From Chloroflexota bacterium (GTDB lineage: Bacteria; Chloroflexota; Chloroflexia; QHBQ01): a DNA stretch of 61,356 nt. The notes under the pieces were generated by a model. That model was given only the letters and a program-made list of their open reading frames with translations. It was not told the origin of the DNA and searched no databases. Shown here one piece after another: positions 1 through 61,356 of the stretch (positions are counted from its first letter, which is position 1; each line of letters starts with the position of its first letter). Location: the NCBI GenBank assembly GCA_043754535.1, contig JAYUUN010000010.1, forward strand, positions 1 to 61,356, given 5' to 3'. The position numbers and the translations under genes were made by a program.

Positions 1-1713
1 GTGATCAAGCAGACGAAGGCCCAGTTTGTTTACTCTGCTGATAGTGTCTCCAATCAGGGCTACTTGCTCGGCTACTTCGAGATCGTGGCGAATGACCACA
101 CTCTGGCTGATCGGTTCCCTGGCCTGCTAGAGCAGGTGACACCAGCGGATGTGCAGCGCGTGGCTGGGCAATACCTGAAGAAGAGTAACCGCACTGTCGG
201 CCACTTTACCCCCCGCCCGATGACCGACGAAGATCACCGCAAGATGGCAGTGGCCCAGGCAGCGGCAGCGGGGGGTCACGGTCACTTCTACACCCCGATC
301 AGCGACCTGGTAGCGACCGATAGGCTGGCTTTCTACCATCAACCCACAGCCGCGAGCTTGTTCCTGGCTAAAGACCCTCAGGAACTTGTGTTCCTAAACC
401 CACAGGCGGCAACCGCGCAGGAACAGGCGTTGGCGCGATTGGATGATGACAAGATCGTGCGTAAGGTGTTGCCAAATGGCATTACCGCTTTGATCTACAC
501 CAAGAAGGACAACCCTTCGGTTATCGTGCGGGCGGCTCTGCGTGCTGGCTCAATCTACGAAACCCCAGAGCAGGCTGGGCTGGCGGGCTTCACCTCTTCA
601 ATCCTGCGGCGGGGGACGGAGCAATATGGCTTTAGCGAACTGAACGAACTAACCGACGAGCTAGCCTTTAGTGTGGAGAGCGGTAGTAGCCGTCACCTTG
701 CTAGTGTCGGGGGCCGCAGTCTGCGTGAAGACTTCGGCACACTGGTAGAGGTGATAGGCGAGATGTTGCAGCACGCTACCTTTCCTGAGCAGGAGATCGA
801 GAAGGTACGAGGCAACGTACTGACTGGCCTTAAGGAGCGCGAGAACGACACTCGGGGCGTGGCTGAGCGCAAGTTCCACGAACTAGCCTACCCTGAGGGC
901 CACCCCTACCACTACTCTAGCTCTGGCTATATCGAGACAATCGAGAAGATTAGTCGCGAAGATATGGTGGCCTTCTACAAGAGATACTATCGGCCCGACA
1001 CCACTACCATCGTAATCGTCGGTGACATTGAGGCTGCTGACGCACTAGCGAAGTTGCAGGCCGAGCTTGGTGGCTGGCAGCCAGAGCCTGGCGCAGGCGA
1101 GGCACCCATCATTGAAGTGGCTGCGGTAAGTAAGCCAGAGGGTATCAGGCGGGAGGTGAGCGAGGTGCCGGGCAAGACACAGGCCGACATCGTTCTCGGC
1201 TTTCCTAGCTTGCCACGCAAGCACCCCGACTACGAGGCGTTGATGATGGGCAACTACATCCTCGGCCAGCTTGGTCTCTACGGTCGCCTCGGTCAGAATG
1301 TACGTGACAAGCAGGGACTGGCCTACTACTGCTACAGCAGTCTTGAGGGCGGCTTCGGCAATGGCTCGTGGGCCATCCGCGCAGGTGTAAACCCAGCCAA
1401 CATCGACAAGGCAATTGCGGGTATGTTGGAGGAGACGAACCGCATCCTAACCGATGCTCCTATTGAAGCAGAGGAGTTGGAGGAGACCAAGAGCTTCCTC
1501 ACTGGTACCCTACCCCTGCGGCTGGAGACCAGCAGTGGGATCGCAGCCCAATTGATGGACATCGAACTCTATGAACTGGGTAGCGACTACGTACAACGGC
1601 ACCTTCAGAAGGTACAGGCTATGACCGCTGAGGAGATCATGGCCGCCTTGCACAAGCACATCAATCTCGACAGCTATGTACTCGCCATTGCTGGTACGCT
1701 AGCCAACGAATAG
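1..1713 (+). CDS. M16 (pitrilysin-family) zinc peptidase, 5'-truncated; end of first half fused to a non-catalytic second half
   Basis: M16-type motifs VRKVLPNG, GSIYETPEQAGLA, FYKRYYRPD, GRLGQNVRDKQGLAY; no HxxEH in the visible half; ORF runs off the window start. Confidence 0.85.
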   Translation: MIKQTKAQFVYSADSVSNQGYLLGYFEIVANDHTLADRFPGLLEQVTPADVQRVAGQYLKKSNRTVGHFTPRPMTDEDHRKMAVAQAAAAGGHGHFYTPISDLVATDRLAFYHQPTAASLFLAKDPQELVFLNPQAATAQEQALARLDDDKIVRKVLPNGITALIYTKKDNPSVIVRAALRAGSIYETPEQAGLAGFTSSILRRGTEQYGFSELNELTDELAFSVESGSSRHLASVGGRSLREDFGTLVEVIGEMLQHATFPEQEIEKVRGNVLTGLKERENDTRGVAERKFHELAYPEGHPYHYSSSGYIETIEKISREDMVAFYKRYYRPDTTTIVIVGDIEAADALAKLQAELGGWQPEPGAGEAPIIEVAAVSKPEGIRREVSEVPGKTQADIVLGFPSLPRKHPDYEALMMGNYILGQLGLYGRLGQNVRDKQGLAYYCYSSLEGGFGNGSWAIRAGVNPANIDKAIAGMLEETNRILTDAPIEAEELEETKSFLTGTLPLRLETSSGIAAQLMDIELYELGSDYVQRHLQKVQAMTAEEIMAALHKHINLDSYVLAIAGTLANE

Positions 1714-1726
1714 CAAACAGCGCAGC

Positions 1727-1763
1727 AAGAGGGTGGATCAGATGAACGCTGATCCACCCTCTT
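1727..1763. terminator. Intrinsic terminator-like hairpin after the M16 gene
   Basis: Perfect 15-bp inverted repeat AAGAGGGTGGATCAG / CTGATCCACCCTCTT with a 7-nt loop. Confidence 0.75.
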
Positions 1764-1767
1764 TGCG

Positions 1768-1787
1768 TTAGGAACTTATGCTCCTAA
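1768..1787. repeat. 20-bp imperfect palindrome, copy 1 (candidate parS-like site)
   Basis: TTAGGAACTTATGCTCCTAA; near-identical copies at 1815-1834 and 7639-7658. Confidence 0.6.
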
Positions 1788-1814
1788 ACTACATAGCACT
1801 GCGCCAACCAACCT

Positions 1815-1834
1815 TTAGGAACTCATGCTCCTAA
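1815..1834. repeat. 20-bp imperfect palindrome, copy 2 (candidate parS-like site)
   Basis: TTAGGAACTCATGCTCCTAA. Confidence 0.6.
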
Positions 1835-1945
1835 ACCCTGTGCAGCGCACCCACAGCGGCGATCCGCCCTCTTACTAGCACACCAACAGACTCACACGCC
1901 GAGAGCGCATCCACGTGCGCCCCCAATCAGCATATTCGTCTGTGC

Positions 1946-2341
1946 TTACAGTTCCGTCTGCACTGGCCGCAGCTTCCCCTGCTTGTAGGCCGTCTGCAGC
2001 TCTAGCAGGTCGCGTAGCTTGTCGCGCAGGCGGCGGCTGAACTCCTCCTCATCATACAGTCGCTCCAGCAGCAGCTTGCCGAAGTCAGGGTCGTTCAGCA
2101 GTTCCAACATCATCTCGCCACACACGCGCAGGTAGGTTGAGCGATTGACCTTCAATCCATCGTATGCCCGCGTCTTGCTGTTCAGCTTCGCTAGCTGCTC
2201 ATCCAGTGGGATTAGCTGATAGGGGTAGTAGTAAACTGCCACCTGCTTTAGCCGTCCGGCCCCGTTGCGCGCCCGTTGCTCGGCCATATCGTCCTCCACC
2301 TCGCGGCGGCTGCGCGGTGGGTTGTCAAAGTCGAAATCCAT
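1946..2341 (-). CDS. Small hypothetical protein, possible ribbon-helix-helix DNA-binding protein
   Basis: 131-aa ORF with RBS (GAGGAGAG); strand-helix-helix pattern QVAVYY-PYQLIPLDEQLAKL-NRSTYLRVCGEMMLE. Confidence 0.55.
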   Translation of the reverse strand: MDFDFDNPPRSRREVEDDMAEQRARNGAGRLKQVAVYYYPYQLIPLDEQLAKLNSKTRAYDGLKVNRSTYLRVCGEMMLELLNDPDFGKLLLERLYDEEEFSRRLRDKLRDLLELQTAYKQGKLRPVQTEL

Positions 2342-2397
2342 CTCACTCTCCTCTTGCTAACCCCACCTTTGCTCAGCGTGGGGCTAATGGCTAGCGG

Positions 2398-3264
2398 CTA
2401 CGCCCGACCTTTGTACTCCTGCATCATCGTACCCACCACGTGTTCTACGATGTCAGTGTCAACTTTCCGCTTGTTGAAGCGCGGAGCTACGTCGAAGCAG
2501 AGTGAGCAGATGTTGACGATGCTGCGCGGCACCCCTTCTGACTGCTTAAAAATCATCGCTATCGCGTCGTCGGTGAACAGCTCTATACCTGGCGGCAAGC
2601 CTGCTACCTTCAGCCGGTGGTAGATCAAGTCCTTCACCTGCGCCGCGCTCATAAATGGCTCAAGGTTGTTGGTGAAGCGTACTCGACTGCCAAGATTACG
2701 CTTCTTCGCCACCTTCTCTTGCAGCTCAAGCTGGCCGAACATCACAATTTGCAAGATGCGGTGGTCGTCAAGCGAGTAGTTGAGAAAGATACGTAGTCGC
2801 TCTAGCGCGTCGTAGGTCAGGCACTGAGCCTCGTCAACCAGCAGCAGCGGCACCTTCCCCTCACGGGCTGTCTTTTGCAGAAAGATGATGAACTCGTTAG
2901 ACAGCTCGCTGCGGGTGCTGGCGACAGGCCGCTGACCAAAGGCACGCAGCATCTCGCGGGTAAACTCCGCGTCGGTCGGCTGCGAAGGGTCAAGTACCTC
3001 ACCTACCAGGAAGCTGCTGAACAGGTCGTTGCCCACGATCCGCTTACGCAGCAGCCCCAGTAGGCTACTCTTGCCCAGCCCAATGTCACCGTAGATGATC
3101 GCCAAACCGCGCTTCATCGCGATGTGGCTAGTCAGCATCTCGTAAGCCTCTTTGTACTGGTAGCCCAGATAGAAGAAACGTGCGCTATCCTCTGGGTTGA
3201 AAGGGTCTTCCTTCAGCGCGGGGTGGAAGTAGGCCATCGCCAACTTCTGGTACTGACTAACCAT
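2398..3264 (-). CDS. ExeA/GspA/MshM-like AAA ATPase, stand-alone
   Basis: LKEDPF..ARFFY N-terminus, Walker A GDIGLGKS, Walker B LLLVDEAQ, IVMFGQLEL, SEGVPRSIVNIC. Confidence 0.85.
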   Translation of the reverse strand: MVSQYQKLAMAYFHPALKEDPFNPEDSARFFYLGYQYKEAYEMLTSHIAMKRGLAIIYGDIGLGKSSLLGLLRKRIVGNDLFSSFLVGEVLDPSQPTDAEFTREMLRAFGQRPVASTRSELSNEFIIFLQKTAREGKVPLLLVDEAQCLTYDALERLRIFLNYSLDDHRILQIVMFGQLELQEKVAKKRNLGSRVRFTNNLEPFMSAAQVKDLIYHRLKVAGLPPGIELFTDDAIAMIFKQSEGVPRSIVNICSLCFDVAPRFNKRKVDTDIVEHVVGTMMQEYKGRA

Positions 3265-3294
3265 TGTTGTCTCCTGTCGCAGCCATCATTCTAC

Positions 3295-3338
3295 CTTACA
3301 GCAATGTCAATCTTACAGCAATGTCAATCTTACAGCAA
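3295..3338. repeat. 17-bp tandem direct repeat (about 2.6 copies)
   Basis: CTTACAGCAATGTCAAT x2 followed by CTTACAGCAA. Confidence 0.9.
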
Positions 3339-3355
3339 AACCCCAATGCTGTCAA
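3327..3355 (-). promoter_or_regulatory. Sigma70-type promoter for the AAA ATPase/RHH pair
   Basis: Minus strand TTGACA (3355-3350), 17 bp, TAAGAT (3332-3327). Confidence 0.55.
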
Positions 3356-3433
3356 TAGGCTGAAGCCGTGATGTTGCCCGTGCTAACGTACTAATATGCC
3401 AGCATCATGGGGTGCAGTCAGAGTAGCACCGAT

Positions 3434-3461
3434 TTGACAGCATTTTAGTTTCGGGTATAAT
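3434..3461 (+). promoter_or_regulatory. Sigma70-type promoter for the HTH-parA-parB operon
   Basis: TTGACA, 16 bp, TATAAT (both hexamers consensus). Confidence 0.75.
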
Positions 3462-3539
3462 AAGCGATAGGCAACCTTAGAATAGCTTCTTCGGCACAGA
3501 CTACTGCGCCAGCACCAAAATGTGAGGTCGGTTTAAGCA

Positions 3540-3893
3540 ATGGCAAGTTCTATCGGATACAGCAGCGGTGAGGCTTTGGGGGTGTTGGCCGACCGTGGCT
3601 ACATCACCACCCCCCGTGTGATCCGCAACATTGAGGACAAGCTAGCTCTGCCCATCCGCCGTGATGCCCAGCATCAGCGCGTCTACACCGAGGTGGACAT
3701 CGAGCAACTAGCCAACGTGATTGCCCTCCAAGAGGCTGGCCTCAGCCTGCCTACCATCTACCGCGTGTTGATCGAGCGCGATATTGACGTGCTGACCTTC
3801 CAGAGCCAACGGCTGGATCACGCCATGAGCATCCTCCAGAGCTTGAAGCAGACCGCCAGCAACGCCCAGGCCGTTGGCGCAGAGAGGCAGTAG
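3540..3893 (+). CDS. MerR-type HTH protein (RacA/BldC-like)
   Basis: PRVIRNIEDKLALPIRRDAQHQRVYTEVDIEQL..QEAGLSLPTI fits the MerR winged-HTH pattern; short helical C-terminus. Confidence 0.7.
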   Translation: MASSIGYSSGEALGVLADRGYITTPRVIRNIEDKLALPIRRDAQHQRVYTEVDIEQLANVIALQEAGLSLPTIYRVLIERDIDVLTFQSQRLDHAMSILQSLKQTASNAQAVGAERQ

Positions 3894-3898
3894 CGTCT

Positions 3899-4810
3899 AT
3901 GTATCTCTCTATGAACACCCGCCAGCGCGTGGAGGAAGCCAGCCACAAGGCTGCCCCTCAGCGCAAGCAACAGAAAGCCGCGCCGAAGGGGCTTGCTACC
4001 GAACCCAAGATGCAACCGCTTGAGGATGAGCAGGCCGACCACTGCCGTGTGATCGCCATCGCTAACCAGAAGGGTGGCGTAGGTAAGACCACTACCACCG
4101 TCAACCTCGGTGCCGAACTTGCCGTCCTCGGTCGCCGCGTCCTCGTCATCGACCTCGATCCCCAGGCCGCCGCCACCTACTCGCTCGGTGCCGACCCAGA
4201 GACGTTGGACAACACGATCTACAGCGTGCTGGTCAAGAAAAGCGTCAAGCTAAACGACATCTTGCTGCCCACCGCCATCGAGGGGCTGCTACTCGCCCCT
4301 GCCAACCTCGACCTTGCCGCCGCCGAGATGGAGTTGATGCAGAACTACACCCGCGAACGCATCCTCCGCGATGCAATCGCCCCCTTCCGCAACCAGTTCG
4401 ACTACATCCTGATCGACTGCCCGCCCACCCTGACCCTGCTCACGATCAACGCCTTCGTCGCCAGCACCGAGGTACTGATCCCCTTGCAGACCCATCTGCT
4501 CAGTATCCGTGGGGTCAGCAAGCTGTTGGAGACGATCAAGGAAGTGACCCCGCTCAACCCCGGTCTGCGCGTTGCCGGTATCCTGCCCACCATGTACGAT
4601 GGCCGCAGCAACCTCAACCGCGAGATACTTGCCACCATCAGCGAAGTCTACCCTGGTCGCGTCTTCAAGAGCGTGATCCGCTACGGCGTGGCCGCTGCCG
4701 AAGCCCCAGGCCAGGGCGTGCCAGTACGCCTCTACGCCCGCAGTTCGCCCGTCGCCCAGTGCTACGAGAGCCTTGCGAAGGAGGTTGTCGCTGATGAGTA
4801 CACCCAGTAA
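3899..4810 (+). CDS. parA: ParA/Soj-family partition ATPase
   Basis: Deviant Walker A NQKGGVGKTTT, IDLDPQ, DYILIDCPP; start may be ATG 3911. Confidence 0.95.
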   Translation: MYLSMNTRQRVEEASHKAAPQRKQQKAAPKGLATEPKMQPLEDEQADHCRVIAIANQKGGVGKTTTTVNLGAELAVLGRRVLVIDLDPQAAATYSLGADPETLDNTIYSVLVKKSVKLNDILLPTAIEGLLLAPANLDLAAAEMELMQNYTRERILRDAIAPFRNQFDYILIDCPPTLTLLTINAFVASTEVLIPLQTHLLSIRGVSKLLETIKEVTPLNPGLRVAGILPTMYDGRSNLNREILATISEVYPGRVFKSVIRYGVAAAEAPGQGVPVRLYARSSPVAQCYESLAKEVVADEYTQ

Positions 4811-5774
4811 GAAGCGCAGCCTTGTTCCCAACAATATCGTGCAACGGCTGGTAGACGCTACCCCAGAGGAGGGTTCGCAGCCACTAGCCAACGCCCGCCT
4901 GCTGGACATGAAGCTGATCGACAACGACCCCAACCAGCCACGCAAAGTCTTTGAGGTTGAGCCATTCCGTGAACTGGTCAACTCCCTCGCCCTGCGCGGT
5001 CTTTTGCAACCGATTACCGTGCAGCGGCAAAAGAGCGGTCGCTATCGGGTGATCACCGGCGAACGTCGCTGGCGGGCCGCTGTCGAACTTGGCTGGATGC
5101 AAATCCCCGCCCTCGTCGTCGATACCAACAAAGACGAGATGGACATCAAGCTGGATCGCATCGAGGAGAACCGCCAGCGCACTGGCCTCAAAGACTACGA
5201 AATGGCCCTCGCTCTGCAAGAGATCAAGCGCGACCTGCGTGAGGTCAACCCCGACGTGAACAGCAACGAGCTTGACGACATGGTGGGTGAGAAGCTGACC
5301 ATCAGCGGGCGCACAGTGCGTAACTATCTAGCCATGCTCAAGCTACCCGACGAGGTGCGTGCCGAACTGGGCCAGGACTTCAGCGAACTGCGCGCTCGCG
5401 GCCTCAGCCTGCTCAAGAACCAGCCCGACCTCATGTTTGACCTGGTGCAGGCCGTCAATCGCCACAACCTCAGCGGCAACCAGACCGTGCAGGCCGCCCG
5501 CTTGCTCGACCGCGACGCGACCCTCACTGTCACCGAAGCGGTAGCTCGCGTCCGCAAGGGCGAGAGCGTGGAGAACTCAGTCACCCCGAAGGTCAAGAGT
5601 GCCAGGCGAGCTAGTACCCGCTTCCGTCAGTTCGCCACGGACCTCAACAACATAGGCCGCGCTCTTGAAGGCGGCCAGGTAATCCCCACCAGTGCCGAGG
5701 AACGCGACGACCTCCGCCGCCTGCTCATCCCTATCGTCGAGTTCTACCAGCGGTTGGAGAAGGAGGGCAAGTGA
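4794..5774 (+). CDS. parB: ParB/Spo0J-family partition protein
   Basis: NQPRKVF, GLLQPITV, ITGERRWRA CTP-binding motif, EENRQR, central HTH; RBS AAGGAGG before ATG 4794; overlaps the parA end. Confidence 0.92.
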   Translation: MSTPSKKRSLVPNNIVQRLVDATPEEGSQPLANARLLDMKLIDNDPNQPRKVFEVEPFRELVNSLALRGLLQPITVQRQKSGRYRVITGERRWRAAVELGWMQIPALVVDTNKDEMDIKLDRIEENRQRTGLKDYEMALALQEIKRDLREVNPDVNSNELDDMVGEKLTISGRTVRNYLAMLKLPDEVRAELGQDFSELRARGLSLLKNQPDLMFDLVQAVNRHNLSGNQTVQAARLLDRDATLTVTEAVARVRKGESVENSVTPKVKSARRASTRFRQFATDLNNIGRALEGGQVIPTSAEERDDLRRLLIPIVEFYQRLEKEGK

Positions 5775-6256
5775 TGGCCGAGGCAGAACGCAAGGTCAAG
5801 CCTAAAAGGTGGAGCAAAGCTGTGGTCAAGCTGCTGGACGGCAGCAACCGCTTGCTCTACAAGCTAACTGGCGGTAAGCTTGGCAACAGCATTGGTGGGA
5901 TGCCCGTCCTGATGCTCACTACTATTGGTCGCAGGTCGGGTGCGACCCACACGCACGCCCTCATCTTCCTGCGCGACGGCCAGGATTACGTAGTAATCGC
6001 CTCTAACGGCGGTAGCACCAGGCACCCAGGCTGGTACTTCAACGTCCAGGACAGACCCCACGTGGAGATCGAGTATAAGGGCAAGAAGGAGTCTCGCCAT
6101 GCGCACATCGCTAGCCTGGACGAGCGCACCCGCCTCTGGACTCGCGTCCTCAAGATGTGGAGCGGCTACGCAAGCTACGAGGCCGCCACCCTCAACATCC
6201 GCGAAATCCCGCTCGTCATCCTTGCCCCAGAGGAGGTAACTAGCAGTGGCAACTAG
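5774..6256 (+). CDS. Deazaflavin (F420)-dependent nitroreductase-family (DDN) oxidoreductase
   Basis: LMLTTIGRRSG, VIASNGG...HPGWYFN, REIPLVIL. Confidence 0.88.
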   Translation: MAEAERKVKPKRWSKAVVKLLDGSNRLLYKLTGGKLGNSIGGMPVLMLTTIGRRSGATHTHALIFLRDGQDYVVIASNGGSTRHPGWYFNVQDRPHVEIEYKGKKESRHAHIASLDERTRLWTRVLKMWSGYASYEAATLNIREIPLVILAPEEVTSSGN

Positions 6257-6707
6257 CCAGACGCAACCGAAACCCGTCAATCGGCTGCTAGGCAAGCTGG
6301 TGGACAGCATCCATCGGCTCGTCTGGCGAGTTAGCGGCGGCAGCGTGGGCAGCAAGCTGGGCAAGTACCCGATCCTGCTACTCACCACCACTGGGCGCAA
6401 GTCGGGCCAGCCCCGCACCCACACGCTTGCCTACTTCCGCGACAGCGACCGCCTGCTAGTAATCGCCTCCAATGGCGGTCAGCCCCAGCAGCCCGGCTGG
6501 TACCTCAACCTGCTAGCCAACCCCCAGGTGACGGTAGAAATGCAGGGTGGCAAACGCACAATGCTTGCCCATACTGCCGATGTAGCAGCACGCGCCCGCC
6601 TCTGGCCCCAGATCGTCGCCACCGCGCCACAGTACGCGGGCTACCAGGCCGCCACCGCTGGCATCCGTCACATCCCGATCATCATCCTTGTAGCGGAGGA
6701 GAGCTGA
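6246..6707 (+). CDS. Deazaflavin (F420)-dependent nitroreductase-family (DDN) oxidoreductase, paralog
   Basis: LLLTTTGRKSGQPR, VIASNGG...PGWYLNLLANP, RHIPIIIL. Confidence 0.88.
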   Translation: MATSQTQPKPVNRLLGKLVDSIHRLVWRVSGGSVGSKLGKYPILLLTTTGRKSGQPRTHTLAYFRDSDRLLVIASNGGQPQQPGWYLNLLANPQVTVEMQGGKRTMLAHTADVAARARLWPQIVATAPQYAGYQAATAGIRHIPIIILVAEES

Positions 6708-7213
6708 TGAAACTGGTGCTGCCTACAGCCGAATACAAGGCCAGCCTGCTAGCCGCCGCCGCTGAACACGAGGCTGCTGGTGAAACCCTGGACTACACCA
6801 TGCTGCCCACCTTCGATGACTTCGATGCGGGGCTACTTCGCCTGCAAGACCATGCTGCTGGTCGCAACCTTGAGCCAGGCTGGGTGGCCGACACCACCTA
6901 CTGGCTAGTAGACGACGGCGAGTACATTGGGCGCATCTCTGTACGCCATCAGTTGAATGATAGACTACGGCAGGTCGGCGGCCACATTGGCTACAACATC
7001 CGCCCCAGCAAGCGCAGGCAAGGCTATGGCGGCCACATCCTGCGCCTCGTCCTGCCAGAGGCCAAGCAGCTAGGCATCAACCCCACGCTAGTCACTTGCA
7101 ACGACGACAACATCGCCTCGTGGAAGATAATCGAGGCCAACGGCGGCAAGCTAGAGAACAAGATAGAGCTAGACGGTAGGCTAATCCGCCACTACTGGGT
7201 GGAGACCGCATGA
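6707..7213 (+). CDS. GNAT-family N-acetyltransferase
   Basis: GGHIGYNIRPSKRRQGYG, TCNDDNIASWKIIEANGG. Confidence 0.85.
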   Translation: MKLVLPTAEYKASLLAAAAEHEAAGETLDYTMLPTFDDFDAGLLRLQDHAAGRNLEPGWVADTTYWLVDDGEYIGRISVRHQLNDRLRQVGGHIGYNIRPSKRRQGYGGHILRLVLPEAKQLGINPTLVTCNDDNIASWKIIEANGGKLENKIELDGRLIRHYWVETA

Positions 7214-7377
7214 GCGACCGACCAGCAGCCGACCAGGTGGAGGCCATGCCACCGGGAGGCCGCTGAGAGGGCGCAGGCGGGACGTAGAGGCGTTAGCATG
7301 GGGAGTGGAACAAACCCCACACACCCCACATCCATCACCACATACATGAGGGGGGCAGGTAATGACCTGATGCAAGG

Positions 7378-7418
7378 CAAAAAGAAACGAGAGTACAGGG
7401 GCCATCCGTACTCTCGTC
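7378..7418 (-). terminator. Intrinsic terminator (minus strand)
   Basis: Stem ACGAGAGTAC/GTACTCTCGT followed on the minus strand by TTCTTTTT. Confidence 0.7.
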
Positions 7419-7550
7419 TAGGCTGATTAAACTGTCGAAGCCACTATCCCAGGCTATGAGAGGGCAGAGGATAAGTGGACTTGCTTACCTTTACGATATT
7501 GCTACCGGCAAGGTGGAGGCACCCGTTTGCCTTTCAGAACCTCACTTATG
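7378..7550 (-). ncRNA. Candidate ~170-nt structured non-coding RNA upstream of, and opposite in direction to, the putative initiator gene
   Basis: Minus-strand promoter (7556-7584), several hairpins, U-tailed terminator at about 7378-7418, no long ORF. Confidence 0.45.
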
Positions 7551-7555
7551 TCTAT

Positions 7556-7584
7556 ATGATACAGCAGGTGGGCGTGTTTGTCAA
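7556..7584 (-). promoter_or_regulatory. Sigma70-type promoter of the candidate ncRNA
   Basis: Minus strand TTGACA (7584-7579), 17 bp, TATCAT (7561-7556). Confidence 0.6.
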
Positions 7585-7638
7585 GTACCCTGCCGGGGCC
7601 AACTTTGCATAATGTGCGGATTCACCGCCTTTTTCGGC

Positions 7639-7658
7639 TTAGGAACTCAAGCTCCTAA
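7639..7658. repeat. 20-bp imperfect palindrome, copy 3 (candidate parS-like site)
   Basis: TTAGGAACTCAAGCTCCTAA. Confidence 0.6.
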
Positions 7659-7721
7659 GCGACAAGTGGGCAGAAACGACAGGTTTCCTGCTACAAAAGC
7701 TGGATAACCTGGCACAAAGTC

Positions 7722-7750
7722 TTGACGGCGAACAGGAGTTCTGCTATAAT
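7722..7750 (+). promoter_or_regulatory. Promoter of the putative initiator with a LexA-type box (GAAC-N4-GTTC) in the spacer
   Basis: TTGACG, 17 bp, TGC-TATAAT; CGAACAGGAGTTCT at 7729-7742. Confidence 0.65.
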
Positions 7751-7803
7751 GCGAATCAGCAGCACACTTGAACGTTTGCAAGGCAGAAAAAGCGAGGCAG
7801 AAT

Positions 7804-9552
7804 ATGGCTGACCCTAACCTGAACCAACCCGACGCAGCCCACGCCTGGGGCGAACTGCCCCTCAGCCTCGTGCGCGAGTGGACCCCCCTGCTCAAGCCAA
7901 CGGGCAGTGGCCTGCTACTCACCATCCATGCCTGGGAGGACACCAATCCTCGCTCCCCCTTCTACGGCTGGATGCACGCCTCCCAGGAACGGCTAGCCGC
8001 CTACTGCGACACTGGCCGCACCACTATCATCCGCTACCGCGACCTGCTCAAGCTCTGCGGCCTAATCGAGGAGCGACAGGTCAGTGACCGCCGCAGCCGC
8101 ATGAAGCTACACCAGAACGTCTACCGCGTCAATCGCGCCCCTGTGCTACCCAGCCACGGCCTGCTAGAGTATCTCCTATTTGACGCTGACGAGTGGACAC
8201 GCAAGCACACCGCCTGGCTGCTTACCACCTACCAACCGCTGGTCGAGGAGAGCGAGCTAGGCCGCCTGCTAGCCGCCATGCGCCGCAGCTACGAGACTCA
8301 GCTAACCAGCAGTGGGACGCTGGAGGTCGTCAGCGGCAAGCGGCTCAGCGAGGCGCACAGCTTCGCCGCCCGCTTGCTCGGCCAGCAACTCGGTCAGCAA
8401 GCCACCCTGCCGGTCGCTATCTGGCAGGCAGCCGCTCCCCTGCAAGGGGTGGCCCCTGCTGCCGACAACACCGCCCTCGCTAGCCATCCCCAGCCGACCA
8501 TTGTTTCAGCAGTGGACAGTGCTACTTTCGTAGCCGCTGGCTATGCCCATGCCAGCCACATCAGTGTGCCACCAGTGAACAATGCCGTCCCTTCCTACCG
8601 CCCCACCGCCAGCAGCGATGTGCCACCAGGAGTCAGTGGCCCCGGCAGTGCTGTTTCACCAGGAGTCAGTAATAACGTTAACGTTGATTCAGTCTTTAAC
8701 GTAAAAGATCATAATAACGTTAACGTTGCAAGTGACCACACCAACCTGCTAGCAATCGCCACCAGCGGCGCACAACAAATCAGCGACGAACACAGCCTCA
8801 ACTGGCACCTGGTCTGTGCCACCCGCCTCGGCGTGCCACTCTACCAGCAACTCGTCAGCAGCACCCGCAAGGCACTGGATGCGGGCAAGGTCAAGCGTGG
8901 TGGAGCCTACTTCACGAAGGCAGCCCTCGCTGCTGCCAGCCAACGCGGCCTCGCCCTTGAGTCTGCTGCTAGCAAGAGTCCTGGCAATGGCAATTCACAA
9001 ACTGACCCGGCTGGGGTATTGCAAAATGCCCCACAGTCGTGGTATGATACAAATCACAGGGCGACTCATCCCCCGCCAGCGAGCAGCGATGTATCAGCAG
9101 TGAACAATGCCAGCAGCGGGTTTGTGTCCAACTTCAGCGGTTACCAGGACAGCGTACCAGCCACACACAGCACGGTAGCAAGCAGCAATGTGCCACAAGT
9201 GAACAATGCTATACAGAGCGGCCCACACCTGCTCCAACCCAGCAATGTGCCACAAGTGAACAATGCTATTGACACCCTGCCCGGCCTCGACGAGACTAGC
9301 AGCGCAACGGCACGGCAACTGTGGTGCGCCGTACAGTACGAGATGCAAGGCCGCCTGAGCAATACCGCCTGGCAAAGCTGGCTGTCGCAGACCCGCGTCG
9401 TTGGTAGAGAAGACGGCACCCTGCTGATTGGCGGCCCTAGTAGCAACATGGCACGAGCGATGGTGGATCGCTATGGCGAAGAAGTAGTCACCGTCGCCCA
9501 TGAGATGGCGGGTCGCAAGCTCCCGATCCGCTTCGTCGCCCGCCTGACCTGA
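7804..9552 (+). CDS. Putative replication initiator: N-terminal winged HTH, central helical domain, C-terminal DnaA domain-I-like region
   Basis: SQERLAAYCDTGRTTIIRYRDLLKLCGLIE (wHTH); KVKRGGAYFT; QLWCAVQYEMQGRLSNTAWQSWLSQT..LLIGGPS (DnaA_N-like); lies near parAB. Confidence 0.7.
   Translation: MADPNLNQPDAAHAWGELPLSLVREWTPLLKPTGSGLLLTIHAWEDTNPRSPFYGWMHASQERLAAYCDTGRTTIIRYRDLLKLCGLIEERQVSDRRSRMKLHQNVYRVNRAPVLPSHGLLEYLLFDADEWTRKHTAWLLTTYQPLVEESELGRLLAAMRRSYETQLTSSGTLEVVSGKRLSEAHSFAARLLGQQLGQQATLPVAIWQAAAPLQGVAPAADNTALASHPQPTIVSAVDSATFVAAGYAHASHISVPPVNNAVPSYRPTASSDVPPGVSGPGSAVSPGVSNNVNVDSVFNVKDHNNVNVASDHTNLLAIATSGAQQISDEHSLNWHLVCATRLGVPLYQQLVSSTRKALDAGKVKRGGAYFTKAALAAASQRGLALESAASKSPGNGNSQTDPAGVLQNAPQSWYDTNHRATHPPPASSDVSAVNNASSGFVSNFSGYQDSVPATHSTVASSNVPQVNNAIQSGPHLLQPSNVPQVNNAIDTLPGLDETSSATARQLWCAVQYEMQGRLSNTAWQSWLSQTRVVGREDGTLLIGGPSSNMARAMVDRYGEEVVTVAHEMAGRKLPIRFVARLT
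8502..9266 (+). repeat. Seven degenerate 21-bp iteron-like repeats inside the initiator gene
   Basis: Starts at 8502, 8565, 8619, 8652, 9090, 9189, 9246; e.g. TGTGCCACAAGTGAACAATGC, TGTATCAGCAGTGAACAATGC, TGTTTCACCAGGAGTCAGTAA. Confidence 0.65.
8670..8728. other. AT-rich segment with two AACGTTAACGTT palindromes (candidate DNA-unwinding element)
   Basis: TAATAACGTTAACGTTG occurs twice, directly after repeat 4, in otherwise GC-rich DNA. Confidence 0.5.
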
Positions 9553-9659
9553 AGTGGTAGCACCCGGCCTCTCCCCTGCGAGAGGATGGGTTGGGCAGGA
9601 AGTGAGCAGCGCGACGGCCATAGCCTAGCCGCCAAAGGTAGCACTGTGCCACTAAGATT

Positions 9660-9941
9660 CTAAAATAGCCTGGGGAAGAAGCGGTAGAGCAAGCCGCCCA
9701 ACAGCAGCAGCAGCGTAGCAGCAAGCAGGCTGGCGAAATCCAGCCCCGGCGTACCAACATAGGGAGCGGCAAAGAACGGCTGGCACGGCGCGGCCACCAG
9801 TCCGCCCGCGGCCAGCAGCCAGCCAACCAGCGGGCTAGTGGGGTCAGACCCCACCGCCCGCAACACAAAGCGGCAGACCAGCAGCGCAAGCAGCACGGTC
9901 AACAACAAGCGCAGCGGCGCGATGCGGAAGGTACGTATCAT
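9660..9941 (-). CDS. Small membrane protein, YggT-like
   Basis: LLVCRFVLRAVGSDPTSPLVGWL..PFF..LDFASLLA pattern; ATG 9941 lies 7 nt after TGTGCTATAAT. Confidence 0.6.
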   Translation of the reverse strand: MIRTFRIAPLRLLLTVLLALLVCRFVLRAVGSDPTSPLVGWLLAAGGLVAAPCQPFFAAPYVGTPGLDFASLLAATLLLLLGGLLYRFFPRLF

Positions 9942-10283
9942 TGCCGCATTATAGCACATCTGCCACCCCGGTCGGGCCATGACCCGGGCAGCAGCCAACA
10001 AGCAGCAATACAGCCCCCGTAGTAGGCCATGACTACGCGGCTGGTGAGGTAGAACGCTGGAAGGGCAGCAGGAGAGGCTATGAGCATGACACTTGAAGAC
10101 CGCGTGCGGGTCGCCGCCATACGCGACGGCTGGCAACTAGATCGGGTTAGCTACCACAAGAGCAGGCTACCGTTGCGCCCAGACAGCGTAGCCGAAGAAG
10201 GTATCCTCCTGCTCCTGCTAGCCCTCAACCGCGAGCTAACCGCCCGCGAGAGCAGGCAGCTAGTGGCACTGCGCCTGGTGCGC

Positions 10284-10541
10284 TTACCGCCGCCGCTGAC
10301 CGCCGCGCAGGAACGCCCCTACTACAATGCCAACGAACAGCCAGAAGGCGATGAACAGCACGCTGCTCAAGCCGTTGGCGATCATCAGCACCAGCAGCAC
10401 CGCCGCTACGATCAGCGCGCTGCCGACTGCCGCCGGGCGCACATACGCCCCGCGCAATGCCGCCATCTCCAACAGATAGCGGCCCAGGTAGAGGCCGCCG
10501 CCAAAGATGATCGCCGCCAGGATAATAGTTAGAATGTCCAT
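10284..10541 (-). CDS. Small hypothetical membrane protein (about 3 TM)
   Basis: Hydrophobic 85-aa ORF with RBS AAGGAGGG. Confidence 0.65.
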   Translation of the reverse strand: MDILTIILAAIIFGGGLYLGRYLLEMAALRGAYVRPAAVGSALIVAAVLLVLMIANGLSSVLFIAFWLFVGIVVGAFLRGGQRRR

Positions 10542-10676
10542 AGTTTCTCAATCCCTCCTTCTGGTTGCAGGTCTACCCTTGCGCTCGATAGCAGCCGCTT
10601 GCCGCTCAGTCGTCCCCAATCGCGCAGCAACCTGGCACAGGCCGGTGCGCTCGGCTAGCCACTAGCACAGCCAACC

Positions 10677-11570
10677 CTACTCCGAGCCGCCGTCCCCGCC
10701 GCCGCCCTCCTTGCTGATCGCCGCCAGGAAGGGCGCAATTTGCTCCTGCACCCCTGGGTCGATTTGCTGCGCCCGCGCTAGTATCGGCTCCGCCTCGTCA
10801 TAGCGGCCCAGCAGAGCCAGAGCCATACCCTCGCCTGCCATCGCCTGCGCGTTCTCTGGGTCTAGCCCTGTCGCCCGCGTGAAATCGGCCAACGCCCGCT
10901 CGTAATCGCCCTGCGCCCCGTAAGTGCGCGCCCGGTTGTAGTAAGCATCCGCGTACTGCGGGTCGAGCGCAACCGCCTGGTTGTAGTCGGCCAACGCCTC
11001 GGCTAGCTTGTTCGCCAACAGGTAGCAAGACCCCCGGTTGTTGAACGAGTCCGCGTCAGTCATCCCCAATTCGATAGCCCGCGTAAAGTCGCCCGCCGCC
11101 TGCTCAAAGTGGCCCAACTCCGCGTTACATAGCGCACGACCGTAATACGGCTGCCCCTCGCCTGGTGAGAGCGAGATGTAGGTGTCGAAGTCGGCCACCG
11201 CCTGCTGCAACTGGCCCGCCTGCATATAAGCCACCCCCCGGTTGTTGTAGGCCTTGACGAAGGTGGGGTCGAGCAAGAGAGCCTGGTTGTAATCCGCAAT
11301 TGCCAGGTTGAACTTCTCTTGCTCCGCATAGCAGATGCCCCGGTAGAGGTAAGCCTCGGTCGCCTCTGGGGTGATGTTCAGCACCGCAGTGAAGTCGGCA
11401 ATCGCCGCTGCCAGGTCGCCCACCTCGTAGTAAACAGCCCCGCGCTCAAACAGCTTCTCCGCATCCCCCGGCTGCTCGGCCAGGGCAGCATCCAGCGCGC
11501 CCAGTTGTAGAGCCAGCCGCTCCTGCTCCTCCGCCTCAAGCGGTACTGCATAGTGCTGCAAGCGATTCAT
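10677..11570 (-). CDS. Tetratricopeptide-repeat protein
   Basis: Repeated AYxNRG...A..DYNQA..LDP units. Confidence 0.9.
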   Translation of the reverse strand: MNRLQHYAVPLEAEEQERLALQLGALDAALAEQPGDAEKLFERGAVYYEVGDLAAAIADFTAVLNITPEATEAYLYRGICYAEQEKFNLAIADYNQALLLDPTFVKAYNNRGVAYMQAGQLQQAVADFDTYISLSPGEGQPYYGRALCNAELGHFEQAAGDFTRAIELGMTDADSFNNRGSCYLLANKLAEALADYNQAVALDPQYADAYYNRARTYGAQGDYERALADFTRATGLDPENAQAMAGEGMALALLGRYDEAEPILARAQQIDPGVQEQIAPFLAAISKEGGGGDGGSE

Positions 11571-11736
11571 CAGCCCTCCTCAATCCCTCTTTGCTAGGAA
11601 CGCCCAACCCACGCTCTCAAGTTGGCCGCCACTGCCCTGCACGCCAAGCGCGGTGCAAGCTCCCTACCCACGTCCGTTGAGCAGGCTGCTGCTCGCTCTC
11701 CCTCGTCGCTCGGCTCACCCAGGCAGCCCTTCTTGG

Positions 11737-12051
11737 CTAGCGATAAGGTCGGCCCCGGCCACGCCCCTTCGAGCCGCCAAACAAGTCAGCGATGAAGATG
11801 ACCACAAACGCCCCCACCGTCGCCACGATGATGCTACCGATGCCGTTGAACAGGTTGCCGCCGATGCCGAGTTGGCGGAAAAGCCAGCCGCCCACTATCG
11901 CCCCGACGATGCCCAGCACCGTGTTGCCCAGGCAGCCGTAGCCGCGCCCGCGATAGAGATTGCCCGCAATCCAGCCTGCTAGTGCGCCGACGATCAGCCA
12001 GCCCAGCCAGCTACCGTCCAGGCGGATGCCGCCCCCAATGTAGATGTCCAC
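11737..12051 (-). CDS. GlsB/YeaQ/YmgE (transglycosylase-associated) membrane protein
   Basis: WLIVGALAGWIA..GYGCLGNTVLGIVGAIVGGWLF; GTG 12051 after RBS AAGGAGG. Confidence 0.85.
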   Translation of the reverse strand: MDIYIGGGIRLDGSWLGWLIVGALAGWIAGNLYRGRGYGCLGNTVLGIVGAIVGGWLFRQLGIGGNLFNGIGSIIVATVGAFVVIFIADLFGGSKGRGRGRPYR

Positions 12052-12262
12052 TATGCCCCTCCTTGCCACTAATCTAGCTTGTGCAAGACTGTGGGCTAGA
12101 TGTTTCACTCCTCGCGGCTCGGCCTACCCTTCGCCGGGATCGCCTTCTTCGGGCGCAAATCCTGCATCCGCACCTTGCCGCACGCTGGGCAGAGCCACTT
12201 GCGGTGCTTGTGGAAGCTGCGCTTCTCCTCGACCATCGGTGTGCGACAACGCGGGCAGGTCA

Positions 12263-13246
12263 CTACGCCTCGCTGCTGCTGGGGTCGCGCATCTCGGCCA
12301 GCGCAGACAGCATCATCTGGAAGCTACCCTGCTCCACCTCACCCATCTGCGCCACCGCCCCCGCAATCTCGCCGGGGCCAACCTCGTCCACCATGTCGCC
12401 GAAGCGGGTCAGCACTGCGCCAGCAAGCTCCACATCCTGCAAGCTAGCCGCATTGCTGAAGGCCGCCGTCAACGCGCCCAGGGCCGCAGCGTGGTCGCCG
12501 CTTTGCAGCGCAGCCTCAGCCGCCGCCTGGTTCTCGGCAATATGGGCGCGAATCTCTGGCTCATGCTCCTCAATCGTGCGCTGCTGCAACATCTGCATCA
12601 CGGCGATCAACCACTGGCGGTGCTGGTCGTCAAGCTGGTTGGCGGCCTCAGCCACCTGCGCCTGATCCAGGGTTTGCAGTAGGCCGACGAAGTTCGCCAA
12701 CGCCGCCTCGCGCTCCTCATCCTGATCCAGCACAATGTAGATCACCGCCGCCTCGACGTAGCCAGCCAGGGCGTTCACCGTCTCGCCACTAGCCTCGGCC
12801 AGCTTCGCCGCCTCAAGCTGGCTGCTCGCCTGCCCCAGCATAGCAGCCTGCTGCTCTGGCGGCATATTGGCGGCGTTCATCAGTTGGCCGTCGTCCTCAT
12901 CCTCATCGTCGCTCGCGCTGTCGCCGTCCATTTGGCGCACCAGGCTGACGATCATATCCAGCATCTCGCGGTGCTGCTCGTCAAGCTCGCCGCGCACCCC
13001 CTCGAACTCGTCCTCGTCCAGGGTCTGCACAAACTGCACCAGGGTGGTCAAGGCCTCGGTCGCTCGCTCATCACGCAAGGCCAGGTAGAGGTAAGCCGCC
13101 TCGGTGTAGTTGCTGACCGCCGCTGCCTTGTCACCTGCACCCTCTGCCGCCTGCCCCGCGTCGAAAGCGGTAGCCGCCTGCGCCACGATATTCTCCTGAT
13201 CTGCCGCGCTAAGTTGCTGCTCGTCCTGCTCGTCCTGCTCGTACAC
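12263..13246 (-). CDS. Acidic helical-repeat hypothetical protein
   Basis: 327 aa, D/E/A-rich, RBS AAGGAG, three ~90-aa internal repeats. Confidence 0.7.
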   Translation of the reverse strand: MYEQDEQDEQQLSAADQENIVAQAATAFDAGQAAEGAGDKAAAVSNYTEAAYLYLALRDERATEALTTLVQFVQTLDEDEFEGVRGELDEQHREMLDMIVSLVRQMDGDSASDDEDEDDGQLMNAANMPPEQQAAMLGQASSQLEAAKLAEASGETVNALAGYVEAAVIYIVLDQDEEREAALANFVGLLQTLDQAQVAEAANQLDDQHRQWLIAVMQMLQQRTIEEHEPEIRAHIAENQAAAEAALQSGDHAAALGALTAAFSNAASLQDVELAGAVLTRFGDMVDEVGPGEIAGAVAQMGEVEQGSFQMMLSALAEMRDPSSSEA

Positions 13247-13484
13247 AGTAATCTCCTTTTGTTTTTCGCGCCTTCACCGCGCTAAGGTCGCGCAATATTT
13301 GGTGGCAATTGCAATCATACCCCATGCCCCCAGCCGCGTCAAGCATTGGCGTACTGGGCTGGCAAGGCTGATCGTGCGCCATCCACTGCCTGCGACTCAC
13401 TCCATCCGTTGCAGCAATCCATTGGCTGATAGCCGCCCCAAGCATGAACTCTCATGCAGAGCGCATGGTGGTCAGCCACCCGCC

Positions 13485-14393
13485 CTAAGCATAAGGATGC
13501 TCACCCTGGCGCAGCCCCTCGCTGAAGAAGCTGGTCATCCGCTCCACATACTGCTCGCGGTCGGCGAAGTAGCCGCCACAATGCTCTACTCCCTCCAACC
13601 GCCAGAGTGCCTTTGGCTGGCCCGCCGCTGCATACAGCTTCTCCTGCTCACTAAAGTAGCAGGTGGTGTCGGCAGTGCCACCGACGATCAGCAGCGGGCG
13701 CGGGCTAATCTGGCTCACCACTTGCAGCGGCACCACTGCCCCCAGCCGATAACCAGCCCGCCACTGCACCAGCCACTCGGCTACGTCCATGAAGGGGAAG
13801 GTTGGCAGGTGGGTTTTGGCCCGAAAGATATTGCCCACCGTCGTCTTCAGTTCGGCGAAAGGGCCGTCCACTGCCACCGCCCGCACCCGCTCGTCCACCG
13901 CCGCACCGAGGATGGTGGTCGCCCCACCCATGCTGAAGCCCAGCGCACCCACCCGCGCGCCGGGAAAGCGGTCGCACACGAAGTCCACCGCTGCTCGCCA
14001 GTCGCCAACTTCTGCGTGGCCGAGCGTAGTCATCGCCGGGTCGCTCTGGCCCTGCCCGCGATAGTCGAATAGCAGCACATTGAAGCCCCGCCGCCAGAGC
14101 CAGGTGCCGATCCCCACCAACTGATCCTTGCTGCCGTTGAAGCCACTACAGGCGACGATCACCCGCTGCTCGTCCGGGTGGCTGAACAGCCAGCCCGCCA
14201 GCCGTAGACCGTCCGCGCTGGCGAAGGTCACTTCCTCAAAGGGAACGTTCATATCCCAGGGATTGAGCGTGTAGTCGCCGTCCAGGGCGGGCTTGGGCTT
14301 GACCGTCAGGCTGCGGGCCACGTAGTCCGCTACCCCTACCGTGCCAGCCGCCAGCGCAGCCGCCGCCAGCAACAAGCCATCTCGTAGCTTCAT
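13485..14393 (-). CDS. Alpha/beta-fold hydrolase with N-terminal anchor
   Basis: FDYRGQGQS, nucleophile elbow GFSMGG, catalytic D/H region GTADT..GVEH. Confidence 0.88.
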   Translation of the reverse strand: MKLRDGLLLAAAALAAGTVGVADYVARSLTVKPKPALDGDYTLNPWDMNVPFEEVTFASADGLRLAGWLFSHPDEQRVIVACSGFNGSKDQLVGIGTWLWRRGFNVLLFDYRGQGQSDPAMTTLGHAEVGDWRAAVDFVCDRFPGARVGALGFSMGGATTILGAAVDERVRAVAVDGPFAELKTTVGNIFRAKTHLPTFPFMDVAEWLVQWRAGYRLGAVVPLQVVSQISPRPLLIVGGTADTTCYFSEQEKLYAAAGQPKALWRLEGVEHCGGYFADREQYVERMTSFFSEGLRQGEHPYA

Positions 14394-14452
14394 CTAATCT
14401 CCTATCCTTACCACCAACCGCTATTTTGCACCAATAATCGGCTAGCCCGCAG

Positions 14453-15391
14453 CTAGAACAAGGTCGCCCCGCTCGGTAGGTAGCGATCCATCTGGCCGAA
14501 GGGCTGGCTGGTGAGAAAGAAGCTGTGGACATCGCTGATCACGAAGCGTTCGCCCAGCAGCAGACGCACCGCTGGGATGTTGACCGCTGGCACGTCGAGG
14601 AAGACACGGTTGTAGCCTTGCCGCGCCGCCCAGCCTAGAGCGTAGCCCAGCACAGGCCCAACATCCTCTGACCGCTCGGCCACCAGCGGGCCAATCACCC
14701 CCCAGTTGCTGACGTAACTATACGCCACAAGCTGGCCCTCGCGCCAGTAGAGTTGACCGCCAAAGTTGTTGCTGCCCACATAGCCCAGCCAGAACGAGTG
14801 ATCCTGCCAGCGGGCTGCCCCCCGCACTTGCCGATCCAGCCGTTCTAGCCCAGCCCGGATACGGCCATCCTGGGTCATGCCCGCAGTCAGCGGCTGCACG
14901 CTGAGACCGTAGCGGTCGGGCAACTGGTAGTCGCGCAGCCGCTGCGGGTCGCCGTTCATCCGCCAGATCGGGAACTGGGCATACATCCCACTGCGTTGGT
15001 AGAGGGTGAGGGCGCGGGCATCGTCCGAGGCATAAACGAAGCAGCTCTGGTAGCGGTCGCGGCCATACTGCAAGGCCCGCGCTAGCAGGTTGCTGCCAAT
15101 GCCCTGGCCCTGCGCCTGCGGGTGAACCCAGAAGCCAGAGAGGAACCAGGTGCCACCGCGCAGCACTGCCGCCGCCCAACCCAGCACCCGCCCACCCCGA
15201 TCACTTGCCAGCCACCAGCCCGGCCCGTCCTCGCGCAAGAGATAGTACCGTTGCCAGTCATAATGCTGCTGCGGGCGATCCAGTATCTGCCGCCCACGCC
15301 GCTGGTCGAGGTCAGCCACTGCCGCCATGAAAGTCGCGTGTATCCCGCCCAGGTCGGCCTCCGTCACCTGCCGATAGCTAATCCGCTCCAT
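14453..15391 (-). CDS. Two-domain GNAT N-acetyltransferase
   Basis: FWVHPQAQGQGIGSNLL acetyl-CoA motif; second domain IGPLVA. Confidence 0.8.
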   Translation of the reverse strand: MERISYRQVTEADLGGIHATFMAAVADLDQRRGRQILDRPQQHYDWQRYYLLREDGPGWWLASDRGGRVLGWAAAVLRGGTWFLSGFWVHPQAQGQGIGSNLLARALQYGRDRYQSCFVYASDDARALTLYQRSGMYAQFPIWRMNGDPQRLRDYQLPDRYGLSVQPLTAGMTQDGRIRAGLERLDRQVRGAARWQDHSFWLGYVGSNNFGGQLYWREGQLVAYSYVSNWGVIGPLVAERSEDVGPVLGYALGWAARQGYNRVFLDVPAVNIPAVRLLLGERFVISDVHSFFLTSQPFGQMDRYLPSGATLF

Positions 15392-15554
15392 AGCCCATCC
15401 TCTCCGCCGCCCGTCATCCTACCTCTCACCGCACTCTGTGTGCCACCACTACTTTGCTGAGCGCGCTACCGCAACCTGCGAGGGCTTATCTGTTGCCTCA
15501 ATCCAGCGGCTGGGTTACCGTGATGCCCAAGCCTGCAAAAGCGTGGTGCAAACC

Positions 15555-15583
15555 TTGCATAAACGCTGTACAAGTGCTATAAT
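15555..15583 (+). promoter_or_regulatory. Sigma70-type promoter
   Basis: TTGCAT, 17 bp, TGC-TATAAT. Confidence 0.6.
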
Positions 15584-15611
15584 GGGCTGGTGAGAAGGAT
15601 GGTATAAAGTA

Positions 15612-16445
15612 ATGGCAAAGATTGTTATTGTCGAAGATAACAGCGAAGTTACCAGGTTCCTGAGCGAAGTGTTGACCAGTCAGGGCCACCAGGTGGTCAC
15701 CAGCGACGAGGCGCACGCCTTCAGCCAGGTGCAGCGTGAACGGCCCGACATCGCTGTACTTGACCTGACCGTGTGGCGGGCTGCTGGTTCGCAGTTCGTC
15801 GAGCAAGTCCGTAGCGACAAGCTGACCTGTGACACGACCGTGCTAGTCTGGGCCGTGACCGCCGAGCAACTACGCAGCCAGCTAGCGGCTCTGCTGGGCG
15901 AAGACATTATTGCGGACGAGCAACACGGCCTGTTCGACTGGGCCGACGAACGCTACAGCCTGGCGGCTGAACTGAAGCAGCACATCAGCGAACTGGTAGA
16001 GCGCATCAACCAGGCTCTGCCCCCCGCCCGCCTGCCCGCTCCGGATGTGGACCTGCCAATCCCCGCCAACGCAGACCTGCGCCAGCTACTTAGTGGCGGC
16101 TGGTTGGAGCAGGCCGCCCTGACCAGCCTGATCGAACAGCTAACCTCCTTCTGCGCGTTGGAGGTCGCTGCCCTCTATGCGGTGCAGCCGATCATGCTGT
16201 TGCGCCCCAGCGAACTCGCCCTACTAGGCTACCACTTCGGCGAAGCGCAGGCTGCCATGTTCGACCTCGCTCGCCTCGGCCTGCTGGAGCCGCTGGCCGC
16301 CATCGAGGACACTGAGTTTGGCCTGCCAGTCGGGGCCGCCCAGCACGACCTGCTGTGCCAACTGGATGCCGCCATGCAAGAGCCAGAGCTACGGCGCGAA
16401 ATGGCCTACCAGGTACTCCGCCAGGAGCGCGCCCAGCTAACCTGA
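15612..16445 (+). CDS. Response-regulator receiver-domain protein with unrecognised C-terminal domain
   Basis: KIVIVEDN, RPDIAVLDL. Confidence 0.7.
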   Translation: MAKIVIVEDNSEVTRFLSEVLTSQGHQVVTSDEAHAFSQVQRERPDIAVLDLTVWRAAGSQFVEQVRSDKLTCDTTVLVWAVTAEQLRSQLAALLGEDIIADEQHGLFDWADERYSLAAELKQHISELVERINQALPPARLPAPDVDLPIPANADLRQLLSGGWLEQAALTSLIEQLTSFCALEVAALYAVQPIMLLRPSELALLGYHFGEAQAAMFDLARLGLLEPLAAIEDTEFGLPVGAAQHDLLCQLDAAMQEPELRREMAYQVLRQERAQLT

Positions 16446-16466
16446 GCCGCTGTCGCCACAAACAAC

Positions 16467-16497
16467 AAGGGGAGTGCTAAGCAGCACCCCCTCTTTT
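16467..16497 (+). terminator. Intrinsic terminator between convergent genes
   Basis: GGGGAGTGCT/AGCACCCCC stem followed by TCTTTT. Confidence 0.6.
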
Positions 16498-16516
16498 GCG
16501 CCCCAGCTATGCGCGC

Positions 16517-17206
16517 TTACCGCTCTACCACGATCATGTCTGCCACCTGCACACAGTGGCGGGCAAAGTAGCCAGTGTTCGCCTCCAAAGCATAGCGGTA
16601 GTCGCTCTTAGGGCCATGTTGGGTCTGGTCATCGAAGGGAGCCATCTCCTGAATGTCAATGATCGTGCCGTTTTGGTCAATGAAGGCGATTGCCAGCGGC
16701 AAGGCCGTGTTCTCCATCCAGAAGGTGTCGCTAGTCGGCTGGCCGAAGTCGAACAGCATCCCATGATCGTCGGCCATTGCGGTGCGCCCCATCAGCCCAA
16801 TCTGCTGCTCCTGCCCGCTAAGGGCGAGTTCCACCGTCATCGTCAGGCTGCGTTCGCCCTGCGAGCCACGCAGGAAGCGCAGGGTTGCTAGCTTCAATCC
16901 CTCCTGTGGCGCAACCAGCACAGGCGTGGCGGTCGAGCCAGCGATGGGTACGACGGTTGCCTGCAACGGCTTGACCACGCATTGGAAGCTCGCCACTGTG
17001 GGTCGGCTTACTACAGTCGCTGGCTGCCTGGCCGTCGTAGTCGTTGGTTGGTTGGCTAGCGCAGTCGCGGTCGCTTGGCTGCTGGTTGCGGTCAGCATGG
17101 CGGGCGTTGGTGGCGCAGGGCTGGGGCTGGCTGGGGCCGGGCTGTCGCAGCCCACCCCAGTTAGCAGCAGGCCGACAGTCAGCAAGGCCACCAGTTTGTT
17201 TCGCAA
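16517..17206 (-). CDS. DUF192-domain lipoprotein
   Basis: Lipobox-like LTGVGC; GLMGR..GMLFDF..FWMENTALPLAIAFID, YALEANTG; TTG start inferred from RBS. Confidence 0.8.
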   Translation of the reverse strand: MRNKLVALLTVGLLLTGVGCDSPAPASPSPAPPTPAMLTATSSQATATALANQPTTTTARQPATVVSRPTVASFQCVVKPLQATVVPIAGSTATPVLVAPQEGLKLATLRFLRGSQGERSLTMTVELALSGQEQQIGLMGRTAMADDHGMLFDFGQPTSDTFWMENTALPLAIAFIDQNGTIIDIQEMAPFDDQTQHGPKSDYRYALEANTGYFARHCVQVADMIVVER

Positions 17207-17228
17207 GCTCTTTCCCCTTCCAGCTAGA

Positions 17229-18074
17229 CTACTGCGGATTGACTGTTGGTGGCGGGTCGATCTTGATTGCGGCGTTGAAGTCGCTGAAGGTCGTCTCCAC
17301 ACGGGTGCGGATCGCCTGCGCCGAACCAGGTAGGCTCAGGTCGAGCAGCACCTTGCGCTCCAGGTTGTCCGCCTTGCCAATCCAGGCTTCCACGGCGATG
17401 CTGCTACTGCCTGCCAGGCCGCCGAGGTCGCTGCCGCTCAAGTTGAGCTTCAGGTGATAGCAAGCCACCCCCGCGACCTGCTCATCAGCCAACAGCACCG
17501 CATCCTTGTAGTAGCCAGCGTAGTCCCCCAGCGGCTTGTTGGGGTTGATCAGCACGCTGCCAAGCTGTGGCTGGTCGGTCTTGACCCAGGTACTGCCGCC
17601 CGCCTGCTTGAAGTAAGTGTCATTAGCAATCACGATGTAGTCACCCACGGTCGCTCCCGCCAGCGTGTAGCGGTCGGGCCGCACGATCTCCCCGCGCAAG
17701 TCGAGATTAGTCGGCCCCTTGCTGCCTGGTAGGTTGTCGAAGCTGGCTCGCATCACATACCGCAGGCTGGTCAGCTTGTCCTGCGCGGCATCGGCAGCCG
17801 CCAGGATGCTCTTTGCATCGGCAGTCGCCAGCCCCAATGTTGCGCTGCCCCCCCTCGGCTGCAACAGCAGGTAGCCTAGACCAGCGGCCAGCAGCAGCCC
17901 CACCACCGTCAGTCCCAGCAGCAGTCCCACGCCCGGCCCGCGCCGACCGCCAGCAGGGGGATAGAATGGCGGCTGGTACGCTGGCGACTGGTGGGTGGAT
18001 GGCACCTCGTCCATTGCTGAGGGTGGGGTTGGCGTATCTGGCTGCTCACCCTCTGGGTAGTGGTTGCCTCTCAT
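17229..18074 (-). CDS. Membrane-anchored LolA/LppX-LprAFG-like protein
   Basis: Single TM followed by a beta-rich domain ending EAWIGKAD..TTFSDFNAAIKIDPP. Confidence 0.6.
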   Translation of the reverse strand: MRGNHYPEGEQPDTPTPPSAMDEVPSTHQSPAYQPPFYPPAGGRRGPGVGLLLGLTVVGLLLAAGLGYLLLQPRGGSATLGLATADAKSILAAADAAQDKLTSLRYVMRASFDNLPGSKGPTNLDLRGEIVRPDRYTLAGATVGDYIVIANDTYFKQAGGSTWVKTDQPQLGSVLINPNKPLGDYAGYYKDAVLLADEQVAGVACYHLKLNLSGSDLGGLAGSSSIAVEAWIGKADNLERKVLLDLSLPGSAQAIRTRVETTFSDFNAAIKIDPPPTVNPQ

Positions 18075-18095
18075 CTGCTTCTTTCTAGCAACTTC

Positions 18096-18174
18096 AGGGC
18101 GGTAAGCACGCTGCCAGTGCATTGGCAGCGCGGATCAGCAGTACCGGTTTGCTGGCAGCGTGCTTACCCGCCCT
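18096..18174. other. Long stem-loop immediately downstream of nuoN
   Basis: GGTAAGCACGCTGCCAG / CTGGCAGCGTGCTTACC inverted repeat; no U-tract. Confidence 0.5.
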
Positions 18175-19768
18175 ACTTGACCATCTGTGACACACCATCC
18201 GCTGCCGCCTTGAACACGTTGCTAGTAAAGTTAGTCACCGGGCCGATGAGGAAGAAGAACACGACGGTCAATACCGCCGATAGCACCAGGCTGCCGACGA
18301 TCAGGCCCGCGCCAGGGCGGAGCAGGCTGGCAGTATTGTTGGCCCGCGCCTGGGTGGCTGCAACCGCACGTGGGTGGCTGGGGTCGCGGAAGTACATATA
18401 CCAGATTATCCGCACGTAGAAGAAGGCAGCTACTGCGCTGTTCAATGCGCCAACCACCGCCAGCCAGGTCAGGTCAGCACGGATCGCAGCGATGAACACG
18501 TAGTATTTGGCGAAGAAGCCGACTGTCGGCGGAATGCCCATTAGCGAGATCAGGCAGAAGGTCATTACCACCGCCATCCCTGGCGACCACTGCGAGAGGC
18601 CGCTGAAGTCGTCCAACTCCTCGCCCAAACCCTGATGCTGCAACCAGACGATCAGGCCGAACGCGCCCATGTTCATGAAGGTGTAGGCGAAGCTGTAGAA
18701 CATCACGCTGCTAACCGCCCCAGTGTCCGTTCCCGGCTTGAAGGCAGCCAGGCCGATCAGAATGTAGCCCGTGTGCGCGATGCTGGAATAGGCCAGCATC
18801 CTCTTGACATTGCGTTGGGCCACGCCCACTATGTTGCCGAGGGTCATGGTCAGCACACTGAGGACGGCAATCACCGGCACCCACACCTGCCAGGCCGCGC
18901 CCATCCCCTGCACCAGGATGCGGATCATCGCGGCGAAGGCTGCTGCCTTTGGAGCCACCGACATGAAGGCGGTCATCGGCGTGGGCGCGCCCTGGTAAGC
19001 GTCTGGTGTCCACATATGGAAGGGGACGGCTGCAATCTTGAAGGCCAGGCCCGCGACCAACAGCAGCACCGCCAGGGTGAGCAGCGTGTTGGCGGTCGCC
19101 CCACCCACGCCGATCAGGCCGCCCATCTTGGCCGCAATCTGGAAGATATTGGTCGAGCCAGTCAGCCCATACGTCCAGGTCATGCCATAAACCAGGATCG
19201 AGGTGGCGAAGATACCGAGCAGGAAGTATTTGAGGCCCGCTTCGTTGCCCCGCTTGTCGTTGCGCGCCCAACCAGTCAAGATATAGGTGGAGAGCGAGGA
19301 GAGTTCGATCCCCACAAAGATGGTGATCAGGTCGGTGCCACTGGCGACCACCATCATGCCCGCCGTCGCCATCAGCAGCACACAGTAGTATTCGCCGAGC
19401 GGCATCCCGAACTCCTCAATGAAGGTAGCCGAGAGCAACACCGCCAGGATTGCACTGCTGAGGAAGATAATCTTGAAGAAGTTAGCCAGGTCATCTACTA
19501 TTACCAGCCCGCAGGTGGCCTGGTGCGCCGTGTCGCAGTTGGATGGGCTGATGAAGGTAAAGTGGTTCTGGCCGAAGTAGAAGAAGACGGAGACCAACGC
19601 CGCCCCCAGCCCAACCAGGGCGAGGCCAGTCAGCACCGGCCTGCGCTGCTCCTTCTTGAGGAACAACTCGGTGATCAGAATCACAATGCCCATCACCATC
19701 ACAATCAACTCTGGCAGCACCACCATAAGGTCGGCTGAAGGTGTGGCTATTTGTGCAGGTACGTTCAT
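18173..19768 (-). CDS. nuoN: NADH-quinone oxidoreductase subunit N
   Basis: EAGLKYFLLG, FKIAAVPFHMWTPDAYQGAPTP, KRMLAYSSIAH. Confidence 0.95.
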   Translation of the reverse strand: MNVPAQIATPSADLMVVLPELIVMVMGIVILITELFLKKEQRRPVLTGLALVGLGAALVSVFFYFGQNHFTFISPSNCDTAHQATCGLVIVDDLANFFKIIFLSSAILAVLLSATFIEEFGMPLGEYYCVLLMATAGMMVVASGTDLITIFVGIELSSLSTYILTGWARNDKRGNEAGLKYFLLGIFATSILVYGMTWTYGLTGSTNIFQIAAKMGGLIGVGGATANTLLTLAVLLLVAGLAFKIAAVPFHMWTPDAYQGAPTPMTAFMSVAPKAAAFAAMIRILVQGMGAAWQVWVPVIAVLSVLTMTLGNIVGVAQRNVKRMLAYSSIAHTGYILIGLAAFKPGTDTGAVSSVMFYSFAYTFMNMGAFGLIVWLQHQGLGEELDDFSGLSQWSPGMAVVMTFCLISLMGIPPTVGFFAKYYVFIAAIRADLTWLAVVGALNSAVAAFFYVRIIWYMYFRDPSHPRAVAATQARANNTASLLRPGAGLIVGSLVLSAVLTVVFFFLIGPVTNFTSNVFKAAADGVSQMVK

Positions 19769-19901
19769 GCGTTTTCTTTCCCTCTCCTCTTTGCAGTCTG
19801 CTGCCCCAACTGGTTTATGTCCGTGCAAACAAACTCAATCGCAATCTCATGTTGGCAGTATTGTTGGTGCGCCCCCTGCCAGTCTGCTGCCCATCGTGGG
19901 C

Positions 19902-21521
19902 TTAGCGGCCTACCACCTGCATCAGCCAGGCCAGCACTGGTATCTGCTCGTGCGAGTTGACCAGGGCGGTTGCCGCTTGCTGGCTGGCTAGCATCAGGTT
20001 TGCGTCGGGCTGGGCGATAGTCTGGAACAGGGGGAGTGGGTAGACCCCCATGCCGATTGCCAGCACCACCAGGGTGATGATGCCCATCGCCTCGTGCAGG
20101 CGCAGGTCGGGGAAGCCCTCCGAGCTTGCCTTCGGCTTGCTGAAGACCGCCCGCTGGAACATCCACATCAGATAGAAGGGGGCGATGATGATCACGATGC
20201 TGGCGATGGCAGCCACAAAGGGCGCGTAGTTGAATGCACCGAGGAAGACGAGGAACTCGCCGAGGAAGCCGCTGATCCCCGGCAAGCCGAGGCTACCGAG
20301 CATCAGCACCCCGAACATAGCCGCGTAGATCGGCATTCGGTAGGCCATGCCGCCCATCGCCGCAATGTCGCGGGTGTGCAGCCGCTCGTAGACCACGCCG
20401 ACGCAGAAGAACAGACCGCCAGTCAACAGCCCGTGGCTGACCATCTGCAACACCGCGCCGTCGATGCCTTGTTGGGTAAAGGTGAACAGGCCCAGCACCA
20501 CAAATCCCATGTGGCTGACCGATGAGTAGGCCACCAGCTTCTTGAGGTCGGGCTGTACCAGGCTGACCAGTGCGCCGTAGATGATAGCGATCAGGCTGAG
20601 GGCGATCATCAAGCCCTGGAAGGTGGCTGCGCCAATCGGGGCTAGCGGGATAGCGAAGCGCAAGAAGCCGTAGCCGCCCAGCTTGAGCAGCGTCCCAGCC
20701 AGGATCACGCTGCCCGCCGTCGGGGCCTGCACGTGCGCGTCTGGCAACCAGGTGTGCAGCGGCCAGAGCGGTACCTTGATTGCAAACGCCCCCGCGAAGC
20801 CGAGGAAGATCAGGTTCTGGAATGTTGTCCCCAACGCCCCACCCAATCCCCCGTTCTGACCACTGACGACCCCCTGCATGATGCGGGTGAGAGTTGGCAG
20901 GTCGGTGGTGGCAACCCCACCGTTAGCCCCTGCACTGGCGATATAGAGTGCGATGATCGCCACCAGCATCAGTACGCTGCCCACCAGGGTGTAGAGGAAG
21001 AACTTGACCGCCGCATAAACGCGGTTCTGGCTGCCCCAGATGCCGATCAGCAGAGCCATCGGGATTAGCACCAGTTCAAAGTAGATGTAGAACAGGAACA
21101 GGTCGAGCGAGGTGAACACGCCCAGGGTGCCGACTTGTAGCAGCAGCAGCACCACGTGATACTCGCGCAGCCGCGTTTGGATGCTGCTCCAGCCCGCCAG
21201 CACCGCGATGATCGAGAGCAGGGTGGTTAGTTGCACCAGCAGCAGGCCCACGCCGTCGATGCCCACGTGGTAGTTGATGCCAAATGCCTTAATCCAGGGC
21301 GTGTTCGCCTCAAACTGCCAGCTTTGGTTCACCCCCGCCGTCTGCGCCCGGCTGTCGAATAGGAAGATTAGGGGCAAGCCGACCACGAAATCCACTATCG
21401 CCACCCCCAGGGTAAACACGCGGATTGCATTGCCCTTGACGATGCCGGGGATTGACACGATGACCGCACCCAGGGCCGGGATGGCAATCAGGATGGTCAA
21501 AATCAGGTTGTTGAAGTTCAC
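19902..21521 (-). CDS. nuoM: NADH-quinone oxidoreductase subunit M
   Basis: AIKVPLWPLHTWLPDAHVQAPT, KLVAYSSVSHMG. Confidence 0.95.
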   Translation of the reverse strand: MNFNNLILTILIAIPALGAVIVSIPGIVKGNAIRVFTLGVAIVDFVVGLPLIFLFDSRAQTAGVNQSWQFEANTPWIKAFGINYHVGIDGVGLLLVQLTTLLSIIAVLAGWSSIQTRLREYHVVLLLLQVGTLGVFTSLDLFLFYIYFELVLIPMALLIGIWGSQNRVYAAVKFFLYTLVGSVLMLVAIIALYIASAGANGGVATTDLPTLTRIMQGVVSGQNGGLGGALGTTFQNLIFLGFAGAFAIKVPLWPLHTWLPDAHVQAPTAGSVILAGTLLKLGGYGFLRFAIPLAPIGAATFQGLMIALSLIAIIYGALVSLVQPDLKKLVAYSSVSHMGFVVLGLFTFTQQGIDGAVLQMVSHGLLTGGLFFCVGVVYERLHTRDIAAMGGMAYRMPIYAAMFGVLMLGSLGLPGISGFLGEFLVFLGAFNYAPFVAAIASIVIIIAPFYLMWMFQRAVFSKPKASSEGFPDLRLHEAMGIITLVVLAIGMGVYPLPLFQTIAQPDANLMLASQQAATALVNSHEQIPVLAWLMQVVGR

Positions 21522-21538
21522 GTTTTCTCTCCTACCTG

Positions 21539-21614
21539 CTCCCCTCCTCCCTCGCAGGGGAGGGGTTGGGGGTGGGGGCTAACTTGTTCTTGCTCCCTGG
21601 GGGAGGGGTGCGGG
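21539..21614. repeat. REP-like C/G-run palindromic element
   Basis: CCCCTCCTCCCTCGCAGGGGAGGGG...; similar elements near 9563, 27470-27555, 33495, 36517 and 57068. Confidence 0.45.
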
Positions 21615-23792
21615 TTAGCGCACGAAGCCGAGGGCCAGCAGCCCGACGTAGGTGACGAGTACCAGCAGGCCGAAGGCGATTGCCAGCGAGTAGGTGCCGA
21701 CGAACCCGGTCTGCACCTTGCGTAGCCCTGCGCCCATGCCCGCGACGATGCGCGAGATGCCGTTCACTGCGCCGTCAATGATGTTTGCGTCGCCCCACCA
21801 GCTACCGTTGGCGATCCGCTTCACGTTGTTGACGATGGCCCACTGGTAGAGGTCGTCGAAGTACCACTTGTTGAGCAGCAGGTTGTAGACCGGCTTGAAG
21901 CGCGCACCTAGCGTCTCCGCCAGGGTGCTGCGCCGCCCGTACATGAAGTAGGCCAGGCCGATACCAGCTAGGGCGACGACCGTTGCCGCTACCAGCAGGC
22001 TGATCGTCTCTGTGGTCAGCCCAGCCGCCGCCTCCGCCGCGATTGGCTCGTTCATCGCCCCCGCCAGGAAGCTGTGGATCGCGCCCGCTTCTGGCGGCCA
22101 GCCAAGCAGGAAGCCCAGCACTACCGTTGGCACTGCCAACACCAGCAGCGGCAGCGTCATGTTCCAGGGCGACTCGTGGGGGTCGCCGTGCGCGCCATGT
22201 GCGTCGCCACCGTGTGCGTCGGCGGCCACGCTCGCCTCCGCCAGGTCTCCGCTGTGGCCGCTAGTTGCTGGTGGGGTACCGTGCGCGTCGGCAGCATGGC
22301 CCACGCTCTGGCCGCTGGCCCGCTCTGCGGTCGTACTCTGGTCGGCAGCCTGGTTCGCCACCGCCAGCGTGGTGCGCCAGCGTGGTTGACCCTCAAAGAC
22401 GATGAAGTAGAGGCGGAACATATAGAAGGCGGTCATGAAGCTGCCGAGCGTCAGCAGCCCCCAGGTGGCGTAACCGATGATGCCGCCGCCGTGGAAGGCT
22501 GCGCCCGTGATCTCGTCCTTGCTGAAGAAGCCCGCCAGCGGCACCACGCCCGCGTTCGCCAACGCCGCCAGCAGGAAGGTGATGCTGGTAATCGGCATGA
22601 ACTTGCGGATGCCACCCATCGTGCGGATGTCCTGCGGGTCGCGCACACCGGTGTTCTCCATGCCGTGGATTACCGAGCCGCTGCCCAGGAACAACAGCCC
22701 CTTGAACATAGCGTGCGTCGCCAGGTGGAACAGAGCCGCGATGATCGCCCCTACGCCCAGGCCCGCGAACATATAGCCTAGCTGGCTGATGGTGGAGTAG
22801 GCAACGATCTTCTTGATGTCGGTCTGTACCAGGGCGATAGTTGCGCCCAGCAGTGCCGTCGTCACGCCGATGATCGTCACCGCTGGCAGGACACCGGGGG
22901 CTAGTTCGAACAGCGGGTGGGCGCGGGCGACCAGGTACACGCCCGCCGTGACCATCGTCGCCGCATGGATCAGGGCAGAAACGGGGGTCGGGCCTTCCAT
23001 CGCGTCAGGCAGCCAGACGTGCAGGGGGAACTGCGCCGACTTGCCCATTGCGCCGAGGAACAGCAGACCGCAGATCACGGTTAGCGTGGTTGCGCCGATG
23101 CTATCCGCTTTGGCGAACACGTTGGTGTAGTCGAGGTTGCCCAGCGTCCAGAACAGCAGCATGATGCCCAGGCTGAAGCCGAAGTCGCCCACGCGGTTGA
23201 CGATGAAGGCCTTCTTGGCCGCGTCGCCTGCGCTCTTGCGCGTGTACCAGAAGCCGATCAGCAAGAACGAGCAGAGGCCCACCGCCTCCCAAAAGATGTA
23301 GAGTTGCAGGAAGTTGTTTGCCAGCACCAGCATCAGCATACTAAAGACGAACAGTGGCAGGTAGGTGAAGAAGCGCACGAAGCCGCTATCTACCGGGTTG
23401 TGTTCGTCGTCGTGGGCCATATAGCCGCTGGAATAGAGATGCACCAGGGTGCCAACCGAGGTGACCACCAACAGCATCAGCGCGGTTAGCTGGTCAACAT
23501 AGAAGCCCATAGCCACCTTGAAGCTACCTGAGTCGATGAACTGGTAGCCCTCTACGTTGTGGTTGCTGTCAAAGAGGCTGACGTTGAGGAAGACCAGCAC
23601 GCTGAGGATGAACGACCCCAGGACGAGGCCACCCGCGATGTACGCCCCCAGCAGCCGCGCCTTCGGCTGGTGCGCGTGTGCGTCCTTGTCAGCCTTCTCG
23701 AACAGCTTGCCAAAGATGCCATTGACCAGGAAGGCCAACAGCGGCAAGATGGGGATTAGCCTGACTACCCATTCCATTGTTCCGCGATCCAT
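21615..23792 (-). CDS. nuoL: NADH-quinone oxidoreductase subunit L
   Basis: KAFIVNRVGDFG, GKSAQFPLHVWLPDAMEGPTPVSALIHAATMV. Confidence 0.96.
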   Translation of the reverse strand: MDRGTMEWVVRLIPILPLLAFLVNGIFGKLFEKADKDAHAHQPKARLLGAYIAGGLVLGSFILSVLVFLNVSLFDSNHNVEGYQFIDSGSFKVAMGFYVDQLTALMLLVVTSVGTLVHLYSSGYMAHDDEHNPVDSGFVRFFTYLPLFVFSMLMLVLANNFLQLYIFWEAVGLCSFLLIGFWYTRKSAGDAAKKAFIVNRVGDFGFSLGIMLLFWTLGNLDYTNVFAKADSIGATTLTVICGLLFLGAMGKSAQFPLHVWLPDAMEGPTPVSALIHAATMVTAGVYLVARAHPLFELAPGVLPAVTIIGVTTALLGATIALVQTDIKKIVAYSTISQLGYMFAGLGVGAIIAALFHLATHAMFKGLLFLGSGSVIHGMENTGVRDPQDIRTMGGIRKFMPITSITFLLAALANAGVVPLAGFFSKDEITGAAFHGGGIIGYATWGLLTLGSFMTAFYMFRLYFIVFEGQPRWRTTLAVANQAADQSTTAERASGQSVGHAADAHGTPPATSGHSGDLAEASVAADAHGGDAHGAHGDPHESPWNMTLPLLVLAVPTVVLGFLLGWPPEAGAIHSFLAGAMNEPIAAEAAAGLTTETISLLVAATVVALAGIGLAYFMYGRRSTLAETLGARFKPVYNLLLNKWYFDDLYQWAIVNNVKRIANGSWWGDANIIDGAVNGISRIVAGMGAGLRKVQTGFVGTYSLAIAFGLLVLVTYVGLLALGFVR

Positions 23793-23847
23793 GCTCTCTC
23801 CTCCGCCTTTCGCTCATCATCCATCATCCAGTGTTCCACTGCAATGT

Positions 23848-24678
23848 TCATGCCCCTGGTGGCTTGCGAGCAATCACGTTAGCGAACTGCTGTTGACCAA
23901 CTTCCTCCTGCCTCATCAGCACCGAATTGACCAACCCCACATACAGCCGCTCAACCTCAATTTCTTCCACGCCAAGTACCTTGTTGATCATCCCTCGTGC
24001 GTTGTACATTGCGCCCACGGTAACGGCAAACATAACTTGCCCAGCCTGACTCTGCCCCCCAAGCGCATAGACCTCGGTCTCTTGCCTGACCTGTTCGTAG
24101 CCAGCCGCCGCAAGCAAGCCAGGTAGCTCCCCCCCGATGTTGGGGCGCACCCCGATGGTCGTCATCGCCTTACCCATCAACTGGTACAACTCCTTCAGAT
24201 TAGGCTCGTCGGTGAGTTCAATAGCCTGGGTGCTACCTTCCTTCGCCCAGAAGTAGCCACCAGGATTAAGGGCGGCAAAGACGTTGCCAACCACCTTCTC
24301 TGGCTGGCGGGTGTGCAGCAAGATGAGGGAAGCGTAGACCAGATCGTATGGCCCCCCTGCTAGCTGCTGCTCCACGTCGCCAACGATGAACTGGCAGTTA
24401 TCCAGCTTGCGCTCGGCAGCCTTCGCCTGTGCCTTGCCGATCGCCTTGGGGTCGCGGTCGATCCCCACCAGTCTCGCTTCTGGGTAGACCTCACGCAGAG
24501 CGAAGCCCAGTTGCCCCTCGCCACAACCCAGGTCTAGGATGCTACGTACGTTGTCGCCAACGAAGTGCTGGGCATTGCTGCGGATGTACTCGCTGAACAG
24601 GCGCGTCTGCGTCTCCAAGCGATAGCGGTCGGTCTCGTCGTCGCCGAAGATGTAGGGGTTGTTGACTGGCTCTGGCAC
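23848..24678 (-). CDS. Class I SAM-dependent methyltransferase (paralog 3)
   Basis: ILDLGCGEG motif I, LVGID, YDLVYA, ALNPGG. Confidence 0.88.
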   Translation of the reverse strand: MPEPVNNPYIFGDDETDRYRLETQTRLFSEYIRSNAQHFVGDNVRSILDLGCGEGQLGFALREVYPEARLVGIDRDPKAIGKAQAKAAERKLDNCQFIVGDVEQQLAGGPYDLVYASLILLHTRQPEKVVGNVFAALNPGGYFWAKEGSTQAIELTDEPNLKELYQLMGKAMTTIGVRPNIGGELPGLLAAAGYEQVRQETEVYALGGQSQAGQVMFAVTVGAMYNARGMINKVLGVEEIEVERLYVGLVNSVLMRQEEVGQQQFANVIARKPPGA

Positions 24679-24689
24679 TTTGCCCTCCT

Positions 24690-25520
24690 CTACTGCGCTG
24701 GTTTGCGGGCGATCACGTTGATGAATGGTGAGTTGCCAATCGGCTGCTCGCGTTGCATCGCCTCGTTGAGGATACCCACGTACATCTGCTCCAACTCGCT
24801 GACTGGCACCCCGTTCATCTTGCTGACCATAGTGCGGGCGTTGTAGAACGCGCCCAGGGTGATCGCCAGCATCACTTGCCCGTCTTTGCTTGATCCGCCA
24901 AAGGGGTAATGCTCAATCTCGCTGTGTAGGCCGCTAAAGCCTGCCGCAGTCAGCAGGGCTGGTATTTCGGTGGCGATGTAAGGATGTACCCCGATCTTCG
25001 CTAGTGTGTCGAAGAACATTGTTGCCAGTTGCAGGTAGTCTGGATTGTCAAACGCCTTGATGATGTCTAGGTGCAAATCCTTGATCCAGATCGTGCCGCC
25101 GCTGCCTAGTGCCTCGTAGGCCAACTTCAGCACCGCAGCCGGTTGCTGGGTGTGGATCATCACCACCGAGGCGTAGATCAGGTCGAACGGCCCGGCTGCT
25201 AGCCCTTGCTGAATATCGCCAACCACAAACTCGCAGTTCTCTAGCCCAGCCTCTTTGGCCTTCAGCCTTGCGCCCGCAATCGCCTGCTCGTTGCGGTCAA
25301 TCCCCACCAAGCGGGCGTTGGGGTAGATTTCGCGCAGAGCAAAACCCAGTTGCCCCTCGCCACAACCGAGATCAAGAATGCTACTCACTTTGTTACCAAC
25401 CAGGCGGTGGACGTTGCTGAGGATGTATTTGCTGAACAGGCGCGTCTGCGTCTCCAAGCGATAGCGGTCGGTCGCGGCGTCGCCGAAGATGTAGGGGTTA
25501 TCGCTCAACGGGTTATCCAC
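24690..25520 (-). CDS. Class I SAM-dependent methyltransferase (paralog 2)
   Basis: ILDLGCGEG, FDLIYA; start overlaps the paralog 1 stop. Confidence 0.88.
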   Translation of the reverse strand: MDNPLSDNPYIFGDAATDRYRLETQTRLFSKYILSNVHRLVGNKVSSILDLGCGEGQLGFALREIYPNARLVGIDRNEQAIAGARLKAKEAGLENCEFVVGDIQQGLAAGPFDLIYASVVMIHTQQPAAVLKLAYEALGSGGTIWIKDLHLDIIKAFDNPDYLQLATMFFDTLAKIGVHPYIATEIPALLTAAGFSGLHSEIEHYPFGGSSKDGQVMLAITLGAFYNARTMVSKMNGVPVSELEQMYVGILNEAMQREQPIGNSPFINVIARKPAQ

Positions 25521-26380
25521 TATGCACTCTCCCGGTTTGGCTGGGCCATCGGCTTGCGCGCGAGCAGGTTCGGCCCAATGTGGCTGCCAACTGCGTCCTG
25601 TCGCCCGATAGCATAGTTGGCAACCTCTACATAGAGCCGCTCTACCTCCGAAACCGATACACCGTTCACTTTGCTCATCAACTGGCGAGCGTTGTAGAAC
25701 GCGCCCAGGGTAATTGCCAGCATCCCCTGCCCCTCTGGGGTTGAGCCACCAAGCGTATACTCCTCTAGCTCAAGGTGAACATCTTCGTAGCCAGCACTCG
25801 CCAGTAGCGGCGGCAGTTCATCGATCACCAGCGGGTGCGAACCAATAGCCTCCAGCGCAGCAAACAGCATATCGCACAACCGCTGGTAGGCCGGGTGGTT
25901 CACGCGCTCACGCAGGCGTGGGTTCAGGTCCTTGACCCACAACTGGCCGCCCGGCGCAAGCTGATCGTAGATCAGTTCTAGCACCCGCCCAGTCTGGCGT
26001 AGATGGAGGAAGATCAGTTCGGCAAACACCAGGTCGAACGGCCCGGCTGGTATTTCCTGTTCCACATCGCCAGTGAAGAAGGCGGTGTTGCTCAGAGCCA
26101 GTTGTGCGGCCTGCCTCTGTGCCTGCTCGATTGCTCGTGCATCCCTGTCGATCCCCACCAGGCTCGCTTCTGGGTAGACCTCGCGCAGAGCGAAACCAAG
26201 CTGCCCCTCGCCGCAACCGAGATCAAGGATGCTCTCTACCTTGTCGCCAACGTAGGCACGGGCATTAGCCTTCATGCGGCTGGCAGAGAGGCGCGCTTGC
26301 GTCACCAAGCGATAGCGGTCGGTCTCCTCATCGCCAAAGATGTAGGGGTTATGGCCGGGGGTCATCTTGCTCTCCTCCAC
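25520..26380 (-). CDS. Class I SAM-dependent methyltransferase (paralog 1)
   Basis: ILDLGCGEG, FDLVFA, QLAPGG. Confidence 0.88.
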   Translation of the reverse strand: MEESKMTPGHNPYIFGDEETDRYRLVTQARLSASRMKANARAYVGDKVESILDLGCGEGQLGFALREVYPEASLVGIDRDARAIEQAQRQAAQLALSNTAFFTGDVEQEIPAGPFDLVFAELIFLHLRQTGRVLELIYDQLAPGGQLWVKDLNPRLRERVNHPAYQRLCDMLFAALEAIGSHPLVIDELPPLLASAGYEDVHLELEEYTLGGSTPEGQGMLAITLGAFYNARQLMSKVNGVSVSEVERLYVEVANYAIGRQDAVGSHIGPNLLARKPMAQPNRESA

Positions 26381-26430
26381 CCTCTTAGGGTAAATCAGGT
26401 TGGTTAGCAGGACTGACCTGCCAGTGGTCG

Positions 26431-26757
26431 CTAGTCCTTCAACTCCTCCACATCCCGCGTGTCCACTGTCGGTTTATTGCGGGCCAGCGCAATGATCAGG
26501 CCCAGGCCAATCGCCGCCTCAGCCGCCGCAATCGTGACCACGAAGATGACGAACATCTGCCCAGTCATCGAGTTGAGGTAGCGGGCGAAGGCCAGCAGGC
26601 TGAGACTGATCGCGTTCATCATCAACTCTACCGACATAAAGATGACCAGCACGTTACGGCGAGTCAACACCCCAACCAGCCCGATGCCAAAAAGGATCGC
26701 GCTGAGGGTGAGGAACCAGGCCAACGGGATAGAAGTGTTTGCAATCTCTCCACTCAT
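26431..26757 (-). CDS. nuoK: NADH-quinone oxidoreductase subunit K
   Basis: RRNVLVIFMSVELMMNA, AAAEAAIGL. Confidence 0.95.
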   Translation of the reverse strand: MSGEIANTSIPLAWFLTLSAILFGIGLVGVLTRRNVLVIFMSVELMMNAISLSLLAFARYLNSMTGQMFVIFVVTIAAAEAAIGLGLIIALARNKPTVDTRDVEELKD

Positions 26758-26780
26758 CTGTGGCTATGCCCTCCTTTGGC

Positions 26781-27467
26781 TTAGTATCCGTCCTGGCGGG
26801 CGCGTTCGGTGCGCTCCTCTGGGGTGGGGTCGAGCAGGCGGCTGGTGCCACCAACGTTGATGCCGATGCCGCCCTTCGCCACCAGGTCGTCGGTGCCGAA
26901 CTTGCGCGAGAGGATCACCGCCCCCACCACCGCCACTAGCAGAATCAGGCTGGCTACCTCGAAGGGGTAGAGGAAGTCACCGTACAGCACGCGACCAATC
27001 ACTTCGACGTTGCCACCGCGATACTTCGCTACCTCGCTGGGCGAATAGCTACCCTTGACCGCGACGTTCGCCACCTGCTCACTGACCTTGCTGGTCAGGA
27101 TGATCGCCACCAATTCTGCGGTCAGTAGCAGGCCGAGCGGCCAGGCCGCCACCGCCTGAAAGCCGTGTAGGTCGCGCAGCTGCGGCCCCTCGCTCAGTTG
27201 CAGCAGCATGATCACGAACAAGAACAGCACCATGATCGCCCCAGTGTAGACCAGCACTTGGAGGGCGGCCAGGAACTCTGCGCCCAACATGATGTAGATC
27301 GCCCCGAACTGGAAGAAGGCAACTACCAGGAACAACGCGCTGTAGATTGCGTTGCGCTGGATGATCATCATCAGCGACGAACCCACCGCTATCCCCCCCA
27401 GCAGCAGGAAGACCACCTCTTGGAAGCCAATCACTACGCCGAAGATTTCTAGACCAAATACGTTCAT
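26781..27467 (-). CDS. nuoJ: NADH-quinone oxidoreductase subunit J
   Basis: AEFLAALQVLVYTGAIMVLFLFVIML, PFEVASLILLVA; start may be GTG 27473. Confidence 0.93.
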   Translation of the reverse strand: MNVFGLEIFGVVIGFQEVVFLLLGGIAVGSSLMMIIQRNAIYSALFLVVAFFQFGAIYIMLGAEFLAALQVLVYTGAIMVLFLFVIMLLQLSEGPQLRDLHGFQAVAAWPLGLLLTAELVAIILTSKVSEQVANVAVKGSYSPSEVAKYRGGNVEVIGRVLYGDFLYPFEVASLILLVAVVGAVILSRKFGTDDLVAKGGIGINVGGTSRLLDPTPEERTERARQDGY

Positions 27468-27557
27468 ACTCACCCTCACCCCTCCCCTGAAGTGGGAAGC
27501 TAACGATTGCCCCTGCCCTGTCCTGCCCCTCAAGGTAGGTCGGGGAGGGGTGTGTGC

Positions 27558-28334
27558 CTACCAGCGTTCGGCCACGCGCCTTTTGCGGCGGGGTACGCGG
27601 TTGCCGTTCTCGTCGAACTCGTAACCTTCGTCCGCCACTGGGTCGGGGGCAGCCGGGGCGGGTAGCTGGTTGGTAGCCCGCAGCGTCGGGTACTCATAGG
27701 TCACCTGGGCAGGCTCGGTGATGTCGCCATTCTTCAGAGCCTTGTTGTACTGCTTGGTGCCAGGGATTGGCAGCAGGGGGATGTGGCGCATCATACCACT
27801 CGGCTGCAACTCGCGCAACTGCTCCTGGTACATCTGGCCCGCCCGCAGCAGCTTGTCCTTGCCCCAGACCAGGTCGGCCCGACTTTCGGTACTCATCTCA
27901 TAGACGTGGCTCATGGTTAGAGCCTCTACTGGGCAGGCTTCGACGCACAGGCCACAGAACAAGCAGCGACTCTCGTTGATGTCGTAGAAGAAGCGGAACT
28001 TCTTGCCATTCGCCTCGGCCTTCTCTGGGTCTTGGAAGGGCAGATAATAATGCTCGAAGGGGTGCCACTCGTCGCTGTGGTCGGTCGCCTCACCCTCGCT
28101 ATCATCCTCGACCACGCCCATCGTGATACACTTGATTGGGCAGATTTGGGCGCAGAGGCCGCAGCCTACGCACTTCTCGTCGCCCGTCTTAGGATGCGGC
28201 AGGAAGCCAACTGCCCCCCGGAAGCGCGGCGCATAGTCACGGATAGTAAAGGGATATTGCACCGTAATCGGCTTCTTGAAGAAAGTCCGCAGGGTAGTGA
28301 ACAACCCCTGCCCTTGCTGAAGGATGTTTGCCAT
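27558..28334 (-). CDS. nuoI: NADH-quinone oxidoreductase subunit I
   Basis: Two CxxCxxCxxxCP motifs; TVQYP..RFRG. Confidence 0.93.
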   Translation of the reverse strand: MANILQQGQGLFTTLRTFFKKPITVQYPFTIRDYAPRFRGAVGFLPHPKTGDEKCVGCGLCAQICPIKCITMGVVEDDSEGEATDHSDEWHPFEHYYLPFQDPEKAEANGKKFRFFYDINESRCLFCGLCVEACPVEALTMSHVYEMSTESRADLVWGKDKLLRAGQMYQEQLRELQPSGMMRHIPLLPIPGTKQYNKALKNGDITEPAQVTYEYPTLRATNQLPAPAAPDPVADEGYEFDENGNRVPRRKRRVAERW

Positions 28335-28445
28335 TTGGTCTCCTCAGACTACTGTGCTGCTTTAAGCTGACTCTGGCTAGTAGCCAGCGGATTGGCCCCT
28401 GAATGCTGCACTGGGCCAAGCTGCTGGCTACCTTCTACTCTGCAA

Positions 28446-29768
28446 CTAGCGTCCGTCGCCCACGCCGCTGCCCAGGCGGATGGTGCGGTCGCCTGCCATC
28501 GCCGCCACGCCCGCCGGGACGAGGCGCGGCGTATCCTGGGCCAGGCTGACCTTCTTCGAGCGACCAAAGAAGCTGATGCTGGCACTGCGCGACAAATAAG
28601 TGACGAAGATGCCGAACCAGACCGCCTGGACACCGACCATCACCGCCAGGCCAACCCAGTTGCGGCTACCGTCGGCAGCGGTCAGGCCGTCGCCACCGAG
28701 CAGGCTGGTCAGCAGTTGCTTGGTGAAGCTAGTAATCAGGATGTTGAGCAAAATCACTGGCAGGAGCACCTTCCAGCAGAGGCCCATCAGTTGGTCATAG
28801 CGGAAGCGGGGTAGGGTCGAGCGTATCCAGAAGTAGAAGAAGATAACCGCGAATATCTTGCCCACCATCCAAATCGGGCCATCAAGGAAGCCCAGTGGCC
28901 CAGCCCAGCCGCCGAAGAACATCGAGGCGGTGATCACACCAATAGTCAGCATATTGATGTACTCAGCTAGGAAGAACAGGCCGAAGTGCATCGAACTATA
29001 CTCCACGTGATAGCCCGCCACCAGTTCGCTCTCACCCTCGGCCAGGTCGAACGGATTGCGGTTGGTTTCAGCAATGCCAGAGGTCAGGTAGGTGATGAAG
29101 GCGACCGGTTGGAGCAGGATGAACCACAGGTGGCTATCCTGCCAGAGGATGATCCCTTGCAGGCTCATCGTACCCGCCATCAGCAGACAGCCGATCAGCG
29201 AGATGCCCATCGTGATTTCGTAGCTGATCACCTGGGCCGAGGAGCGCAGGCCGCCCAGCAGTGCGTACTTGTTGTTGCTAGACCAGCCGCCCATGATGAT
29301 GCCATACACGCCGAACGAACTGAGGGCTAGCAGCAGCAGCACTGCAATGTTCACGTCGGCGATGAAGGGGTTGAAGGTGCGGTCGCTGAAGGGTAGCGGC
29401 GTGTTGGGGCGGCCAAAGGGGGCAACTGCGAAGGCGGTTACTGCAGTGAAGAAGCTGATCACCGGGGCGATCCAGAACACATACTTGTCGGCGCGGGCTG
29501 GGATCACTGTCTCCTTGATCAGCAGCTTCAGCGCATCGGCTGCCGGTTGCAGCAGCCCCGCCGGGCCAGTGCGGGTTGGGCCAAAGCGGTTCTGCATTCG
29601 GCCCATCACCTTACGCTCAAAGTAGGTTTCGTAGGCCATAGTGGTCAGCACGCCAAGCAGGATGATGGCGAGGACAACAACTTTGACGATCCACCAGAGG
29701 AGATCGAATGGTTCCAGTGCGGTCGGCTGGTTTGCGGCGGCCTGGGCCAATATGTGAATCGGGAGCAT
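28446..29768 (-). CDS. nuoH: NADH-quinone oxidoreductase subunit H
   Basis: ERKVMGRMQNRFGP, AETNRNPFDLAEGESELVAGYHVEYS, PRFRYDQLM. Confidence 0.96.
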   Translation of the reverse strand: MLPIHILAQAAANQPTALEPFDLLWWIVKVVVLAIILLGVLTTMAYETYFERKVMGRMQNRFGPTRTGPAGLLQPAADALKLLIKETVIPARADKYVFWIAPVISFFTAVTAFAVAPFGRPNTPLPFSDRTFNPFIADVNIAVLLLLALSSFGVYGIIMGGWSSNNKYALLGGLRSSAQVISYEITMGISLIGCLLMAGTMSLQGIILWQDSHLWFILLQPVAFITYLTSGIAETNRNPFDLAEGESELVAGYHVEYSSMHFGLFFLAEYINMLTIGVITASMFFGGWAGPLGFLDGPIWMVGKIFAVIFFYFWIRSTLPRFRYDQLMGLCWKVLLPVILLNILITSFTKQLLTSLLGGDGLTAADGSRNWVGLAVMVGVQAVWFGIFVTYLSRSASISFFGRSKKVSLAQDTPRLVPAGVAAMAGDRTIRLGSGVGDGR

Positions 29769-29793
29769 CGTTGTTACTCCTTGCTAGGGTTGC

Positions 29794-29819
29794 TTGTTAT
29801 TTCTGTCACATTATACCAC
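29794..29819 (-). promoter_or_regulatory. Internal extended -10 promoter with Rex-like box upstream of nuoH
   Basis: Minus-strand GTGGTATAAT; TTGTTATTTCTGTCACAT at 29794-29811. Confidence 0.5.
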
Positions 29820-29850
29820 GTTTGCTGCCTGCGCTGCGCCGTTTTGCGGC

Positions 29851-32800
29851 CTACCTTGCCCGTGCCGCGCTGCTGCTACCCACGCCAGTGCCAGCCTTGC
29901 CCACAACCTGGGTGCTGGTACCCTTCGCTGCCGCTTCGCCTTCCGTATCACGCTGGATGCGGGCAACCAGCACTTGCAGGTCAGGGATGATCTCGTTGTC
30001 GGGGTGGCTGTAGCCATCGGGCGAAACCATCACCCCAGCTAGCGTCTGGTCAGCGCGGCGGGTTACCAGGAACGCCTGACCCACTGGCACGTCCTCGGTG
30101 ACGATCAGCTTGCTGCGCGCCTCCCCAACAGAGGTGAACAGCTTGATTGGCGTGCCGCTTTTCATCTCCATCGCCCGCGCATCCTGCGGGTTGACCCGCA
30201 CGCCGTCCTCTGGGGCGACGATACCAAGCATTCGGCTGTAGCGGGCCAGCGTCCCCATGTTGTAGTAGTAGCCAGCCCGTGCGCCAGTCAGGGTCAGGGG
30301 GAAGTCGGCGGTGGGCTGCTGGGCTGTCGGCTGGTAAGCAGTGTAGGTGAAGCGTGGGTTAGCCTTGAAGCCCTCGCTGTAGAGGATTTCGGTTCCCTTG
30401 CTGGCCTTGTCTGCCACCGGCCACTGGTAGCCCTGCACCTTCAGTTGCTTGTAGCTGACTGCACCAGGCATGGGGATCACCTGGTCGATATAGCGTGCGC
30501 TCTCCAACCGCTGGTAGCTGATCCCCGCGTAGATCGGCATCACGCTGGCTAGTTCGCTGAAGATGTAGCCAGGGTTCTTGTACTTGCCCTCAACCCCCAG
30601 GCGGGCTGCCAGTTCGACCAGGATTGCCCAGTCGGGGCGGGCCATGCCGCGTGGCTCTACCGCCAGGTAGACACGGTTGACGCGCCGCTCGGCACTGGTG
30701 GTCGTGCCATCCTTCTCGGCGAAGCTGGCAGCAGGCAACACCGCATCGGCCATCTCCGCCGTCTCGGTCATGAACAAGTCCTGCACAACCAGGAACTCCA
30801 GGTTGTCGAGGGCGCGGCGCACCCGCTCTGGCTCTGGGTCGGACAGCACCGGGTTCTCGCCCATCACGTACATGGCCTTGACCACGCCCTCCGCCGCCCC
30901 CTTGTACATCTCGCTAATCGTGCGGCCCTGCTCGCTGGGTAGCGCGGCCAGGCCCCAGGCTGCGGCCAGTTTTTGGCGGGCGGCAGGGTCGCTCACACTC
31001 TGGTAGCCAGGGAGGTAGTTGGGCAGGCAGCCGACATCGCTCGCCCCCTGCTTGTTGTTCTGGCCGACGAAGGGGTTGAGGCCACCGCCTGCCTTGCCAA
31101 CATTGCCAGTCAGCAGGGCAAGGTTCGCCAAGGCCTGCACCATCGCCACCTCGTCGCCACCGGGGGCAATTACCCCTGGCATATAGACGATGCTACTAGC
31201 CTTATAGTCAGGATGCGGGATAGTAGACTGGGCCTGTACCTCGGCTGCGCTCATGTTGGCTGGGCCAGCGTTCTCTGGTGGGGTCGCGCTGGTGTTGCTG
31301 CTATCGTGCTGGTTCATCGCCGGGGTATTCAGCCCCTCGCTCTGGCTATTGCTGCTGGCTGGCTTGCCCACCCCCGGTGCGGGATTGACCTCCTGCTGCT
31401 GCTCGGTCTTGCCGCCAGAGGCGTAGAGGCGGGCCGCCCGCTGGATGTCTGCCGCTGGCACGCCAGTAATCGTGGCGGCCTGCTCTACGCTGGTCGCGCT
31501 CAGACCCGCCAGCAGTGCATCGTATCCATCTACCTTACCGTCAATCTTAGCCCTATCCTGCAAGCGTTCGGCGACGATCACCCCAGCCATTGCGTTGAGC
31601 AAAGCCAGTTCGGTACCAGGCTTTGGCGCGAGCCAGATCGCCGCCCACTCCACCAGCCGCGTTCGCAGCGGGTTGATCACGATCAGCTTCTGCCCTGTCA
31701 GGCGCACCATCTTCTGCAAGTTGTAGGCGAAGACGGGGTGCGTCTCGTATAGGTTGGAGTTGAAGTCGAGGATGCAGCCAGAGTGGTCGTAGATGTCGAG
31801 CATCGAGTTGGTCATCGCCGGGTAGCCAAACAGGTCAGCCAGGGCTTGCATACTGCTGGTTGCGCCAAGCCGTGCGTCGTGGTCAACATTGTTGCTGTTC
31901 AAGCCAACCCGCATGATCTTCTGAAAGAGGTAGTTCTCCTCATTCGTGGTGTGCGTGCTGGCAATACCCGCCACCTGGTCGCCACTGTATCGCTTCAAGT
32001 TGTTGGCTACGAAGTCGAGGGCAACATCCCAGCCGACTTCTTGCAGCCGCCCGTCCCGCTTGATCATTGGGCTGGTGATCCGCCCCTTGTTGTTGACGAA
32101 GTCGAGACCGTAGCGGCCACTGACGCACAGCACGCCGTCGTTCACGCCCATTGCGTCTGCGCTACTAACCTGCACGATGCGGTTGCGGTTGCTCTCAATA
32201 TACTCGGTGCAACCGACGCTGCACATACCGCAAGTGGTGCGCTGTGGGGTAAGCTCCCAGTGGTGTGAGGCCACCTGGTAAGTGTGGCTGGACAGCGCAC
32301 CGACCGGGCAAACCTCTACGCAAGAGCCGCAGGAGGTACAGGCGGTATCCAGCAAGCTCTTGCCAAAGGGGGTGTCAATGCTGCTATCAATGCCTCGTTC
32401 GCTGAAGGCTAGTGCGTCAGCCCCAATCACCTCGTCGCACACCCGCACGCAGCGGCCACAGAGTACGCAGCGGTCGCGGTCGATGTCCACAAAGGGGGAG
32501 AGGCGTTCGAGCGGGTGGATGATCTTGGGTCGGTCTAGCGCACCAATTTTGGTTACTTCAAACTCGTAGCAGTAATCCTGCAAGTCGCAGCGGCCAGAGG
32601 CTTCGCAGATCGGGCAGTCCACTGGGTGGTCGATATCCAGGGCTTGCAGCACCCGCCGTCGCTCGGCACGGATGCGCTCGGAGTTGGTCAGCACGACTGC
32701 GCCCTCGGCGGCGGGGGTGCCGCAGGAGATCACAATGTCGAAGCCGCGCTTGCCCTGCAACTCAACCACGCAGAGGCGACAGGCACCGTAGGCGCGCAGG

Positions 32801-32919
32801 CCAGGCAAGTAGCAGAAGTTGGCGATCATGATGCCCGCCTTGCGTGCAGCATCAATCAGGTAAGTACCCTGCGGCACCGTCACCTTTGCGCCGTCAATCG
32901 TCAGTGTCACGTCAGCCAT
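29851..32919 (-). CDS. nuoG: NADH-quinone oxidoreductase subunit G (formate dehydrogenase alpha-like)
   Basis: N-terminal 2Fe-2S cysteines, HPVDCPIC, CVLCGRCVRVC, CTSCGSCVEVCP, CGMCSVGC; molybdopterin-fold C-terminus; operon position. Confidence 0.85.
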   Translation of the reverse strand: MADVTLTIDGAKVTVPQGTYLIDAARKAGIMIANFCYLPGLRAYGACRLCVVELQGKRGFDIVISCGTPAAEGAVVLTNSERIRAERRRVLQALDIDHPVDCPICEASGRCDLQDYCYEFEVTKIGALDRPKIIHPLERLSPFVDIDRDRCVLCGRCVRVCDEVIGADALAFSERGIDSSIDTPFGKSLLDTACTSCGSCVEVCPVGALSSHTYQVASHHWELTPQRTTCGMCSVGCTEYIESNRNRIVQVSSADAMGVNDGVLCVSGRYGLDFVNNKGRITSPMIKRDGRLQEVGWDVALDFVANNLKRYSGDQVAGIASTHTTNEENYLFQKIMRVGLNSNNVDHDARLGATSSMQALADLFGYPAMTNSMLDIYDHSGCILDFNSNLYETHPVFAYNLQKMVRLTGQKLIVINPLRTRLVEWAAIWLAPKPGTELALLNAMAGVIVAERLQDRAKIDGKVDGYDALLAGLSATSVEQAATITGVPAADIQRAARLYASGGKTEQQQEVNPAPGVGKPASSNSQSEGLNTPAMNQHDSSNTSATPPENAGPANMSAAEVQAQSTIPHPDYKASSIVYMPGVIAPGGDEVAMVQALANLALLTGNVGKAGGGLNPFVGQNNKQGASDVGCLPNYLPGYQSVSDPAARQKLAAAWGLAALPSEQGRTISEMYKGAAEGVVKAMYVMGENPVLSDPEPERVRRALDNLEFLVVQDLFMTETAEMADAVLPAASFAEKDGTTTSAERRVNRVYLAVEPRGMARPDWAILVELAARLGVEGKYKNPGYIFSELASVMPIYAGISYQRLESARYIDQVIPMPGAVSYKQLKVQGYQWPVADKASKGTEILYSEGFKANPRFTYTAYQPTAQQPTADFPLTLTGARAGYYYNMGTLARYSRMLGIVAPEDGVRVNPQDARAMEMKSGTPIKLFTSVGEARSKLIVTEDVPVGQAFLVTRRADQTLAGVMVSPDGYSHPDNEIIPDLQVLVARIQRDTEGEAAAKGTSTQVVGKAGTGVGSSSAARAR

Positions 32920-33029
32920 TGTTTGATCTTCCTCCGCTTGCCTGTGTATTTCCCCACGCCGGGGTACCGCGCCAAATTGGTTCGTTCAATGATCTCCATT
33001 GTAACATCTTCTGCCGCTGCCCGTCAGCC

Positions 33030-33440
33030 TTAGAGAGCAGCCAGAGCCGCCTGGGCGATCTCGTCGTTCTGCTCTGCGCTAGCCCCGCTAACCCCAATCG
33101 CCCCATCAGGCTTGCCGCCCAAGATGATCTGGAAGGTGCCGCCGGGGTTGGGTGGCGGCCCCATCGCGTCAGTGATCACCCGCTCCAGCATCATCATCGT
33201 CTGCGCCCGCGTTGGTGCGCCACCGCCGTAGAGTGTCAGGCGCATATCGCCTTCAGGGGCGGCACTGAGAGCCTTCGCCGCCGCGTAAACCATCTCGTTC
33301 GGCCCCAGCCCATCCATGCGGACGGCAGCAACAGGGTGGCCCGCTGCGTCGTAGACAGCAACAGCAACCTCTACGCCAAGCTGCTCGGCCTTGTTCTCAG
33401 CAGCAGCAACCATCCGTTGTGCAGCAGCCAGATTGATCAT
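33030..33440 (-). CDS. GlcG/HbpS-family (DUF336) putative heme-binding protein
   Basis: VAVAVYDAAGH..RMDG, AKA, GAIGVSG..EQNDEIAQA. Confidence 0.8.
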   Translation of the reverse strand: MINLAAAQRMVAAAENKAEQLGVEVAVAVYDAAGHPVAAVRMDGLGPNEMVYAAAKALSAAPEGDMRLTLYGGGAPTRAQTMMMLERVITDAMGPPPNPGGTFQIILGGKPDGAIGVSGASAEQNDEIAQAALAAL

Positions 33441-33532
33441 CGCCCACCTTCCCGCTGACCGCCCAACCTACCCTGCCAGCCGATCCAGCTTACGCCCCTC
33501 GCCCAGGACAGGGAGAGGGGCGTGAGTGCTTC

Positions 33533-35428
33533 TTACTTTGCCACTGCCAGTTGTGGCATGGGGGCTTCCTTTAGTAGGTTGTTCTGCTGGCCGCGCTGTG
33601 GCAGACCAAGCTCCTTGCGCTCCTGCTCCAACGCCACCAGTGCTTCGCAGCGACCGTAGCGGCACTGCTTCTCGCGGATGTGTTCTAGCAGATCGGGCAT
33701 GAAGTTCTGCAACAGGCTCAGGGTGGGCAGCGGGGCTGCCTGCCCCAGGCCGCAGAGCGACATAGTCACCACGTGGTCACTCCACTCCTTGAGGGCGGGT
33801 ACGTCGTCCTCGCGGCCCAGACCAGTGCAGATGCGGTCGAACATATCGAGCAGGCTTTTGGTGCCGATGCGACAGGGTACGCACTTGCCGCACGATTCGT
33901 AGCGGTTGAAGCGCATGAAGTAGCGGGCGAAGTCCACGGGGCAGGCTGTGTCGTTCAACACCACGAAGCCGCCGCTGCCCAGCACGCCACCAACCGCGCC
34001 CATATCCTCTGGGCCGTTGTCGAAGGTCATCTTCAGATGCAGATGCTCGTCCAGCATCATGCCGCCAGAGGTGCCGCCAGTCTGGATGAAGCGGAACTTG
34101 CGCTCGCCATTCTCGTCACCTACCACGCCGCCCCCGATCTTGTAGACCAGGTCGTGCATTGTGGTGCCGAGCGGTACCTCAGACACGCCAATGGTGCGCG
34201 TGTGGCCCATCAGGCTGACCAGCTTGGTGCCAGGTGACTTCTGGGTGCCGAGACCGAGGAACCAATCGGCTCCCTTGTTGACGATCCAGGGGACGTTGGT
34301 CATCGTTTCCACGTTGTTGACGCAGGTCGGCTTGCCCCACAGCCCCGACTCGACCGAGCGCGGCGGCTTGGTGCGCGGGAAGGCGCGCTGACCCTCGATA
34401 CCCGTCTGCAAAGCGTCGGCCAGGCCGCTGATGTAGGCACCACCCCCCATGTAGACCTGTACGTTGAGGTCGTAGCCGCTGCCGAGGATGTTCTCACCGA
34501 TCAGGCCCAGTTGCTTGGCCTGCTCGACTGCGTGTTCCATAGTGCGGATCGCCATCGGGTACTCGTCGCCGATATAGATGTAGGCAATGTGGCTGCCGAC
34601 TGCCCACGACTCGATGATCAGCCCCTCGATCAGCAAGTGGGGATCGCTCTCCATCAAGCGGCGATCCTTGAAGACGTTCGGCTCACCCTCGTGGGCGTTG
34701 CAGATCACGTACTTCGGGCTGCCCTTCGCCTTGCGCGCCCCCTCCCACTTGATGCCCGCGTTGAAGCCCGCCCCACCCCGCCCGCGGATGTTCGCCTTCT
34801 TGATTTCCTCAATCAACTGATCTGGCTGCCAATCGAACAGCACCTTGATCAAGGCCGCATAACCGCCCCGCCCCACATAGTCGTAGATGTCACGGGGGTT
34901 GATGTAGCCGAAGTTCCGCATCAGGATGCGCTGTTGCAGGCCGTAGAAGTCCAACTCCTTTGCAGGCTTGACCCCCGACACGTTATAGCCCTGCGCCCCA
35001 TCAAACTCCTCCAGGCCATAGGCGCAGAGGGCCATCTCTGGCACTATCTGCTCACGCTTGACCCCAGCTACCAGGTCGGCCACGCGGTCGGGGTAGATTT
35101 CGGCATAGCTGATGCGGATGCCACGGGGGTAGACCACATCTACCACCGGTTCTACCCAGTGGGTGCCGATGCTGCTAGTTACCCGCACATCAGCGTTCAG
35201 CCCCTGCTTCTTGCACTCGTCCAGCAAGGTGGCATAAACCCGCCACGCGCCGTGGGCTGTGCTACTGCTGCTGATGCCGACCAGGAAGGTAGGCCGTTGC
35301 ACATGGGCGTAGTCTCGATCCCAGCGGGCGGTCTCGCCCTGGGCCAGTTGCTCGAAGGTAGCACGGTTGCTGATCGGCAGCACCTTGCGCTCGGCCCCGG
35401 TCTTCATGTCAATGCTGTTCAGGCTCAT
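33533..35428 (-). CDS. nuoF: NADH-quinone oxidoreductase subunit F (long, HydB/HoxF-like)
   Basis: IRGRGGAGF, YVICNAHEGEP, ESCGKCVPCRIG, SLCGLG. Confidence 0.9.
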   Translation of the reverse strand: MSLNSIDMKTGAERKVLPISNRATFEQLAQGETARWDRDYAHVQRPTFLVGISSSSTAHGAWRVYATLLDECKKQGLNADVRVTSSIGTHWVEPVVDVVYPRGIRISYAEIYPDRVADLVAGVKREQIVPEMALCAYGLEEFDGAQGYNVSGVKPAKELDFYGLQQRILMRNFGYINPRDIYDYVGRGGYAALIKVLFDWQPDQLIEEIKKANIRGRGGAGFNAGIKWEGARKAKGSPKYVICNAHEGEPNVFKDRRLMESDPHLLIEGLIIESWAVGSHIAYIYIGDEYPMAIRTMEHAVEQAKQLGLIGENILGSGYDLNVQVYMGGGAYISGLADALQTGIEGQRAFPRTKPPRSVESGLWGKPTCVNNVETMTNVPWIVNKGADWFLGLGTQKSPGTKLVSLMGHTRTIGVSEVPLGTTMHDLVYKIGGGVVGDENGERKFRFIQTGGTSGGMMLDEHLHLKMTFDNGPEDMGAVGGVLGSGGFVVLNDTACPVDFARYFMRFNRYESCGKCVPCRIGTKSLLDMFDRICTGLGREDDVPALKEWSDHVVTMSLCGLGQAAPLPTLSLLQNFMPDLLEHIREKQCRYGRCEALVALEQERKELGLPQRGQQNNLLKEAPMPQLAVAK

Positions 35429-35870
35429 GGTCGTTCTCCTTCGGTTTGCTTGCTATGGTCGCCAATAACACATCGAGTCTTTGCTCAGTTACTTCGTCTG
35501 CATACATGAGGCCAGTTTCGTTCAAAGCCATGCCAAGCTCATCATATCGGGCGTACTTTGTAACTTTGCCCATCTCAACCTTGAACAGTGAAGCTACGTC
35601 AGACTCACCAATCACTTCTCTCGTCTCAGGCGAACGCCATATGCCGTGCTGTGCTACTACAACCGTCTCGTCACGGGCAAAGATGCGCTGTGTTTCCAGG
35701 TTCAGCCTGGTGCCTGCTAGCCACTCGCGCAGCACTTGATGACCGTAGCCGCTACCGCGTGGCCCCCTAACCTCAACATCCATTGCGGAGAACTCAAGCA
35801 CGCGATCAACATCCTGCCCGCTGACCGCATCCTGCCATGCCAGCACAACTGCTACGCTATCAAGCTCCAT
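35409..35870 (-). CDS. SnoaL/NTF2-like protein
   Basis: AWQDAVSGQDVDRV..DVEVRGPRGSGYGHQVLREW pattern; lower GC than neighbours. Confidence 0.65.
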   Translation of the reverse strand: MELDSVAVVLAWQDAVSGQDVDRVLEFSAMDVEVRGPRGSGYGHQVLREWLAGTRLNLETQRIFARDETVVVAQHGIWRSPETREVIGESDVASLFKVEMGKVTKYARYDELGMALNETGLMYADEVTEQRLDVLLATIASKPKENDHEPEQH

Positions 35871-35898
35871 CTTGCACCTGCTTCACTGCTCCTAATTA

Positions 35899-36504
35899 CT
35901 AGCGGCCACCCTCACCGACGCGGGTGTGGCCGTCGTCGGGGCCACCTGCGGTGTTGGCGGGGATCGCATCGCCACCGGTCTGGTTCTGAGCGTAGGTGCG
36001 GGTGTTGAGGTCGTCCAACAGTTGGTTCAGCTTCTCCGGGGTCACGTGGCCGTAGCTCTCCCCATCGATCTCGACCAGCGGTGACCACTCGCACGCCCCC
36101 ATGCAGGTGCTGAATGGCTGGAAGGTGATCTGCTTGTCGTAAGTCGTCTCGCCCGCGCCAATGCCCAACCGCTCGGAGATGATCCGCCGCAGCTTCGTGG
36201 TGCCGACCGTGTAGCAGCCAGAGCCTTCGCAGAGGAAAATCTTGTGCGTGCCGGGCTTGCGGAACTTGTAGATGCTATAGAAGGTCAACGAGCTGTAAAT
36301 CTGCATGGGGGTCAGCCCCAGTTCGTGGGCCACCTGGTAGCAGGCCGACTCGTTGATATAGCCAAACTCCTCCAGCAGCTCCTGGAAGACCGGCATCAAC
36401 GCCTCCTCTGGGCTGACGTTGCGGTGCTTGTTGCAGGTTTCGGTGACAAACACCGGGTCAATATCGCGGGCTACCGAGTGGTGCATCTGCTCAACTTCGC
36501 TCAT
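35899..36504 (-). CDS. nuoE: NADH-quinone oxidoreductase subunit E
   Basis: TFYS, CEGSGC...CMGAC 2Fe-2S ligands. Confidence 0.9.
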   Translation of the reverse strand: MSEVEQMHHSVARDIDPVFVTETCNKHRNVSPEEALMPVFQELLEEFGYINESACYQVAHELGLTPMQIYSSLTFYSIYKFRKPGTHKIFLCEGSGCYTVGTTKLRRIISERLGIGAGETTYDKQITFQPFSTCMGACEWSPLVEIDGESYGHVTPEKLNQLLDDLNTRTYAQNQTGGDAIPANTAGGPDDGHTRVGEGGR

Positions 36505-36544
36505 CTTACGCTCCTACTTCCCCTTGTGCGGGAGGTCAGGTGGT

Positions 36545-37813
36545 TTAACGGTCTACTTCGCCCAGCACGATGTCAATGCTGCCGATCACCGCCACCAGGT
36601 CGGCGATCATCTCGCCCTCGGCCATGTGTGGGATTGCGCCCAGGTTGATGAAGCTGGGGGCGCGCACGTGAACGCGGTAAGGGATGCTGCCACCGCGACT
36701 GACGATGTAGTAGCCAAGCTCACCCTTTGGCGACTCGATCCCAGCGTAAATCTCGCCAGCGGGGGCGGTGAAGCCCTTGAGGGTAATGATGAAGTGGCGT
36801 TGCATTGCCTCAATGCTGCTCATCGTTGCGTCGCGGGAGGGGATGGCGATGTGTACATCATCGGTCATCACTGGGCCGTCGGGCATTTGGTCTAGGGCCT
36901 GGCGGATGATGCGGAGGCTCTGGTTCATCTCCTCCATGCGGCAAAGGAAGCGGTCATATACGTCGCCAGTAGTACCCAGCGGCACGTCAAACTCCATGCG
37001 GTCGTAGGCATCATAAGGTGCTGCCTTCCGCACGTCGTAGTTCACGCCGCTGCCGCGTAGGCTGGCCCCAGTCAGGCCGAAGCTAATTGCGTCCTCAGCA
37101 CTGATCACGCCAATGCCCTTGATGCGGCGCAGGAAGATCGGGTTCTCGGCCAGCAGGCCGTTGTACTCGGCAAGGTGGGCGGGCATCCCATCAATGAACT
37201 CGCGTACCTTCTCCTTGAAGATCGGCGGCACATCCTGGGGCAGGCCGCCCACGCGCAGAGCATTGAGGGTCAGGCGTGCGCCGCAGTAGCTCTCAAAGAT
37301 GTCGAGGATCGCCTCGCGCTCCCGCATGGAGTAGAGGAAGACGGTGATTGCCCCAATATCCATCACGTGGGTGCCGAGCCAGAGCAGGTGGCTGGCGATA
37401 CGCTGCAATTCGGCCAGCACCACGCGGATGTACTTGGCTCGCTCTGGCACCGTCACCCCCAGCAGCTTCTCTACCGCGATCACAAAAGCCTGCTCGCTAG
37501 TGAAGGCTGCAATGTAGTCCATACGGTCAGTGTAGGGGATAAACTGGTTGTAGAACATACTCTCGCCCAGCTTCTCCATGCCACGGTGCAGGTAGCCAGG
37601 GTCTGGGGTGATCTTGGTGACGATTTCGCCCTCAAGGTCGATCAGCAGGCGCAGTACCCCATGCGTGCTGGGGTGTTGCGGCCCCATGTTGAGGGTCACT
37701 TCCTGCTTGAAGATGTCGTGCTGTGCGTCCACTATCTGCCGCTGGTCGTTGGGGCTGGGCATTAGCCCATAGCCCGCCAGTTCGTTCGTACTCTCCTCAA
37801 TGCTCCTGGACAT
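36545..37813 (-). CDS. nuoD: NADH-quinone oxidoreductase subunit D
   Basis: NMGPQHPSTHGVLRL, GYLHRGMEK, DIVLGEVDR. Confidence 0.97.
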   Translation of the reverse strand: MSRSIEESTNELAGYGLMPSPNDQRQIVDAQHDIFKQEVTLNMGPQHPSTHGVLRLLIDLEGEIVTKITPDPGYLHRGMEKLGESMFYNQFIPYTDRMDYIAAFTSEQAFVIAVEKLLGVTVPERAKYIRVVLAELQRIASHLLWLGTHVMDIGAITVFLYSMREREAILDIFESYCGARLTLNALRVGGLPQDVPPIFKEKVREFIDGMPAHLAEYNGLLAENPIFLRRIKGIGVISAEDAISFGLTGASLRGSGVNYDVRKAAPYDAYDRMEFDVPLGTTGDVYDRFLCRMEEMNQSLRIIRQALDQMPDGPVMTDDVHIAIPSRDATMSSIEAMQRHFIITLKGFTAPAGEIYAGIESPKGELGYYIVSRGGSIPYRVHVRAPSFINLGAIPHMAEGEMIADLVAVIGSIDIVLGEVDR

Positions 37814-37870
37814 TGTCGCTCTCCTTAGTTAGCCAGCCACAAGCTCTGCGCCTGCTCCAGCTTTGCATGG

Positions 37871-38386
37871 TTAGTGGTAGCCCTCCAGCGGGTAATCCTT
37901 GCGTAGGGGGTAGCCCTCCCAGTCCTCTGGCAACAAGATGCGCCGCAAGCCCTGATGGCCGACGAACTTGATGCCTAGCATATCGTATGCTTCCTTCTCC
38001 TGGAAGTAGGCCGCGTGCCAGAGCAGGGTCACCGAAGGCATTGGCTCATCCTCACCCACGCGCGCCTTCACTCGAATGTGCTGGTTGTACGGTAGCGAGT
38101 ATAGCTGGTAGATTACCTCGAAACGTTGTTCGCGCTCAGGGTAGTCACAGCCAGTCATGTCCTTCATCATGTTATAGCGTAGGTCGGGGTCATCGCGCAG
38201 AAAGGTGCAGACTTCGATCACCTTGTCCTTCGGGATCAGCACGGTGATCTCGCCCCGAAAGTAGATCACTTCCTCCACCAGGCCGGGGAACTTCTCGGCC
38301 AGCTTACGCACCGCCAGAGCCTCGATCTCCTGGCTAATGCTGTCAGCGGTCGCGCTACCCGGCTTCTCTTGCTGCTTGTCGTCCAT
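37871..38386 (-). CDS. nuoC: NADH-quinone oxidoreductase subunit C
   Basis: EKEAYDMLGIKFVGH, WEGYPLRKDYP. Confidence 0.95.
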   Translation of the reverse strand: MDDKQQEKPGSATADSISQEIEALAVRKLAEKFPGLVEEVIYFRGEITVLIPKDKVIEVCTFLRDDPDLRYNMMKDMTGCDYPEREQRFEVIYQLYSLPYNQHIRVKARVGEDEPMPSVTLLWHAAYFQEKEAYDMLGIKFVGHQGLRRILLPEDWEGYPLRKDYPLEGYH

Positions 38387-38413
38387 CTTACCCCTCCCAT
38401 TGCATCAGCGGTG

Positions 38414-38926
38414 TCAGGCAGCGACCTTGCGCCCCTCCACATCCACGGTGGTCTTGGCGATAGTATCGCGCTTGATCTTTTCCATCAGCTTGAGGATGCC
38501 GAAGCTCTGCGCCTCCGGGGTGGGTGGGCAGCCGGGTACGTAAATGTCCACCGGCACGATCTCGTCGATGCCCTGCACGGTGGCGTAGGTGGGGAAGGGG
38601 CCGCCGCTGGTCGCGCAGTTGCCCATTGCGATTACCCAGCGTGGCTCGGCCATCTGGTCGTAGATGGTGCGCACGACGTTCGCCATCTTGTACGTCACTG
38701 TGCCAGAAACCAGCATCACGTCCGATTGGCGCGGGCTGAAGCGGTAGAGCATCCCATAGCGTTCGAGGAAGTCGTAGCGGCTGATGCCAACCGCCATCGT
38801 CTCAATTGCGCAGCAGGCGGTACCGAGGATCAGCGGCCAGAGGCTGCTGGTGCGCGCCCAGTTAAAGAGGAAGTCCACCGTTGTGGTGATCAAACCCGGC
38901 TTGAAGCGATCATTGATCAAAGCCAT
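38414..38926 (-). CDS. nuoB: NADH-quinone oxidoreductase subunit B
   Basis: [24 protein letters not shown]. Confidence 0.96.
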
Positions 38927-39020
38927 CTGCTTGCTCCTTCAATCCCTACCATAGTGGGGCGATGCTGCCCCAGCCCTGTCAAGTTGGACCCTACCCCTGG
39001 GTGGGCAAGTACAATATTGG

Positions 39021-39386
39021 TTACGAAATCCAGTCGAGCGCACCCTTGCGCCAGGCGTAGGCATAGCCGACCAGCAGTAGCGCAATAAAGAGGAACATCT
39101 CTACCAGCCCGAACCAGCCCAGGGCATTGAAGGCCACTGCCCAGGGGTAGAGGAAGACCGCCTCAATGTCGAAGACTACGAATAGCATTGCCACCAGGTA
39201 GTAGCGCACGGTGTATCGTTGCTGGGCCGAGCCGATCTGGGGCATACCGCTCTCGTAGGGGGTCAGCTTCTCCGCGTAGGGGTTCTTGGGGCGGAACAGT
39301 GCGCCGAGGGTGACGATCACGATGCCCAACCCGCCCACGATCAGGGCAAAGATGCCGATGCTTACGTAATCTGACGGGTTCTGCAT
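39021..39386 (-). CDS. nuoA: NADH-quinone oxidoreductase subunit A
   Basis: KLTPYESG, FVVFDIEAVFLYPWA, WRKGALDW. Confidence 0.96.
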   Translation of the reverse strand: MQNPSDYVSIGIFALIVGGLGIVIVTLGALFRPKNPYAEKLTPYESGMPQIGSAQQRYTVRYYLVAMLFVVFDIEAVFLYPWAVAFNALGWFGLVEMFLFIALLLVGYAYAWRKGALDWIS

Positions 39387-39418
39387 GGCTAGCTCCTCTC
39401 GGTTATCGGCTCATTTGT

Positions 39419-39477
39419 TTGTGACAGGAAGCACAATCTTTCCTCGTGATTATACCACAAACCGGGCAGGCTGTCTA
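39419..39477 (-). promoter_or_regulatory. nuo operon promoter with downstream Rex-like box
   Basis: Minus strand TAGACA, 17 bp, TGG-TATAAT; TTGTGACAGGAAGCACAA at 39419-39436. Confidence 0.6.
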
Positions 39478-39633
39478 TAGGGGATGCGGCTACGATAGCC
39501 ATAACCTCAGCCTATACCTAGCATTGTATGTGCCTACGCTTGCGGGCAACTTGCCAACCTAGCTGCTGCTGCGCTCTATGTTATAGCAGGTGTAGGGTCG
39601 GCGAGGGGGTGCAGCAGGTTGGTAGCAAGGCAG

Positions 39634-40836
39634 CTAGCGGCTTGGCCCGACGGTTAGTAGATGAGTTGTGTATGGGTAGATAGCTGCTGTTGGCCCAGGC
39701 CGCCCCCACCGCCGGGCTAACTCCCGTGGCCTCTCCCACTCGCCGGTGGTGATGCGCTCGAAGGGCTGACGGCTGCTCTCTGCCGTGCTGCCGTTAGCGG
39801 CTGGCGGCGTGGCCGGGGGGGTGTGCTGCTGCTGGATGGCGGCCAACAACTCGCCTCGGCTGGCGGCCAAATCCTCGCGCAGCTTCTGCACCTCAAGCTC
39901 GGCGCGCTTGCTGCGATAGAGTACCTCCTCGGTGATCCGCCGATTGGCAGCGGTCACGTCGGCCAGCAGCCCAAATAGGAAGATGATGATGCCTAGCATG
40001 AACGCCGTGGTGCCGAAGATGGTGGATTGCAGGTGGCGGTCGCTTTCTGGGTGATTGAAGAAGTACCAGTAGGCGAAACGCCCGATGTAGAAGCCGCCAA
40101 TCAGCAGGAAGGCGAAGGAGAAGTAGGAGAATATCTTGAACGGCTCGTAGAGGGTGTAGATACGCACTATCGTGCTGATCTGCTTCTTGAGGAAGTCACT
40201 GGTGCTACGCATCAGGCGGCTAGGGCGCGTCACCTCGTTGGTGATGATTGGGATGTCGGCAATCGCCAGGTTCTTCTTGCCTGCCTGGATGATCGTCTCG
40301 GTGGTATAGGTGTAGTTGGTGATCACGTTTAGTTGCAGGGCGGCCTCGCGGCTGAAGGCGCGGAAGCCGCTCACTGCGTCTGGCACGTTGGTATTGGAGA
40401 CGCGGCGCACGACCCAGCTACCAAACTTCTGCAACTGCTTCTTCAGTGGGCTGAAATGCTCGATCTGCTGCACCTGTCGGTTGCCGATTACCATGTCTGC
40501 CTCGTGGCGCAGGATAGGGGCGATCAGGTTGCCGATCTCCTGCTGGGGGTACTGGTTGTCGCCGTCGGTGTTGACGATCACATCCGCCCCACGTCGCAGG
40601 CAGGCGTTCAGCCCCGTCTGGAAGGCCGCCGCCAACCCTTTATTGCCCACGTGCCGTATTACATAGGTCACGCCCAGTTCGTGGGCCACGGCCACCGTGC
40701 GGTCACGGCTGCCGTCGTCGATCACCAGCGTCTCGATCACATCCACGCCAGGGAGCGTCTTTGGGATGTCGCGCATCACCATCGGCAACGTTTCTTCTTC
40801 GTTATAACAGGGAATCTGGATGATCAGCTTAACCAC
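39634..40836 (-). CDS. GT2 glycosyltransferase (DPM1-like) with C-terminal TM helices
   Basis: IQIPCYNEE, IDDGSRD, NTDGDNQY, SGFRA. Confidence 0.9.
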   Translation of the reverse strand: MVKLIIQIPCYNEEETLPMVMRDIPKTLPGVDVIETLVIDDGSRDRTVAVAHELGVTYVIRHVGNKGLAAAFQTGLNACLRRGADVIVNTDGDNQYPQQEIGNLIAPILRHEADMVIGNRQVQQIEHFSPLKKQLQKFGSWVVRRVSNTNVPDAVSGFRAFSREAALQLNVITNYTYTTETIIQAGKKNLAIADIPIITNEVTRPSRLMRSTSDFLKKQISTIVRIYTLYEPFKIFSYFSFAFLLIGGFYIGRFAYWYFFNHPESDRHLQSTIFGTTAFMLGIIIFLFGLLADVTAANRRITEEVLYRSKRAELEVQKLREDLAASRGELLAAIQQQHTPPATPPAANGSTAESSRQPFERITTGEWERPRELARRWGRPGPTAAIYPYTTHLLTVGPSR

Positions 40837-40895
40837 AATCTCGCCTTCCCAGCACTCGCGTGCATGAACAGCAGACAGAGCAACCCCCGCCTACT

Positions 40896-40924
40896 ATTCT
40901 ACAATTGCGGGCGGCAAAGGTCAA
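40896..40924 (-). promoter_or_regulatory. Sigma70-type promoter of the GT2 gene
   Basis: Minus strand TTGACC, 17 bp, TAGAAT. Confidence 0.5.
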
Positions 40925-41041
40925 GCAAGCGCGGGAAGATGCGGCAGAGTGGGCTTAAGCTGGCAGTAGCCGTTACTTGGGCCAGGTGAAGCAGAAGAAT
41001 TGCGCCCCACACAAAGTTAGACCCTCCCAGGCAGCCCACTA

Positions 41042-41746
41042 TCAGGCCTGGGCTGCCTGCTGCTCGGCCTCCTGAGCCTCCTGCTCACCCTCGGTATTGG
41101 CTGGTTCAGCCTTGCCTGCCGCCTCAAGCTGCTGGCGGTATTCAAGGTTGGGGTCGTAGTAGCTTATCTCTGGTGCAGCCGTGGGGCTGTGGAAGACCAG
41201 GCGGCTGACGCTGCCCTTCATTGGGTAGTTGGGTTCGCGGATGCTCGCCCGCGTCAACTCTACCCCTTCGAGGCCGCGCCGTAGGATCATGGTCGGGTCG
41301 CCGTGGCTGACGAAGGCGATCTCCTGCCCGGCGTGGCGAGCCACCAGGTCGCGGGTAGCAGCCAGCATTCGAGCATAGATGTCGGTGATGCTCTCGTCCT
41401 CATCCGCCGCCTTCGGCTCGTAGAAGTTGATCTTACCCGCTTCGAGATCGGGCAGCGAACCGCCGCGCCAGCTGGTCTTCACCTCGTGCAGCCGCTCGTC
41501 CTGCACTACCGGGGTGGGCGGGTGCTGCGCCCAGCCAATGATGTCTGCCGTCATGCGGGCGCGCAGCAGTGGGCTGACATAGATCGTGTGCAGGCGGGCC
41601 ACCTGCGCCAGGTAGAGCGCGCTGTTCTGCGCCTCTTGCAGGCCAACCCCGCTCAGGCGGTAGCGTGGCAGCCGCTCGTAGATAACCTTCTCTGGGTTAT
41701 GCACGTCGGCATGGCGAACCAGATAGAGGGTAGTAGGAGTATCTAT
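41042..41746 (-). CDS. Histidine phosphatase family protein (probable ATA start)
   Basis: LYLVRHAD upstream of the first canonical start; SPLLRARMTA; VSHGD. Confidence 0.8.
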   Translation of the reverse strand: MDTPTTLYLVRHADVHNPEKVIYERLPRYRLSGVGLQEAQNSALYLAQVARLHTIYVSPLLRARMTADIIGWAQHPPTPVVQDERLHEVKTSWRGGSLPDLEAGKINFYEPKAADEDESITDIYARMLAATRDLVARHAGQEIAFVSHGDPTMILRRGLEGVELTRASIREPNYPMKGSVSRLVFHSPTAAPEISYYDPNLEYRQQLEAAGKAEPANTEGEQEAQEAEQQAAQA

Positions 41747-41784
41747 AGCAACCTTTCCTCTGGGAGCAGCTTGCTCCCCGTCCC

Positions 41785-42120
41785 TTACTTGATCAAGAAA
41801 CCGCCAACGATGATCCCTGCGATGGCGAACATAAAGATGAAGGAGTTTAGCACCTTGCTTTCCAGGCCGTCGCTAAACTGGTAGCCAGTAGAGCGCACGG
41901 TGCCGAGGCCAACATTGAAGTAGGGAGCGAGGATGCCGTTCAGCAGCCAGCCCACTGCCGCCCCGGCCACCGCTGCCAGCGCACGCCAGCCGAAACGGTA
42001 GAGGTTGTTCAGGCCCAGGTTGTCGCGGTCGAACAGCAGCGTCCAGAGCGCAGCGACGACCAGGCTGGTGACGATGATCCGCACGATGGGCGGGCGGGGC
42101 TTCTTCTGCTCTACACTCAC
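41785..42120 (-). CDS. Hypothetical membrane protein (about 3 TM)
   Basis: Hydrophobic 111-aa ORF with RBS GAGGTG. Confidence 0.65.
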   Translation of the reverse strand: MSVEQKKPRPPIVRIIVTSLVVAALWTLLFDRDNLGLNNLYRFGWRALAAVAGAAVGWLLNGILAPYFNVGLGTVRSTGYQFSDGLESKVLNSFIFMFAIAGIIVGGFLIK

Positions 42121-42250
42121 GCTTGCACCTCTTGGCAGGATATTAGTTTAGCTCGAAGTCAGAGAACCTTGCCAGCTACGAAACAGTGTTCTTCAACTGG
42201 TTGACGCTGCACTCGTCCGCTGCAACCGTAAAATCGTACACTTCGCCGCG

Positions 42251-42303
42251 ATTATAGCACACGCTTGCGCGGTTTGACAAAAGCAGGCCACTTGGCCTAC
42301 AAT
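42251..42303. promoter_or_regulatory. Divergent sigma70-type promoters
   Basis: Plus strand TTGACA, 18 bp, TACAAT (42274-42303); minus strand TGTGCTATAAT (-10 at 42256-42251). Confidence 0.5.
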
Positions 42304-42354
42304 GGGCTGTAAGCTGGTGCGCACCCCGCACGAGGAGAGGAATACAGGGCAAAG

Positions 42355-45309
42355 ATGAATATATCCTTCAGCAATCCCTGGGGGCTGCTCCTGCTCGCCG
42401 CCCTGCCACTGTTCTGGTGGATCGCCCGCGATGGTCTACGCTATATGCGTCCGCTCCGTCGCTGGCTCACCCTCAGCCTGCGGCTGCTGCTCGTCGCCCT
42501 GCTGGTAGTCTCCTTCGCGGGTATCCAGGCGGTGCAGGCAGTCAACAACCTCGCGGTCGTCTTCCTGCTCGACCGCTCGGACAGCCTGCCAGCGGCAGCC
42601 CAGGCCCAACAACTGGTCTTCCTCAATCGGGCAATGGCCCAACTCAGCCCAGCAGACCGCGCCGCCGTCGTCGTCTTCGCCCAGGAGGCGATGGTTGAAC
42701 GCCCGCTGACCGCCCCCGCCCCGCTAGCGGAGGTCAAGAGCCAGCCTCATCCCTACTACACCGACCTTGCTGCCGCCGTGCGCCTTGGCACCGCCCTGTT
42801 CCCCGCCGCCAGCCAAAAGCGGATCGTAGTCCTCAGCGACGGCAACGAGAACCTGGATAGCGCGTTGGAGGCCGCCCAGCTTGCAGCCAGCAATGGCATC
42901 GCCTTCAGCGCAGTCAACTTCGCCCCACAGCGTAGCGCAGACAGCAGCGAAGTGTCGGTTGAAGACCTGACTGCCCCACCAAGCGTGCGTCAGGGCGAGC
43001 AGTTTAGCCTCAATGTTGTGGTCAACAGTACGCGCAAGCAGCCCGCCCGCCTCTCCATCCTGCGTGGCGAGCAACTGATTCGGGTCAGCCCAGTTGAACT
43101 GAATGTGGGCCGCAACACCTTTCGCCAGGAAGTGACGGTCGCACAGAAGGGGCTGGCGACCTTCCGCGTGCAGATCGCCACCGACGTGGGCGGCGACACT
43201 GTGGCCCAGAACAACAGCTACTCTGCCTTCAGCTTTGTGCAAGGCAACCCCAGCGTGCTGCTGGTCAGCAACCAGGCCAGCCAGTCGCGCCCACTACTGA
43301 TAGCTCTCCGTGCGGCTGGCATCGAGGCGAGGGCAGTCACAGCGGCCTTCTGCCCCCCGACCGTGACCGAACTCGCCAGTTTCGACGCGATAGTGCTGGA
43401 CAATGTGGCCGCCGACACCCTGCCCGCTGGCGCAGCAGAGGCAATCCAGAGCTATGTGCGCGATCTAGGGCGTGGCCTGATCGCCCTCGGTGGCGACGAG
43501 AGTTTCGCCCTCGGCGGCTACTTCCGCAGCCCGCTGGAAGACACGCTGCCGATCAACATGAACCTACCCAATAGAATGTCCGAGGCCAACACTGCCGTGA
43601 TGTTGGTGATCGACCACTCTGGTAGCATGGATGAGCGGACGACGACCGGCGCACGCAAGATGGACCTTGCTATCGAAGCAGCCAAGCAAGCGGTTGCCAA
43701 CCTCGGCGTGGATGACGTGCTGGGGGTGATTGCCTTCGACAACGACCACTACAATGTTGTGCGCCTGCGCCCAGTGGACGATGCAGTGGCGATCCAGCAG
43801 GCGATCAGCACGATCAACGTCGCTGGTGGCACCAATATGTGGGGCGCACTCAACCCGGCGATTGACGCTCTCGGCGAGGCCGCCGCCAAGTCCAAGACGA
43901 TCATCCTGCTAACCGACGGCATCTCCGACCCCGGCGACGTGGCGGTGACTGGCAAGGCAGCCTTTGACGCGGGTATCACGATCACCACCATCGGCCTGGG
44001 CGACTTCATCGACAAGCCAACCCTGGAAGAACTCTCGCGGCGCACGGGCGGTCGCTTCTACCAGTCTACTAGCGGCAACGATCTGCCCAAAATCTTCACC
44101 AAAGAGACGCGCATGGCCGCCCGCAGCTACCTGAACGAGCGACCCTTCACCCCCGCCCTGGTTGGGGTCAGCCCTATCATGCGGGGGTTGACCGGCCAGC
44201 CGCTGCCCCGGCTCTACGGCTATGTGGGCAGCAGTGTCAAGCCGCTCGCCAGCCTGATCCTCGCCTCGGACAATGGCGACCCGATCCTGGCCGCCTGGCA
44301 GTATGGCCTGGGTCGCGCTGTGGCCTGGACGAGCGATGGGCATGGGCAGTGGGCGGCAGACTGGGTGACGTGGCCGCAGTTCAGCACCTTCTGGTCGCAG
44401 GCGGTGCGCTGGACTATGCCGGGTCAGGCGGCCACTTCCCTCCAACCGCTGGTTGCTATCAACGACAACAGCGGCCATGTGCAGGTTGATGCGTTGGGCG
44501 GCACAGGCTACCTCAACAACCTTGAGGTGAACGCTAGCGTAGTTGGCCCCGACCGCCTGACCGACACCGTGACCCTGCGCCAGAGTGCGCCGGGCCGTTA
44601 CGAAGCCGACTTCCCACTGCGCGGCGAAGGGGTCTACCTGGTAGGGGTGCGGGCGGGCGGCATAGTTGCTAGCAGCGTGACAGTTAGTGGCACGCAGGTG
44701 CAGCGCAGTACTGCCTTCAGCGAGACTCAGACCCTCGGCCTCGCTGTTCCCTACTCACCTGAATACCGCCAGAGCGGCGGCAACGAGAGCTTCTTGCGCC
44801 GCCTGATCAGCCTCGGCCTGCCCAACCTGCAAGCAGGTGCGCCCAGTCAACTGCTGCTCAACCCTGGTGACGACCCTGCCCCGCTCGCTGCCCACAACCT
44901 GAAGGCGCAGGCTAGCAGCAGCGACCTTTGGCCTTACACCCTTGCCGCCGCCATCCTGTTGCTGCCGCTTGATGTGGGGGTACGCCGGGTGGCGGTCGGC
45001 CTCAGCGAACTGGAGAACTGGTTCAACCGCCGTCGCCGCCGCCGCCAGCCAGTCACAGTTGGGGTCAGCGACGGCACCGCCCTCTTTGCGGCCAAGCAAA
45101 GAGCGGGGCAGCGCACCCGTGCCAGCAGTGCCAGCAGCACCGCGCAATCCCTCCCCACCAATCTGGTGGAAAGAGCCAATGTGCCGCTTGACAAGGATAG
45201 TACAATAAGGCTAGCGAACCAGTCCGGCAACGCTACGCCCCCCGATGCCAGTGGGGAGAGCCTGAGCAGCCAACTGCTCCGCAATCAGCAGGAGCGACGG
45301 CGGGATTGA
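42355..45309 (+). CDS. Membrane protein with two VWA domains and a glutamine-amidotransferase-like domain
   Basis: BatA-like N-terminus FSNPWGLLLL; MIDAS motifs DRSDS and DHSGS; LSDG/LTDG; WQYGLGRAVAWTSD; C-terminal TM. Confidence 0.85.
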   Translation: MNISFSNPWGLLLLAALPLFWWIARDGLRYMRPLRRWLTLSLRLLLVALLVVSFAGIQAVQAVNNLAVVFLLDRSDSLPAAAQAQQLVFLNRAMAQLSPADRAAVVVFAQEAMVERPLTAPAPLAEVKSQPHPYYTDLAAAVRLGTALFPAASQKRIVVLSDGNENLDSALEAAQLAASNGIAFSAVNFAPQRSADSSEVSVEDLTAPPSVRQGEQFSLNVVVNSTRKQPARLSILRGEQLIRVSPVELNVGRNTFRQEVTVAQKGLATFRVQIATDVGGDTVAQNNSYSAFSFVQGNPSVLLVSNQASQSRPLLIALRAAGIEARAVTAAFCPPTVTELASFDAIVLDNVAADTLPAGAAEAIQSYVRDLGRGLIALGGDESFALGGYFRSPLEDTLPINMNLPNRMSEANTAVMLVIDHSGSMDERTTTGARKMDLAIEAAKQAVANLGVDDVLGVIAFDNDHYNVVRLRPVDDAVAIQQAISTINVAGGTNMWGALNPAIDALGEAAAKSKTIILLTDGISDPGDVAVTGKAAFDAGITITTIGLGDFIDKPTLEELSRRTGGRFYQSTSGNDLPKIFTKETRMAARSYLNERPFTPALVGVSPIMRGLTGQPLPRLYGYVGSSVKPLASLILASDNGDPILAAWQYGLGRAVAWTSDGHGQWAADWVTWPQFSTFWSQAVRWTMPGQAATSLQPLVAINDNSGHVQVDALGGTGYLNNLEVNASVVGPDRLTDTVTLRQSAPGRYEADFPLRGEGVYLVGVRAGGIVASSVTVSGTQVQRSTAFSETQTLGLAVPYSPEYRQSGGNESFLRRLISLGLPNLQAGAPSQLLLNPGDDPAPLAAHNLKAQASSSDLWPYTLAAAILLLPLDVGVRRVAVGLSELENWFNRRRRRRQPVTVGVSDGTALFAAKQRAGQRTRASSASSTAQSLPTNLVERANVPLDKDSTIRLANQSGNATPPDASGESLSSQLLRNQQERRRD

Positions 45310-45345
45310 GCAAGCTCGCTGAAAACGGGGAAGGAAGAGGCATAG

Positions 45346-47610
45346 ATGGCCGGTCCAAAGGTAGGCGAACGTTACGAGTTGCGACGACGACTGGATCAGC
45401 GGGAGGGGATCGTCGTCTTTGAGGGCTGGGATGAGCAGCAGGGTAAGCCAGTTCAGGCTCTCCTGTTGCGCGTCAGCGGATCGGGCAGCGGCGAGGAGCA
45501 GACCCGCCTGCTCCAATTCGCCCGCCTGGCTGGGCAGGTGGGGACGATGCCGCCACCTGTCCTTCCCGCCTTGCTCGACAGCGGCAGCAGTTCCACCCCG
45601 GAGAACGCGGGCGAGACCCTCTACTACCTGATCGCTGATTGGGTAGAAGGGCAGAACCTTGAGGGGCAATTGCCGCTTGAGCCAGAGCGGGCGGTGATGA
45701 TCGTCACCACCCTGGCCGAGGGGCTGAAGTGGGCGCGTGGTCGCTTTGGTAGTGGCGCGCCGCGCTACGACCTCGACCCGACCAGCCTTGTTACCGACGA
45801 GGACGGTAGCGTGCGGGTCAGCAGCTTCTCGCCTCCTGGTATCGGCGGCGAAGCTGACAGCGAGCAGGGCGACATTGCTATCCTCGGCAATCTGCTACGT
45901 AGCCTGCTGGCGGGTGGGGCTAGTGAGGCCACCCGCAAATTGAGCGCGGCCCAGGCTCTAGCCCTTGCCCAGGTCATTGGGCGTTCGACTGCGCCGCTGG
46001 GCAACCGCTATCCTACCATCGACCAGTTCTTGGATGCTTTGCAGCAGGCGTTGGCGGGCAAGACTACCCCGGCCCCGGTTGCGGTCAACCGCCCAGTCAG
46101 TGACAGCCTACGCCGCCCGCCAGCGGAGGAAGCCGTAGAGTTCCAGAACTTCAGCGACGAGCCACCCACATCGTCTGCACCCACCCTTGTCGCCCCACCG
46201 CCCCCTTCCCTGTTTGCTGCTCCACCGCCAGTGACCCTGCCACCGCTGGACGTGCCAGACCTTGAGCCGTTCAGCCCCGATGATGCGTTCGGCCCTGCCC
46301 CCTTCGAGGACGCACCGCCAACGGAGGCCCGTGAGGGTACTGGCCCGCAGATACTACCCGGTGACAACAACCGCAATACTAGCAACCTGGTAGCAGCCGC
46401 CAATTTTACCCCACCCGACCAAAACACCCCCCTGCCTAGCCCAGCCAAGCGGGTGACCGTTGTCACTGCTGCCGACTTCGACAAGAGCCAGCCGATAGCG
46501 ACTGGCACCCGCGCCACCAGCTTTGGCGACGAACGCTTTGGGCCACCCGCTGAATTGAATGAGACGGGGCAGCCAGCCGCCAGCCCGGCCCGCGATGTAT
46601 ACCGCGACAACTACGCTTCTGGCGAACCGGCCCGCCGCAGTGGCAGCCTGGGTGGGTCGCCGCGCCTGGCTGGCCGCCCGACCGACGCGGACAGCCGCCC
46701 GCGCACTGGCGAGATCATCGTAGCCAAGACTCGCCCCCACACCCGTACTGCTGGGCTACGCAACACCTTTGAGGCTAACCGCCTGCCCTGGTTGGTGGGT
46801 GGTGGCATCGCAGTGCTGCTGCTGCTGCTGCTGGTGATCGTCACCCGCAACCCTGGCACCGCCGCTCAACCTGCCGTTACCGCTGGGCAAATAACCGCCA
46901 CCGCCAGTGCGGCCAGCAGTAGCACTGCCCTGGCGATGGTAATCAGCCCGACCAGCGCGATCAGCCTCACCAGCCTGGCCTTCGTCGCACCGACAGCCAC
47001 GCCCCTGCTGCTACCGACTGACACAGTGGGGGCAGCAGTGCCATCTGCCCCGACCGCTACCCCCTGCGCCCTGCGCTTCAGCGACGTGCCGCAGAGCGAC
47101 GACGACTATACGCCGATCATGGATGTTGCCTGTCGCGGGGTAGTTTTTGCCCCCAATGGAGGCGCGTTTGAGAAGGAACGTCCTGTCACCCGCGCTGAGA
47201 TGGCCCATGCCCTGGTTACTGCCCTCGACCTGCCGCCCGGCAATCCAGCAGTGCTGTCTGGCAGCGTTGGCGACGTGAGCGAAACCACGCCCTTTTATAC
47301 TGATATTGTGGCTGTGGTCTCCAACGGCGGGATGAGCGGGGCAGGCGGTCGCTTCAACCCCAACCAGACCTTGACCCGCATCCAGGCTATCGCTGCTATC
47401 GTCCGCACCAACCAGTGGCAGGACGAACCAGGGCCGGGCGCGCCCCACTACAGCGACGTGCAATCCAACGACCTGCTCTACAAGCAGGTAGAGCGCGCCT
47501 ACAGCCGTAATGTGATCGGCGGCGGAGGGGAGCTACGCAAGAATGCTCCTGCCACCCGCAAGGACGTAGCCCTGATGATCTTCAATATGCTCCAGAGTGC
47601 CAACCAATGA
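45346..47610 (+). CDS. Degenerate Ser/Thr-kinase-like domain + Pro-rich linker + TM + C-terminal SLH repeats
   Basis: ERYELRRRL..; SLH-like motifs FSDVP, RPVTRAEMA, FNPNQTLTRIQA, ATRKDVA. Confidence 0.65.
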   Translation: MAGPKVGERYELRRRLDQREGIVVFEGWDEQQGKPVQALLLRVSGSGSGEEQTRLLQFARLAGQVGTMPPPVLPALLDSGSSSTPENAGETLYYLIADWVEGQNLEGQLPLEPERAVMIVTTLAEGLKWARGRFGSGAPRYDLDPTSLVTDEDGSVRVSSFSPPGIGGEADSEQGDIAILGNLLRSLLAGGASEATRKLSAAQALALAQVIGRSTAPLGNRYPTIDQFLDALQQALAGKTTPAPVAVNRPVSDSLRRPPAEEAVEFQNFSDEPPTSSAPTLVAPPPPSLFAAPPPVTLPPLDVPDLEPFSPDDAFGPAPFEDAPPTEAREGTGPQILPGDNNRNTSNLVAAANFTPPDQNTPLPSPAKRVTVVTAADFDKSQPIATGTRATSFGDERFGPPAELNETGQPAASPARDVYRDNYASGEPARRSGSLGGSPRLAGRPTDADSRPRTGEIIVAKTRPHTRTAGLRNTFEANRLPWLVGGGIAVLLLLLLVIVTRNPGTAAQPAVTAGQITATASAASSSTALAMVISPTSAISLTSLAFVAPTATPLLLPTDTVGAAVPSAPTATPCALRFSDVPQSDDDYTPIMDVACRGVVFAPNGGAFEKERPVTRAEMAHALVTALDLPPGNPAVLSGSVGDVSETTPFYTDIVAVVSNGGMSGAGGRFNPNQTLTRIQAIAAIVRTNQWQDEPGPGAPHYSDVQSNDLLYKQVERAYSRNVIGGGGELRKNAPATRKDVALMIFNMLQSANQ

Positions 47611-48263
47611 TCAAGGCAGTAATCTTCGACATGGACGGCCTGCTGCTGGACTCCGAACTCTACTGGGATGAGGCGCGGCACGGCTACGTTCAGCAACAGG
47701 GCGGGGCGTGGAGCAACCAGGATAGCGTCAACGTGATCGGCCACAATTCGGCGCAATGGGCGCGCTACATCCAGGAGCAGTTTGGCATCCAGCAACCAGC
47801 AGCGGAGATCATCCAGGCTGTCGTCGCCCGCATGGAGCAACTCTACGCTCAAGAGCTACCCTGGCTGCCGGGGGCGCAGGATGCAGTGCGGCTGCTGGCT
47901 GGCCGCTACCCACTCGCGGTCGCCTCGGCCTCGCACCGCACCCTGATCGACCTGGTGCTGAACGTCAGTGGCCTCGGTCTGTTCTTCCAGAGCGTGACCA
48001 GTGCCGATGAGGTGACGCACGGTAAGCCTGCTCCCGACGTGTATTTGCTAGCTGCCTCGCGCCTGGGGGTGGCAGCCACAGCCTGCGTCGCCTTTGAGGA
48101 CAGTAGCAATGGCATCCTCTCTGCTGCCGCCAGCGGCGCACAGGTGGTTGCCGTCCCCAACCTGCACTTCCCGCCCACTGCTGTTGCGCTGGCCCAGGCA
48201 ACCCTGGTACTGCCCAGCCTGGCGCAGTTGACGCTGGCGATGGTTGAGGGGATTGGTGGCTAA
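47607..48263 (+). CDS. HAD-family phosphatase
   Basis: FDMDGLLLDSE, GKPAPDVY, FEDS. Confidence 0.92.
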   Translation: MIKAVIFDMDGLLLDSELYWDEARHGYVQQQGGAWSNQDSVNVIGHNSAQWARYIQEQFGIQQPAAEIIQAVVARMEQLYAQELPWLPGAQDAVRLLAGRYPLAVASASHRTLIDLVLNVSGLGLFFQSVTSADEVTHGKPAPDVYLLAASRLGVAATACVAFEDSSNGILSAAASGAQVVAVPNLHFPPTAVALAQATLVLPSLAQLTLAMVEGIGG

Positions 48264-48265
48264 CG

Positions 48266-48502
48266 ATGGTTGCTTTGCAGCAGACTGCTCTCCAATCGCA
48301 GGTTAATGGCCGCATGGCAGCCCGTGAGGAGTTGGAGCGGCGTTACCATCCTTGCCTACGTGAGGACTTCAGCTACCGCCAGCTAGTCACTTACGTACCA
48401 AGCAAGAAGCTGGCTGTTCACCGCTGGTTTAAGTATCCCCAGGGGTACGCCCCACAGTTAGTGGAGCGGAGAAGCTGGCCCATGTCTATAGCGTGCGCCT
48501 GA
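48266..48502 (+). pseudogene. Truncated N-terminal fragment of a DNA methyltransferase
   Basis: LVTYVPSKKLAVHRWFKYPQGYAPQLVE resembles the start of N4/N6 DNA methylases; stops before the SAM motif. Confidence 0.5.
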
Positions 48503-48616
48503 GCAATGGTACTGCCCTGACCTTCAGCAGCGAACCAGACATCTCCTTCTATGCCCCCAGCGGTTAGAGCCGCCCGCCACAAGCACGCGCCCGCCAGTTT
48601 GTGTTATAATGGGCAG

Positions 48617-49882
48617 GTGGAACTTCTGCACGTGATCCAGCGTTACTGGCCCTACGTCGGCGGTAGCGAACTCTACTTCCAGGTGATCAGCGAACGCTTC
48701 GCCGCCGCTGGCAACCGCGTGCGGCTAGCAACCACCGACGCGTGGGATATCGAGCATTTCTGGGCGGCGGGCAAGCGGCGGGTGGCGCAGGTGGCAGAGC
48801 AGCATGGTGGGGTGGCGATCAACCGCTATCCCGTGCGGCGGCTACCGCTGGTCAGCCCCCTCTACTACCCTGCCATGCGGCGGTTGATGGCTGAAGTCTC
48901 GCGGCTGCCGGGCAGTGCGCCTCTACTGCGCCAACTCTGCCGCAGCACCCCGCTCGTTCCGGCAATGGCGCGGGCCTTCAAGCGAGATAGCCAGCCGCTC
49001 GACCTGATCCATGTGACCAATATACCCTTCGACGCGCTGATCTATCACGCGGAGGGGCTGGCCCGAAGGCGGGGTGTGCCGCTGGTGATCACCCCCTTCA
49101 CCCACCTGGGTGAGCCACAGGACAGGCGCATCCGCAAGTATTACACCATGCGCCACCAGGTTGCCTTTGAGCGCGCCGCTGCTGCCGTTGTCGTGCAGAC
49201 CGACCTGGAGCGTGACTACCTCGCCAGCCTGGGCGTGCCGCGCGCGAAGATGCACAAAATCGGGGTGGGTATCGATCCCCAGGACGCGCTGGGTGGCGAC
49301 GGCCCTCGCTTTCGTCAGCAGCACAACCTGGGCGACCGTCCGCTCGTCTACTACCTGGGCGTGACTGCCTTCGATAAGGGGACAGTGCATCTGGTAGAAG
49401 CGATGCGTAAGTTGTGGGCGGGCGGCAGCGACGCGGCATTGGTGGTCGCGGGCAATACCATGAGCCACTTTGTTGCTTACCTCGACCGCCTGCCCGCCGC
49501 TGACCGCCAGCGGGTGTTGCTGCTCGGCCCCATAGAGCAGCAGGCCAAGCTCGATCTGTTCGCCGCCGCCGATGTGGGGGTGATGACCAGCCGCACCGAC
49601 AGCTTCGGCCTGTTCTACCTCGAAGCCTGGGTCAACGGCACCCCAGTGATCGGCGCGCGGGCGGGTGGCGTGCCGGAGGTGGTAACCGATGGCAAGGACG
49701 GCCTGCTCGTCCGCTTCGGCGACGTGGATGACATTGCCGCCAAAATCGCGCTGCTGATCCGCGAAAAGCCGCTAGCCGCCAGCCTCGCTGCCGCTGGCAA
49801 GCAGAAGGTGTATGATAGAATGAATTGGCAGCGCGTATTCAACGAATTGGACGCTTTGTACCGGGAGCTAGTAGCCAAATGA
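48617..49882 (+). CDS. GT4 glycosyltransferase
   Basis: YWPYVGGSE, DKG, DSFGLFYLEAWVNGTPVIG; GTG start 7 nt after TGTTATAAT. Confidence 0.9.
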   Translation: MELLHVIQRYWPYVGGSELYFQVISERFAAAGNRVRLATTDAWDIEHFWAAGKRRVAQVAEQHGGVAINRYPVRRLPLVSPLYYPAMRRLMAEVSRLPGSAPLLRQLCRSTPLVPAMARAFKRDSQPLDLIHVTNIPFDALIYHAEGLARRRGVPLVITPFTHLGEPQDRRIRKYYTMRHQVAFERAAAAVVVQTDLERDYLASLGVPRAKMHKIGVGIDPQDALGGDGPRFRQQHNLGDRPLVYYLGVTAFDKGTVHLVEAMRKLWAGGSDAALVVAGNTMSHFVAYLDRLPAADRQRVLLLGPIEQQAKLDLFAAADVGVMTSRTDSFGLFYLEAWVNGTPVIGARAGGVPEVVTDGKDGLLVRFGDVDDIAAKIALLIREKPLAASLAAAGKQKVYDRMNWQRVFNELDALYRELVAK

Positions 49883-51561
49883 GCGATAATGTCCGCAGCA
49901 ACAGCAACAAGGATGGCCCTGGCCTGCCCACTCAGCAGGGGGTTGTCCCCCAACCACTCTCGGAGCGTGAAAGCTGGCCGCTGGTAGACATTGTGGTGGT
50001 CAGCTACAACTCGGCCCGCTATATCGGCGACTGCCTACGCGCTCTGCTCGGCCTCGATTACCCGGTCTTCACCGTCACCCTGGTGGACAACGCCAGCACC
50101 GATGACACGATAAAGATCGTCGAACAGGACTTTCCGAAGGTGCAACTGATCCGCAGCCCGCGCAATCTTGGCTTCGCTGCCGCCTGCAATCTGGGCCTGC
50201 GCGATGGCAAAGCTCCCCACGCCGCCATCGTCAACCCTGACGCTATGGTGCGCTTTACCTGGCTGAAGGAGGCGATGCGCCCCTTCAAAGGCAACCGCGG
50301 TAGTGAGCGGGTTGGCATCGTCGGCAGCAAAATCCTCTACCCCAATCGGGCTACGATCCAGCACGCGGGCGGCATCTTCGGCTACCCACTGGCAGAGACC
50401 TGGCACTATGGCTACGGCGAGGAGGATCACGGCCAGTTCGACACTCCCCGACAGGCCGACTTCGTGACCGGCGCGGCGATGGTGATGGATAGAAGGATGC
50501 TCAAGGAGCTAAACTACTTCGACAGCCGCTTCTACCCCCTGTTCTTTGAGGATGTGGATATCTGCTTCCGGGCCTGGAACGCGGGTTGGGCGGTGATCTA
50601 TGAGCCACGCGCCGTCGTCATCCACCACGAGTCCTCTACCTACCAGCGCAACAGTCAGGGCTACTACCGCAACTATCATCTCAACCGCCTGCGCTTCGTC
50701 CTCAAGCACTATACCCACCGCCAGTTGTTCGGCGACTTCGTACCCGCCGAGGCCGCCCGCCTGCGCGAGGAACTCGACCCCAACGACCGTCAGGCTCTGC
50801 TCGAACTGTATAGCTCGGCTTTGACGATGGAGGAGCAGGCGGCAGCCCGTCCCGGCCAGCGCAGCGACAACGCGGCGGTGCCGGGCGGTTTCAACAGCTT
50901 CGACGCGCAGAGCGGCTTGCAGCAGGAAGACGAACGCCGCCAGCAGTTGAAGAACACCCTGCGCGATGTGCAGGCTAACTGGCAGGTAGAGGAGAAGCCG
51001 TTTGCCTCGAACATCCCCGGCGTGGCCTGGTTCCGCAGCTTCGTAGTCAGTCTCGGTTCGCGCTGGTACGTCAAGCAGATACTGGCCCAGCAGGTAGAGT
51101 TCAACGCCGCCGTCTACCGCCAGTTGAACGAATTGAGCCGCCAGGTACAGGAGTTGCAGGCAGTGGGGACGATGCAGAGTGCGGTGCTGGGGGCGCGGTT
51201 GGGTGAGATTGACGAGCAGGTACACGCCGACCTCGCCCGCGCTGTCGCCCGCGTGAGCAGCCTGGACAAGGGGCTGCACAACCTCCAGGGTCAGTTGGAG
51301 CTACTCGCCAGTGGTGCTGGCTCGCCGCCCAAGCGCAACAACCGCAGCACTGGCCCGCTCAATCCAACCTTGCGCGACTGGCGCGACCTCAACGCTGCGC
51401 TGGACGAAGCGAACAGCCGCCCCGCCGCTGCCAGCCCGCCCCCCTCTGGCCTGCCCAGCCACGAGGAGATAGACGCGGCTCTGCTCAATATTCTCGACAA
51501 TGAGGCTGGGCCGCGCCCGCCTGGGACGAACCGCCCTGATGAACAAACCAACCGTCGTTAA
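49879..51561 (+). CDS. GT2 glycosyltransferase with C-terminal coiled-coil domain
   Basis: [37 protein letters not shown] overlap with the upstream gene. Confidence 0.9.
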
Positions 51562-53197
51562 CACCCCTCCACCCCCAACCTCCTCCACCAGGCGGGTAGG
51601 ACAGGCACGCACTTTCGTGGTCAGCCGGGTGCTGGTTGCGCCCTTGCTGTGGCTGGGGCTTGCGCTGCTGCTGCTGGGCTTGCACCAATGGTGGCTGAAC
51701 AGCAGGGCCAACCTGGGTGGCTGGGGGGTGGACGATGCCTGGATCACCTTCCGCTACAGCCACAACCTGGCTCTTGGTAATGGGCCAGTCTGGAACGTGG
51801 GCGAAAGGGTGGAGGGTTACACCAACTTCCTCTGGATGCTGCTGGTAGCCGGGGCGATCAAGCTGGGCTTCGGCGGGATCGGGGTCAGCATCCTTGCTGG
51901 GGCCGCCGCCGCCCTAGTCACTGTGCCACTCACCTATCGGCTGGCGGAAACAGGCCGCTGGCGGGGCCGTCTGCCCGTCGTCTCCGCCGCCCTCACCCTC
52001 TTGCTGGCCGCCGACGGTTCGTTCGCCACCTGGAGCATCGCGGGCCTGGAAACTAGCTTCTACACCATGCTGTTGATCGCCGGTGTGCTGCTGTTCGTCC
52101 TCTCGATAGAAGCAGAAGGCAACCTGTCTGATACCATCACTGCTGGTGGGTGGGGGCCAATGCTGGCGGGCGGCGCAGGCTTGCTGCTCGTTCTCGCCGC
52201 AATCACCCGCCCTGAGGGGCTGTACGCCTACGCTCTCGGCGGCCTGTTCCGCCTCTACACGCTGGTGCAGCGGCGCAAGTTGCTGCGGGCTGACCTCTAT
52301 TACCTGCTACCGCTGATCATCCTCTACCTACCCTACTTTGTCTGGCGGTGGAGTTACTACGGCTGGCCGCTGCCCAACACCTTCTACAACAAGGTGGGTA
52401 GTGGCTGGGTGCAGGTGGAGCGCGGCATCCGCTACCACAGCAAGTTTGTGGATCGCCACAGCGAGTTGTTCTTCTTCCTACCCTTCGTCGCCTTGCTCAC
52501 CCAGCGGTTGAACCGCCGCCTGCTGTTTATCTTCAGCCTCGTGGTCGGCTATTGGCTGTACATCGTCTATGTCGGCGGCGACTGGAACTGGGCGATTGGC
52601 CGCTTCTTCCACCCCATCCTGCCGCTGCTGGTGGTGCTAAACGCCGACGCAGTACGTGGCCTCTACGACGCGATAGTAGCCCGCGCTGGGCAGCAAGCGG
52701 AGGAGCAACGCGGCCTTAAGCTCAAGCTGGCCCTGTTTGGCTGCCTGGCTCTGCTAGTGATTGGCTACTTCCAGTTTGAGCGTAGTAGCCTGAAGGGCGA
52801 GGTGAATGGCGACCAACTGGCCTACTTCCAGAGCGTCTCCGCCGCCCTCTACAGCAACGCCCTGTGGATCGACGCACATTCCAGCCCCAGCGACTTGATC
52901 GCCACCACCGCTGCGGGGGTGCTGCCTTACTACAGCAACCGCCGCTACCTGGACGTACTTGGCCTCACCAACGAGCATATCGCCCATGTCAGCATCCAGC
53001 AGCAAGGCATTGGCCGCCCTGGGCATGAGAAAACCGACATCCCCTACGTCCTCTTGCAGCAGCCGCGCTATATCGTCCTTACCGCGCAGGATAGCGAGTG
53101 GCTGACCAACAACGACTTCAAAGCCGCCTACCAGCGCGTGCAATGGTCGAGCGACAAGGGCTATAATGAAGCAGCCCGCGTCTACCAACGGCGATAA
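51539..53197 (+). CDS. Polytopic membrane glycosyltransferase (GT-C, AftB-like)
   Basis: [46 protein letters not shown]. Confidence 0.75.
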
Positions 53198-53236
53198 TCG
53201 CCCGCCCGCAACGTTACTGACCAGGTTGAACCCCCA

Positions 53237-53680
53237 ATGGAGCGAACGATGGCTGAGAGTAAACTGACGGATGAGCAGGTAGCCGCAACGTTGGCAGAGA
53301 TTCGCGCAAAGGTGCAGGCCCGCCGCGCCCGCCTGAGCAGCGAGGAGTCCGTCGCTCTCGGCAGCCGCGCCTTCAACCTGACGGAGCTACGCAAGGCGGT
53401 GGACGAATTGAACGACCACTGGTTCGTCTCTGCCCACCTGCCAATGACCTGGGACACCCCGCTGGTTGGGCGGCTAGGCAGCTACACCAAGCGGGTAGTG
53501 CGTATCTTGTTGCGCTGGTACATAAACCCGATTGTGGAGCAACAGAACCGCTTCAACGCTGCTACTGCTCGCGCCGCCGTCGAACTGAACGCCTACGCTG
53601 AACTGCTCACCCGCCAACAAGCCGAGTTGGAGGAGCGTATCGCGGCTTTGGAGCAGGGATTGGGGCGGACAGAGTCGTGA
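53237..53680 (+). CDS. Coiled-coil protein homologous to the GT2 C-terminal domain
   Basis: LRWYINPIVEQQNRFNAA versus [18 protein letters not shown]. Confidence 0.7.
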   Translation: MERTMAESKLTDEQVAATLAEIRAKVQARRARLSSEESVALGSRAFNLTELRKAVDELNDHWFVSAHLPMTWDTPLVGRLGSYTKRVVRILLRWYINPIVEQQNRFNAATARAAVELNAYAELLTRQQAELEERIAALEQGLGRTES

Positions 53681-54705
53681 ACATCGTGATCACCACTGCC
53701 CAGGTGCCTTTCGTGCGTGGCGGCAACGAGGAGTTGGTGGACAGCCTCAAGCTGGCTCTGCTCGAACACGGTCACCGCGTGGATGTGGTCGCCCTGCCCT
53801 TCAAGTGGTACCCCCACGAGTCGCTGGTGCGTAGTATGGCGGCCTGGCGGCTGCTCGACCTGAGCGAGAGCAACGGCGTGGCGGTTGACCTGCTGATCGC
53901 TACCAAGTTCCCTTCCTACCTCGCCCAGCACTCGAACAAGCGGCTCTGGCTTGTCCACCAGTACCGCCAGGCTTACGATCAGTTTGGCACGCCCCTGAGT
54001 GACCTGACTGGCGGGCCAGAGGATGTGCGCCTGCGCCAGATGATCCAGGCCGCCGACGGGCGCGGTATGGGGGTAGAGGTAGCCCCCCAACATCGTTACG
54101 CCATCAGCCAGAACGTGGCGGGCCGCCTGAAGAAGTACAATGGTCTCGATGCCCACGCTCTCTACCCGCCGCCCAAAGCGATCTGGCGCACCGGTGAGTA
54201 CGGCGATTACGTTCTCTACCTCAACCGCCTGGATGACGCAAAGCGGCCCATGCTGCTGCTGGATGCGCTTGCTCTGCTACCAAAGGCGAAGGCAATCATC
54301 GCGGGTAGTGGCCCCCTGCTAGCCGAGGTTCAGCGGCGGGCAGCGAAGCTGGGTGAGCGCGTGCAGGTGTTGGGCCGCGTCAGCGACGAGCGGGCAGTAG
54401 AACTCTACGCCAACGCCCGTGCCGTCTACTACGCGCCAGTTGACGAGGATTACGGCTACAGCACGTTGGAGGCGCAGGCGAGCGGCAAGGCGGTGATCAC
54501 CACCAACGACGCGGGGGGCGTGCTAGAGTTCGCGGCTGATCAGCGTAACGCCCTGGTCAGCGAACCGACCGCTGCCGCCCTTGCTGAGAGCATCCGCCGC
54601 CTGCAAGACCGCGACCTCGCTGCCGACCTGGGCGATCAGGGTCACGCCGACCTCGCTGCGAAGGGGATTAGCTGGCAGCGAGTGGTCAGCAGCCTGCTGG
54701 GTTGA
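53677..54705 (+). CDS. GT4 glycosyltransferase
   Basis: PFVRGGNE, RLDDAKR, EDYGYSTLEAQASGK. Confidence 0.9.
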   Translation: MNIVITTAQVPFVRGGNEELVDSLKLALLEHGHRVDVVALPFKWYPHESLVRSMAAWRLLDLSESNGVAVDLLIATKFPSYLAQHSNKRLWLVHQYRQAYDQFGTPLSDLTGGPEDVRLRQMIQAADGRGMGVEVAPQHRYAISQNVAGRLKKYNGLDAHALYPPPKAIWRTGEYGDYVLYLNRLDDAKRPMLLLDALALLPKAKAIIAGSGPLLAEVQRRAAKLGERVQVLGRVSDERAVELYANARAVYYAPVDEDYGYSTLEAQASGKAVITTNDAGGVLEFAADQRNALVSEPTAAALAESIRRLQDRDLAADLGDQGHADLAAKGISWQRVVSSLLG

Positions 54706-54731
54706 CCAATCCCACTCAATTGAGTTAAAAT
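54702..54731 (+). promoter_or_regulatory. Toxin-antitoxin promoter with palindromic operator
   Basis: TTGACC, 18 bp, TAAAAT; ACTCAATTGAGT palindrome at 54714-54725. Confidence 0.55.
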
Positions 54732-54753
54732 AGTAAGTGTAGGAGGTGCTGCT

Positions 54754-55029
54754 ATGACCGTTGCACAAGAAGCTCCTCAGCAGGAGCTACCAGAGAATTA
54801 TGAGCAGGTGCGTCAGCAAGTATTGAGCTTGTCGGCTGCCGAACGCACGCGCCTGCTGCACGAGATGATTGATACCTTGGTGCCAGCCACTCAAGAGACT
54901 GTTGTACCCTCGATGAAGGATACTCTAAGCTATGCTCTTGGTAGGTTGTCTGCCCCAGGAGTCACGCCACCAAGCGACGACGAAGTGAAGGAGCTTATTG
55001 AGCAGGCACGTGCCGAGAGATATGGCTGA
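54754..55029 (+). CDS. Putative antitoxin
   Basis: 91-aa acidic ORF coupled (TGATG) to the PIN gene. Confidence 0.65.
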   Translation: MTVAQEAPQQELPENYEQVRQQVLSLSAAERTRLLHEMIDTLVPATQETVVPSMKDTLSYALGRLSAPGVTPPSDDEVKELIEQARAERYG

Positions 55030-55484
55030 TGGACCCACTGCGTTGGATGCTCGATGTGAATATCATCCTTGATGTTTTGCTGAACCGCCAGCCTTACGTA
55101 GCTGAAGCGAAACTCGTCTGGGCAGCTTGCAACGAGGACAAGATTAAAGGCTACATTTCCTCATCCTCTTTGCAAAACATTTTCTACTTGAGCCGCCTAA
55201 TTCGCAAGCGCGAACTGGGCTACAGCCCCGAAGATGCTTTTCGTGAAGCTCTTAATGATGTTCGCGTTTGTATGCTCACTTTCACCGTCGTCTGGTTGAA
55301 TGAAGGGATCATGCAGGCAGCTTTGACTAACCCCGGCAACGACCTTGAGGATGCGCTTGTAGCGCAGTGTACTATCAAGTTGTTGCTTGATGGCCTCGTT
55401 ACTAGGGACAACAAGTTTAGGAGTAGCGGCGCACTAGTGTTGTCCCTTGCTGATGCTCTAGCACAGATCAAGCAGCTATCGTGA
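55029..55484 (+). CDS. PIN-domain (VapC-like) toxin
   Basis: LDVNIILDVL, DLEDAL, LVTRD. Confidence 0.85.
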   Translation: MDPLRWMLDVNIILDVLLNRQPYVAEAKLVWAACNEDKIKGYISSSSLQNIFYLSRLIRKRELGYSPEDAFREALNDVRVCMLTFTVVWLNEGIMQAALTNPGNDLEDALVAQCTIKLLLDGLVTRDNKFRSSGALVLSLADALAQIKQLS

Positions 55485-55936
55485 GTGTGTGCCCAGCCAC
55501 CCCCAACCTCGCGGCTATCCTCACCGACCTCATCCTCCGTTCAAAGGCGTATTGGGGCTACGACGAGGTGTTCATGGCTGCTAGCCGCCACAATCTCACG
55601 CTCACGGCGGAGTATATTGCTGCTAACCTGACCTGCGTGGCCGAGGAAGCTGGGCTACTGTTTGGGGTCTACTCACTGTTTGAACACACGCCTCAGCAGG
55701 TGGAGTTGGACAACCTCTTTGTTGAACCGACCGCTATCGGTAAGGGAGTGGGTAAGCTACTCTTTGACCATGCGGTTGAGCAGGCACGGCAGCGCGGCTA
55801 CCGCGAGATGCGGATCGTCGCTGACCCCAACGCCGAGAGCTTCTACCTGCGTCAGGGCGCGACCCGCGTCGGCGCGGTTGCATCGCCTGCGCAAGCCGGA
55901 CGGCTGCTGCCGCTGCTGTGCTACAATTTGGTATAA
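55481..55936 (+). CDS. GNAT N-acetyltransferase
   Basis: SKAYWGY, LFVEPTAIGKGVGK, ADPNAESFY. Confidence 0.85.
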   Translation: MSVCPATPNLAAILTDLILRSKAYWGYDEVFMAASRHNLTLTAEYIAANLTCVAEEAGLLFGVYSLFEHTPQQVELDNLFVEPTAIGKGVGKLLFDHAVEQARQRGYREMRIVADPNAESFYLRQGATRVGAVASPAQAGRLLPLLCYNLV

Positions 55937-55979
55937 TCCTCATGCTACCATCTAACTACAAGGAGAACTTCACAACGCC

Positions 55980-57062
55980 GTGAGCAATATCTACCACCAA
56001 CCGCTGTTCGACTCTGTTGAGTTCCGCGCCTACCCACTGGCCCGCTTCGTTCCTGCCCCCGCCGCTGGCATCGTCCCCGACGAGTTCTACTCAACCACCA
56101 ACTTTCCCACCTACGTGCGCCTGGAGCAGGGCTGGGTGCTGGCTGCCGACCCGCGCATGGACGCAGTGATGGTGCGTGAGGACGACCATGTGCGCTGCAC
56201 CGAGGCCCGCACCCTGCCCGCTGGCGCACTCGTCCTCTGCGGCAGCCACGAGTCTGGGGCGGACGGCTTCTATGTCAACGACCACGGCTTCCTCGACCCA
56301 GAGCCGACCCATACGGAGAAGTTCAGCTTCATGTCGGGTGGCAGCAGCCGCGAACGCCCCGCCGACTACCAGGCACTAGCTGCGATCATGGAGGACGACC
56401 GACGGCAGGGCGGCCATGCTGTCTGGGTACTCGGCCCAGCGGTTGTCCATGCGGGCGCACGCGACGCGATGACCTGGCTGGTCAACAACGGCTACGTGGG
56501 GGTGCTGTTCGCGGGCAATGCTCTGGCCGCCCACGACCTGGAGATGGCGACCTACCAGACCAGCCTGGGCGTGACCATGCGCGGCCATGCCGTGCCGCTC
56601 GGCCACCGCCACCACCTGGCGACTATCAACCGCGTGCGTGCGCTCGGTAGCATTGAGGCGGCTGTTGAGAGCGGTATGGTCGGCGGCGGCATCATGCACG
56701 CCTGTGTGCAGCGGCGCGTGCCGTTCATCCTCGCAGGCTCGATCCGCGACGATGGCCCGCTCCCTGGCGTGCTGACCGATGCGCTGGCGGCCCAGGATGC
56801 TATGCGGGCGCAAGCAAAGCAGGCGACGATGGCAGTGATGTTGGCGACCGCCCTGCACTCTATCGCCACCGGCAATATGCTGCCGACCTTCTACCTGCGC
56901 GACGGCGTGCCACGAGCCTTGCCGATCATCGCGGTCGATCAGGATGAGTTTGTGCTAACCAAGCTGGTGGATCGTGGTACCCACCAGGCGTTCGGTATCA
57001 GCCGCAACGCCGCCGACTTCCTGCAACAGATCGTCGCTCAGTTGATGTTGATGCAGCAGTAG
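55980..57062 (+). CDS. LOR/SDH-domain (TIGR00300-like, ornithine cyclodeaminase-related) protein
   Basis: FYSTTNFPT, FSFM, GPAVVHAG, GNALAAHDLE, LAGSIRDDGPLP, LHSIATGN. Confidence 0.8.
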   Translation: MSNIYHQPLFDSVEFRAYPLARFVPAPAAGIVPDEFYSTTNFPTYVRLEQGWVLAADPRMDAVMVREDDHVRCTEARTLPAGALVLCGSHESGADGFYVNDHGFLDPEPTHTEKFSFMSGGSSRERPADYQALAAIMEDDRRQGGHAVWVLGPAVVHAGARDAMTWLVNNGYVGVLFAGNALAAHDLEMATYQTSLGVTMRGHAVPLGHRHHLATINRVRALGSIEAAVESGMVGGGIMHACVQRRVPFILAGSIRDDGPLPGVLTDALAAQDAMRAQAKQATMAVMLATALHSIATGNMLPTFYLRDGVPRALPIIAVDQDEFVLTKLVDRGTHQAFGISRNAADFLQQIVAQLMLMQQ

Positions 57063-57110
57063 CTTGCCTCCCCCCTCCTCTTACGGGGGAGCAAGGTGGA
57101 GGTTAAGCCT

Positions 57111-58574
57111 ATGCGTATAGCCTACTTCAGCCCACTCAACCCGATCCAGTCGGGTATCAGCGACTACAGCGAGGAGTTGTTGCCTGCCCTGGCTGCCACC
57201 GGTTTGCAGATCGAGTTGTTTGTGGACGAGTACAAGCCGACCAACCGCGAGGTGGCGACCAGCTTTCCTGTGCATAGCGGCAAGCAGTTTGCGCGCCTGC
57301 ACCAGCGGCAGCCCTTCAACGCGGCCCTCTACCACATGGGCAACTCACCCGCCCACGCCTATATCTACAAGGCTATCTTCGACAATCGGGGACGACTACC
57401 AGGCATCGTGGTTATGCACGAGTATGTATTGCACCACCTGGTCATGTGGATGGCCCTCAACGGCGGCAAGAAGCGCGACTACCAGCGCGAGATGGACGAC
57501 CGTTATGGGGCGGCGGGGGCAGAGGCAGTGCGCCGCGTCTTGCAGGGCCAGACTCCAGAGAGCCTGTTCAGCTTCCCCCTTAGCGAGCGAGTGATCGCCG
57601 CCGCCGACAAGCTGATCGTCCACAGCCAGTACATGGCCGCTAAAGTGGCTGAAGTTGCGCCCCACACCCCGATCACCGTCGCGCCGATGGGGATGCCGTT
57701 GCCACCAGCCGTCGACCGTGCCGCTGCCCGCGCCCGCCTGGGCATTGCGCCAGAGACCTTCGTCGTCGCCAGCCTCGGCCACATCAACCCCTACAAGCGG
57801 CTCTCTACCAGCCTGCGCGCCTACAAAGCCTTCGCCATGCAGCAACCTGCCAGCCACTACTACCTGGTTGGCAGTGTGTCGCCCAACTACAATCTCCCCC
57901 GCCAGGTAGCCGCCCTCGGTCTCAGCGAACGGGTGACGGTCACCGGCCACGCTGACACTGCTACTTACAACGACTACATGGCCGCCACTGACGTGTGCAT
58001 CAACCTGCGCTATCCCTCAGCGGGCGAGACCTCAGCGGCCCTCCTGCGGATCATGGGCGCGGGCAAGGCGGTAATCGTCAGCAACACTGCCGCCTTCGCC
58101 GAACTGCCGCCTGCTGCTGCTGTGCGCGTGGATGTGGATGAGAGCGAGGAGAGCCTGCTGCTGGCTTACCTGCTCGTCCTGGCCGCCGACCCGCTCCTGC
58201 GCCAGACGCTAGCCCGCAACGCTCGCAAGCTGATCGCCAGCCAGCACCGCCCGGCGCAGGCCGCCGCCGCTTACTATCACGCCCTCACTGGTGGCTACCC
58301 AGTCAACTATGAGCCACATACCACGTATGACGAGATAGCGGAGGCGGCCCAAGCGCAGGCCGAGCAGCAGCGCACTGCCGCCGAGCAGGCCACCGCCAGC
58401 ACGATCAACGCCGCCTACAATCCCCCAGCCCCCCAGGACGAGAGGCTAGCAGAGGGTGCATTGTCCTTCGCCAGGGTGCTGGCCGCTGCTGCCGCCGAGG
58501 TGGGTGTGCAGGAGAGTGATGAGGCAATCCTGCGCGGCCTGGCCTGCACAGCAGCGGAGATGGATCGCGGTTGA
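57111..58574 (+). CDS. GT4 glycosyltransferase
   Basis: MRIAYFSPLNP..SGISDYS, YHMGNS, NLRYPSAGETS. Confidence 0.9.
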   Translation: MRIAYFSPLNPIQSGISDYSEELLPALAATGLQIELFVDEYKPTNREVATSFPVHSGKQFARLHQRQPFNAALYHMGNSPAHAYIYKAIFDNRGRLPGIVVMHEYVLHHLVMWMALNGGKKRDYQREMDDRYGAAGAEAVRRVLQGQTPESLFSFPLSERVIAAADKLIVHSQYMAAKVAEVAPHTPITVAPMGMPLPPAVDRAAARARLGIAPETFVVASLGHINPYKRLSTSLRAYKAFAMQQPASHYYLVGSVSPNYNLPRQVAALGLSERVTVTGHADTATYNDYMAATDVCINLRYPSAGETSAALLRIMGAGKAVIVSNTAAFAELPPAAAVRVDVDESEESLLLAYLLVLAADPLLRQTLARNARKLIASQHRPAQAAAAYYHALTGGYPVNYEPHTTYDEIAEAAQAQAEQQRTAAEQATASTINAAYNPPAPQDERLAEGALSFARVLAAAAAEVGVQESDEAILRGLACTAAEMDRG

Positions 58575-59528
58575 GGATAACAACTGCTGCTGGGTCTTGG
58601 CACCCTCCGCACGGGCGCGGCTGCGGCTGCCCAGCATCGAGAACAGGCTGGAGAGGATGATTAGCACAGCGGCCCCACCAGCGAACAAGCCAAACAGCAG
58701 GCCAACCGCCCCGCCGCTAATCCCGCTGCTTGTGCCAGCCGTGCTGCCGGGTGTACTGGCCGCCACCTGCAAGTCTTGGGCGCGCACGGTGAACTTGACC
58801 CGCCCGCTAGTGCCACCGGGGATAGGACTGTGCTGGTGGGTCTCCAGAACGACGTAGATTTCGTGGTCGCCGGGGGTGAGCAGGCCAGGGTTGATGTCCG
58901 AAGGGATCGAGGAGATGTCGCCCACCCCGACGTTCGCCAGCGCGCCGTTGTCGAGGTAGACATGGTAGTGACCAATGCCGTCCTCTGGCTTGTTGTTGAT
59001 CAGCGTGCCGTCCAGCTTGTAGCCGCTCGTTTCCGTGCGGATCACGTAGTGACCGAGGCCGTCCGCCGTTGGACCGCTGGTGATGCGGATCGCTGGCTTG
59101 CCAGGCTGAGCGGCGTAACTCATCGCGTTTGCCAGCCGCACTTTGGTGGTCGCGGCTGGTACGCCCTCCACCAGCTTGCCACTGTTGCTGTAGAGGCGCA
59201 CCGCAATTGTGTGTTCGCCAGCCGCTAGCTGGGGTAGAGTATCGGTTGGCAAGGCAGTCACATCGCCAAAGTCCTCGGTCGCCAGCTTGCCGTCTACGAA
59301 GATGCGGTAGTTACCCTGTCCTTCCCTATCCTGCTGGTTGACAGCAGGGGCCGCGTAGGTGAAGTTGGTCTTGTGGGTGGTGATCGTCAGGCGGTCACCA
59401 GCGAGCGTGGCTCCGCTCTGCGGCGCGACGATCTGAATGGTCGGCTTGTCCGCCGCCTGTGCCTGGCCGCCCAGCAGCGTCACCAGCAGCAGGGCGGCCA
59501 CTGCACCAAATCCTAGCTTGCTCATCAA
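58446..59528 (-). CDS. Secreted His-rich Ig-like-repeat protein with C-terminal TM anchor
   Basis: Signal peptide; two beta domains, the second with GHYHVYLD..PGDHEI..ETHQH; C-terminal TM. Confidence 0.65.
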   Translation of the reverse strand: MMSKLGFGAVAALLLVTLLGGQAQAADKPTIQIVAPQSGATLAGDRLTITTHKTNFTYAAPAVNQQDREGQGNYRIFVDGKLATEDFGDVTALPTDTLPQLAAGEHTIAVRLYSNSGKLVEGVPAATTKVRLANAMSYAAQPGKPAIRITSGPTADGLGHYVIRTETSGYKLDGTLINNKPEDGIGHYHVYLDNGALANVGVGDISSIPSDINPGLLTPGDHEIYVVLETHQHSPIPGGTSGRVKFTVRAQDLQVAASTPGSTAGTSSGISGGAVGLLFGLFAGGAAVLIILSSLFSMLGSRSRARAEGAKTQQQLLSSTAIHLRCCAGQAAQDCLITLLHTHLGGSSGQHPGEGQCTLC

Positions 59529-59684
59529 AAGTCACCTCTTTAGGTTTGCTGTTCTGCGGAAGACGCTTGCTCAGGGGTTAGCCTTAAGCCAGGCTGCCAG
59601 CGGATTGTTATGGCAACTACAGCGGATTGGGTCACCGCATCCGCCCCGTTGCAACCCACTAGCAGACTTAGCCCGTTGTGGTGG

Positions 59685-61052
59685 TCAGTGCTGCATCCCC
59701 TGCATCACTGCCTGGCCGCTGCTCTTGATCTGCTGGCGGTAGGTGCCGAGTTGGGTCAGCAGCACATCGTTGGGGGCGGCGTTCTCTGGGTGGTACTCGA
59801 AGACGGCCCGCTCAAAGTATTGCACGAGGTAGCTCTTGCCGTCAAGTTCGCTCTTTTCCTGCAACTCGTTGCTGATCGGGTAGCCGAAGCTGGCGAGGCC
59901 GCCGTTCTGCTCCCAATAGCTGCGGAACCTGCCACCTAGCGTCTTGCTGGTCTCCGTAAACTGGCGTGGATTGCTTGTGTTGGCCTGCTGCGCTGGCGCA
60001 CCCGCCTTGTACTTCTCGTTGTAGCGGAAGCTACCTAGCTGACTGAGCAGTACCTGCTGCCCGGCCTCTGGGTGGTACTCGAAGATAGCGCGCTCAAAGT
60101 ATTGCATGGTGTAGGTCTTGCCGTCGGTCGGGCTGGCCTGACGCAGTTCGTCGCTAATCGGGTAGCCAAAGCGGGTGAGGCCTCCGCTCTGCTGCCAATA
60201 GGCGAGGAAGCTGCCGCGCACTGCCTTCTTGGTCTGGTCGAAGTAGCTGCCGCCGAGGGTCATGCTGGCAGGCGGGGCGGCGGGGATGTCCTGGGCGCGC
60301 ACCGTGAACTTGACCCGCTGGCTGGTGCCACCAGGGATCGGCACGTGCTGGTGCGTCTCCAGGATCACGTAAATCTCGTGGTCACCAGGGGTGAGGATGG
60401 TAGGGTAGATGTCGGAGGGGATCGAGGAGACTTCGCTGACCCCTACGTTCGCCAGCTTCTCGTTGTCGAGGTAGACATGATAGTGGCCGATGCCGCTCTC
60501 TGGCTTGTTGTTGACGCGGGTGCCGTCCAACTTGTAGCCAGTGATCTCGGTGCGGATGAAGAAGTGGCCGCGCCCATCGCTAGTCGGCCCCTCCACAATG
60601 CGGATGGCCGGGCTGCCGCTCTTGGCGGCGTAGCTCATCGCGTTTGCCAGTCGAACCTTGATCTGCGTATTCTGGGCCGAGGCAATCGGGCTGCCGTCCA
60701 CATTGACCAGCTTCACATCAATGGTGTGTTGGCCTGCGCCAATCTGCGGTAGGAGGTCGCTGGGTAGCGAGGTGGCGGTGCCAAAATCCTGGGCCGCCAA
60801 CTGGCCGTCCACATAGACGCGGTAAGCTCCCCGCCCTGGTCGCAGGTCGAGGTTGGTGCCGGGCGCATCGAAGGCAAAGTTGTTCCAGGCTACCGCCAGC
60901 ACCAGCCGCTCGCCGCTGACCGTCGCCCCGTTTGCGGGGGAGACTACGCGGATGCTGGGGTTGATGTTTGCGCTCTGGGCCTGCGCCCCCTGTCCTGGTA
61001 GCAAGGCCACCGTCAGCAGGCTGAGCAAGGCTAGCAATCTCATCTTTCTCAT
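59685..61052 (-). CDS. Secreted His-rich paralog with two Chloroflexi-type cell-surface repeats
   Basis: Same two domains plus 2x F..T....G.F..YW...GGL..FGYPIS.E....QYFERA.FEYHPE. Confidence 0.75.
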   Translation of the reverse strand: MRKMRLLALLSLLTVALLPGQGAQAQSANINPSIRVVSPANGATVSGERLVLAVAWNNFAFDAPGTNLDLRPGRGAYRVYVDGQLAAQDFGTATSLPSDLLPQIGAGQHTIDVKLVNVDGSPIASAQNTQIKVRLANAMSYAAKSGSPAIRIVEGPTSDGRGHFFIRTEITGYKLDGTRVNNKPESGIGHYHVYLDNEKLANVGVSEVSSIPSDIYPTILTPGDHEIYVILETHQHVPIPGGTSQRVKFTVRAQDIPAAPPASMTLGGSYFDQTKKAVRGSFLAYWQQSGGLTRFGYPISDELRQASPTDGKTYTMQYFERAIFEYHPEAGQQVLLSQLGSFRYNEKYKAGAPAQQANTSNPRQFTETSKTLGGRFRSYWEQNGGLASFGYPISNELQEKSELDGKSYLVQYFERAVFEYHPENAAPNDVLLTQLGTYRQQIKSSGQAVMQGMQH

Positions 61053-61188
61053 TTTGTTACCCCTGTCTGTCCTAAAATAGGTTAATGGTAGGTACGCCTG
61101 CTATCTATACGTGGCTGAGCAAGATTTGGCCCTACATTTTCATCTGCTGTACCAACCTGCTGGCAGACGCTATCTGGCACGGTGGCAA

Positions 61189-61225
61189 CAAGATGGCCCC
61201 CGCTGGAGAAGCGGAGGCCATCTTG
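61189..61225. terminator. Hairpin/terminator downstream of the partial gene
   Basis: CAAGATGGCC / GGCCATCTTG stem. Confidence 0.5.
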
Positions 61226-61253
61226 ACTAACTGTTATTCTACGTGGTCGATGG

Positions 61254-61356
61254 TTAGTGGCTCATATCCATGTCGGGCATCTTGGCCTTCAGGTCGGCCT
61301 TGCCGTGATCGACTGCCGCTGGGCGGGCCGCCAGGTCAGCACCAACTACGTGGACA
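61254..61356 (-). CDS. 3' end of a gene with a Met/His-rich tail (partial)
   Basis: Translates to ..VDHGKADLKAKMPDMDMSH*. Confidence 0.45.
   Translation of the reverse strand, partial: VHVVGADLAARPAAVDHGKADLKAKMPDMDMSH

Follow-up and report, generated by a model that had tools for sequence, protein, structure and literature searches.

Positions 1768-9552 of the window, by which we mean the whole 61,356-nucleotide stretch analysed here, hold a cassette that may well be a plasmid-type basic replicon with its own ParABS system. The window comes from the 3.87-Mb assembly of an uncultured Chloroflexota bacterium (G000). As far as sequence allows us to judge, two families of the order would have inherited the cassette vertically, and its most likely role would be that of origin region for a secondary replicon of large size (a chromid or second chromosome). 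As part of the same verdict, which we hold with about even confidence, the initiator would define a new, previously undescribed family. The gene layout proposed in the initial annotation was borne out by gene calls and family matches. Leftward transcription covers a small ORF and the gene for an ExeA-type AAA+ protein (ORF calling, family scan). The rightward genes are those of MerR-HTH, ParA and ParB, the three cargo genes and one for a protein of 582 aa, with an opposite-strand promoter-plus-terminator unit ahead of the last.

1946-2341, minus strand: ORF131, small conserved protein of no known family
2398-3264, minus strand: stand-alone ExeA-type AAA+ ATPase (AAA_22; Pfam 3e-17)
3265-3539: divergent promoter/operator region between the AAA_22 and MerR genes
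3290-3340: three 17-nt direct repeats in the divergent region
3355..3327, minus strand: leftward promoter in the divergent region
3434-3461, plus strand: rightward promoter TTGACA-16-TATAAT in the divergent region
3540-3893, plus strand: MerR-family HTH protein, opening the rightward operon (Pfam MerR_1 3.7e-9)
3899-4810, plus strand: ParA partition ATPase (AAA_31 7e-58; CbiA 3e-26)
4773-5774, plus strand: ParB centromere-binding protein (ParB_N 4e-22, 78.5 bits, cut-off 26.3)
5771-7213, plus strand: cargo, two paralogous F420H2-dependent quinone reductases and a GNAT acetyltransferase (family scan)
7804-9552, plus strand: 582-aa candidate initiator (fold, profile and family comparisons)

As for the leftward genes, the ExeA-like assignment of the ATPase stood (Atlas 'ExeA family' clusters, 0.98; phrog_296, 3e-17; TIGR03015, 3e-39, under its cut-off), whereas the RHH-like character of ORF131 is a lead only, from an Atlas MetJ cluster with a score of 0.84. 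ORF131 has no match in Pfam, NCBIfam or PHROG; its identity in family f3 is 64-68%. MerR_1 scores 37 bits for a cut-off of 21.6, and non-coding blocks of the divergent region are kept between families f1 and f3, for example TTGACATTGATGTCAA, CTGACAGCGATGTT and GATTTGACA...TATAAT. ParA, 68-78% identical to its relatives, has TIGR03453 (partition_RepA) as its best NCBIfam match, scoring 127 bits where the cut-off is 348. ParB carries a GERRWRAA motif and exceeds the cut-off of TIGR00180 with 103.8 bits, HTH_ParB reaching 20.7 bits (cut-off 22.6). The source genome has several further parA/parB loci; one of them, on C57, combines a paralogous ParAB pair with a wHTH-DnaA_N protein and a Phd-like antitoxin gene.

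The claim that three copies of one palindrome bracket the region also held. TTAGGAACTYAWGCTCCTAA occurs in three exact copies against 0.01 expected, and these are the only sites in the source genome when up to one mismatch is allowed.

1768-1787 and 1815-1834: two parS-like palindromes at the left cassette boundary, downstream of ORF131
7639-7658: third parS-like palindrome, flanked by the promoters of the counter-RNA and of rep
378-397: degenerate fourth copy, TCAGGAACTTGTGTTCCTAA, inside an M16 peptidase gene, with two mismatches to TTAGGAAC-N4-GCTCCTAA

All five relatives have clusters of related palindromes at the cassette, with the cross-genome consensus TTAGGAACACGTGTTCCTAA. Those of G030, G031 and G032 lie at the matching place, downstream of the ORF131 homologue, and G037 and G038 each have two TCAGGAACACGTGTTCCTAA copies upstream of the cassette. 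The canonical parS cluster adjoins dnaA/oriC in G031 and G032, is found on C111 in the source genome, and in G030 lies on a contig other than that of the cassette. From these patterns, the cassette palindrome is a predicted private parS variant, distinct from the canonical cluster.

We consider the interval 7214-7803 non-coding, because the GC3 of ORF 7456-7707 (0.39) is unlike that of real genes (about 0.75). It contains the elements predicted to control the initiator gene:

7379-7584 including the promoter, minus strand: predicted counter-transcribed RNA of about 172 nt, from 7550 to 7379 (promoter, terminator and fold)
7584..7556, minus strand: counter-RNA promoter TTGACA-17-TATCAT (sequence match)
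7419..7385, minus strand: counter-RNA intrinsic terminator (sequence prediction)
7722-7750, plus strand: promoter-like site TTGACG-17-TATAAT ahead of the initiator gene

The counter-oriented RNA of the initial annotation is upheld as a prediction: a promoter-plus-terminator unit opposing rep recurs in eight loci (the window locus, L013, L015, L019, L020, L021, L022 and L023). The fold has a z of -2.2, compensatory changes affect 6 of 64 pairs in the f3 alignment, and no Rfam family matches. Visual inspection of the other loci revealed no comparable rep promoter.

The 582-aa protein has a predicted extended winged-helix N-domain (aa 20-185), a helical middle domain (aa 310-385) and a DnaA domain I (aa 500-580), with two predicted disordered linkers. 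Single-sequence Pfam matches stay under the gathering thresholds (HTH_36, 19 bits; DnaA_N, 17.6 bits). The family profile matches solved DnaA domain I with an E of 1.3e-6, and the C-terminal fold aligns with 4tps over 84/84 residues (Z 14.4 (VIA), rmsd 1.8 A); Foldseek gives a DnaA domain I match at 1.2e-4. The modelled C-terminus is a genuine DnaA domain I, in agreement with the earlier HTH/DnaA_N assignment. Domain I of DnaA serves in protein interactions, mediating self-dimerisation and partner binding. Among the nearest folds of the N-domain are the primosome DnaB/DnaD NTD and the WH domains of plasmid initiators (Z 8.5-9.3), and this domain matches phrog_186 ('DnaD-like') at 5.8e-5. A RepC identity was ruled out, in line with the initial annotation, as no RepC family match was found at E<=0.01. 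The family comprises 39 representatives at E<=1e-3 among 1.84 billion.

The internal repeats noted earlier were recovered as a 30-nt unit present in five copies, with weaker ones besides. The 17-mer TGTNNCASMAGTGRACA occurs five times genome-wide, each time inside the initiator gene.

8496-8670, plus strand: left iteron-like cluster in linker 1, with 17-mer cores at 8502 and 8565 and weaker copies at 8609-8637 and 8642-8670
8671-8740: AT-rich block between the two clusters, candidate unwinding element (GC 0.30-0.35)
9084-9269, plus strand: right iteron-like cluster in linker 2, with 17-mer cores at 9090, 9189 and 9246

The repeats coincide with the two disordered linkers, whose DNA holds five to nine clustered, partly palindromic repeats. 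In f3, these are palindromes of the form GTCCGC-N5-GCGGAC, and their in-gene share of genome-wide matches is 5/9 in G032, 4/7 in G030 and 4/6 in G031 (3/5 in the latter when distinct places are counted). Further copies follow the stop codon in G037 and G038, which belong to genus g2. Within the AT-rich block, AACGTTAACGTT occurs at 8674 and 8716, 42 bp apart, the only two genome sites of that 12-mer. All four Val codons of the block are GTT, against 8.1% GTT in background genes. Five relatives likewise use AACGTT-type codons, among them G032 with its background GTT of 1.0%; Val is GTT throughout the block, compared with 1-10% in background genes. The block is at the matching position in six genomes (GC 57-71%). 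This codon usage argues that the AACGTT block is kept at the DNA level, by rare GTT codons, even at 71% GC. Together with the genome-unique repeats, it supports the presence of an origin-like element inside the initiator gene.

The relatives compared are all draft MAGs. The genes proved to be co-conserved: all five fetched syntenic loci (G030, G031, G032, G037 and G038) show AAA_22, MerR, ParA, ParB and the gene of the big protein in unchanged order and orientation, and ORF131 was detected in three. Two families carry the cassette as a single copy with conserved synteny. At >=65% identity, AAA_22 is present once per genome in 4/4 genomes of f1, 8/9 of f3 and 0/26 of f2; the three g2 genomes also hold a paralogue, 34% identical. 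Strong N-domain matches are found in 12 genomes, namely the source genome, 3/4 of f1 and 8/9 of f3 (f2, 0/26), and three weak ones bring the total to 15/301 class genomes. None of the 26 f2 genomes yielded the cassette. By these comparisons its gene set and cis elements are conserved, the rep promoter aside.

Identities to G032 are 72% for ParA, 66% for the AAA+ protein and 49% for the N-domain, with 51.5% for DnaA. Such divergence is compatible with vertical descent, and the cassette appears vertically inherited in both families. The cargo slot is variable, with a P22_AR_N protein and a TPR protein in g2 and nothing in f3. That P22 antirepressor-like gene would fit the remnant or maintenance module of a horizontally acquired mobile element (phage-plasmid, ICE or integrated plasmid), as would the other parA/parB loci of the source genome, including the C57 paralogue with its antitoxin gene. 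We regard such an origin as very improbable, given a single-copy cassette with family-specific conserved flanks and DnaA-like divergence. Furthermore, neither the 53 scanned window ORFs nor the scanned G032 flanks yielded genes for integrase, transposase, conjugation or phage structure, and the initiator was without a tblastn match among 72,556 records of plasmids and 50,697 of phages.

More distant homologues look different. In G279, the MerR, AAA_22 and small ORF genes and the initiator homologue are co-directional, without ParAB, and the order in G263 is alike; in both, MerR is upstream of AAA_22, which is 34% identical and adjoins the initiator homologue. The G279 small ORF, which separates the AAA_22 gene from that of the big protein, is 31% identical to ORF131 (E 3e-6). 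This arrangement ties the AAA+ gene and the small ORF to the initiator independently of ParAB. The G137 homologue has neither ParAB nor an AAA+ gene. No AACGTT block is present in the distant homologues, and G279 has no clear repeat arrays. The lack of ParAB (and, in G137, of the AAA+ gene) would suit a non-replicative, ParABS-linked regulatory locus, encoding an autoregulating DNA-binding protein or a tether or titrator of DnaA or helicase, with datA-/crtS-like control of the main origin. A protein-interaction module at the C-terminus, an N-domain that is a generic winged helix common to many regulators, and the missing skew signal described below are consistent with this. Nevertheless, a rare-codon AT block between repeat clusters, a counter-RNA and a private centromere form a basic replicon signature, and the nearest fold and profile matches of the N-domain include replication proteins; we consider a regulatory locus improbable.

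As the initial annotation had stated, the neighbours are of housekeeping type, including a full nuo operon, and no integrase is visible; 59 window ORFs were called, and the 53 that were scanned contain no integrase or transposase family. The G031 flanks contain one DDE-transposase fragment. About 30 genes right of the cassette in the window, the nuo operon among them, point towards it and would be head-on to forks leaving it. C10:1-12000 has no DnaA boxes at <=1 mismatch, compared with 11 flanking dnaA on C54, and the cassette was rejected as oriC.

The GC skew signal expected at the cassette did not materialise. We measured asymmetry as the difference in GC3 skew between plus-strand and minus-strand genes. 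It flips at the G032 oriC, from +0.200 [0.146, 0.251] on the left to -0.066 [-0.108, -0.022] on the right. No flip is seen at the G032 cassette (-0.016 and -0.021, both confidence intervals spanning 0) or on G031:C39 (+0.073 and +0.076, same sign on either side). This measure is a weak witness, because its sign changes several times within 400 kb. Coarse GC skew over the 2.6-Mb contig shows no two-replichore pattern. These results weigh against the preferred reading, as do the head-on genes, the absence from f2, the rep promoter missing from relatives, the Pfam scores under threshold and the distant homologues without an AACGTT block.

Alternatively, the same plasmid-derived module might reside in the main chromosome as an ancient co-integrate, domesticated as an extra ParABS organisation or a conditional or back-up origin that does not set the replichores. 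The polarity switch present at oriC and absent at the cassette agrees with this, as do housekeeping-type flanks conserved within each family and the absence of visible integrase or conjugation genes. The best-scoring ParB gene of G032 lies on the 2.6-Mb contig that also carries the cassette, so the latter is not a small plasmid there; independent samples have like flanks and flat contig depth. Yet the repeats, AT block and counter-RNA are under purifying selection in two families, which is hard to explain if the origin is silent. Moreover, dnaA/oriC (G000, G031, G032) and canonical parS (G000, G030, G031, G032) are never on the cassette contig in the genomes examined, although this separation is no proof of a separate replicon. 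The closed Ca. Chlorohelix genome, from the same order, is reported to consist of two chromosomes, one chromid and two plasmids (PMC10972752), so at least one member of the order is multipartite. On balance, a chromosomal module seems rather unlikely.

Under the preferred reading, a basic replicon of a large secondary replicon, the N-domain would bind the in-gene repeats, as dimers at the palindromic ones, and this binding would load and melt the AT-rich block. As the block to be melted lies between in-gene repeat clusters, the origin would sit inside the initiator gene. The DnaA-domain-I module would recruit the replicative helicase, its loader or DnaA, with the ExeA-type ATPase and ORF131 as accessory partners; as separate polypeptides, these would jointly provide parts that DnaA has in one chain. 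The counter-RNA of about 170 nt may pair with read-through par-rep transcripts and limit initiator synthesis. ParB would load at TTAGGAAC-N4-GTTCCTAA sites and ParA segregate the copies, while MerR and the repeat-rich divergent promoter region might autoregulate both operons.

Parts of this scheme resemble known systems. The origin of phage lambda lies within gene O, as the repeats and AT block of the cassette lie within its initiator gene. The layout also resembles that of repABC replicons: the proposed order parA-parB-counter RNA-initiator is indeed conserved in two families. In repABC replicons (PMC3155836), oriV lies within repC, like the candidate origin in the cassette initiator gene, and a counter-RNA restrains initiator synthesis, as the one ahead of the cassette initiator may do; the cassette differs in having a non-RepC initiator.

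All the elements of the replication and partition cassette proposed in the initial annotation at 1768-9552 were recovered by ORF calling, family scans, a consensus scan and a palindrome count. The window corresponds to contig C10 of the host MAG (G000) in its entirety; this MAG comprises 132 contigs and 3.87 Mb and is 88.9% complete. The features of the cassette and of its left neighbour are as follows.

1-1713: M16 peptidase gene (ORF calling and family scans)
1768, 1815 and 7639: palindrome TTAGGAACTYAWGCTCCTAA (0.01 copies expected by chance)
1946-2341, leftward: ORF131, 131 aa, no family (ORF calling and family scans)
2398-3264, leftward: stand-alone AAA_22/ExeA-type ATPase (family scans)
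3355..3327 and 3434-3461: near-perfect sigma-70 promoters of the two divergent operons (consensus scan)
3540-3893, rightward: MerR-type HTH protein (family scans)
3899-4810, rightward: ParA (AAA_31 at 196 bits and CbiA at 92 bits, both over their cut-offs)
4773-5774, rightward: ParB (ParB_N, TIGR00180, GERRWRAA motif)
5771-7213, rightward: cargo, two F420H2 quinone reductases and a GNAT protein (family scans)
between the GNAT gene and the 582-aa ORF: non-coding stretch of 590 bp (GC3-based)
7584..7556, minus strand: promoter, with a strong minus-strand terminator at 7419..7385, about 170 nt on (consensus scan)
7722-7750: promoter-like site ahead of the 582-aa gene (consensus scan)
7804-9552, rightward: 582-aa ORF, the candidate initiator gene (ORF calling)

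With its AAA_31 and CbiA matches, ParA is a Walker-type ATPase of the kind found in type I ParABS systems, and ParB has the N-terminal CTPase-type domain (ParB_N 78.5 bits, cut-off 26.3; TIGR00180 103.8 bits, cut-off 58.45), HTH_ParB reaching 20.7 bits, slightly under its cut-off of 22.6. The sole ORF in the 590-bp stretch, at 7456-7707, has a GC3 of 0.39 vs about 0.75 in real genes. ORF131 is a small leftward gene as first described; its designation as RHH-like is a lead only, the Atlas leads with a family all being below 0.9, and no family was found for it in Pfam, NCBIfam or PHROGs. For the AAA_22 protein, no solved chain was a meaningful match by sequence. Complex prediction for the AAA_22 protein with ORF131, using two alignments, gave 0.00 against a mark of 0.32, a value with no bearing either way. 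Two tandem arrangements lie in the same contig: the F420H2 quinone reductase pair (5771-6707) is a tandem duplication whose DNA segments are 74-75% identical and 466 nt apart, and three tandem paralogous SAM-dependent methyltransferase genes (23848-26380) lie within the complex I operon, between nuoL-like and nuoK/J genes.

By profile as well as by fold, the C-terminal domain of the 582-aa protein is a genuine DnaA domain I. AlphaFold, run with a 13-row alignment, folded residues 20-185, 310-385 and 500-580 into three parts and left two linkers disordered, 191-310 and 388-498. Foldseek aligned the C-terminal part with DnaA domain I at E 1.2e-4 and a TM score of 0.88-0.90 to 4tps, and VIA gave Z 14.4 and an rmsd of 1.8 Å over 84/84 residues of the same structure. 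When the family profile was compared with PDB sequences, DnaA domain I of 4tps_B was matched at E 1.3e-6, and 10 of the 11 matches were DnaA. The C-terminal part also cross-matches the N-termini of the relatives' own DnaA proteins. The Pfam model DnaA_N (PF11638) scored 17.6 bits on the C-terminal fragment alone, under its gathering score of 24.6, which is passed by more distant proteins of the same layout (P0019, 48.9 bits; the homologue in G279, 45.5 bits). The AAA+ domain and domain IV of DnaA are absent from the 582-aa protein; PF00308 matches lie elsewhere in the genome.

Modelled alone (pLDDT 83), the N-terminal domain forms an extended winged helix followed by a second alpha/beta subdomain. 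Its best folds are tied at Z 8-9.3 and include TFE/TFIIE, the N-domains of the primosome proteins DnaB and DnaD, ORC2 and a staphylococcal plasmid initiator (4pta, Z 8.5); Z was 9.0-9.1 against 5wtn and 7.5-8.5 against 8ojj. Foldseek retrieved nothing from the PDB for this domain at E<=1e-3, and in PHROGs residues 50-110 only matched phrog_186, 'DnaD-like helicase loader', at 5.8e-5. The proposal of a non-RepC initiator is borne out by the family searches: for the whole protein, Pfam at E<=0.01 returned HTH_36 alone, with no RepC (RP-C / RP-C_C), Rep_3, Phage_rep_O or DnaB_2, and NCBIfam returned no RepC, Rep_3 or RctB model. Neither did tblastn of the initiator find a match among 72,556 plasmid and 50,697 phage records.

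The protein is rare, with 8 clusters in a 90% identity collection and 39 representatives among 1.84 billion proteins. In the 301 genomes of the class, strong matches to the N-domain were confined to two families of the order, f1, which includes G000 and the genus g2, and f3. The order is called Chloroheliales here solely after the source name of one relative, 'Candidatus Chloroheliales bacterium'. In 40 genomes of the order, the distribution of the N-domain matched that of the AAA_22 protein, with one high-identity copy per genome: AAA_22 was found in 4/4 genomes of f1, 8/9 of f3 and 0/26 of the third family, f2 (7/8 and 0/24 for the latter two without the unpublished G027 in f3 and G002 and G003 in f2). 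The three g2 genomes have an additional AAA_22 paralogue, 34% identical and located elsewhere.

The order and orientation of the genes for AAA_22, MerR, ParA, ParB and the big protein were kept at 5/5 loci inspected with 20 kb of context (G030, G031 and G032 of f3; G037 and G038 of g2), and ORF131 was detected at the three f3 loci among them. The slot between parB and the initiator gene is variable: it contains three metabolic genes in the window and a P22-antirepressor-like gene with a TPR gene in g2, and it is empty in f3. Identities to G032 are 72% for ParA, 66% for the AAA protein, 64% for ORF131, 49% for the N-domain and 42% for ParB; they bracket the 51.5% of DnaA, as expected under vertical descent. 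That the cassette is what a mobile element left behind appears to us highly improbable. The sole mobile-element match in the flanks is one DDE-transposase fragment, at the G031 locus; genes of ordinary metabolism make up the flanks, which in the window include a complete nuo operon and which are kept inside each family and differ between families. Near-identical copies of the cassette, with the same flanks, are present in contigs from three other studies. Among the strain differences listed against these contigs, 22 of 40 fall in the 547 bp at 8289-8835, a stretch in linker 1 that runs into the middle domain; one of them (8572) lies in a repeat core and none in the AACGTT 12-mers. Contigs of two other studies have a 9-nt deletion at 7314, in non-coding DNA upstream of the counter-RNA terminator.

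From the gene neighbourhoods, the AAA_22 protein and ORF131 appear to belong functionally with the initiator and not with partition, because the same set stands without ParAB in G279, a genome from another family of the class. There, genes for MerR, AAA_22 (34% identity, E 2e-52), a 109-aa ORF (31% identical to ORF131, E 3e-6) and a 917-aa protein with a winged helix and two DnaA_N domains are co-directional. The same gene order is found in G263, on a 9-kb contig. In the order itself, the 275-bp region between the divergent operons has conserved blocks common to f1 and f3, including an inverted repeat, TTGACATTGATGTCAA, whose counterpart in the window is three 17-nt direct repeats. A further distant homologue, in G137 (C1:599817-601949, or L135:8817-10949), has 710 aa, a winged helix and a DnaA_N domain above the Pfam cut-off. 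Its gene contains four short AGCAACAATGG-type repeats, adjoins neither ParAB nor AAA_22 genes and lies on a 670-kb contig without dnaA, in a genome of 4 contigs and 2.93 Mb that has dnaA on a contig of 1.5 Mb.

G000 itself has a paralogous locus at C57:11463-16406 (L024 covers 14000-19000), which encodes ParB, ParA, a Phd-like protein and a 449-aa wHTH...DnaA_N protein:

11463-12374: ParB
13209-14168, minus strand: ParA
14437-14919: Phd/YefM-like ORF

The 449-aa protein has an N-terminal HTH, a helical domain with 'NRAGFVLARL' and a C-terminal DnaA_N-like domain, and the linker part of its gene contains two 22-nt repeats at a spacing of 33 bp. Altogether, G000 has seven parA/parB pairs (C5, C8, C13, C57, C104, C112 and C10) and 10 ParB_N matches, at an estimated contamination of 0.72%, which suggests several plasmid-type replicons or integrated modules.

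The initiator gene carries a set of DNA elements within its coding sequence. Its 30-nt repeats reduce to a 17-mer, TGTNNCASMAGTGRACA, which occurs five times genome-wide, always in this gene and on the coding strand; linker 1 contains two of the copies and linker 2 the other three. Between the left repeat cluster and the middle domain, GC falls to 0.30 in a 60-mer that is the most AT-rich of the first 20 kb; the two sites of AACGTTAACGTT in the genome are both in this AT-rich block (8674-8727), 42 bp apart. A block of this kind is found at the same place in five of five relatives, at loci of 57-70% GC. Every Val within it is encoded by GTT, 4/4 in the window vs 8.1% of 272 background Val codons and 2/2 in G032 vs 1.0% of 195, the latter two being the only GTT codons of that gene. 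The maintenance of the block through codon choice indicates selection on the DNA and not on the peptide, and with rare GTT codons retained in a genome of 71% GC this DNA-level constraint is unusually clean.

In f3, the in-gene repeats are palindromes, GTCCGC-N5-GCGGAC, present in 7-9 copies per gene; strict matches inside the gene account for 5 of the 9 in the whole genome in G032, 4 of 7 in G030 and 4 of 6 in G031 (3 of 5 distinct places). The g2 repeat is TGTTTCAC-CA-GTGAACA, with two further copies past the stop codon. We therefore rejected the idea that these are mere peptide repeats: the f3 units are DNA palindromes, g2 copies run past the stop codon and the units are family-specific. The repeat sequence changes between families and the parS-like palindrome does not, a pattern that fits recognition of the repeats by the fast-evolving N-domain rather than by ParB. 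The g2 repeats (L021:10652-11700, L022:10584-11696) contain the exact left half-site of canonical parS, TGTTTCAC. Among the distant homologues in G279, G263 and G137 and the C57 paralogue, the AACGTT block was not found, and a search for clear repeat arrays gave only the 2 copies of the 22-nt unit in C57 and the 4 short copies in G137.

Oriented against the initiator gene, a counter-transcribed RNA is predicted at eight loci: the window, L021 and L022 in f1, and L019, L020, L023, L013 and L015 in f3. The predicted unit consists of a promoter, TTGACA-N17-TAT(C/G)AT, followed by a hairpin and a T-run. Scanning L007, L009 and L010 did not reveal it, for which their short contigs may be the reason. 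The five predicted f3 RNAs, of about 185 nt, show high conservation for non-coding DNA and share a common fold in which 6 of 64 pairs have compensatory changes; the predicted RNA of the window, of 172 nt, has a fold z of -2.2. An Rfam search of window positions 1-12000 at E<=1 gave one chance-level match and no family for the counter-RNA. As the f3 unit fills the spacer between parB and the initiator gene, any read-through transcript from the par genes into the initiator gene would be its antisense target, by analogy with repABC.

The parS-like palindrome of the cassette can be written as TTAGGAAC-N4-GCTCCTAA. Its three exact copies, TTAGGAACTYAWGCTCCTAA, are the only ones in the whole G000 assembly. 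Among relatives the consensus is TTAGGAACACGTGTTCCTAA, with the CACGTG core of parS and outer pentamers inverted relative to the canonical site. Well-formed palindromes, whose positions are conserved, were found within about 10 kb of the cassette in 5/5 relatives searched, and off-cassette matches with one mismatch are few and non-palindromic. A reversed control pattern gave equally many loose matches, so that it is their clustering and not their number that is informative. Canonical parS sites cluster separately from the cassette: seven on C111 in G000, six on C30 in G030, four perfect sites 3 kb from dnaA on C3 in G032, and two adjoining dnaA on C37 in G031. As judged from these sites, the cassette owns a putative centromere that is distinct from the chromosomal one.

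We also considered whether the cassette might be oriC itself and rejected this. No DnaA boxes were found in C10:1-12000 at <=1 mismatch, and dnaA, flanked by clusters of 7 and 4 DnaA boxes, is on C54 in G000; the cassette is therefore not oriC. The G000 dnaA region has perfect DnaA boxes on both sides of the gene (C54:38853-39157 and 41184-41271), and in the DnaA protein (C54:39349-41091) domain II is long, rich in Asn, Gly and Ser and contains 'GYRNGN' repeats.

A skew signal, which the initial annotation had proposed to look for at the cassette, did not materialise. We subtracted the GC3 skew of minus-strand genes from that of plus-strand genes, a measure that parts replication-related from transcription-related skew. 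This asymmetry flips at the oriC of G032, from +0.200 [0.146, 0.251] left of dnaA to -0.066 [-0.108, -0.022] right of it, and not at the cassettes: the G032 cassette gave -0.016 and -0.021, with both intervals spanning zero, and that on the 225-kb contig of G031 gave +0.073 and +0.076, of the same sign on both sides. In sliding windows, the nearest sign changes are 50-75 kb distant from the cassette, and they are on opposite sides of it in G032 and G031; with several sign changes within 400 kb, the measure is a weak witness. Coarse GC skew gave no pattern in the window or in 20 samples along G032:C2, and contig depth cannot yield ori/ter ratios. Around the G032 dnaA/oriC (C3:62001-462000, L072-L091), third positions of the plus strand are G-rich on the left and C-rich on the right, a polarity that is the reverse of the usual G-rich leading strand, and at a distance of about 150-200 kb the asymmetry weakens or changes sign. 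In the window, the nuo operon and the adjoining genes point towards the cassette, which speaks against an active origin that defines replichores. It might be argued from such data that the locus does not replicate anything and has a regulatory or tethering function. Considering the elements embedded in the initiator gene, the predicted counter-RNA and the putative centromere, we regard a non-replicative role as quite unlikely.

The identity of the host replicon is a related issue. All 10 related loci in genome contigs are in draft MAGs, none complete and none named plasmid or chromosome. In G032, the cassette is on the same 2.6-Mb contig as the best ParB gene; this contig has no terminal overlap, which is uninformative on circularity. 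A second nuo operon on C29 of G000 makes nuo uninformative as a marker of essential cargo. The same module could reside in the main chromosome in a domesticated role. Its location on a 2.6-Mb contig in G032 and its ordinary metabolic flanks would agree with such residence; we consider chromosomal domestication rather unlikely. A second chromosome in these relatives is plausible by analogy: the closed genome of Ca. Chlorohelix, of the same order, is described in PMC10972752 as comprising two chromosomes, a chromid and two plasmids, and this multipartite organism may itself belong to the cassette-less f2.

To our minds it is an evenly balanced proposition that the cassette works as a basic replicon of plasmid type, has a ParABS of its own and serves a large secondary replicon. 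It is tempting to go further and envisage a new initiator system in which the functions of DnaA are split over several polypeptides. The winged-helix protein ending in DnaA domain I would recognise the origin and recruit the helicase, while the stand-alone ExeA-type AAA+ ATPase and a small adaptor would supply the ATP-driven step. The origin, made of the repeats and the AACGTT unwinding block, would lie within the codons that specify the disordered linkers of the initiator itself. The counter-RNA and a private ParABS would complete the unit, which would drive a second chromosome in relatives of Chloroheliales. We offer this scheme tentatively, as possible and still somewhat improbable.

To our knowledge, the replication of secondary chromosomes and chromids is known for few phyla only. 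The known cases are RctB in Vibrio, repABC in Alphaproteobacteria and iteron Reps in Burkholderia and Deinococcus. The cassette is a concrete candidate for another, with a rare initiator family, candidate binding sites, a candidate unwinding element, a predicted control RNA and a putative orthogonal centromere, and it would be the third, independent case of an origin embedded in the coding sequence of its initiator. Because DnaA domain I is reused C-terminally in a protein other than DnaA, helicase recruitment by plasmid-type initiators becomes directly approachable. The kind of system is known; its novelty lies in the initiator family, the domain combination, the AAA+ accessory pair and the origin candidate embedded in codons. 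Our literature searches, which took in passages of PMC13342612, revealed no account of a protein, initiator family or cassette of this sort.

A close parallel is repABC, and the suggestion of a repABC-like logic holds for the conserved order with ParAB, the predicted counter-RNA and the initiator with its in-gene AT-rich element. Both systems have the order partition ATPase, ParB, counter-transcribed RNA (predicted here) and initiator, and both have an AT-rich origin-like element within the initiator gene and lack DnaA boxes (for repABC, abstract of PMC3155836). According to the same abstract, the AT-rich oriV lies inside repC and has no DnaA boxes, the origin of RepC is without iterons, and repABC modules serve large low-copy replicons and secondary chromosomes (PMC3155836). 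In contrast, the initiator described here is unrelated to RepC, and its gene has 5-9 in-gene repeats. ParA reaches 127.4 bits vs a TIGR03453 cut-off of 348.45 and ParB 33.6 vs a TIGR03454 cut-off of 201.5; the predicted RNA, of about 170-185 nt, has no Rfam family, and the extra MerR gene, the divergent pair of AAA+ and small-ORF genes and the phylum are further differences.

Phage lambda offers a second parallel. Ori-lambda consists of repeated initiator sites followed by an AT-rich stretch, within the part of gene O that codes for a flexible linker, and the O protein binds DNA through an N-terminal winged helix and recruits the helicase through its C-terminal domain. Similarly, the repeats and AT block of the cassette gene map to predicted disordered linkers. 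The likeness is organisational only: there is no Phage_rep_O match, DnaA domain I takes the place of the P-binding domain, two repeat clusters are present, one per linker, and the neighbours are partition genes and not phage genes.

With the iteron-dependent Reps (RepE, pi and RepA of the Rep_3 type) and RctB of V. cholerae with parAB2, the cassette shares in outline a winged-helix protein as candidate initiator, clustered direct repeats, an AT-rich element, adjoining dedicated parAB genes with their own parS-like sites and, as the likely host, a large replicon bearing housekeeping genes. It differs in the absence of Rep_3 or RctB matches, in having its repeats in coding DNA, in lacking DnaA boxes and in its domain combination. 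DnaA has domain I in common with the 582-aa protein, in which the domain is C-terminal and neither the AAA+ domain nor domain IV is present. As for DnaD and DnaB of Bacillus, their N-terminal winged helix is among the structural neighbours of the N-domain, and there is no DnaB_2 match in Pfam. A further likeness to these systems is the separate AAA+ ATPase encoded next to the initiator; a difference is that it is of the ExeA/AAA_22 type, not DnaA, DnaC or DnaI.

Follow-up and report, generated by a model that had tools for sequence, protein, structure and literature searches.

The par module and its surroundings

The window, i.e., the whole stretch of 61,356 nucleotides analysed here, carries a module composed of an AAA_22 ATPase, a MerR-like protein, ParA, ParB, a candidate small RNA on the opposite strand and a protein with a winged helix and a tail weakly like DnaA domain I (Table 1). 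The ATPase is 66-76% identical in every orthologous locus of sufficient length, and the core of ParA is 69-78% identical in orthologous loci. The 131-aa ORF was not found by tblastn in the two g2 loci. The divergent promoter region contains no TAGGARC site; in it lie TGTCAATA motifs, 17-bp direct repeats in three copies (3290-3340) and, before the MerR-like gene, TTGACA-N16-TATAAT. Likely start codons are the ATG at 4794 for ParB and the ATG at 7804 for the 594-aa ORF.

Table 1. Coordinates of the genes, regulatory elements and parS-like sites at the par module, numbered from the first letter of the window.
Feature	Position	Strand	Description
M16 peptidase ORF	1-1713	+	Protein residues 2-570 conserved in G038; contains site 378
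parS-like site 2 of 5, TCAGGAACTTGTGTTCCTAA	378-397	.	AGGAAC/GTTCCT arms perfect; inside M16 peptidase ORF
parS-like site 3 of 5, TTAGGAACTTATGCTCCTAA	1768-1787	.	After terminator-like hairpin 1727-1763; between convergent genes
parS-like site 4 of 5, TTAGGAACTCATGCTCCTAA	1815-1834	.	47 bp from site 3
131-aa ORF, no family	1946-2341	-	Adjoins AAA ATPase gene in family f3, 64-72% identity
AAA_22 P-loop ATPase	2398-3264	-	Divergent from par operon
Divergent promoter region	3265-3539	.	DNA conserved across families
MerR-family HTH protein, 117 aa	3540-3893	+	MerR_1, E 3.7e-9; ends 5 nt before parA
ParA ATPase	3899-4810	+	Deviant Walker A motif KGGVGKT
Paralogous ParB	4773-5774	+	ParB_N with GERRWRA, ENRQR; recognition helix SGRTVRNYL
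Small-RNA candidate, ~170 nt (7549 down to 7381)	7381-7584	-	Own promoter and intrinsic terminator
parS-like site 5 of 5, TTAGGAACTCAAGCTCCTAA	7639-7658	.	Between divergent promoters of small-RNA candidate and 594-aa ORF
Promoter-like TTGACG-N17-TATAAT of 594-aa ORF	7722-7750	+	GAACAGGAGTTC (7730-7741) in spacer
594-aa ORF	7768-9552	+	Winged-helix N-terminus; low-complexity repetitive middle; weak DnaA_N likeness in C-terminal stretch

The promoter of the small-RNA candidate (-35 at 7579-7584, -10 at 7556-7561), its terminator and its position are kept in 11/11 loci. Rfam has no family for it or for anything else in window positions 1-11000, and on four relative loci the sole significant Rfam match was a tRNA. 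A 74-aa ORF overlapping the candidate lacks conservation even inside the genus. The 594-aa gene lies directly downstream of parB in the other genera; its promoter-like element is laid out like the promoter of the genome's own lexA, and the box in the spacer, GAACAGGAGTTC, is seen only in this genus. PADLOC made no defence-system assignment.

Near-palindromic sites confined to the locus

Four copies of a near-palindrome, beginning at 378, 1768, 1815 and 7639, are found in the window, and a fifth on a neighbouring contig. The last three of these four match TTAGGAACTYAWGCTCCTAA with 0 mismatches. Allowing ≤3 mismatches adds one place in the window, TCAGGAACTTGTGTTCCTAA, for a total of 4 places and 7 strand matches; at the same threshold, 100 dinucleotide-preserving shuffles of the window gave a mean of 0.01 matches and a maximum of 1, and 0/100 attained 7. 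The earlier note had reported three copies of a 20-bp palindrome: its sequence and its positions are exact, but the copies total five and the sequence is not a perfect palindrome, its arms TTAGGAAC and GCTCCTAA being unlike at one position and its central four bases asymmetric in 2/3 of the copies originally noted. Two of those copies do lie between convergent genes, the M16 peptidase ORF (+, end 1713) and the 131-aa ORF (1946-2341, -). The third is upstream of the gene that had been called an initiator, at 129 nt from ORF 7768-9552, but this gene is only weakly initiator-like.

Across the assembly (3,872,131 bases, 132 contigs), TTAGGAACTYAWGCTCCTAA matches 3 places at 0 mismatches, 4 at ≤2 (adding C108:25367) and 6 at ≤3 (adding window position 378 and C103:42925); the match at C103:42925 is non-palindromic and probably due to chance. 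In 3.87 Mb the exact core AGGAAC-N4-GYTCCT turns up five times, each time at the parAB locus. The junction between contigs C108 and C10 is bridged by two conspecific metagenome contigs (ParB 99-100% identical), on which all five copies fit within 9.84 kb around the MerR-like/ParA/ParB operon. The genome-wide scan that had been set as a test of the motif gives clustering at parAB and no scatter in SOS promoters. Viewed functionally, as short palindromes in several copies at the cognate parAB and rare elsewhere, 5/5 copies conform, and five relatives are alike.

Three other genera of the order have ParB orthologues (41-53% identity) within the same gene module, with sites of the form TAGGARC-ACGT-GYTCCTA next to or inside parB. 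Related sites are present in 10/12 relative loci fetched, the two without them spanning 4,972 and 1,368 bases, and in 6/7 orthologous metagenome contigs; related palindromes also accompany orthologous ParB in other genera and families. The consensus of 28 sites is TTAGGARC-WYRW-GYTCCTAA. Whole-genome scans of five relatives placed every exact match at the locus and, in genome G032, 3/4 matches with ≤1 mismatch within 9.7 kb around parB. A reversed-pattern control in these five relatives returned 2-19 matches per strand at ≤1 mismatch; such matches are not rare and, therefore, the argument rests on clustering and on exact palindromes. Among 58 more distant ParB loci, totalling 463,677 bases, the motif matched once, where ~3 matches were expected. 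The module is single-copy and syntenic in 13/14 genomes of two families.

The sites are found between convergent genes, in an unrelated ORF or, in genera g4 and g5, within parB itself, where its bases fall in the codons of a variable loop, LGA(S/R)AP. This placement is typical of parS and unlike that of an operator. A copy inside parB in some genomes parallels Bacillus spo0J.

Candidate binders of the sites

The genome has 10 ParB_N matches. A canonical-looking ParB on contig C8 (recognition helix KNRSTITNML) is 31% identical to the ParB of the module, over the N-terminal domain only, and seven TGTTCCACGTGGAACA-like canonical parS sites lie at C111:71127-73047. With ≤2 mismatches the canonical consensus TGTTNCACGTGAAACA is found at 7 places, all on C111 and none in the window. 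A second ParB paralogue, on contig C5, has its own pair of GTATGTACGCACATAC.

In the module's ParB, the ParB_N domain (PF02195) reaches 78.5 bits (cut-off 26.3) and has the GERRxRA arginine patch of the CTP-dependent clamp family, ParB/Spo0J; GERRWRA and ENRQR are invariant in 7/7 aligned orthologues. HTH_ParB reaches 20.7 bits, just under the Pfam cut-off of 22.6, and the protein aligns through its HTH to Noc/ParB structures. Caulobacter ParB R173 is described, in the available text of PMC7383237, as invariable among parS-specific variants. Its equivalent here, mapped by hand via the Noc alignment, is G in each of the 14 aligned orthologues, which have R at positions 174 and 177; the arginine by which Jalal et al. 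2020 define parS-specific ParB is absent. The protein appears intact, with its specificity residues changed. Covariation of helix residue 178 (N/S) with arm position 5 (A/G) was considered and dropped, as metagenome contigs L071 and L072 break it, and no helix column separates the two site classes. Plasmid homologues of this ParB are distant, with identity of at most 32%.

We consider it probable, judging from sequence, that the near-palindromes (18-20 bp) are parS-type loading sites and constitute a private centromere for the ParB encoded at 4773-5774; the motif would most likely be a divergent relative of standard bacterial parS. The earlier note had proposed a centromere for this ParB, and the restriction of the sites to one locus, the related palindromes found with orthologous ParB and a CACGTG core common to parS speak for that proposal, binding itself being presumptive. 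ParB dimers would recognise the AGGARC arms via an altered helix-turn-helix. With CTP bound by the GERRWRA/ENRQR motifs, which are retained, they would then close into clamps; these could spread across a region of roughly 10 kb, and the adjacent ParA ATPase would position the ParB-DNA complex. Both the CTP-dependent spreading and the segregation role are presumed, as is the choice of ParB over the other module proteins as binder. Because the arms differ from canonical parS, the system is expected to be insulated from the genome's own canonical ParB/parS pair.

Every orthologous locus has the MerR-like protein, ParA, ParB, the AAA ATPase and the winged-helix protein of 594 aa together; therefore, co-occurrence cannot identify the binder, and the MerR-like and winged-helix proteins have to be weighed. 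MerR-family proteins bind palindromes as dimers, and Bacillus RacA, MerR-like and with a winged helix, tags a region of the chromosome by way of scattered palindromes. The product of 3540-3893 is an HTH protein with a significant MerR_1 match, its gene lying directly 5′ of parA in every orthologous locus reaching that far, and it might bind the sites as a RacA-like region marker or as regulator of the module. We find this unlikely. None of the sites (0/28) is in a promoter spacer, the place of action of MerR-type regulators, and their kinship to parS points to a ParB-type HTH. In comparison with the RacA/ram system, the protein has the MerR_1 domain only; among NCBIfam models it gave weak HspR and ZntR matches and no RacA-specific one. 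The promoter region beside its gene carries TGACA-N4-TGTCA-like and ATGTTAGTAC motifs, better suited to an autoregulator, and this region (3265-3539), with other conserved motifs and no TAGGARC, is consequently a different plausible target for the MerR-like regulator. Operators or iteron-like sites of the 594-aa protein, serving its own expression or an origin, are a still less probable reading. Site 7639 is ~65 bp upstream of the -35 of this gene's promoter, the N-terminal winged-helix domain is predicted with confidence (pLDDT 77) and the protein weakly resembles DnaD-like and Rep proteins. In other genera, however, the 260 nt upstream of the gene contain no site, and the sites are 3-9 kb off, past the AAA ATPase operon, or inside parB. 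Distant homologues in other families have ParAB in 0/5 loci, where no TAGGARC palindrome is prominent among the 16-mer near-palindromes listed. The N-terminal domain has no homologue in 72,556 plasmid records.

A likeness to the LexA box had been raised as a caveat, and the likeness is real: the core GAAC-N4-G(T/C)TC resembles the organism's own box, which reads AGAACGGCAGTTCT in the spacer of the lexA promoter and AGAACATATGTGC ahead of recA, with the same four-base half-site cores and spacing, and site 378 and the g2 sites have a perfect GAAC-N4-GTTC. Nevertheless, we reject the LexA (SOS) reading, whose probability is close to nil. The organism's SOS box, AGAAC-N4-GTTCT, lies in promoters, whereas no site is within a promoter spacer and all are limited to one locus, not distributed over SOS genes. 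GCTC stands in place of GTTC in 3/4 window sites, the perfect core being present in 1/4; in g4 and g5 the arms are GAGC/GCTC or GCGC. The flanking TAGG/CCTA, outside the LexA box, is invariant, i.e., the outer arms are conserved instead of the core. Among 34 GAAC-N4-GTTC places genome-wide, only window 378 has AGG/CCT arms.

Possible role in replicon maintenance, and known partition systems

The module could also be the relic of an integrated plasmid with repeats that no longer function. The locus sits among housekeeping genes, e.g., the nuo operon, and G032 has no GC-skew change there. Against this stand intact ORFs, conserved non-coding DNA, site arms invariant over 28 sites and single-copy synteny in 13/14 genomes; module conservation, intact ORFs and invariant arms argue for selection, and we regard a relic as very improbable. 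Over 400 kb around the G032 module, GC skew shows no sign change at the locus (means -0.0015 left, +0.0046 right), with the nearest changes 60-80 kb away; in the control, dnaA and canonical parS on contig C3, the sign changes within ~20 kb. Since the profiles are noisy and come from one genome, this speaks only weakly against the module being an active origin. Contig C2 of G032 ends without overlap and is uninformative on circularity.

A more far-reaching, and rather doubtful, possibility is that the module and its private parS sites form the maintenance cassette of an as yet unrecognised type of secondary replicon in Chloroflexia, or of a chromosome that has taken one up and bears two centromeres. 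It would be a repABC-like solution with a new initiator family, arisen outside the Alphaproteobacteria. Should the module turn out to be a cassette for replication and partition, it would define the way in which Chloroflexia maintain secondary replicons. In the related Ktedonobacteria, the available part of PMC13289182 reports chromid-like replicons without recognisable initiators. The literature available to us on Chloroflexi parS/ParB, non-canonical parS and secondary chromosomes, Chloroflexi chromids and repABC outside Alphaproteobacteria does not describe the motif or the module.

Genomes with several ParB paralogues must prevent centromere cross-talk, and the locus is a natural comparative example, from a phylum in which segregation is hardly studied, of a ParB orthogroup that would have kept the parS core while arms and recognition helix were re-written. 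It offers a testable protein-site pair for the study of ParB specificity divergence, and a candidate orthogonal ParB/parS pair for DNA labelling.

Canonical parS (TGTTNCACGTGAAACA, bound by ParB/Spo0J) is likewise a short palindrome in a few copies clustered around parAB, with a ParB_N protein carrying GERRxRA as partner. Sites of relatives, AGGARCAC|GTGYTCCT, share 8/16 positions with the canonical TGTTNCAC|GTGNAACA; common to both are the central CACGTG, the G in second position and degeneracy at position 5. Only one arm position varies, R (A in 30 and G in 26 of 56 half-sites), and it falls where canonical parS has N. The arms differ, TGTTN against AGGAR here, and conservation here reaches 18-20 bp. 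In this genus CACGTG has decayed to a degenerate CTYAWG, which makes the window's own sites less parS-like. Furthermore, parS-specific ParBs have R173 where this ParB has G, and its own genome retains a separate canonical parS array.

The repABC systems are described as exclusive to Alphaproteobacteria in the text available from PMC9040568. As described there, they have the same order of parA, parB, an opposite-strand small RNA in the parB-rep spacer and an initiator-like gene, and likewise parS copies in variable places, in ORFs or kilobases away, with one beside the small-RNA gene. Here a repABC-like gene order, with promoter and terminator of the predicted opposite-strand RNA, is seen in 11/11 loci. 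The differences are the extra MerR-like and AAA_22 genes, an RNA candidate of about 170-190 nt, sites that depart from the repABC parS consensus given there, GTTNNNNGCNNNNAAC, and a 594-aa protein with no RepC or RP-C match above any threshold in Pfam or NCBIfam. RP-C surfaces only in an Atlas lead, where 25% of the members of one cluster have it.

A further comparison is with the replicon-specific 'Bsr' parS variants of Burkholderiales (PMC5450999), for which binding and replicon assignment were measured; the candidate centromeres here have other sequences and belong to another phylum. In both cases ParB paralogues are multiple, and in 'Bsr' genomes, according to the available text of that paper, each has its own 16-bp palindromic centromere; these centromeres have a common overall composition and a central CG, and have diverged to avoid cross-reaction.

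Distribution of the palindromic sites

Five near-palindromic sites around a parAB locus probably form a diverged centromere of the parS type, private to one paralogous ParB and conserved together with it across at least four genera and two families. The earlier note had reported three copies, at 1768, 1815 and 7639, as a candidate new parS; all three were borne out, each with 0 mismatches to its pattern. A scan at ≤3 mismatches found four places in the window, the fourth being 378 (TCAGGAACTTGTGTTCCTAA), and this count was reached in 0 of 100 dinucleotide-preserving shuffles (shuffle mean 0.01). When the whole assembly was scanned (3,872,131 bases in 132 contigs, the window being the entire contig C10), the sole further good copy was C108:25367 (CTAGGAACATAAGCTCCTAA), 2.1 kb short of that contig's end; a place on C103 with 3 mismatches is without palindromic arms and is probably a chance match. 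The junction of C108 and C10 is spanned by two same-species metagenome contigs, on which all five copies lie within 9.84 kb. Clustering near the locus had been predicted, and within the assembly the exact core AGGAAC-N4-GYTCCT is indeed confined to the five locus places.

Features of the window, with gene names from Pfam and NCBIfam
Feature	Coordinates	Strand	Remark
M16 peptidase	1-1713		
131-aa ORF	1946-2341	minus	
AAA_22 ATPase	2398-3264	minus	
MerR-family protein	3540-3893		
ParA	3899-4810		Walker A KGGVGKT
ParB	4773-5774		
Two tandem F420H2-dependent quinone reductases and a GNAT acetyltransferase	5771-7213		
Small-RNA candidate, ~170 nt	7549 down to 7381	minus	promoter 7584 to 7556, TTGACA-N17-TATCAT
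594-aa ORF	7768-9552		no family above threshold

With ParB as query against 40 genomes of the same order, strong orthologues (41–53% identity, E 1e-62 to 1e-90) were found in all five genomes of family f1, the window's own included, and in 8 of 9 of f3; the 26 genomes of f2 gave three weak matches (E about 1e-21), two of them in genomes flagged as unpublished. Gene order is kept across orthologous loci, the 131-aa ORF and AAA_22 genes being divergent from those for the MerR-like protein, ParA, ParB and, further on, the 594-aa ORF; no 131-aa ORF was found in either of the two loci of genus g2. Of 12 relative loci scanned, 10 have related palindromes, reading CAGGAACACGTGTTCCTA in g2, TAGGAACWCGWGTTCCTA and TAGGAGCACGTGCTCCTA in g4, and TAGGAGCACGCGCGCCTA in g5; the two loci in which none was found are 4,972 and 1,368 bases long. 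Whole-genome scans of five relatives placed every exact match at the locus, and of the 4 matches at ≤1 mismatch in the near-complete relative genome G032, 3 fall in a 9.7-kb stretch around parB. Since a reversed-pattern control at ≤1 mismatch gives 2–19 matches per strand in five relatives, the signal lies in the clustering and the exact palindromes and not in the bare count. Loci of more distant ParB relatives (58 loci, 463,677 bases) contained a single match; the expected number was about three.

Anatomy of the site and of its presumed partner

Over 28 sites, or 56 half-sites, the outer positions read T (44), T (47), A (56), G (56), G (56) and A (53), followed towards the dyad by R (30 A, 26 G), C (56), W (39 A, 15 T) and Y (40 C, 13 T). 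The asymmetry seen at the outset, GAAC in one arm against GCTC in the other, comes from this variable R. It is the sole arm position that varies, and it corresponds to the N of canonical parS. Aligned on the dyad, AGGARCAC/GTGYTCCT compares with TGTTNCAC/GTGNAACA of canonical parS; both have CACGTG as their core and G at position 2. The window's genus keeps the arms intact, with a core that has drifted to CTYAWG. The region past the 3′ end of the AAA_22 operon holds sites, often in pairs 46–109 bp apart, and the one at 378 falls within an unrelated ORF. In g4 and g5 the parB gene itself contains a site, which codes for LGA(S/R)AP in a loop that is variable in genomes without the parB-internal site. 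Positions of this kind are typical of parS and atypical of transcriptional operators.

The window ParB scores well over the ParB_N cut-off, and its orthogroup has invariant GERRWRA and ENRQR and also keeps a basic N-terminal K/R-x-x-V-P motif. We mapped its helix-turn-helix by hand, through an alignment with Noc, onto the Caulobacter numbering of Jalal et al. 2020 (PMC7383237), which gives S-G-R-T-V-R-N-Y as the recognition helix. According to excerpts of that study, position 173 is an invariable R in parS-specific variants; all 14 orthologues here have G at 173 and R at 174 and 177. Judged from sequence, a helix that is changed yet conserved would match a site that is changed yet conserved. 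A covariation of helix residue 178 with arm position 5 was considered and did not hold.

The same assembly has 10 ParB_N matches and a canonical array, in which seven parS sites, mostly TGTTCCACGTGGAACA, lie within 1.9 kb (C111:71127-73047), with about 40 bp between neighbours in four of them; that contig has no ParB_N match. A canonical-looking ParB on C8 (recognition helix KNRSTITNML) is 31% identical to the window ParB, over the N-terminal domain only. Another paralogue, at C5:15846-16847, carries two identical 16-bp palindromes, GTATGTACGCACATAC, at 16580 and 16625 in the 3′ part of its gene, and this pair may be a further private parS.

Other candidate binders

The earlier note had warned that the core nearly matches a LexA box. 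The likeness is real, because this genome's lexA promoter has AGAACGGCAGTTCT in its spacer and AGAACATATGTGC lies upstream of recA. Against it, GCTC occurs in three of the window's four sites, and relatives carry GAGC or GCGC in the arms; a LexA box does not include the invariant TAGG/CCTA; and none of the sites is in a promoter, all of them being confined to one locus. We regard it as extremely improbable that these are SOS boxes. Binding by the MerR-like protein is a less remote idea, as its gene co-occurs with the sites, yet still an unlikely one, since the adjoining 275-bp promoter region bears other motifs and no TAGGARC site. This region (3265–3539, between the AAA_22 and MerR-like genes) is conserved as DNA across two families, with three 17-bp direct repeats at 3290–3340 in the window and common TGTCAATA and ATGTTAGTAC motifs, all candidate operators of the module's regulator. 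The RacA-like identity first suggested for this protein was not upheld, as no RacA model matched.

Somewhat more doubtful again is that the sites act for the 594-aa protein, as operators or iteron-like elements. A confident winged-helix N-terminal domain (pLDDT 77) in its predicted structure speaks for this; outside the window's genus, however, no site lies in the 260 nt upstream of its gene. Structural matches are only to generic winged-helix folds (best Foldseek E 2.9e-3), the list taking in a primosomal DnaB and a plasmid Rep–DNA complex. There are weak matches to HTH_36 and a DnaD-like PHROG (E 5.8e-5), Atlas leads to HTH_36, RP-C, DnaD_N and RepL clusters, and DnaA_N as weak top match in 4 of 7 orthologous C-termini, all under the cut-off.

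Separately, the 594-aa ORF has a promoter at 7722–7750 with GAACAGGAGTTC in its 17-nt spacer, the same layout as in the lexA promoter (contig C28); the orthologues have no such box upstream, and the sequences suggest SOS control of this gene in the window's genus only. The ORF also has a low-complexity middle part, in which degenerate repeats of ~30 nt each (8496–9269) encode a repeated S-(D/N)-V-P-(P/Q)-V-N-N-A peptide.

The module and known partition systems

The module joins AAA_22, MerR-like, ParA and ParB genes, an opposite-strand RNA candidate and the 594-aa ORF. Since the 594-aa gene is directly 3′ of parB in other genera, the reductase and GNAT genes must have been inserted in the window's genus only. 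In all 11 loci the interval from parB to the 594-aa gene has an opposite-strand promoter, TTGACA-N17-TATSAT, with an intrinsic terminator about 170–190 nt after it; across seven f3 sequences, compensatory changes are seen at 5 of 43 predicted pairs. No Rfam family matches the element and a 74-aa ORF under it shows no conservation; 7381–7549 is a candidate small RNA.

The contig is chromosome-like and not a small plasmid, because its remainder carries a nuo operon and other housekeeping genes. In G032, dnaA and canonical parS are on contig C3 and the module is on the 2.6-Mb contig C2, whose ends do not overlap; GC skew changes sign at dnaA and not at the module. Across dnaA and canonical parS (C3, 62–462 kb, L142–L161) the skew goes from positive to negative, opposite to the usual origin polarity.

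Our searches of the literature on Chloroflexi parS/ParB and chromids, non-canonical parS, and repABC outside Alphaproteobacteria found no description of the motif or the module. Excerpts of PMC13289182 describe chromid-like replicons without recognisable initiators in another class of Chloroflexota, and parS variants specific to a replicon or paralogue are established in other phyla, according to part of PMC5450999. Although the module is without RepC homology, its order of parA, parB, opposite-strand small RNA and initiator-like gene parallels the repABC cassettes described in PMC9040568, as does the scatter of parS copies nearby and inside ORFs. Should the module turn out to be a repABC-like replication-partition cassette of Chloroflexia, the finding would gain in interest.
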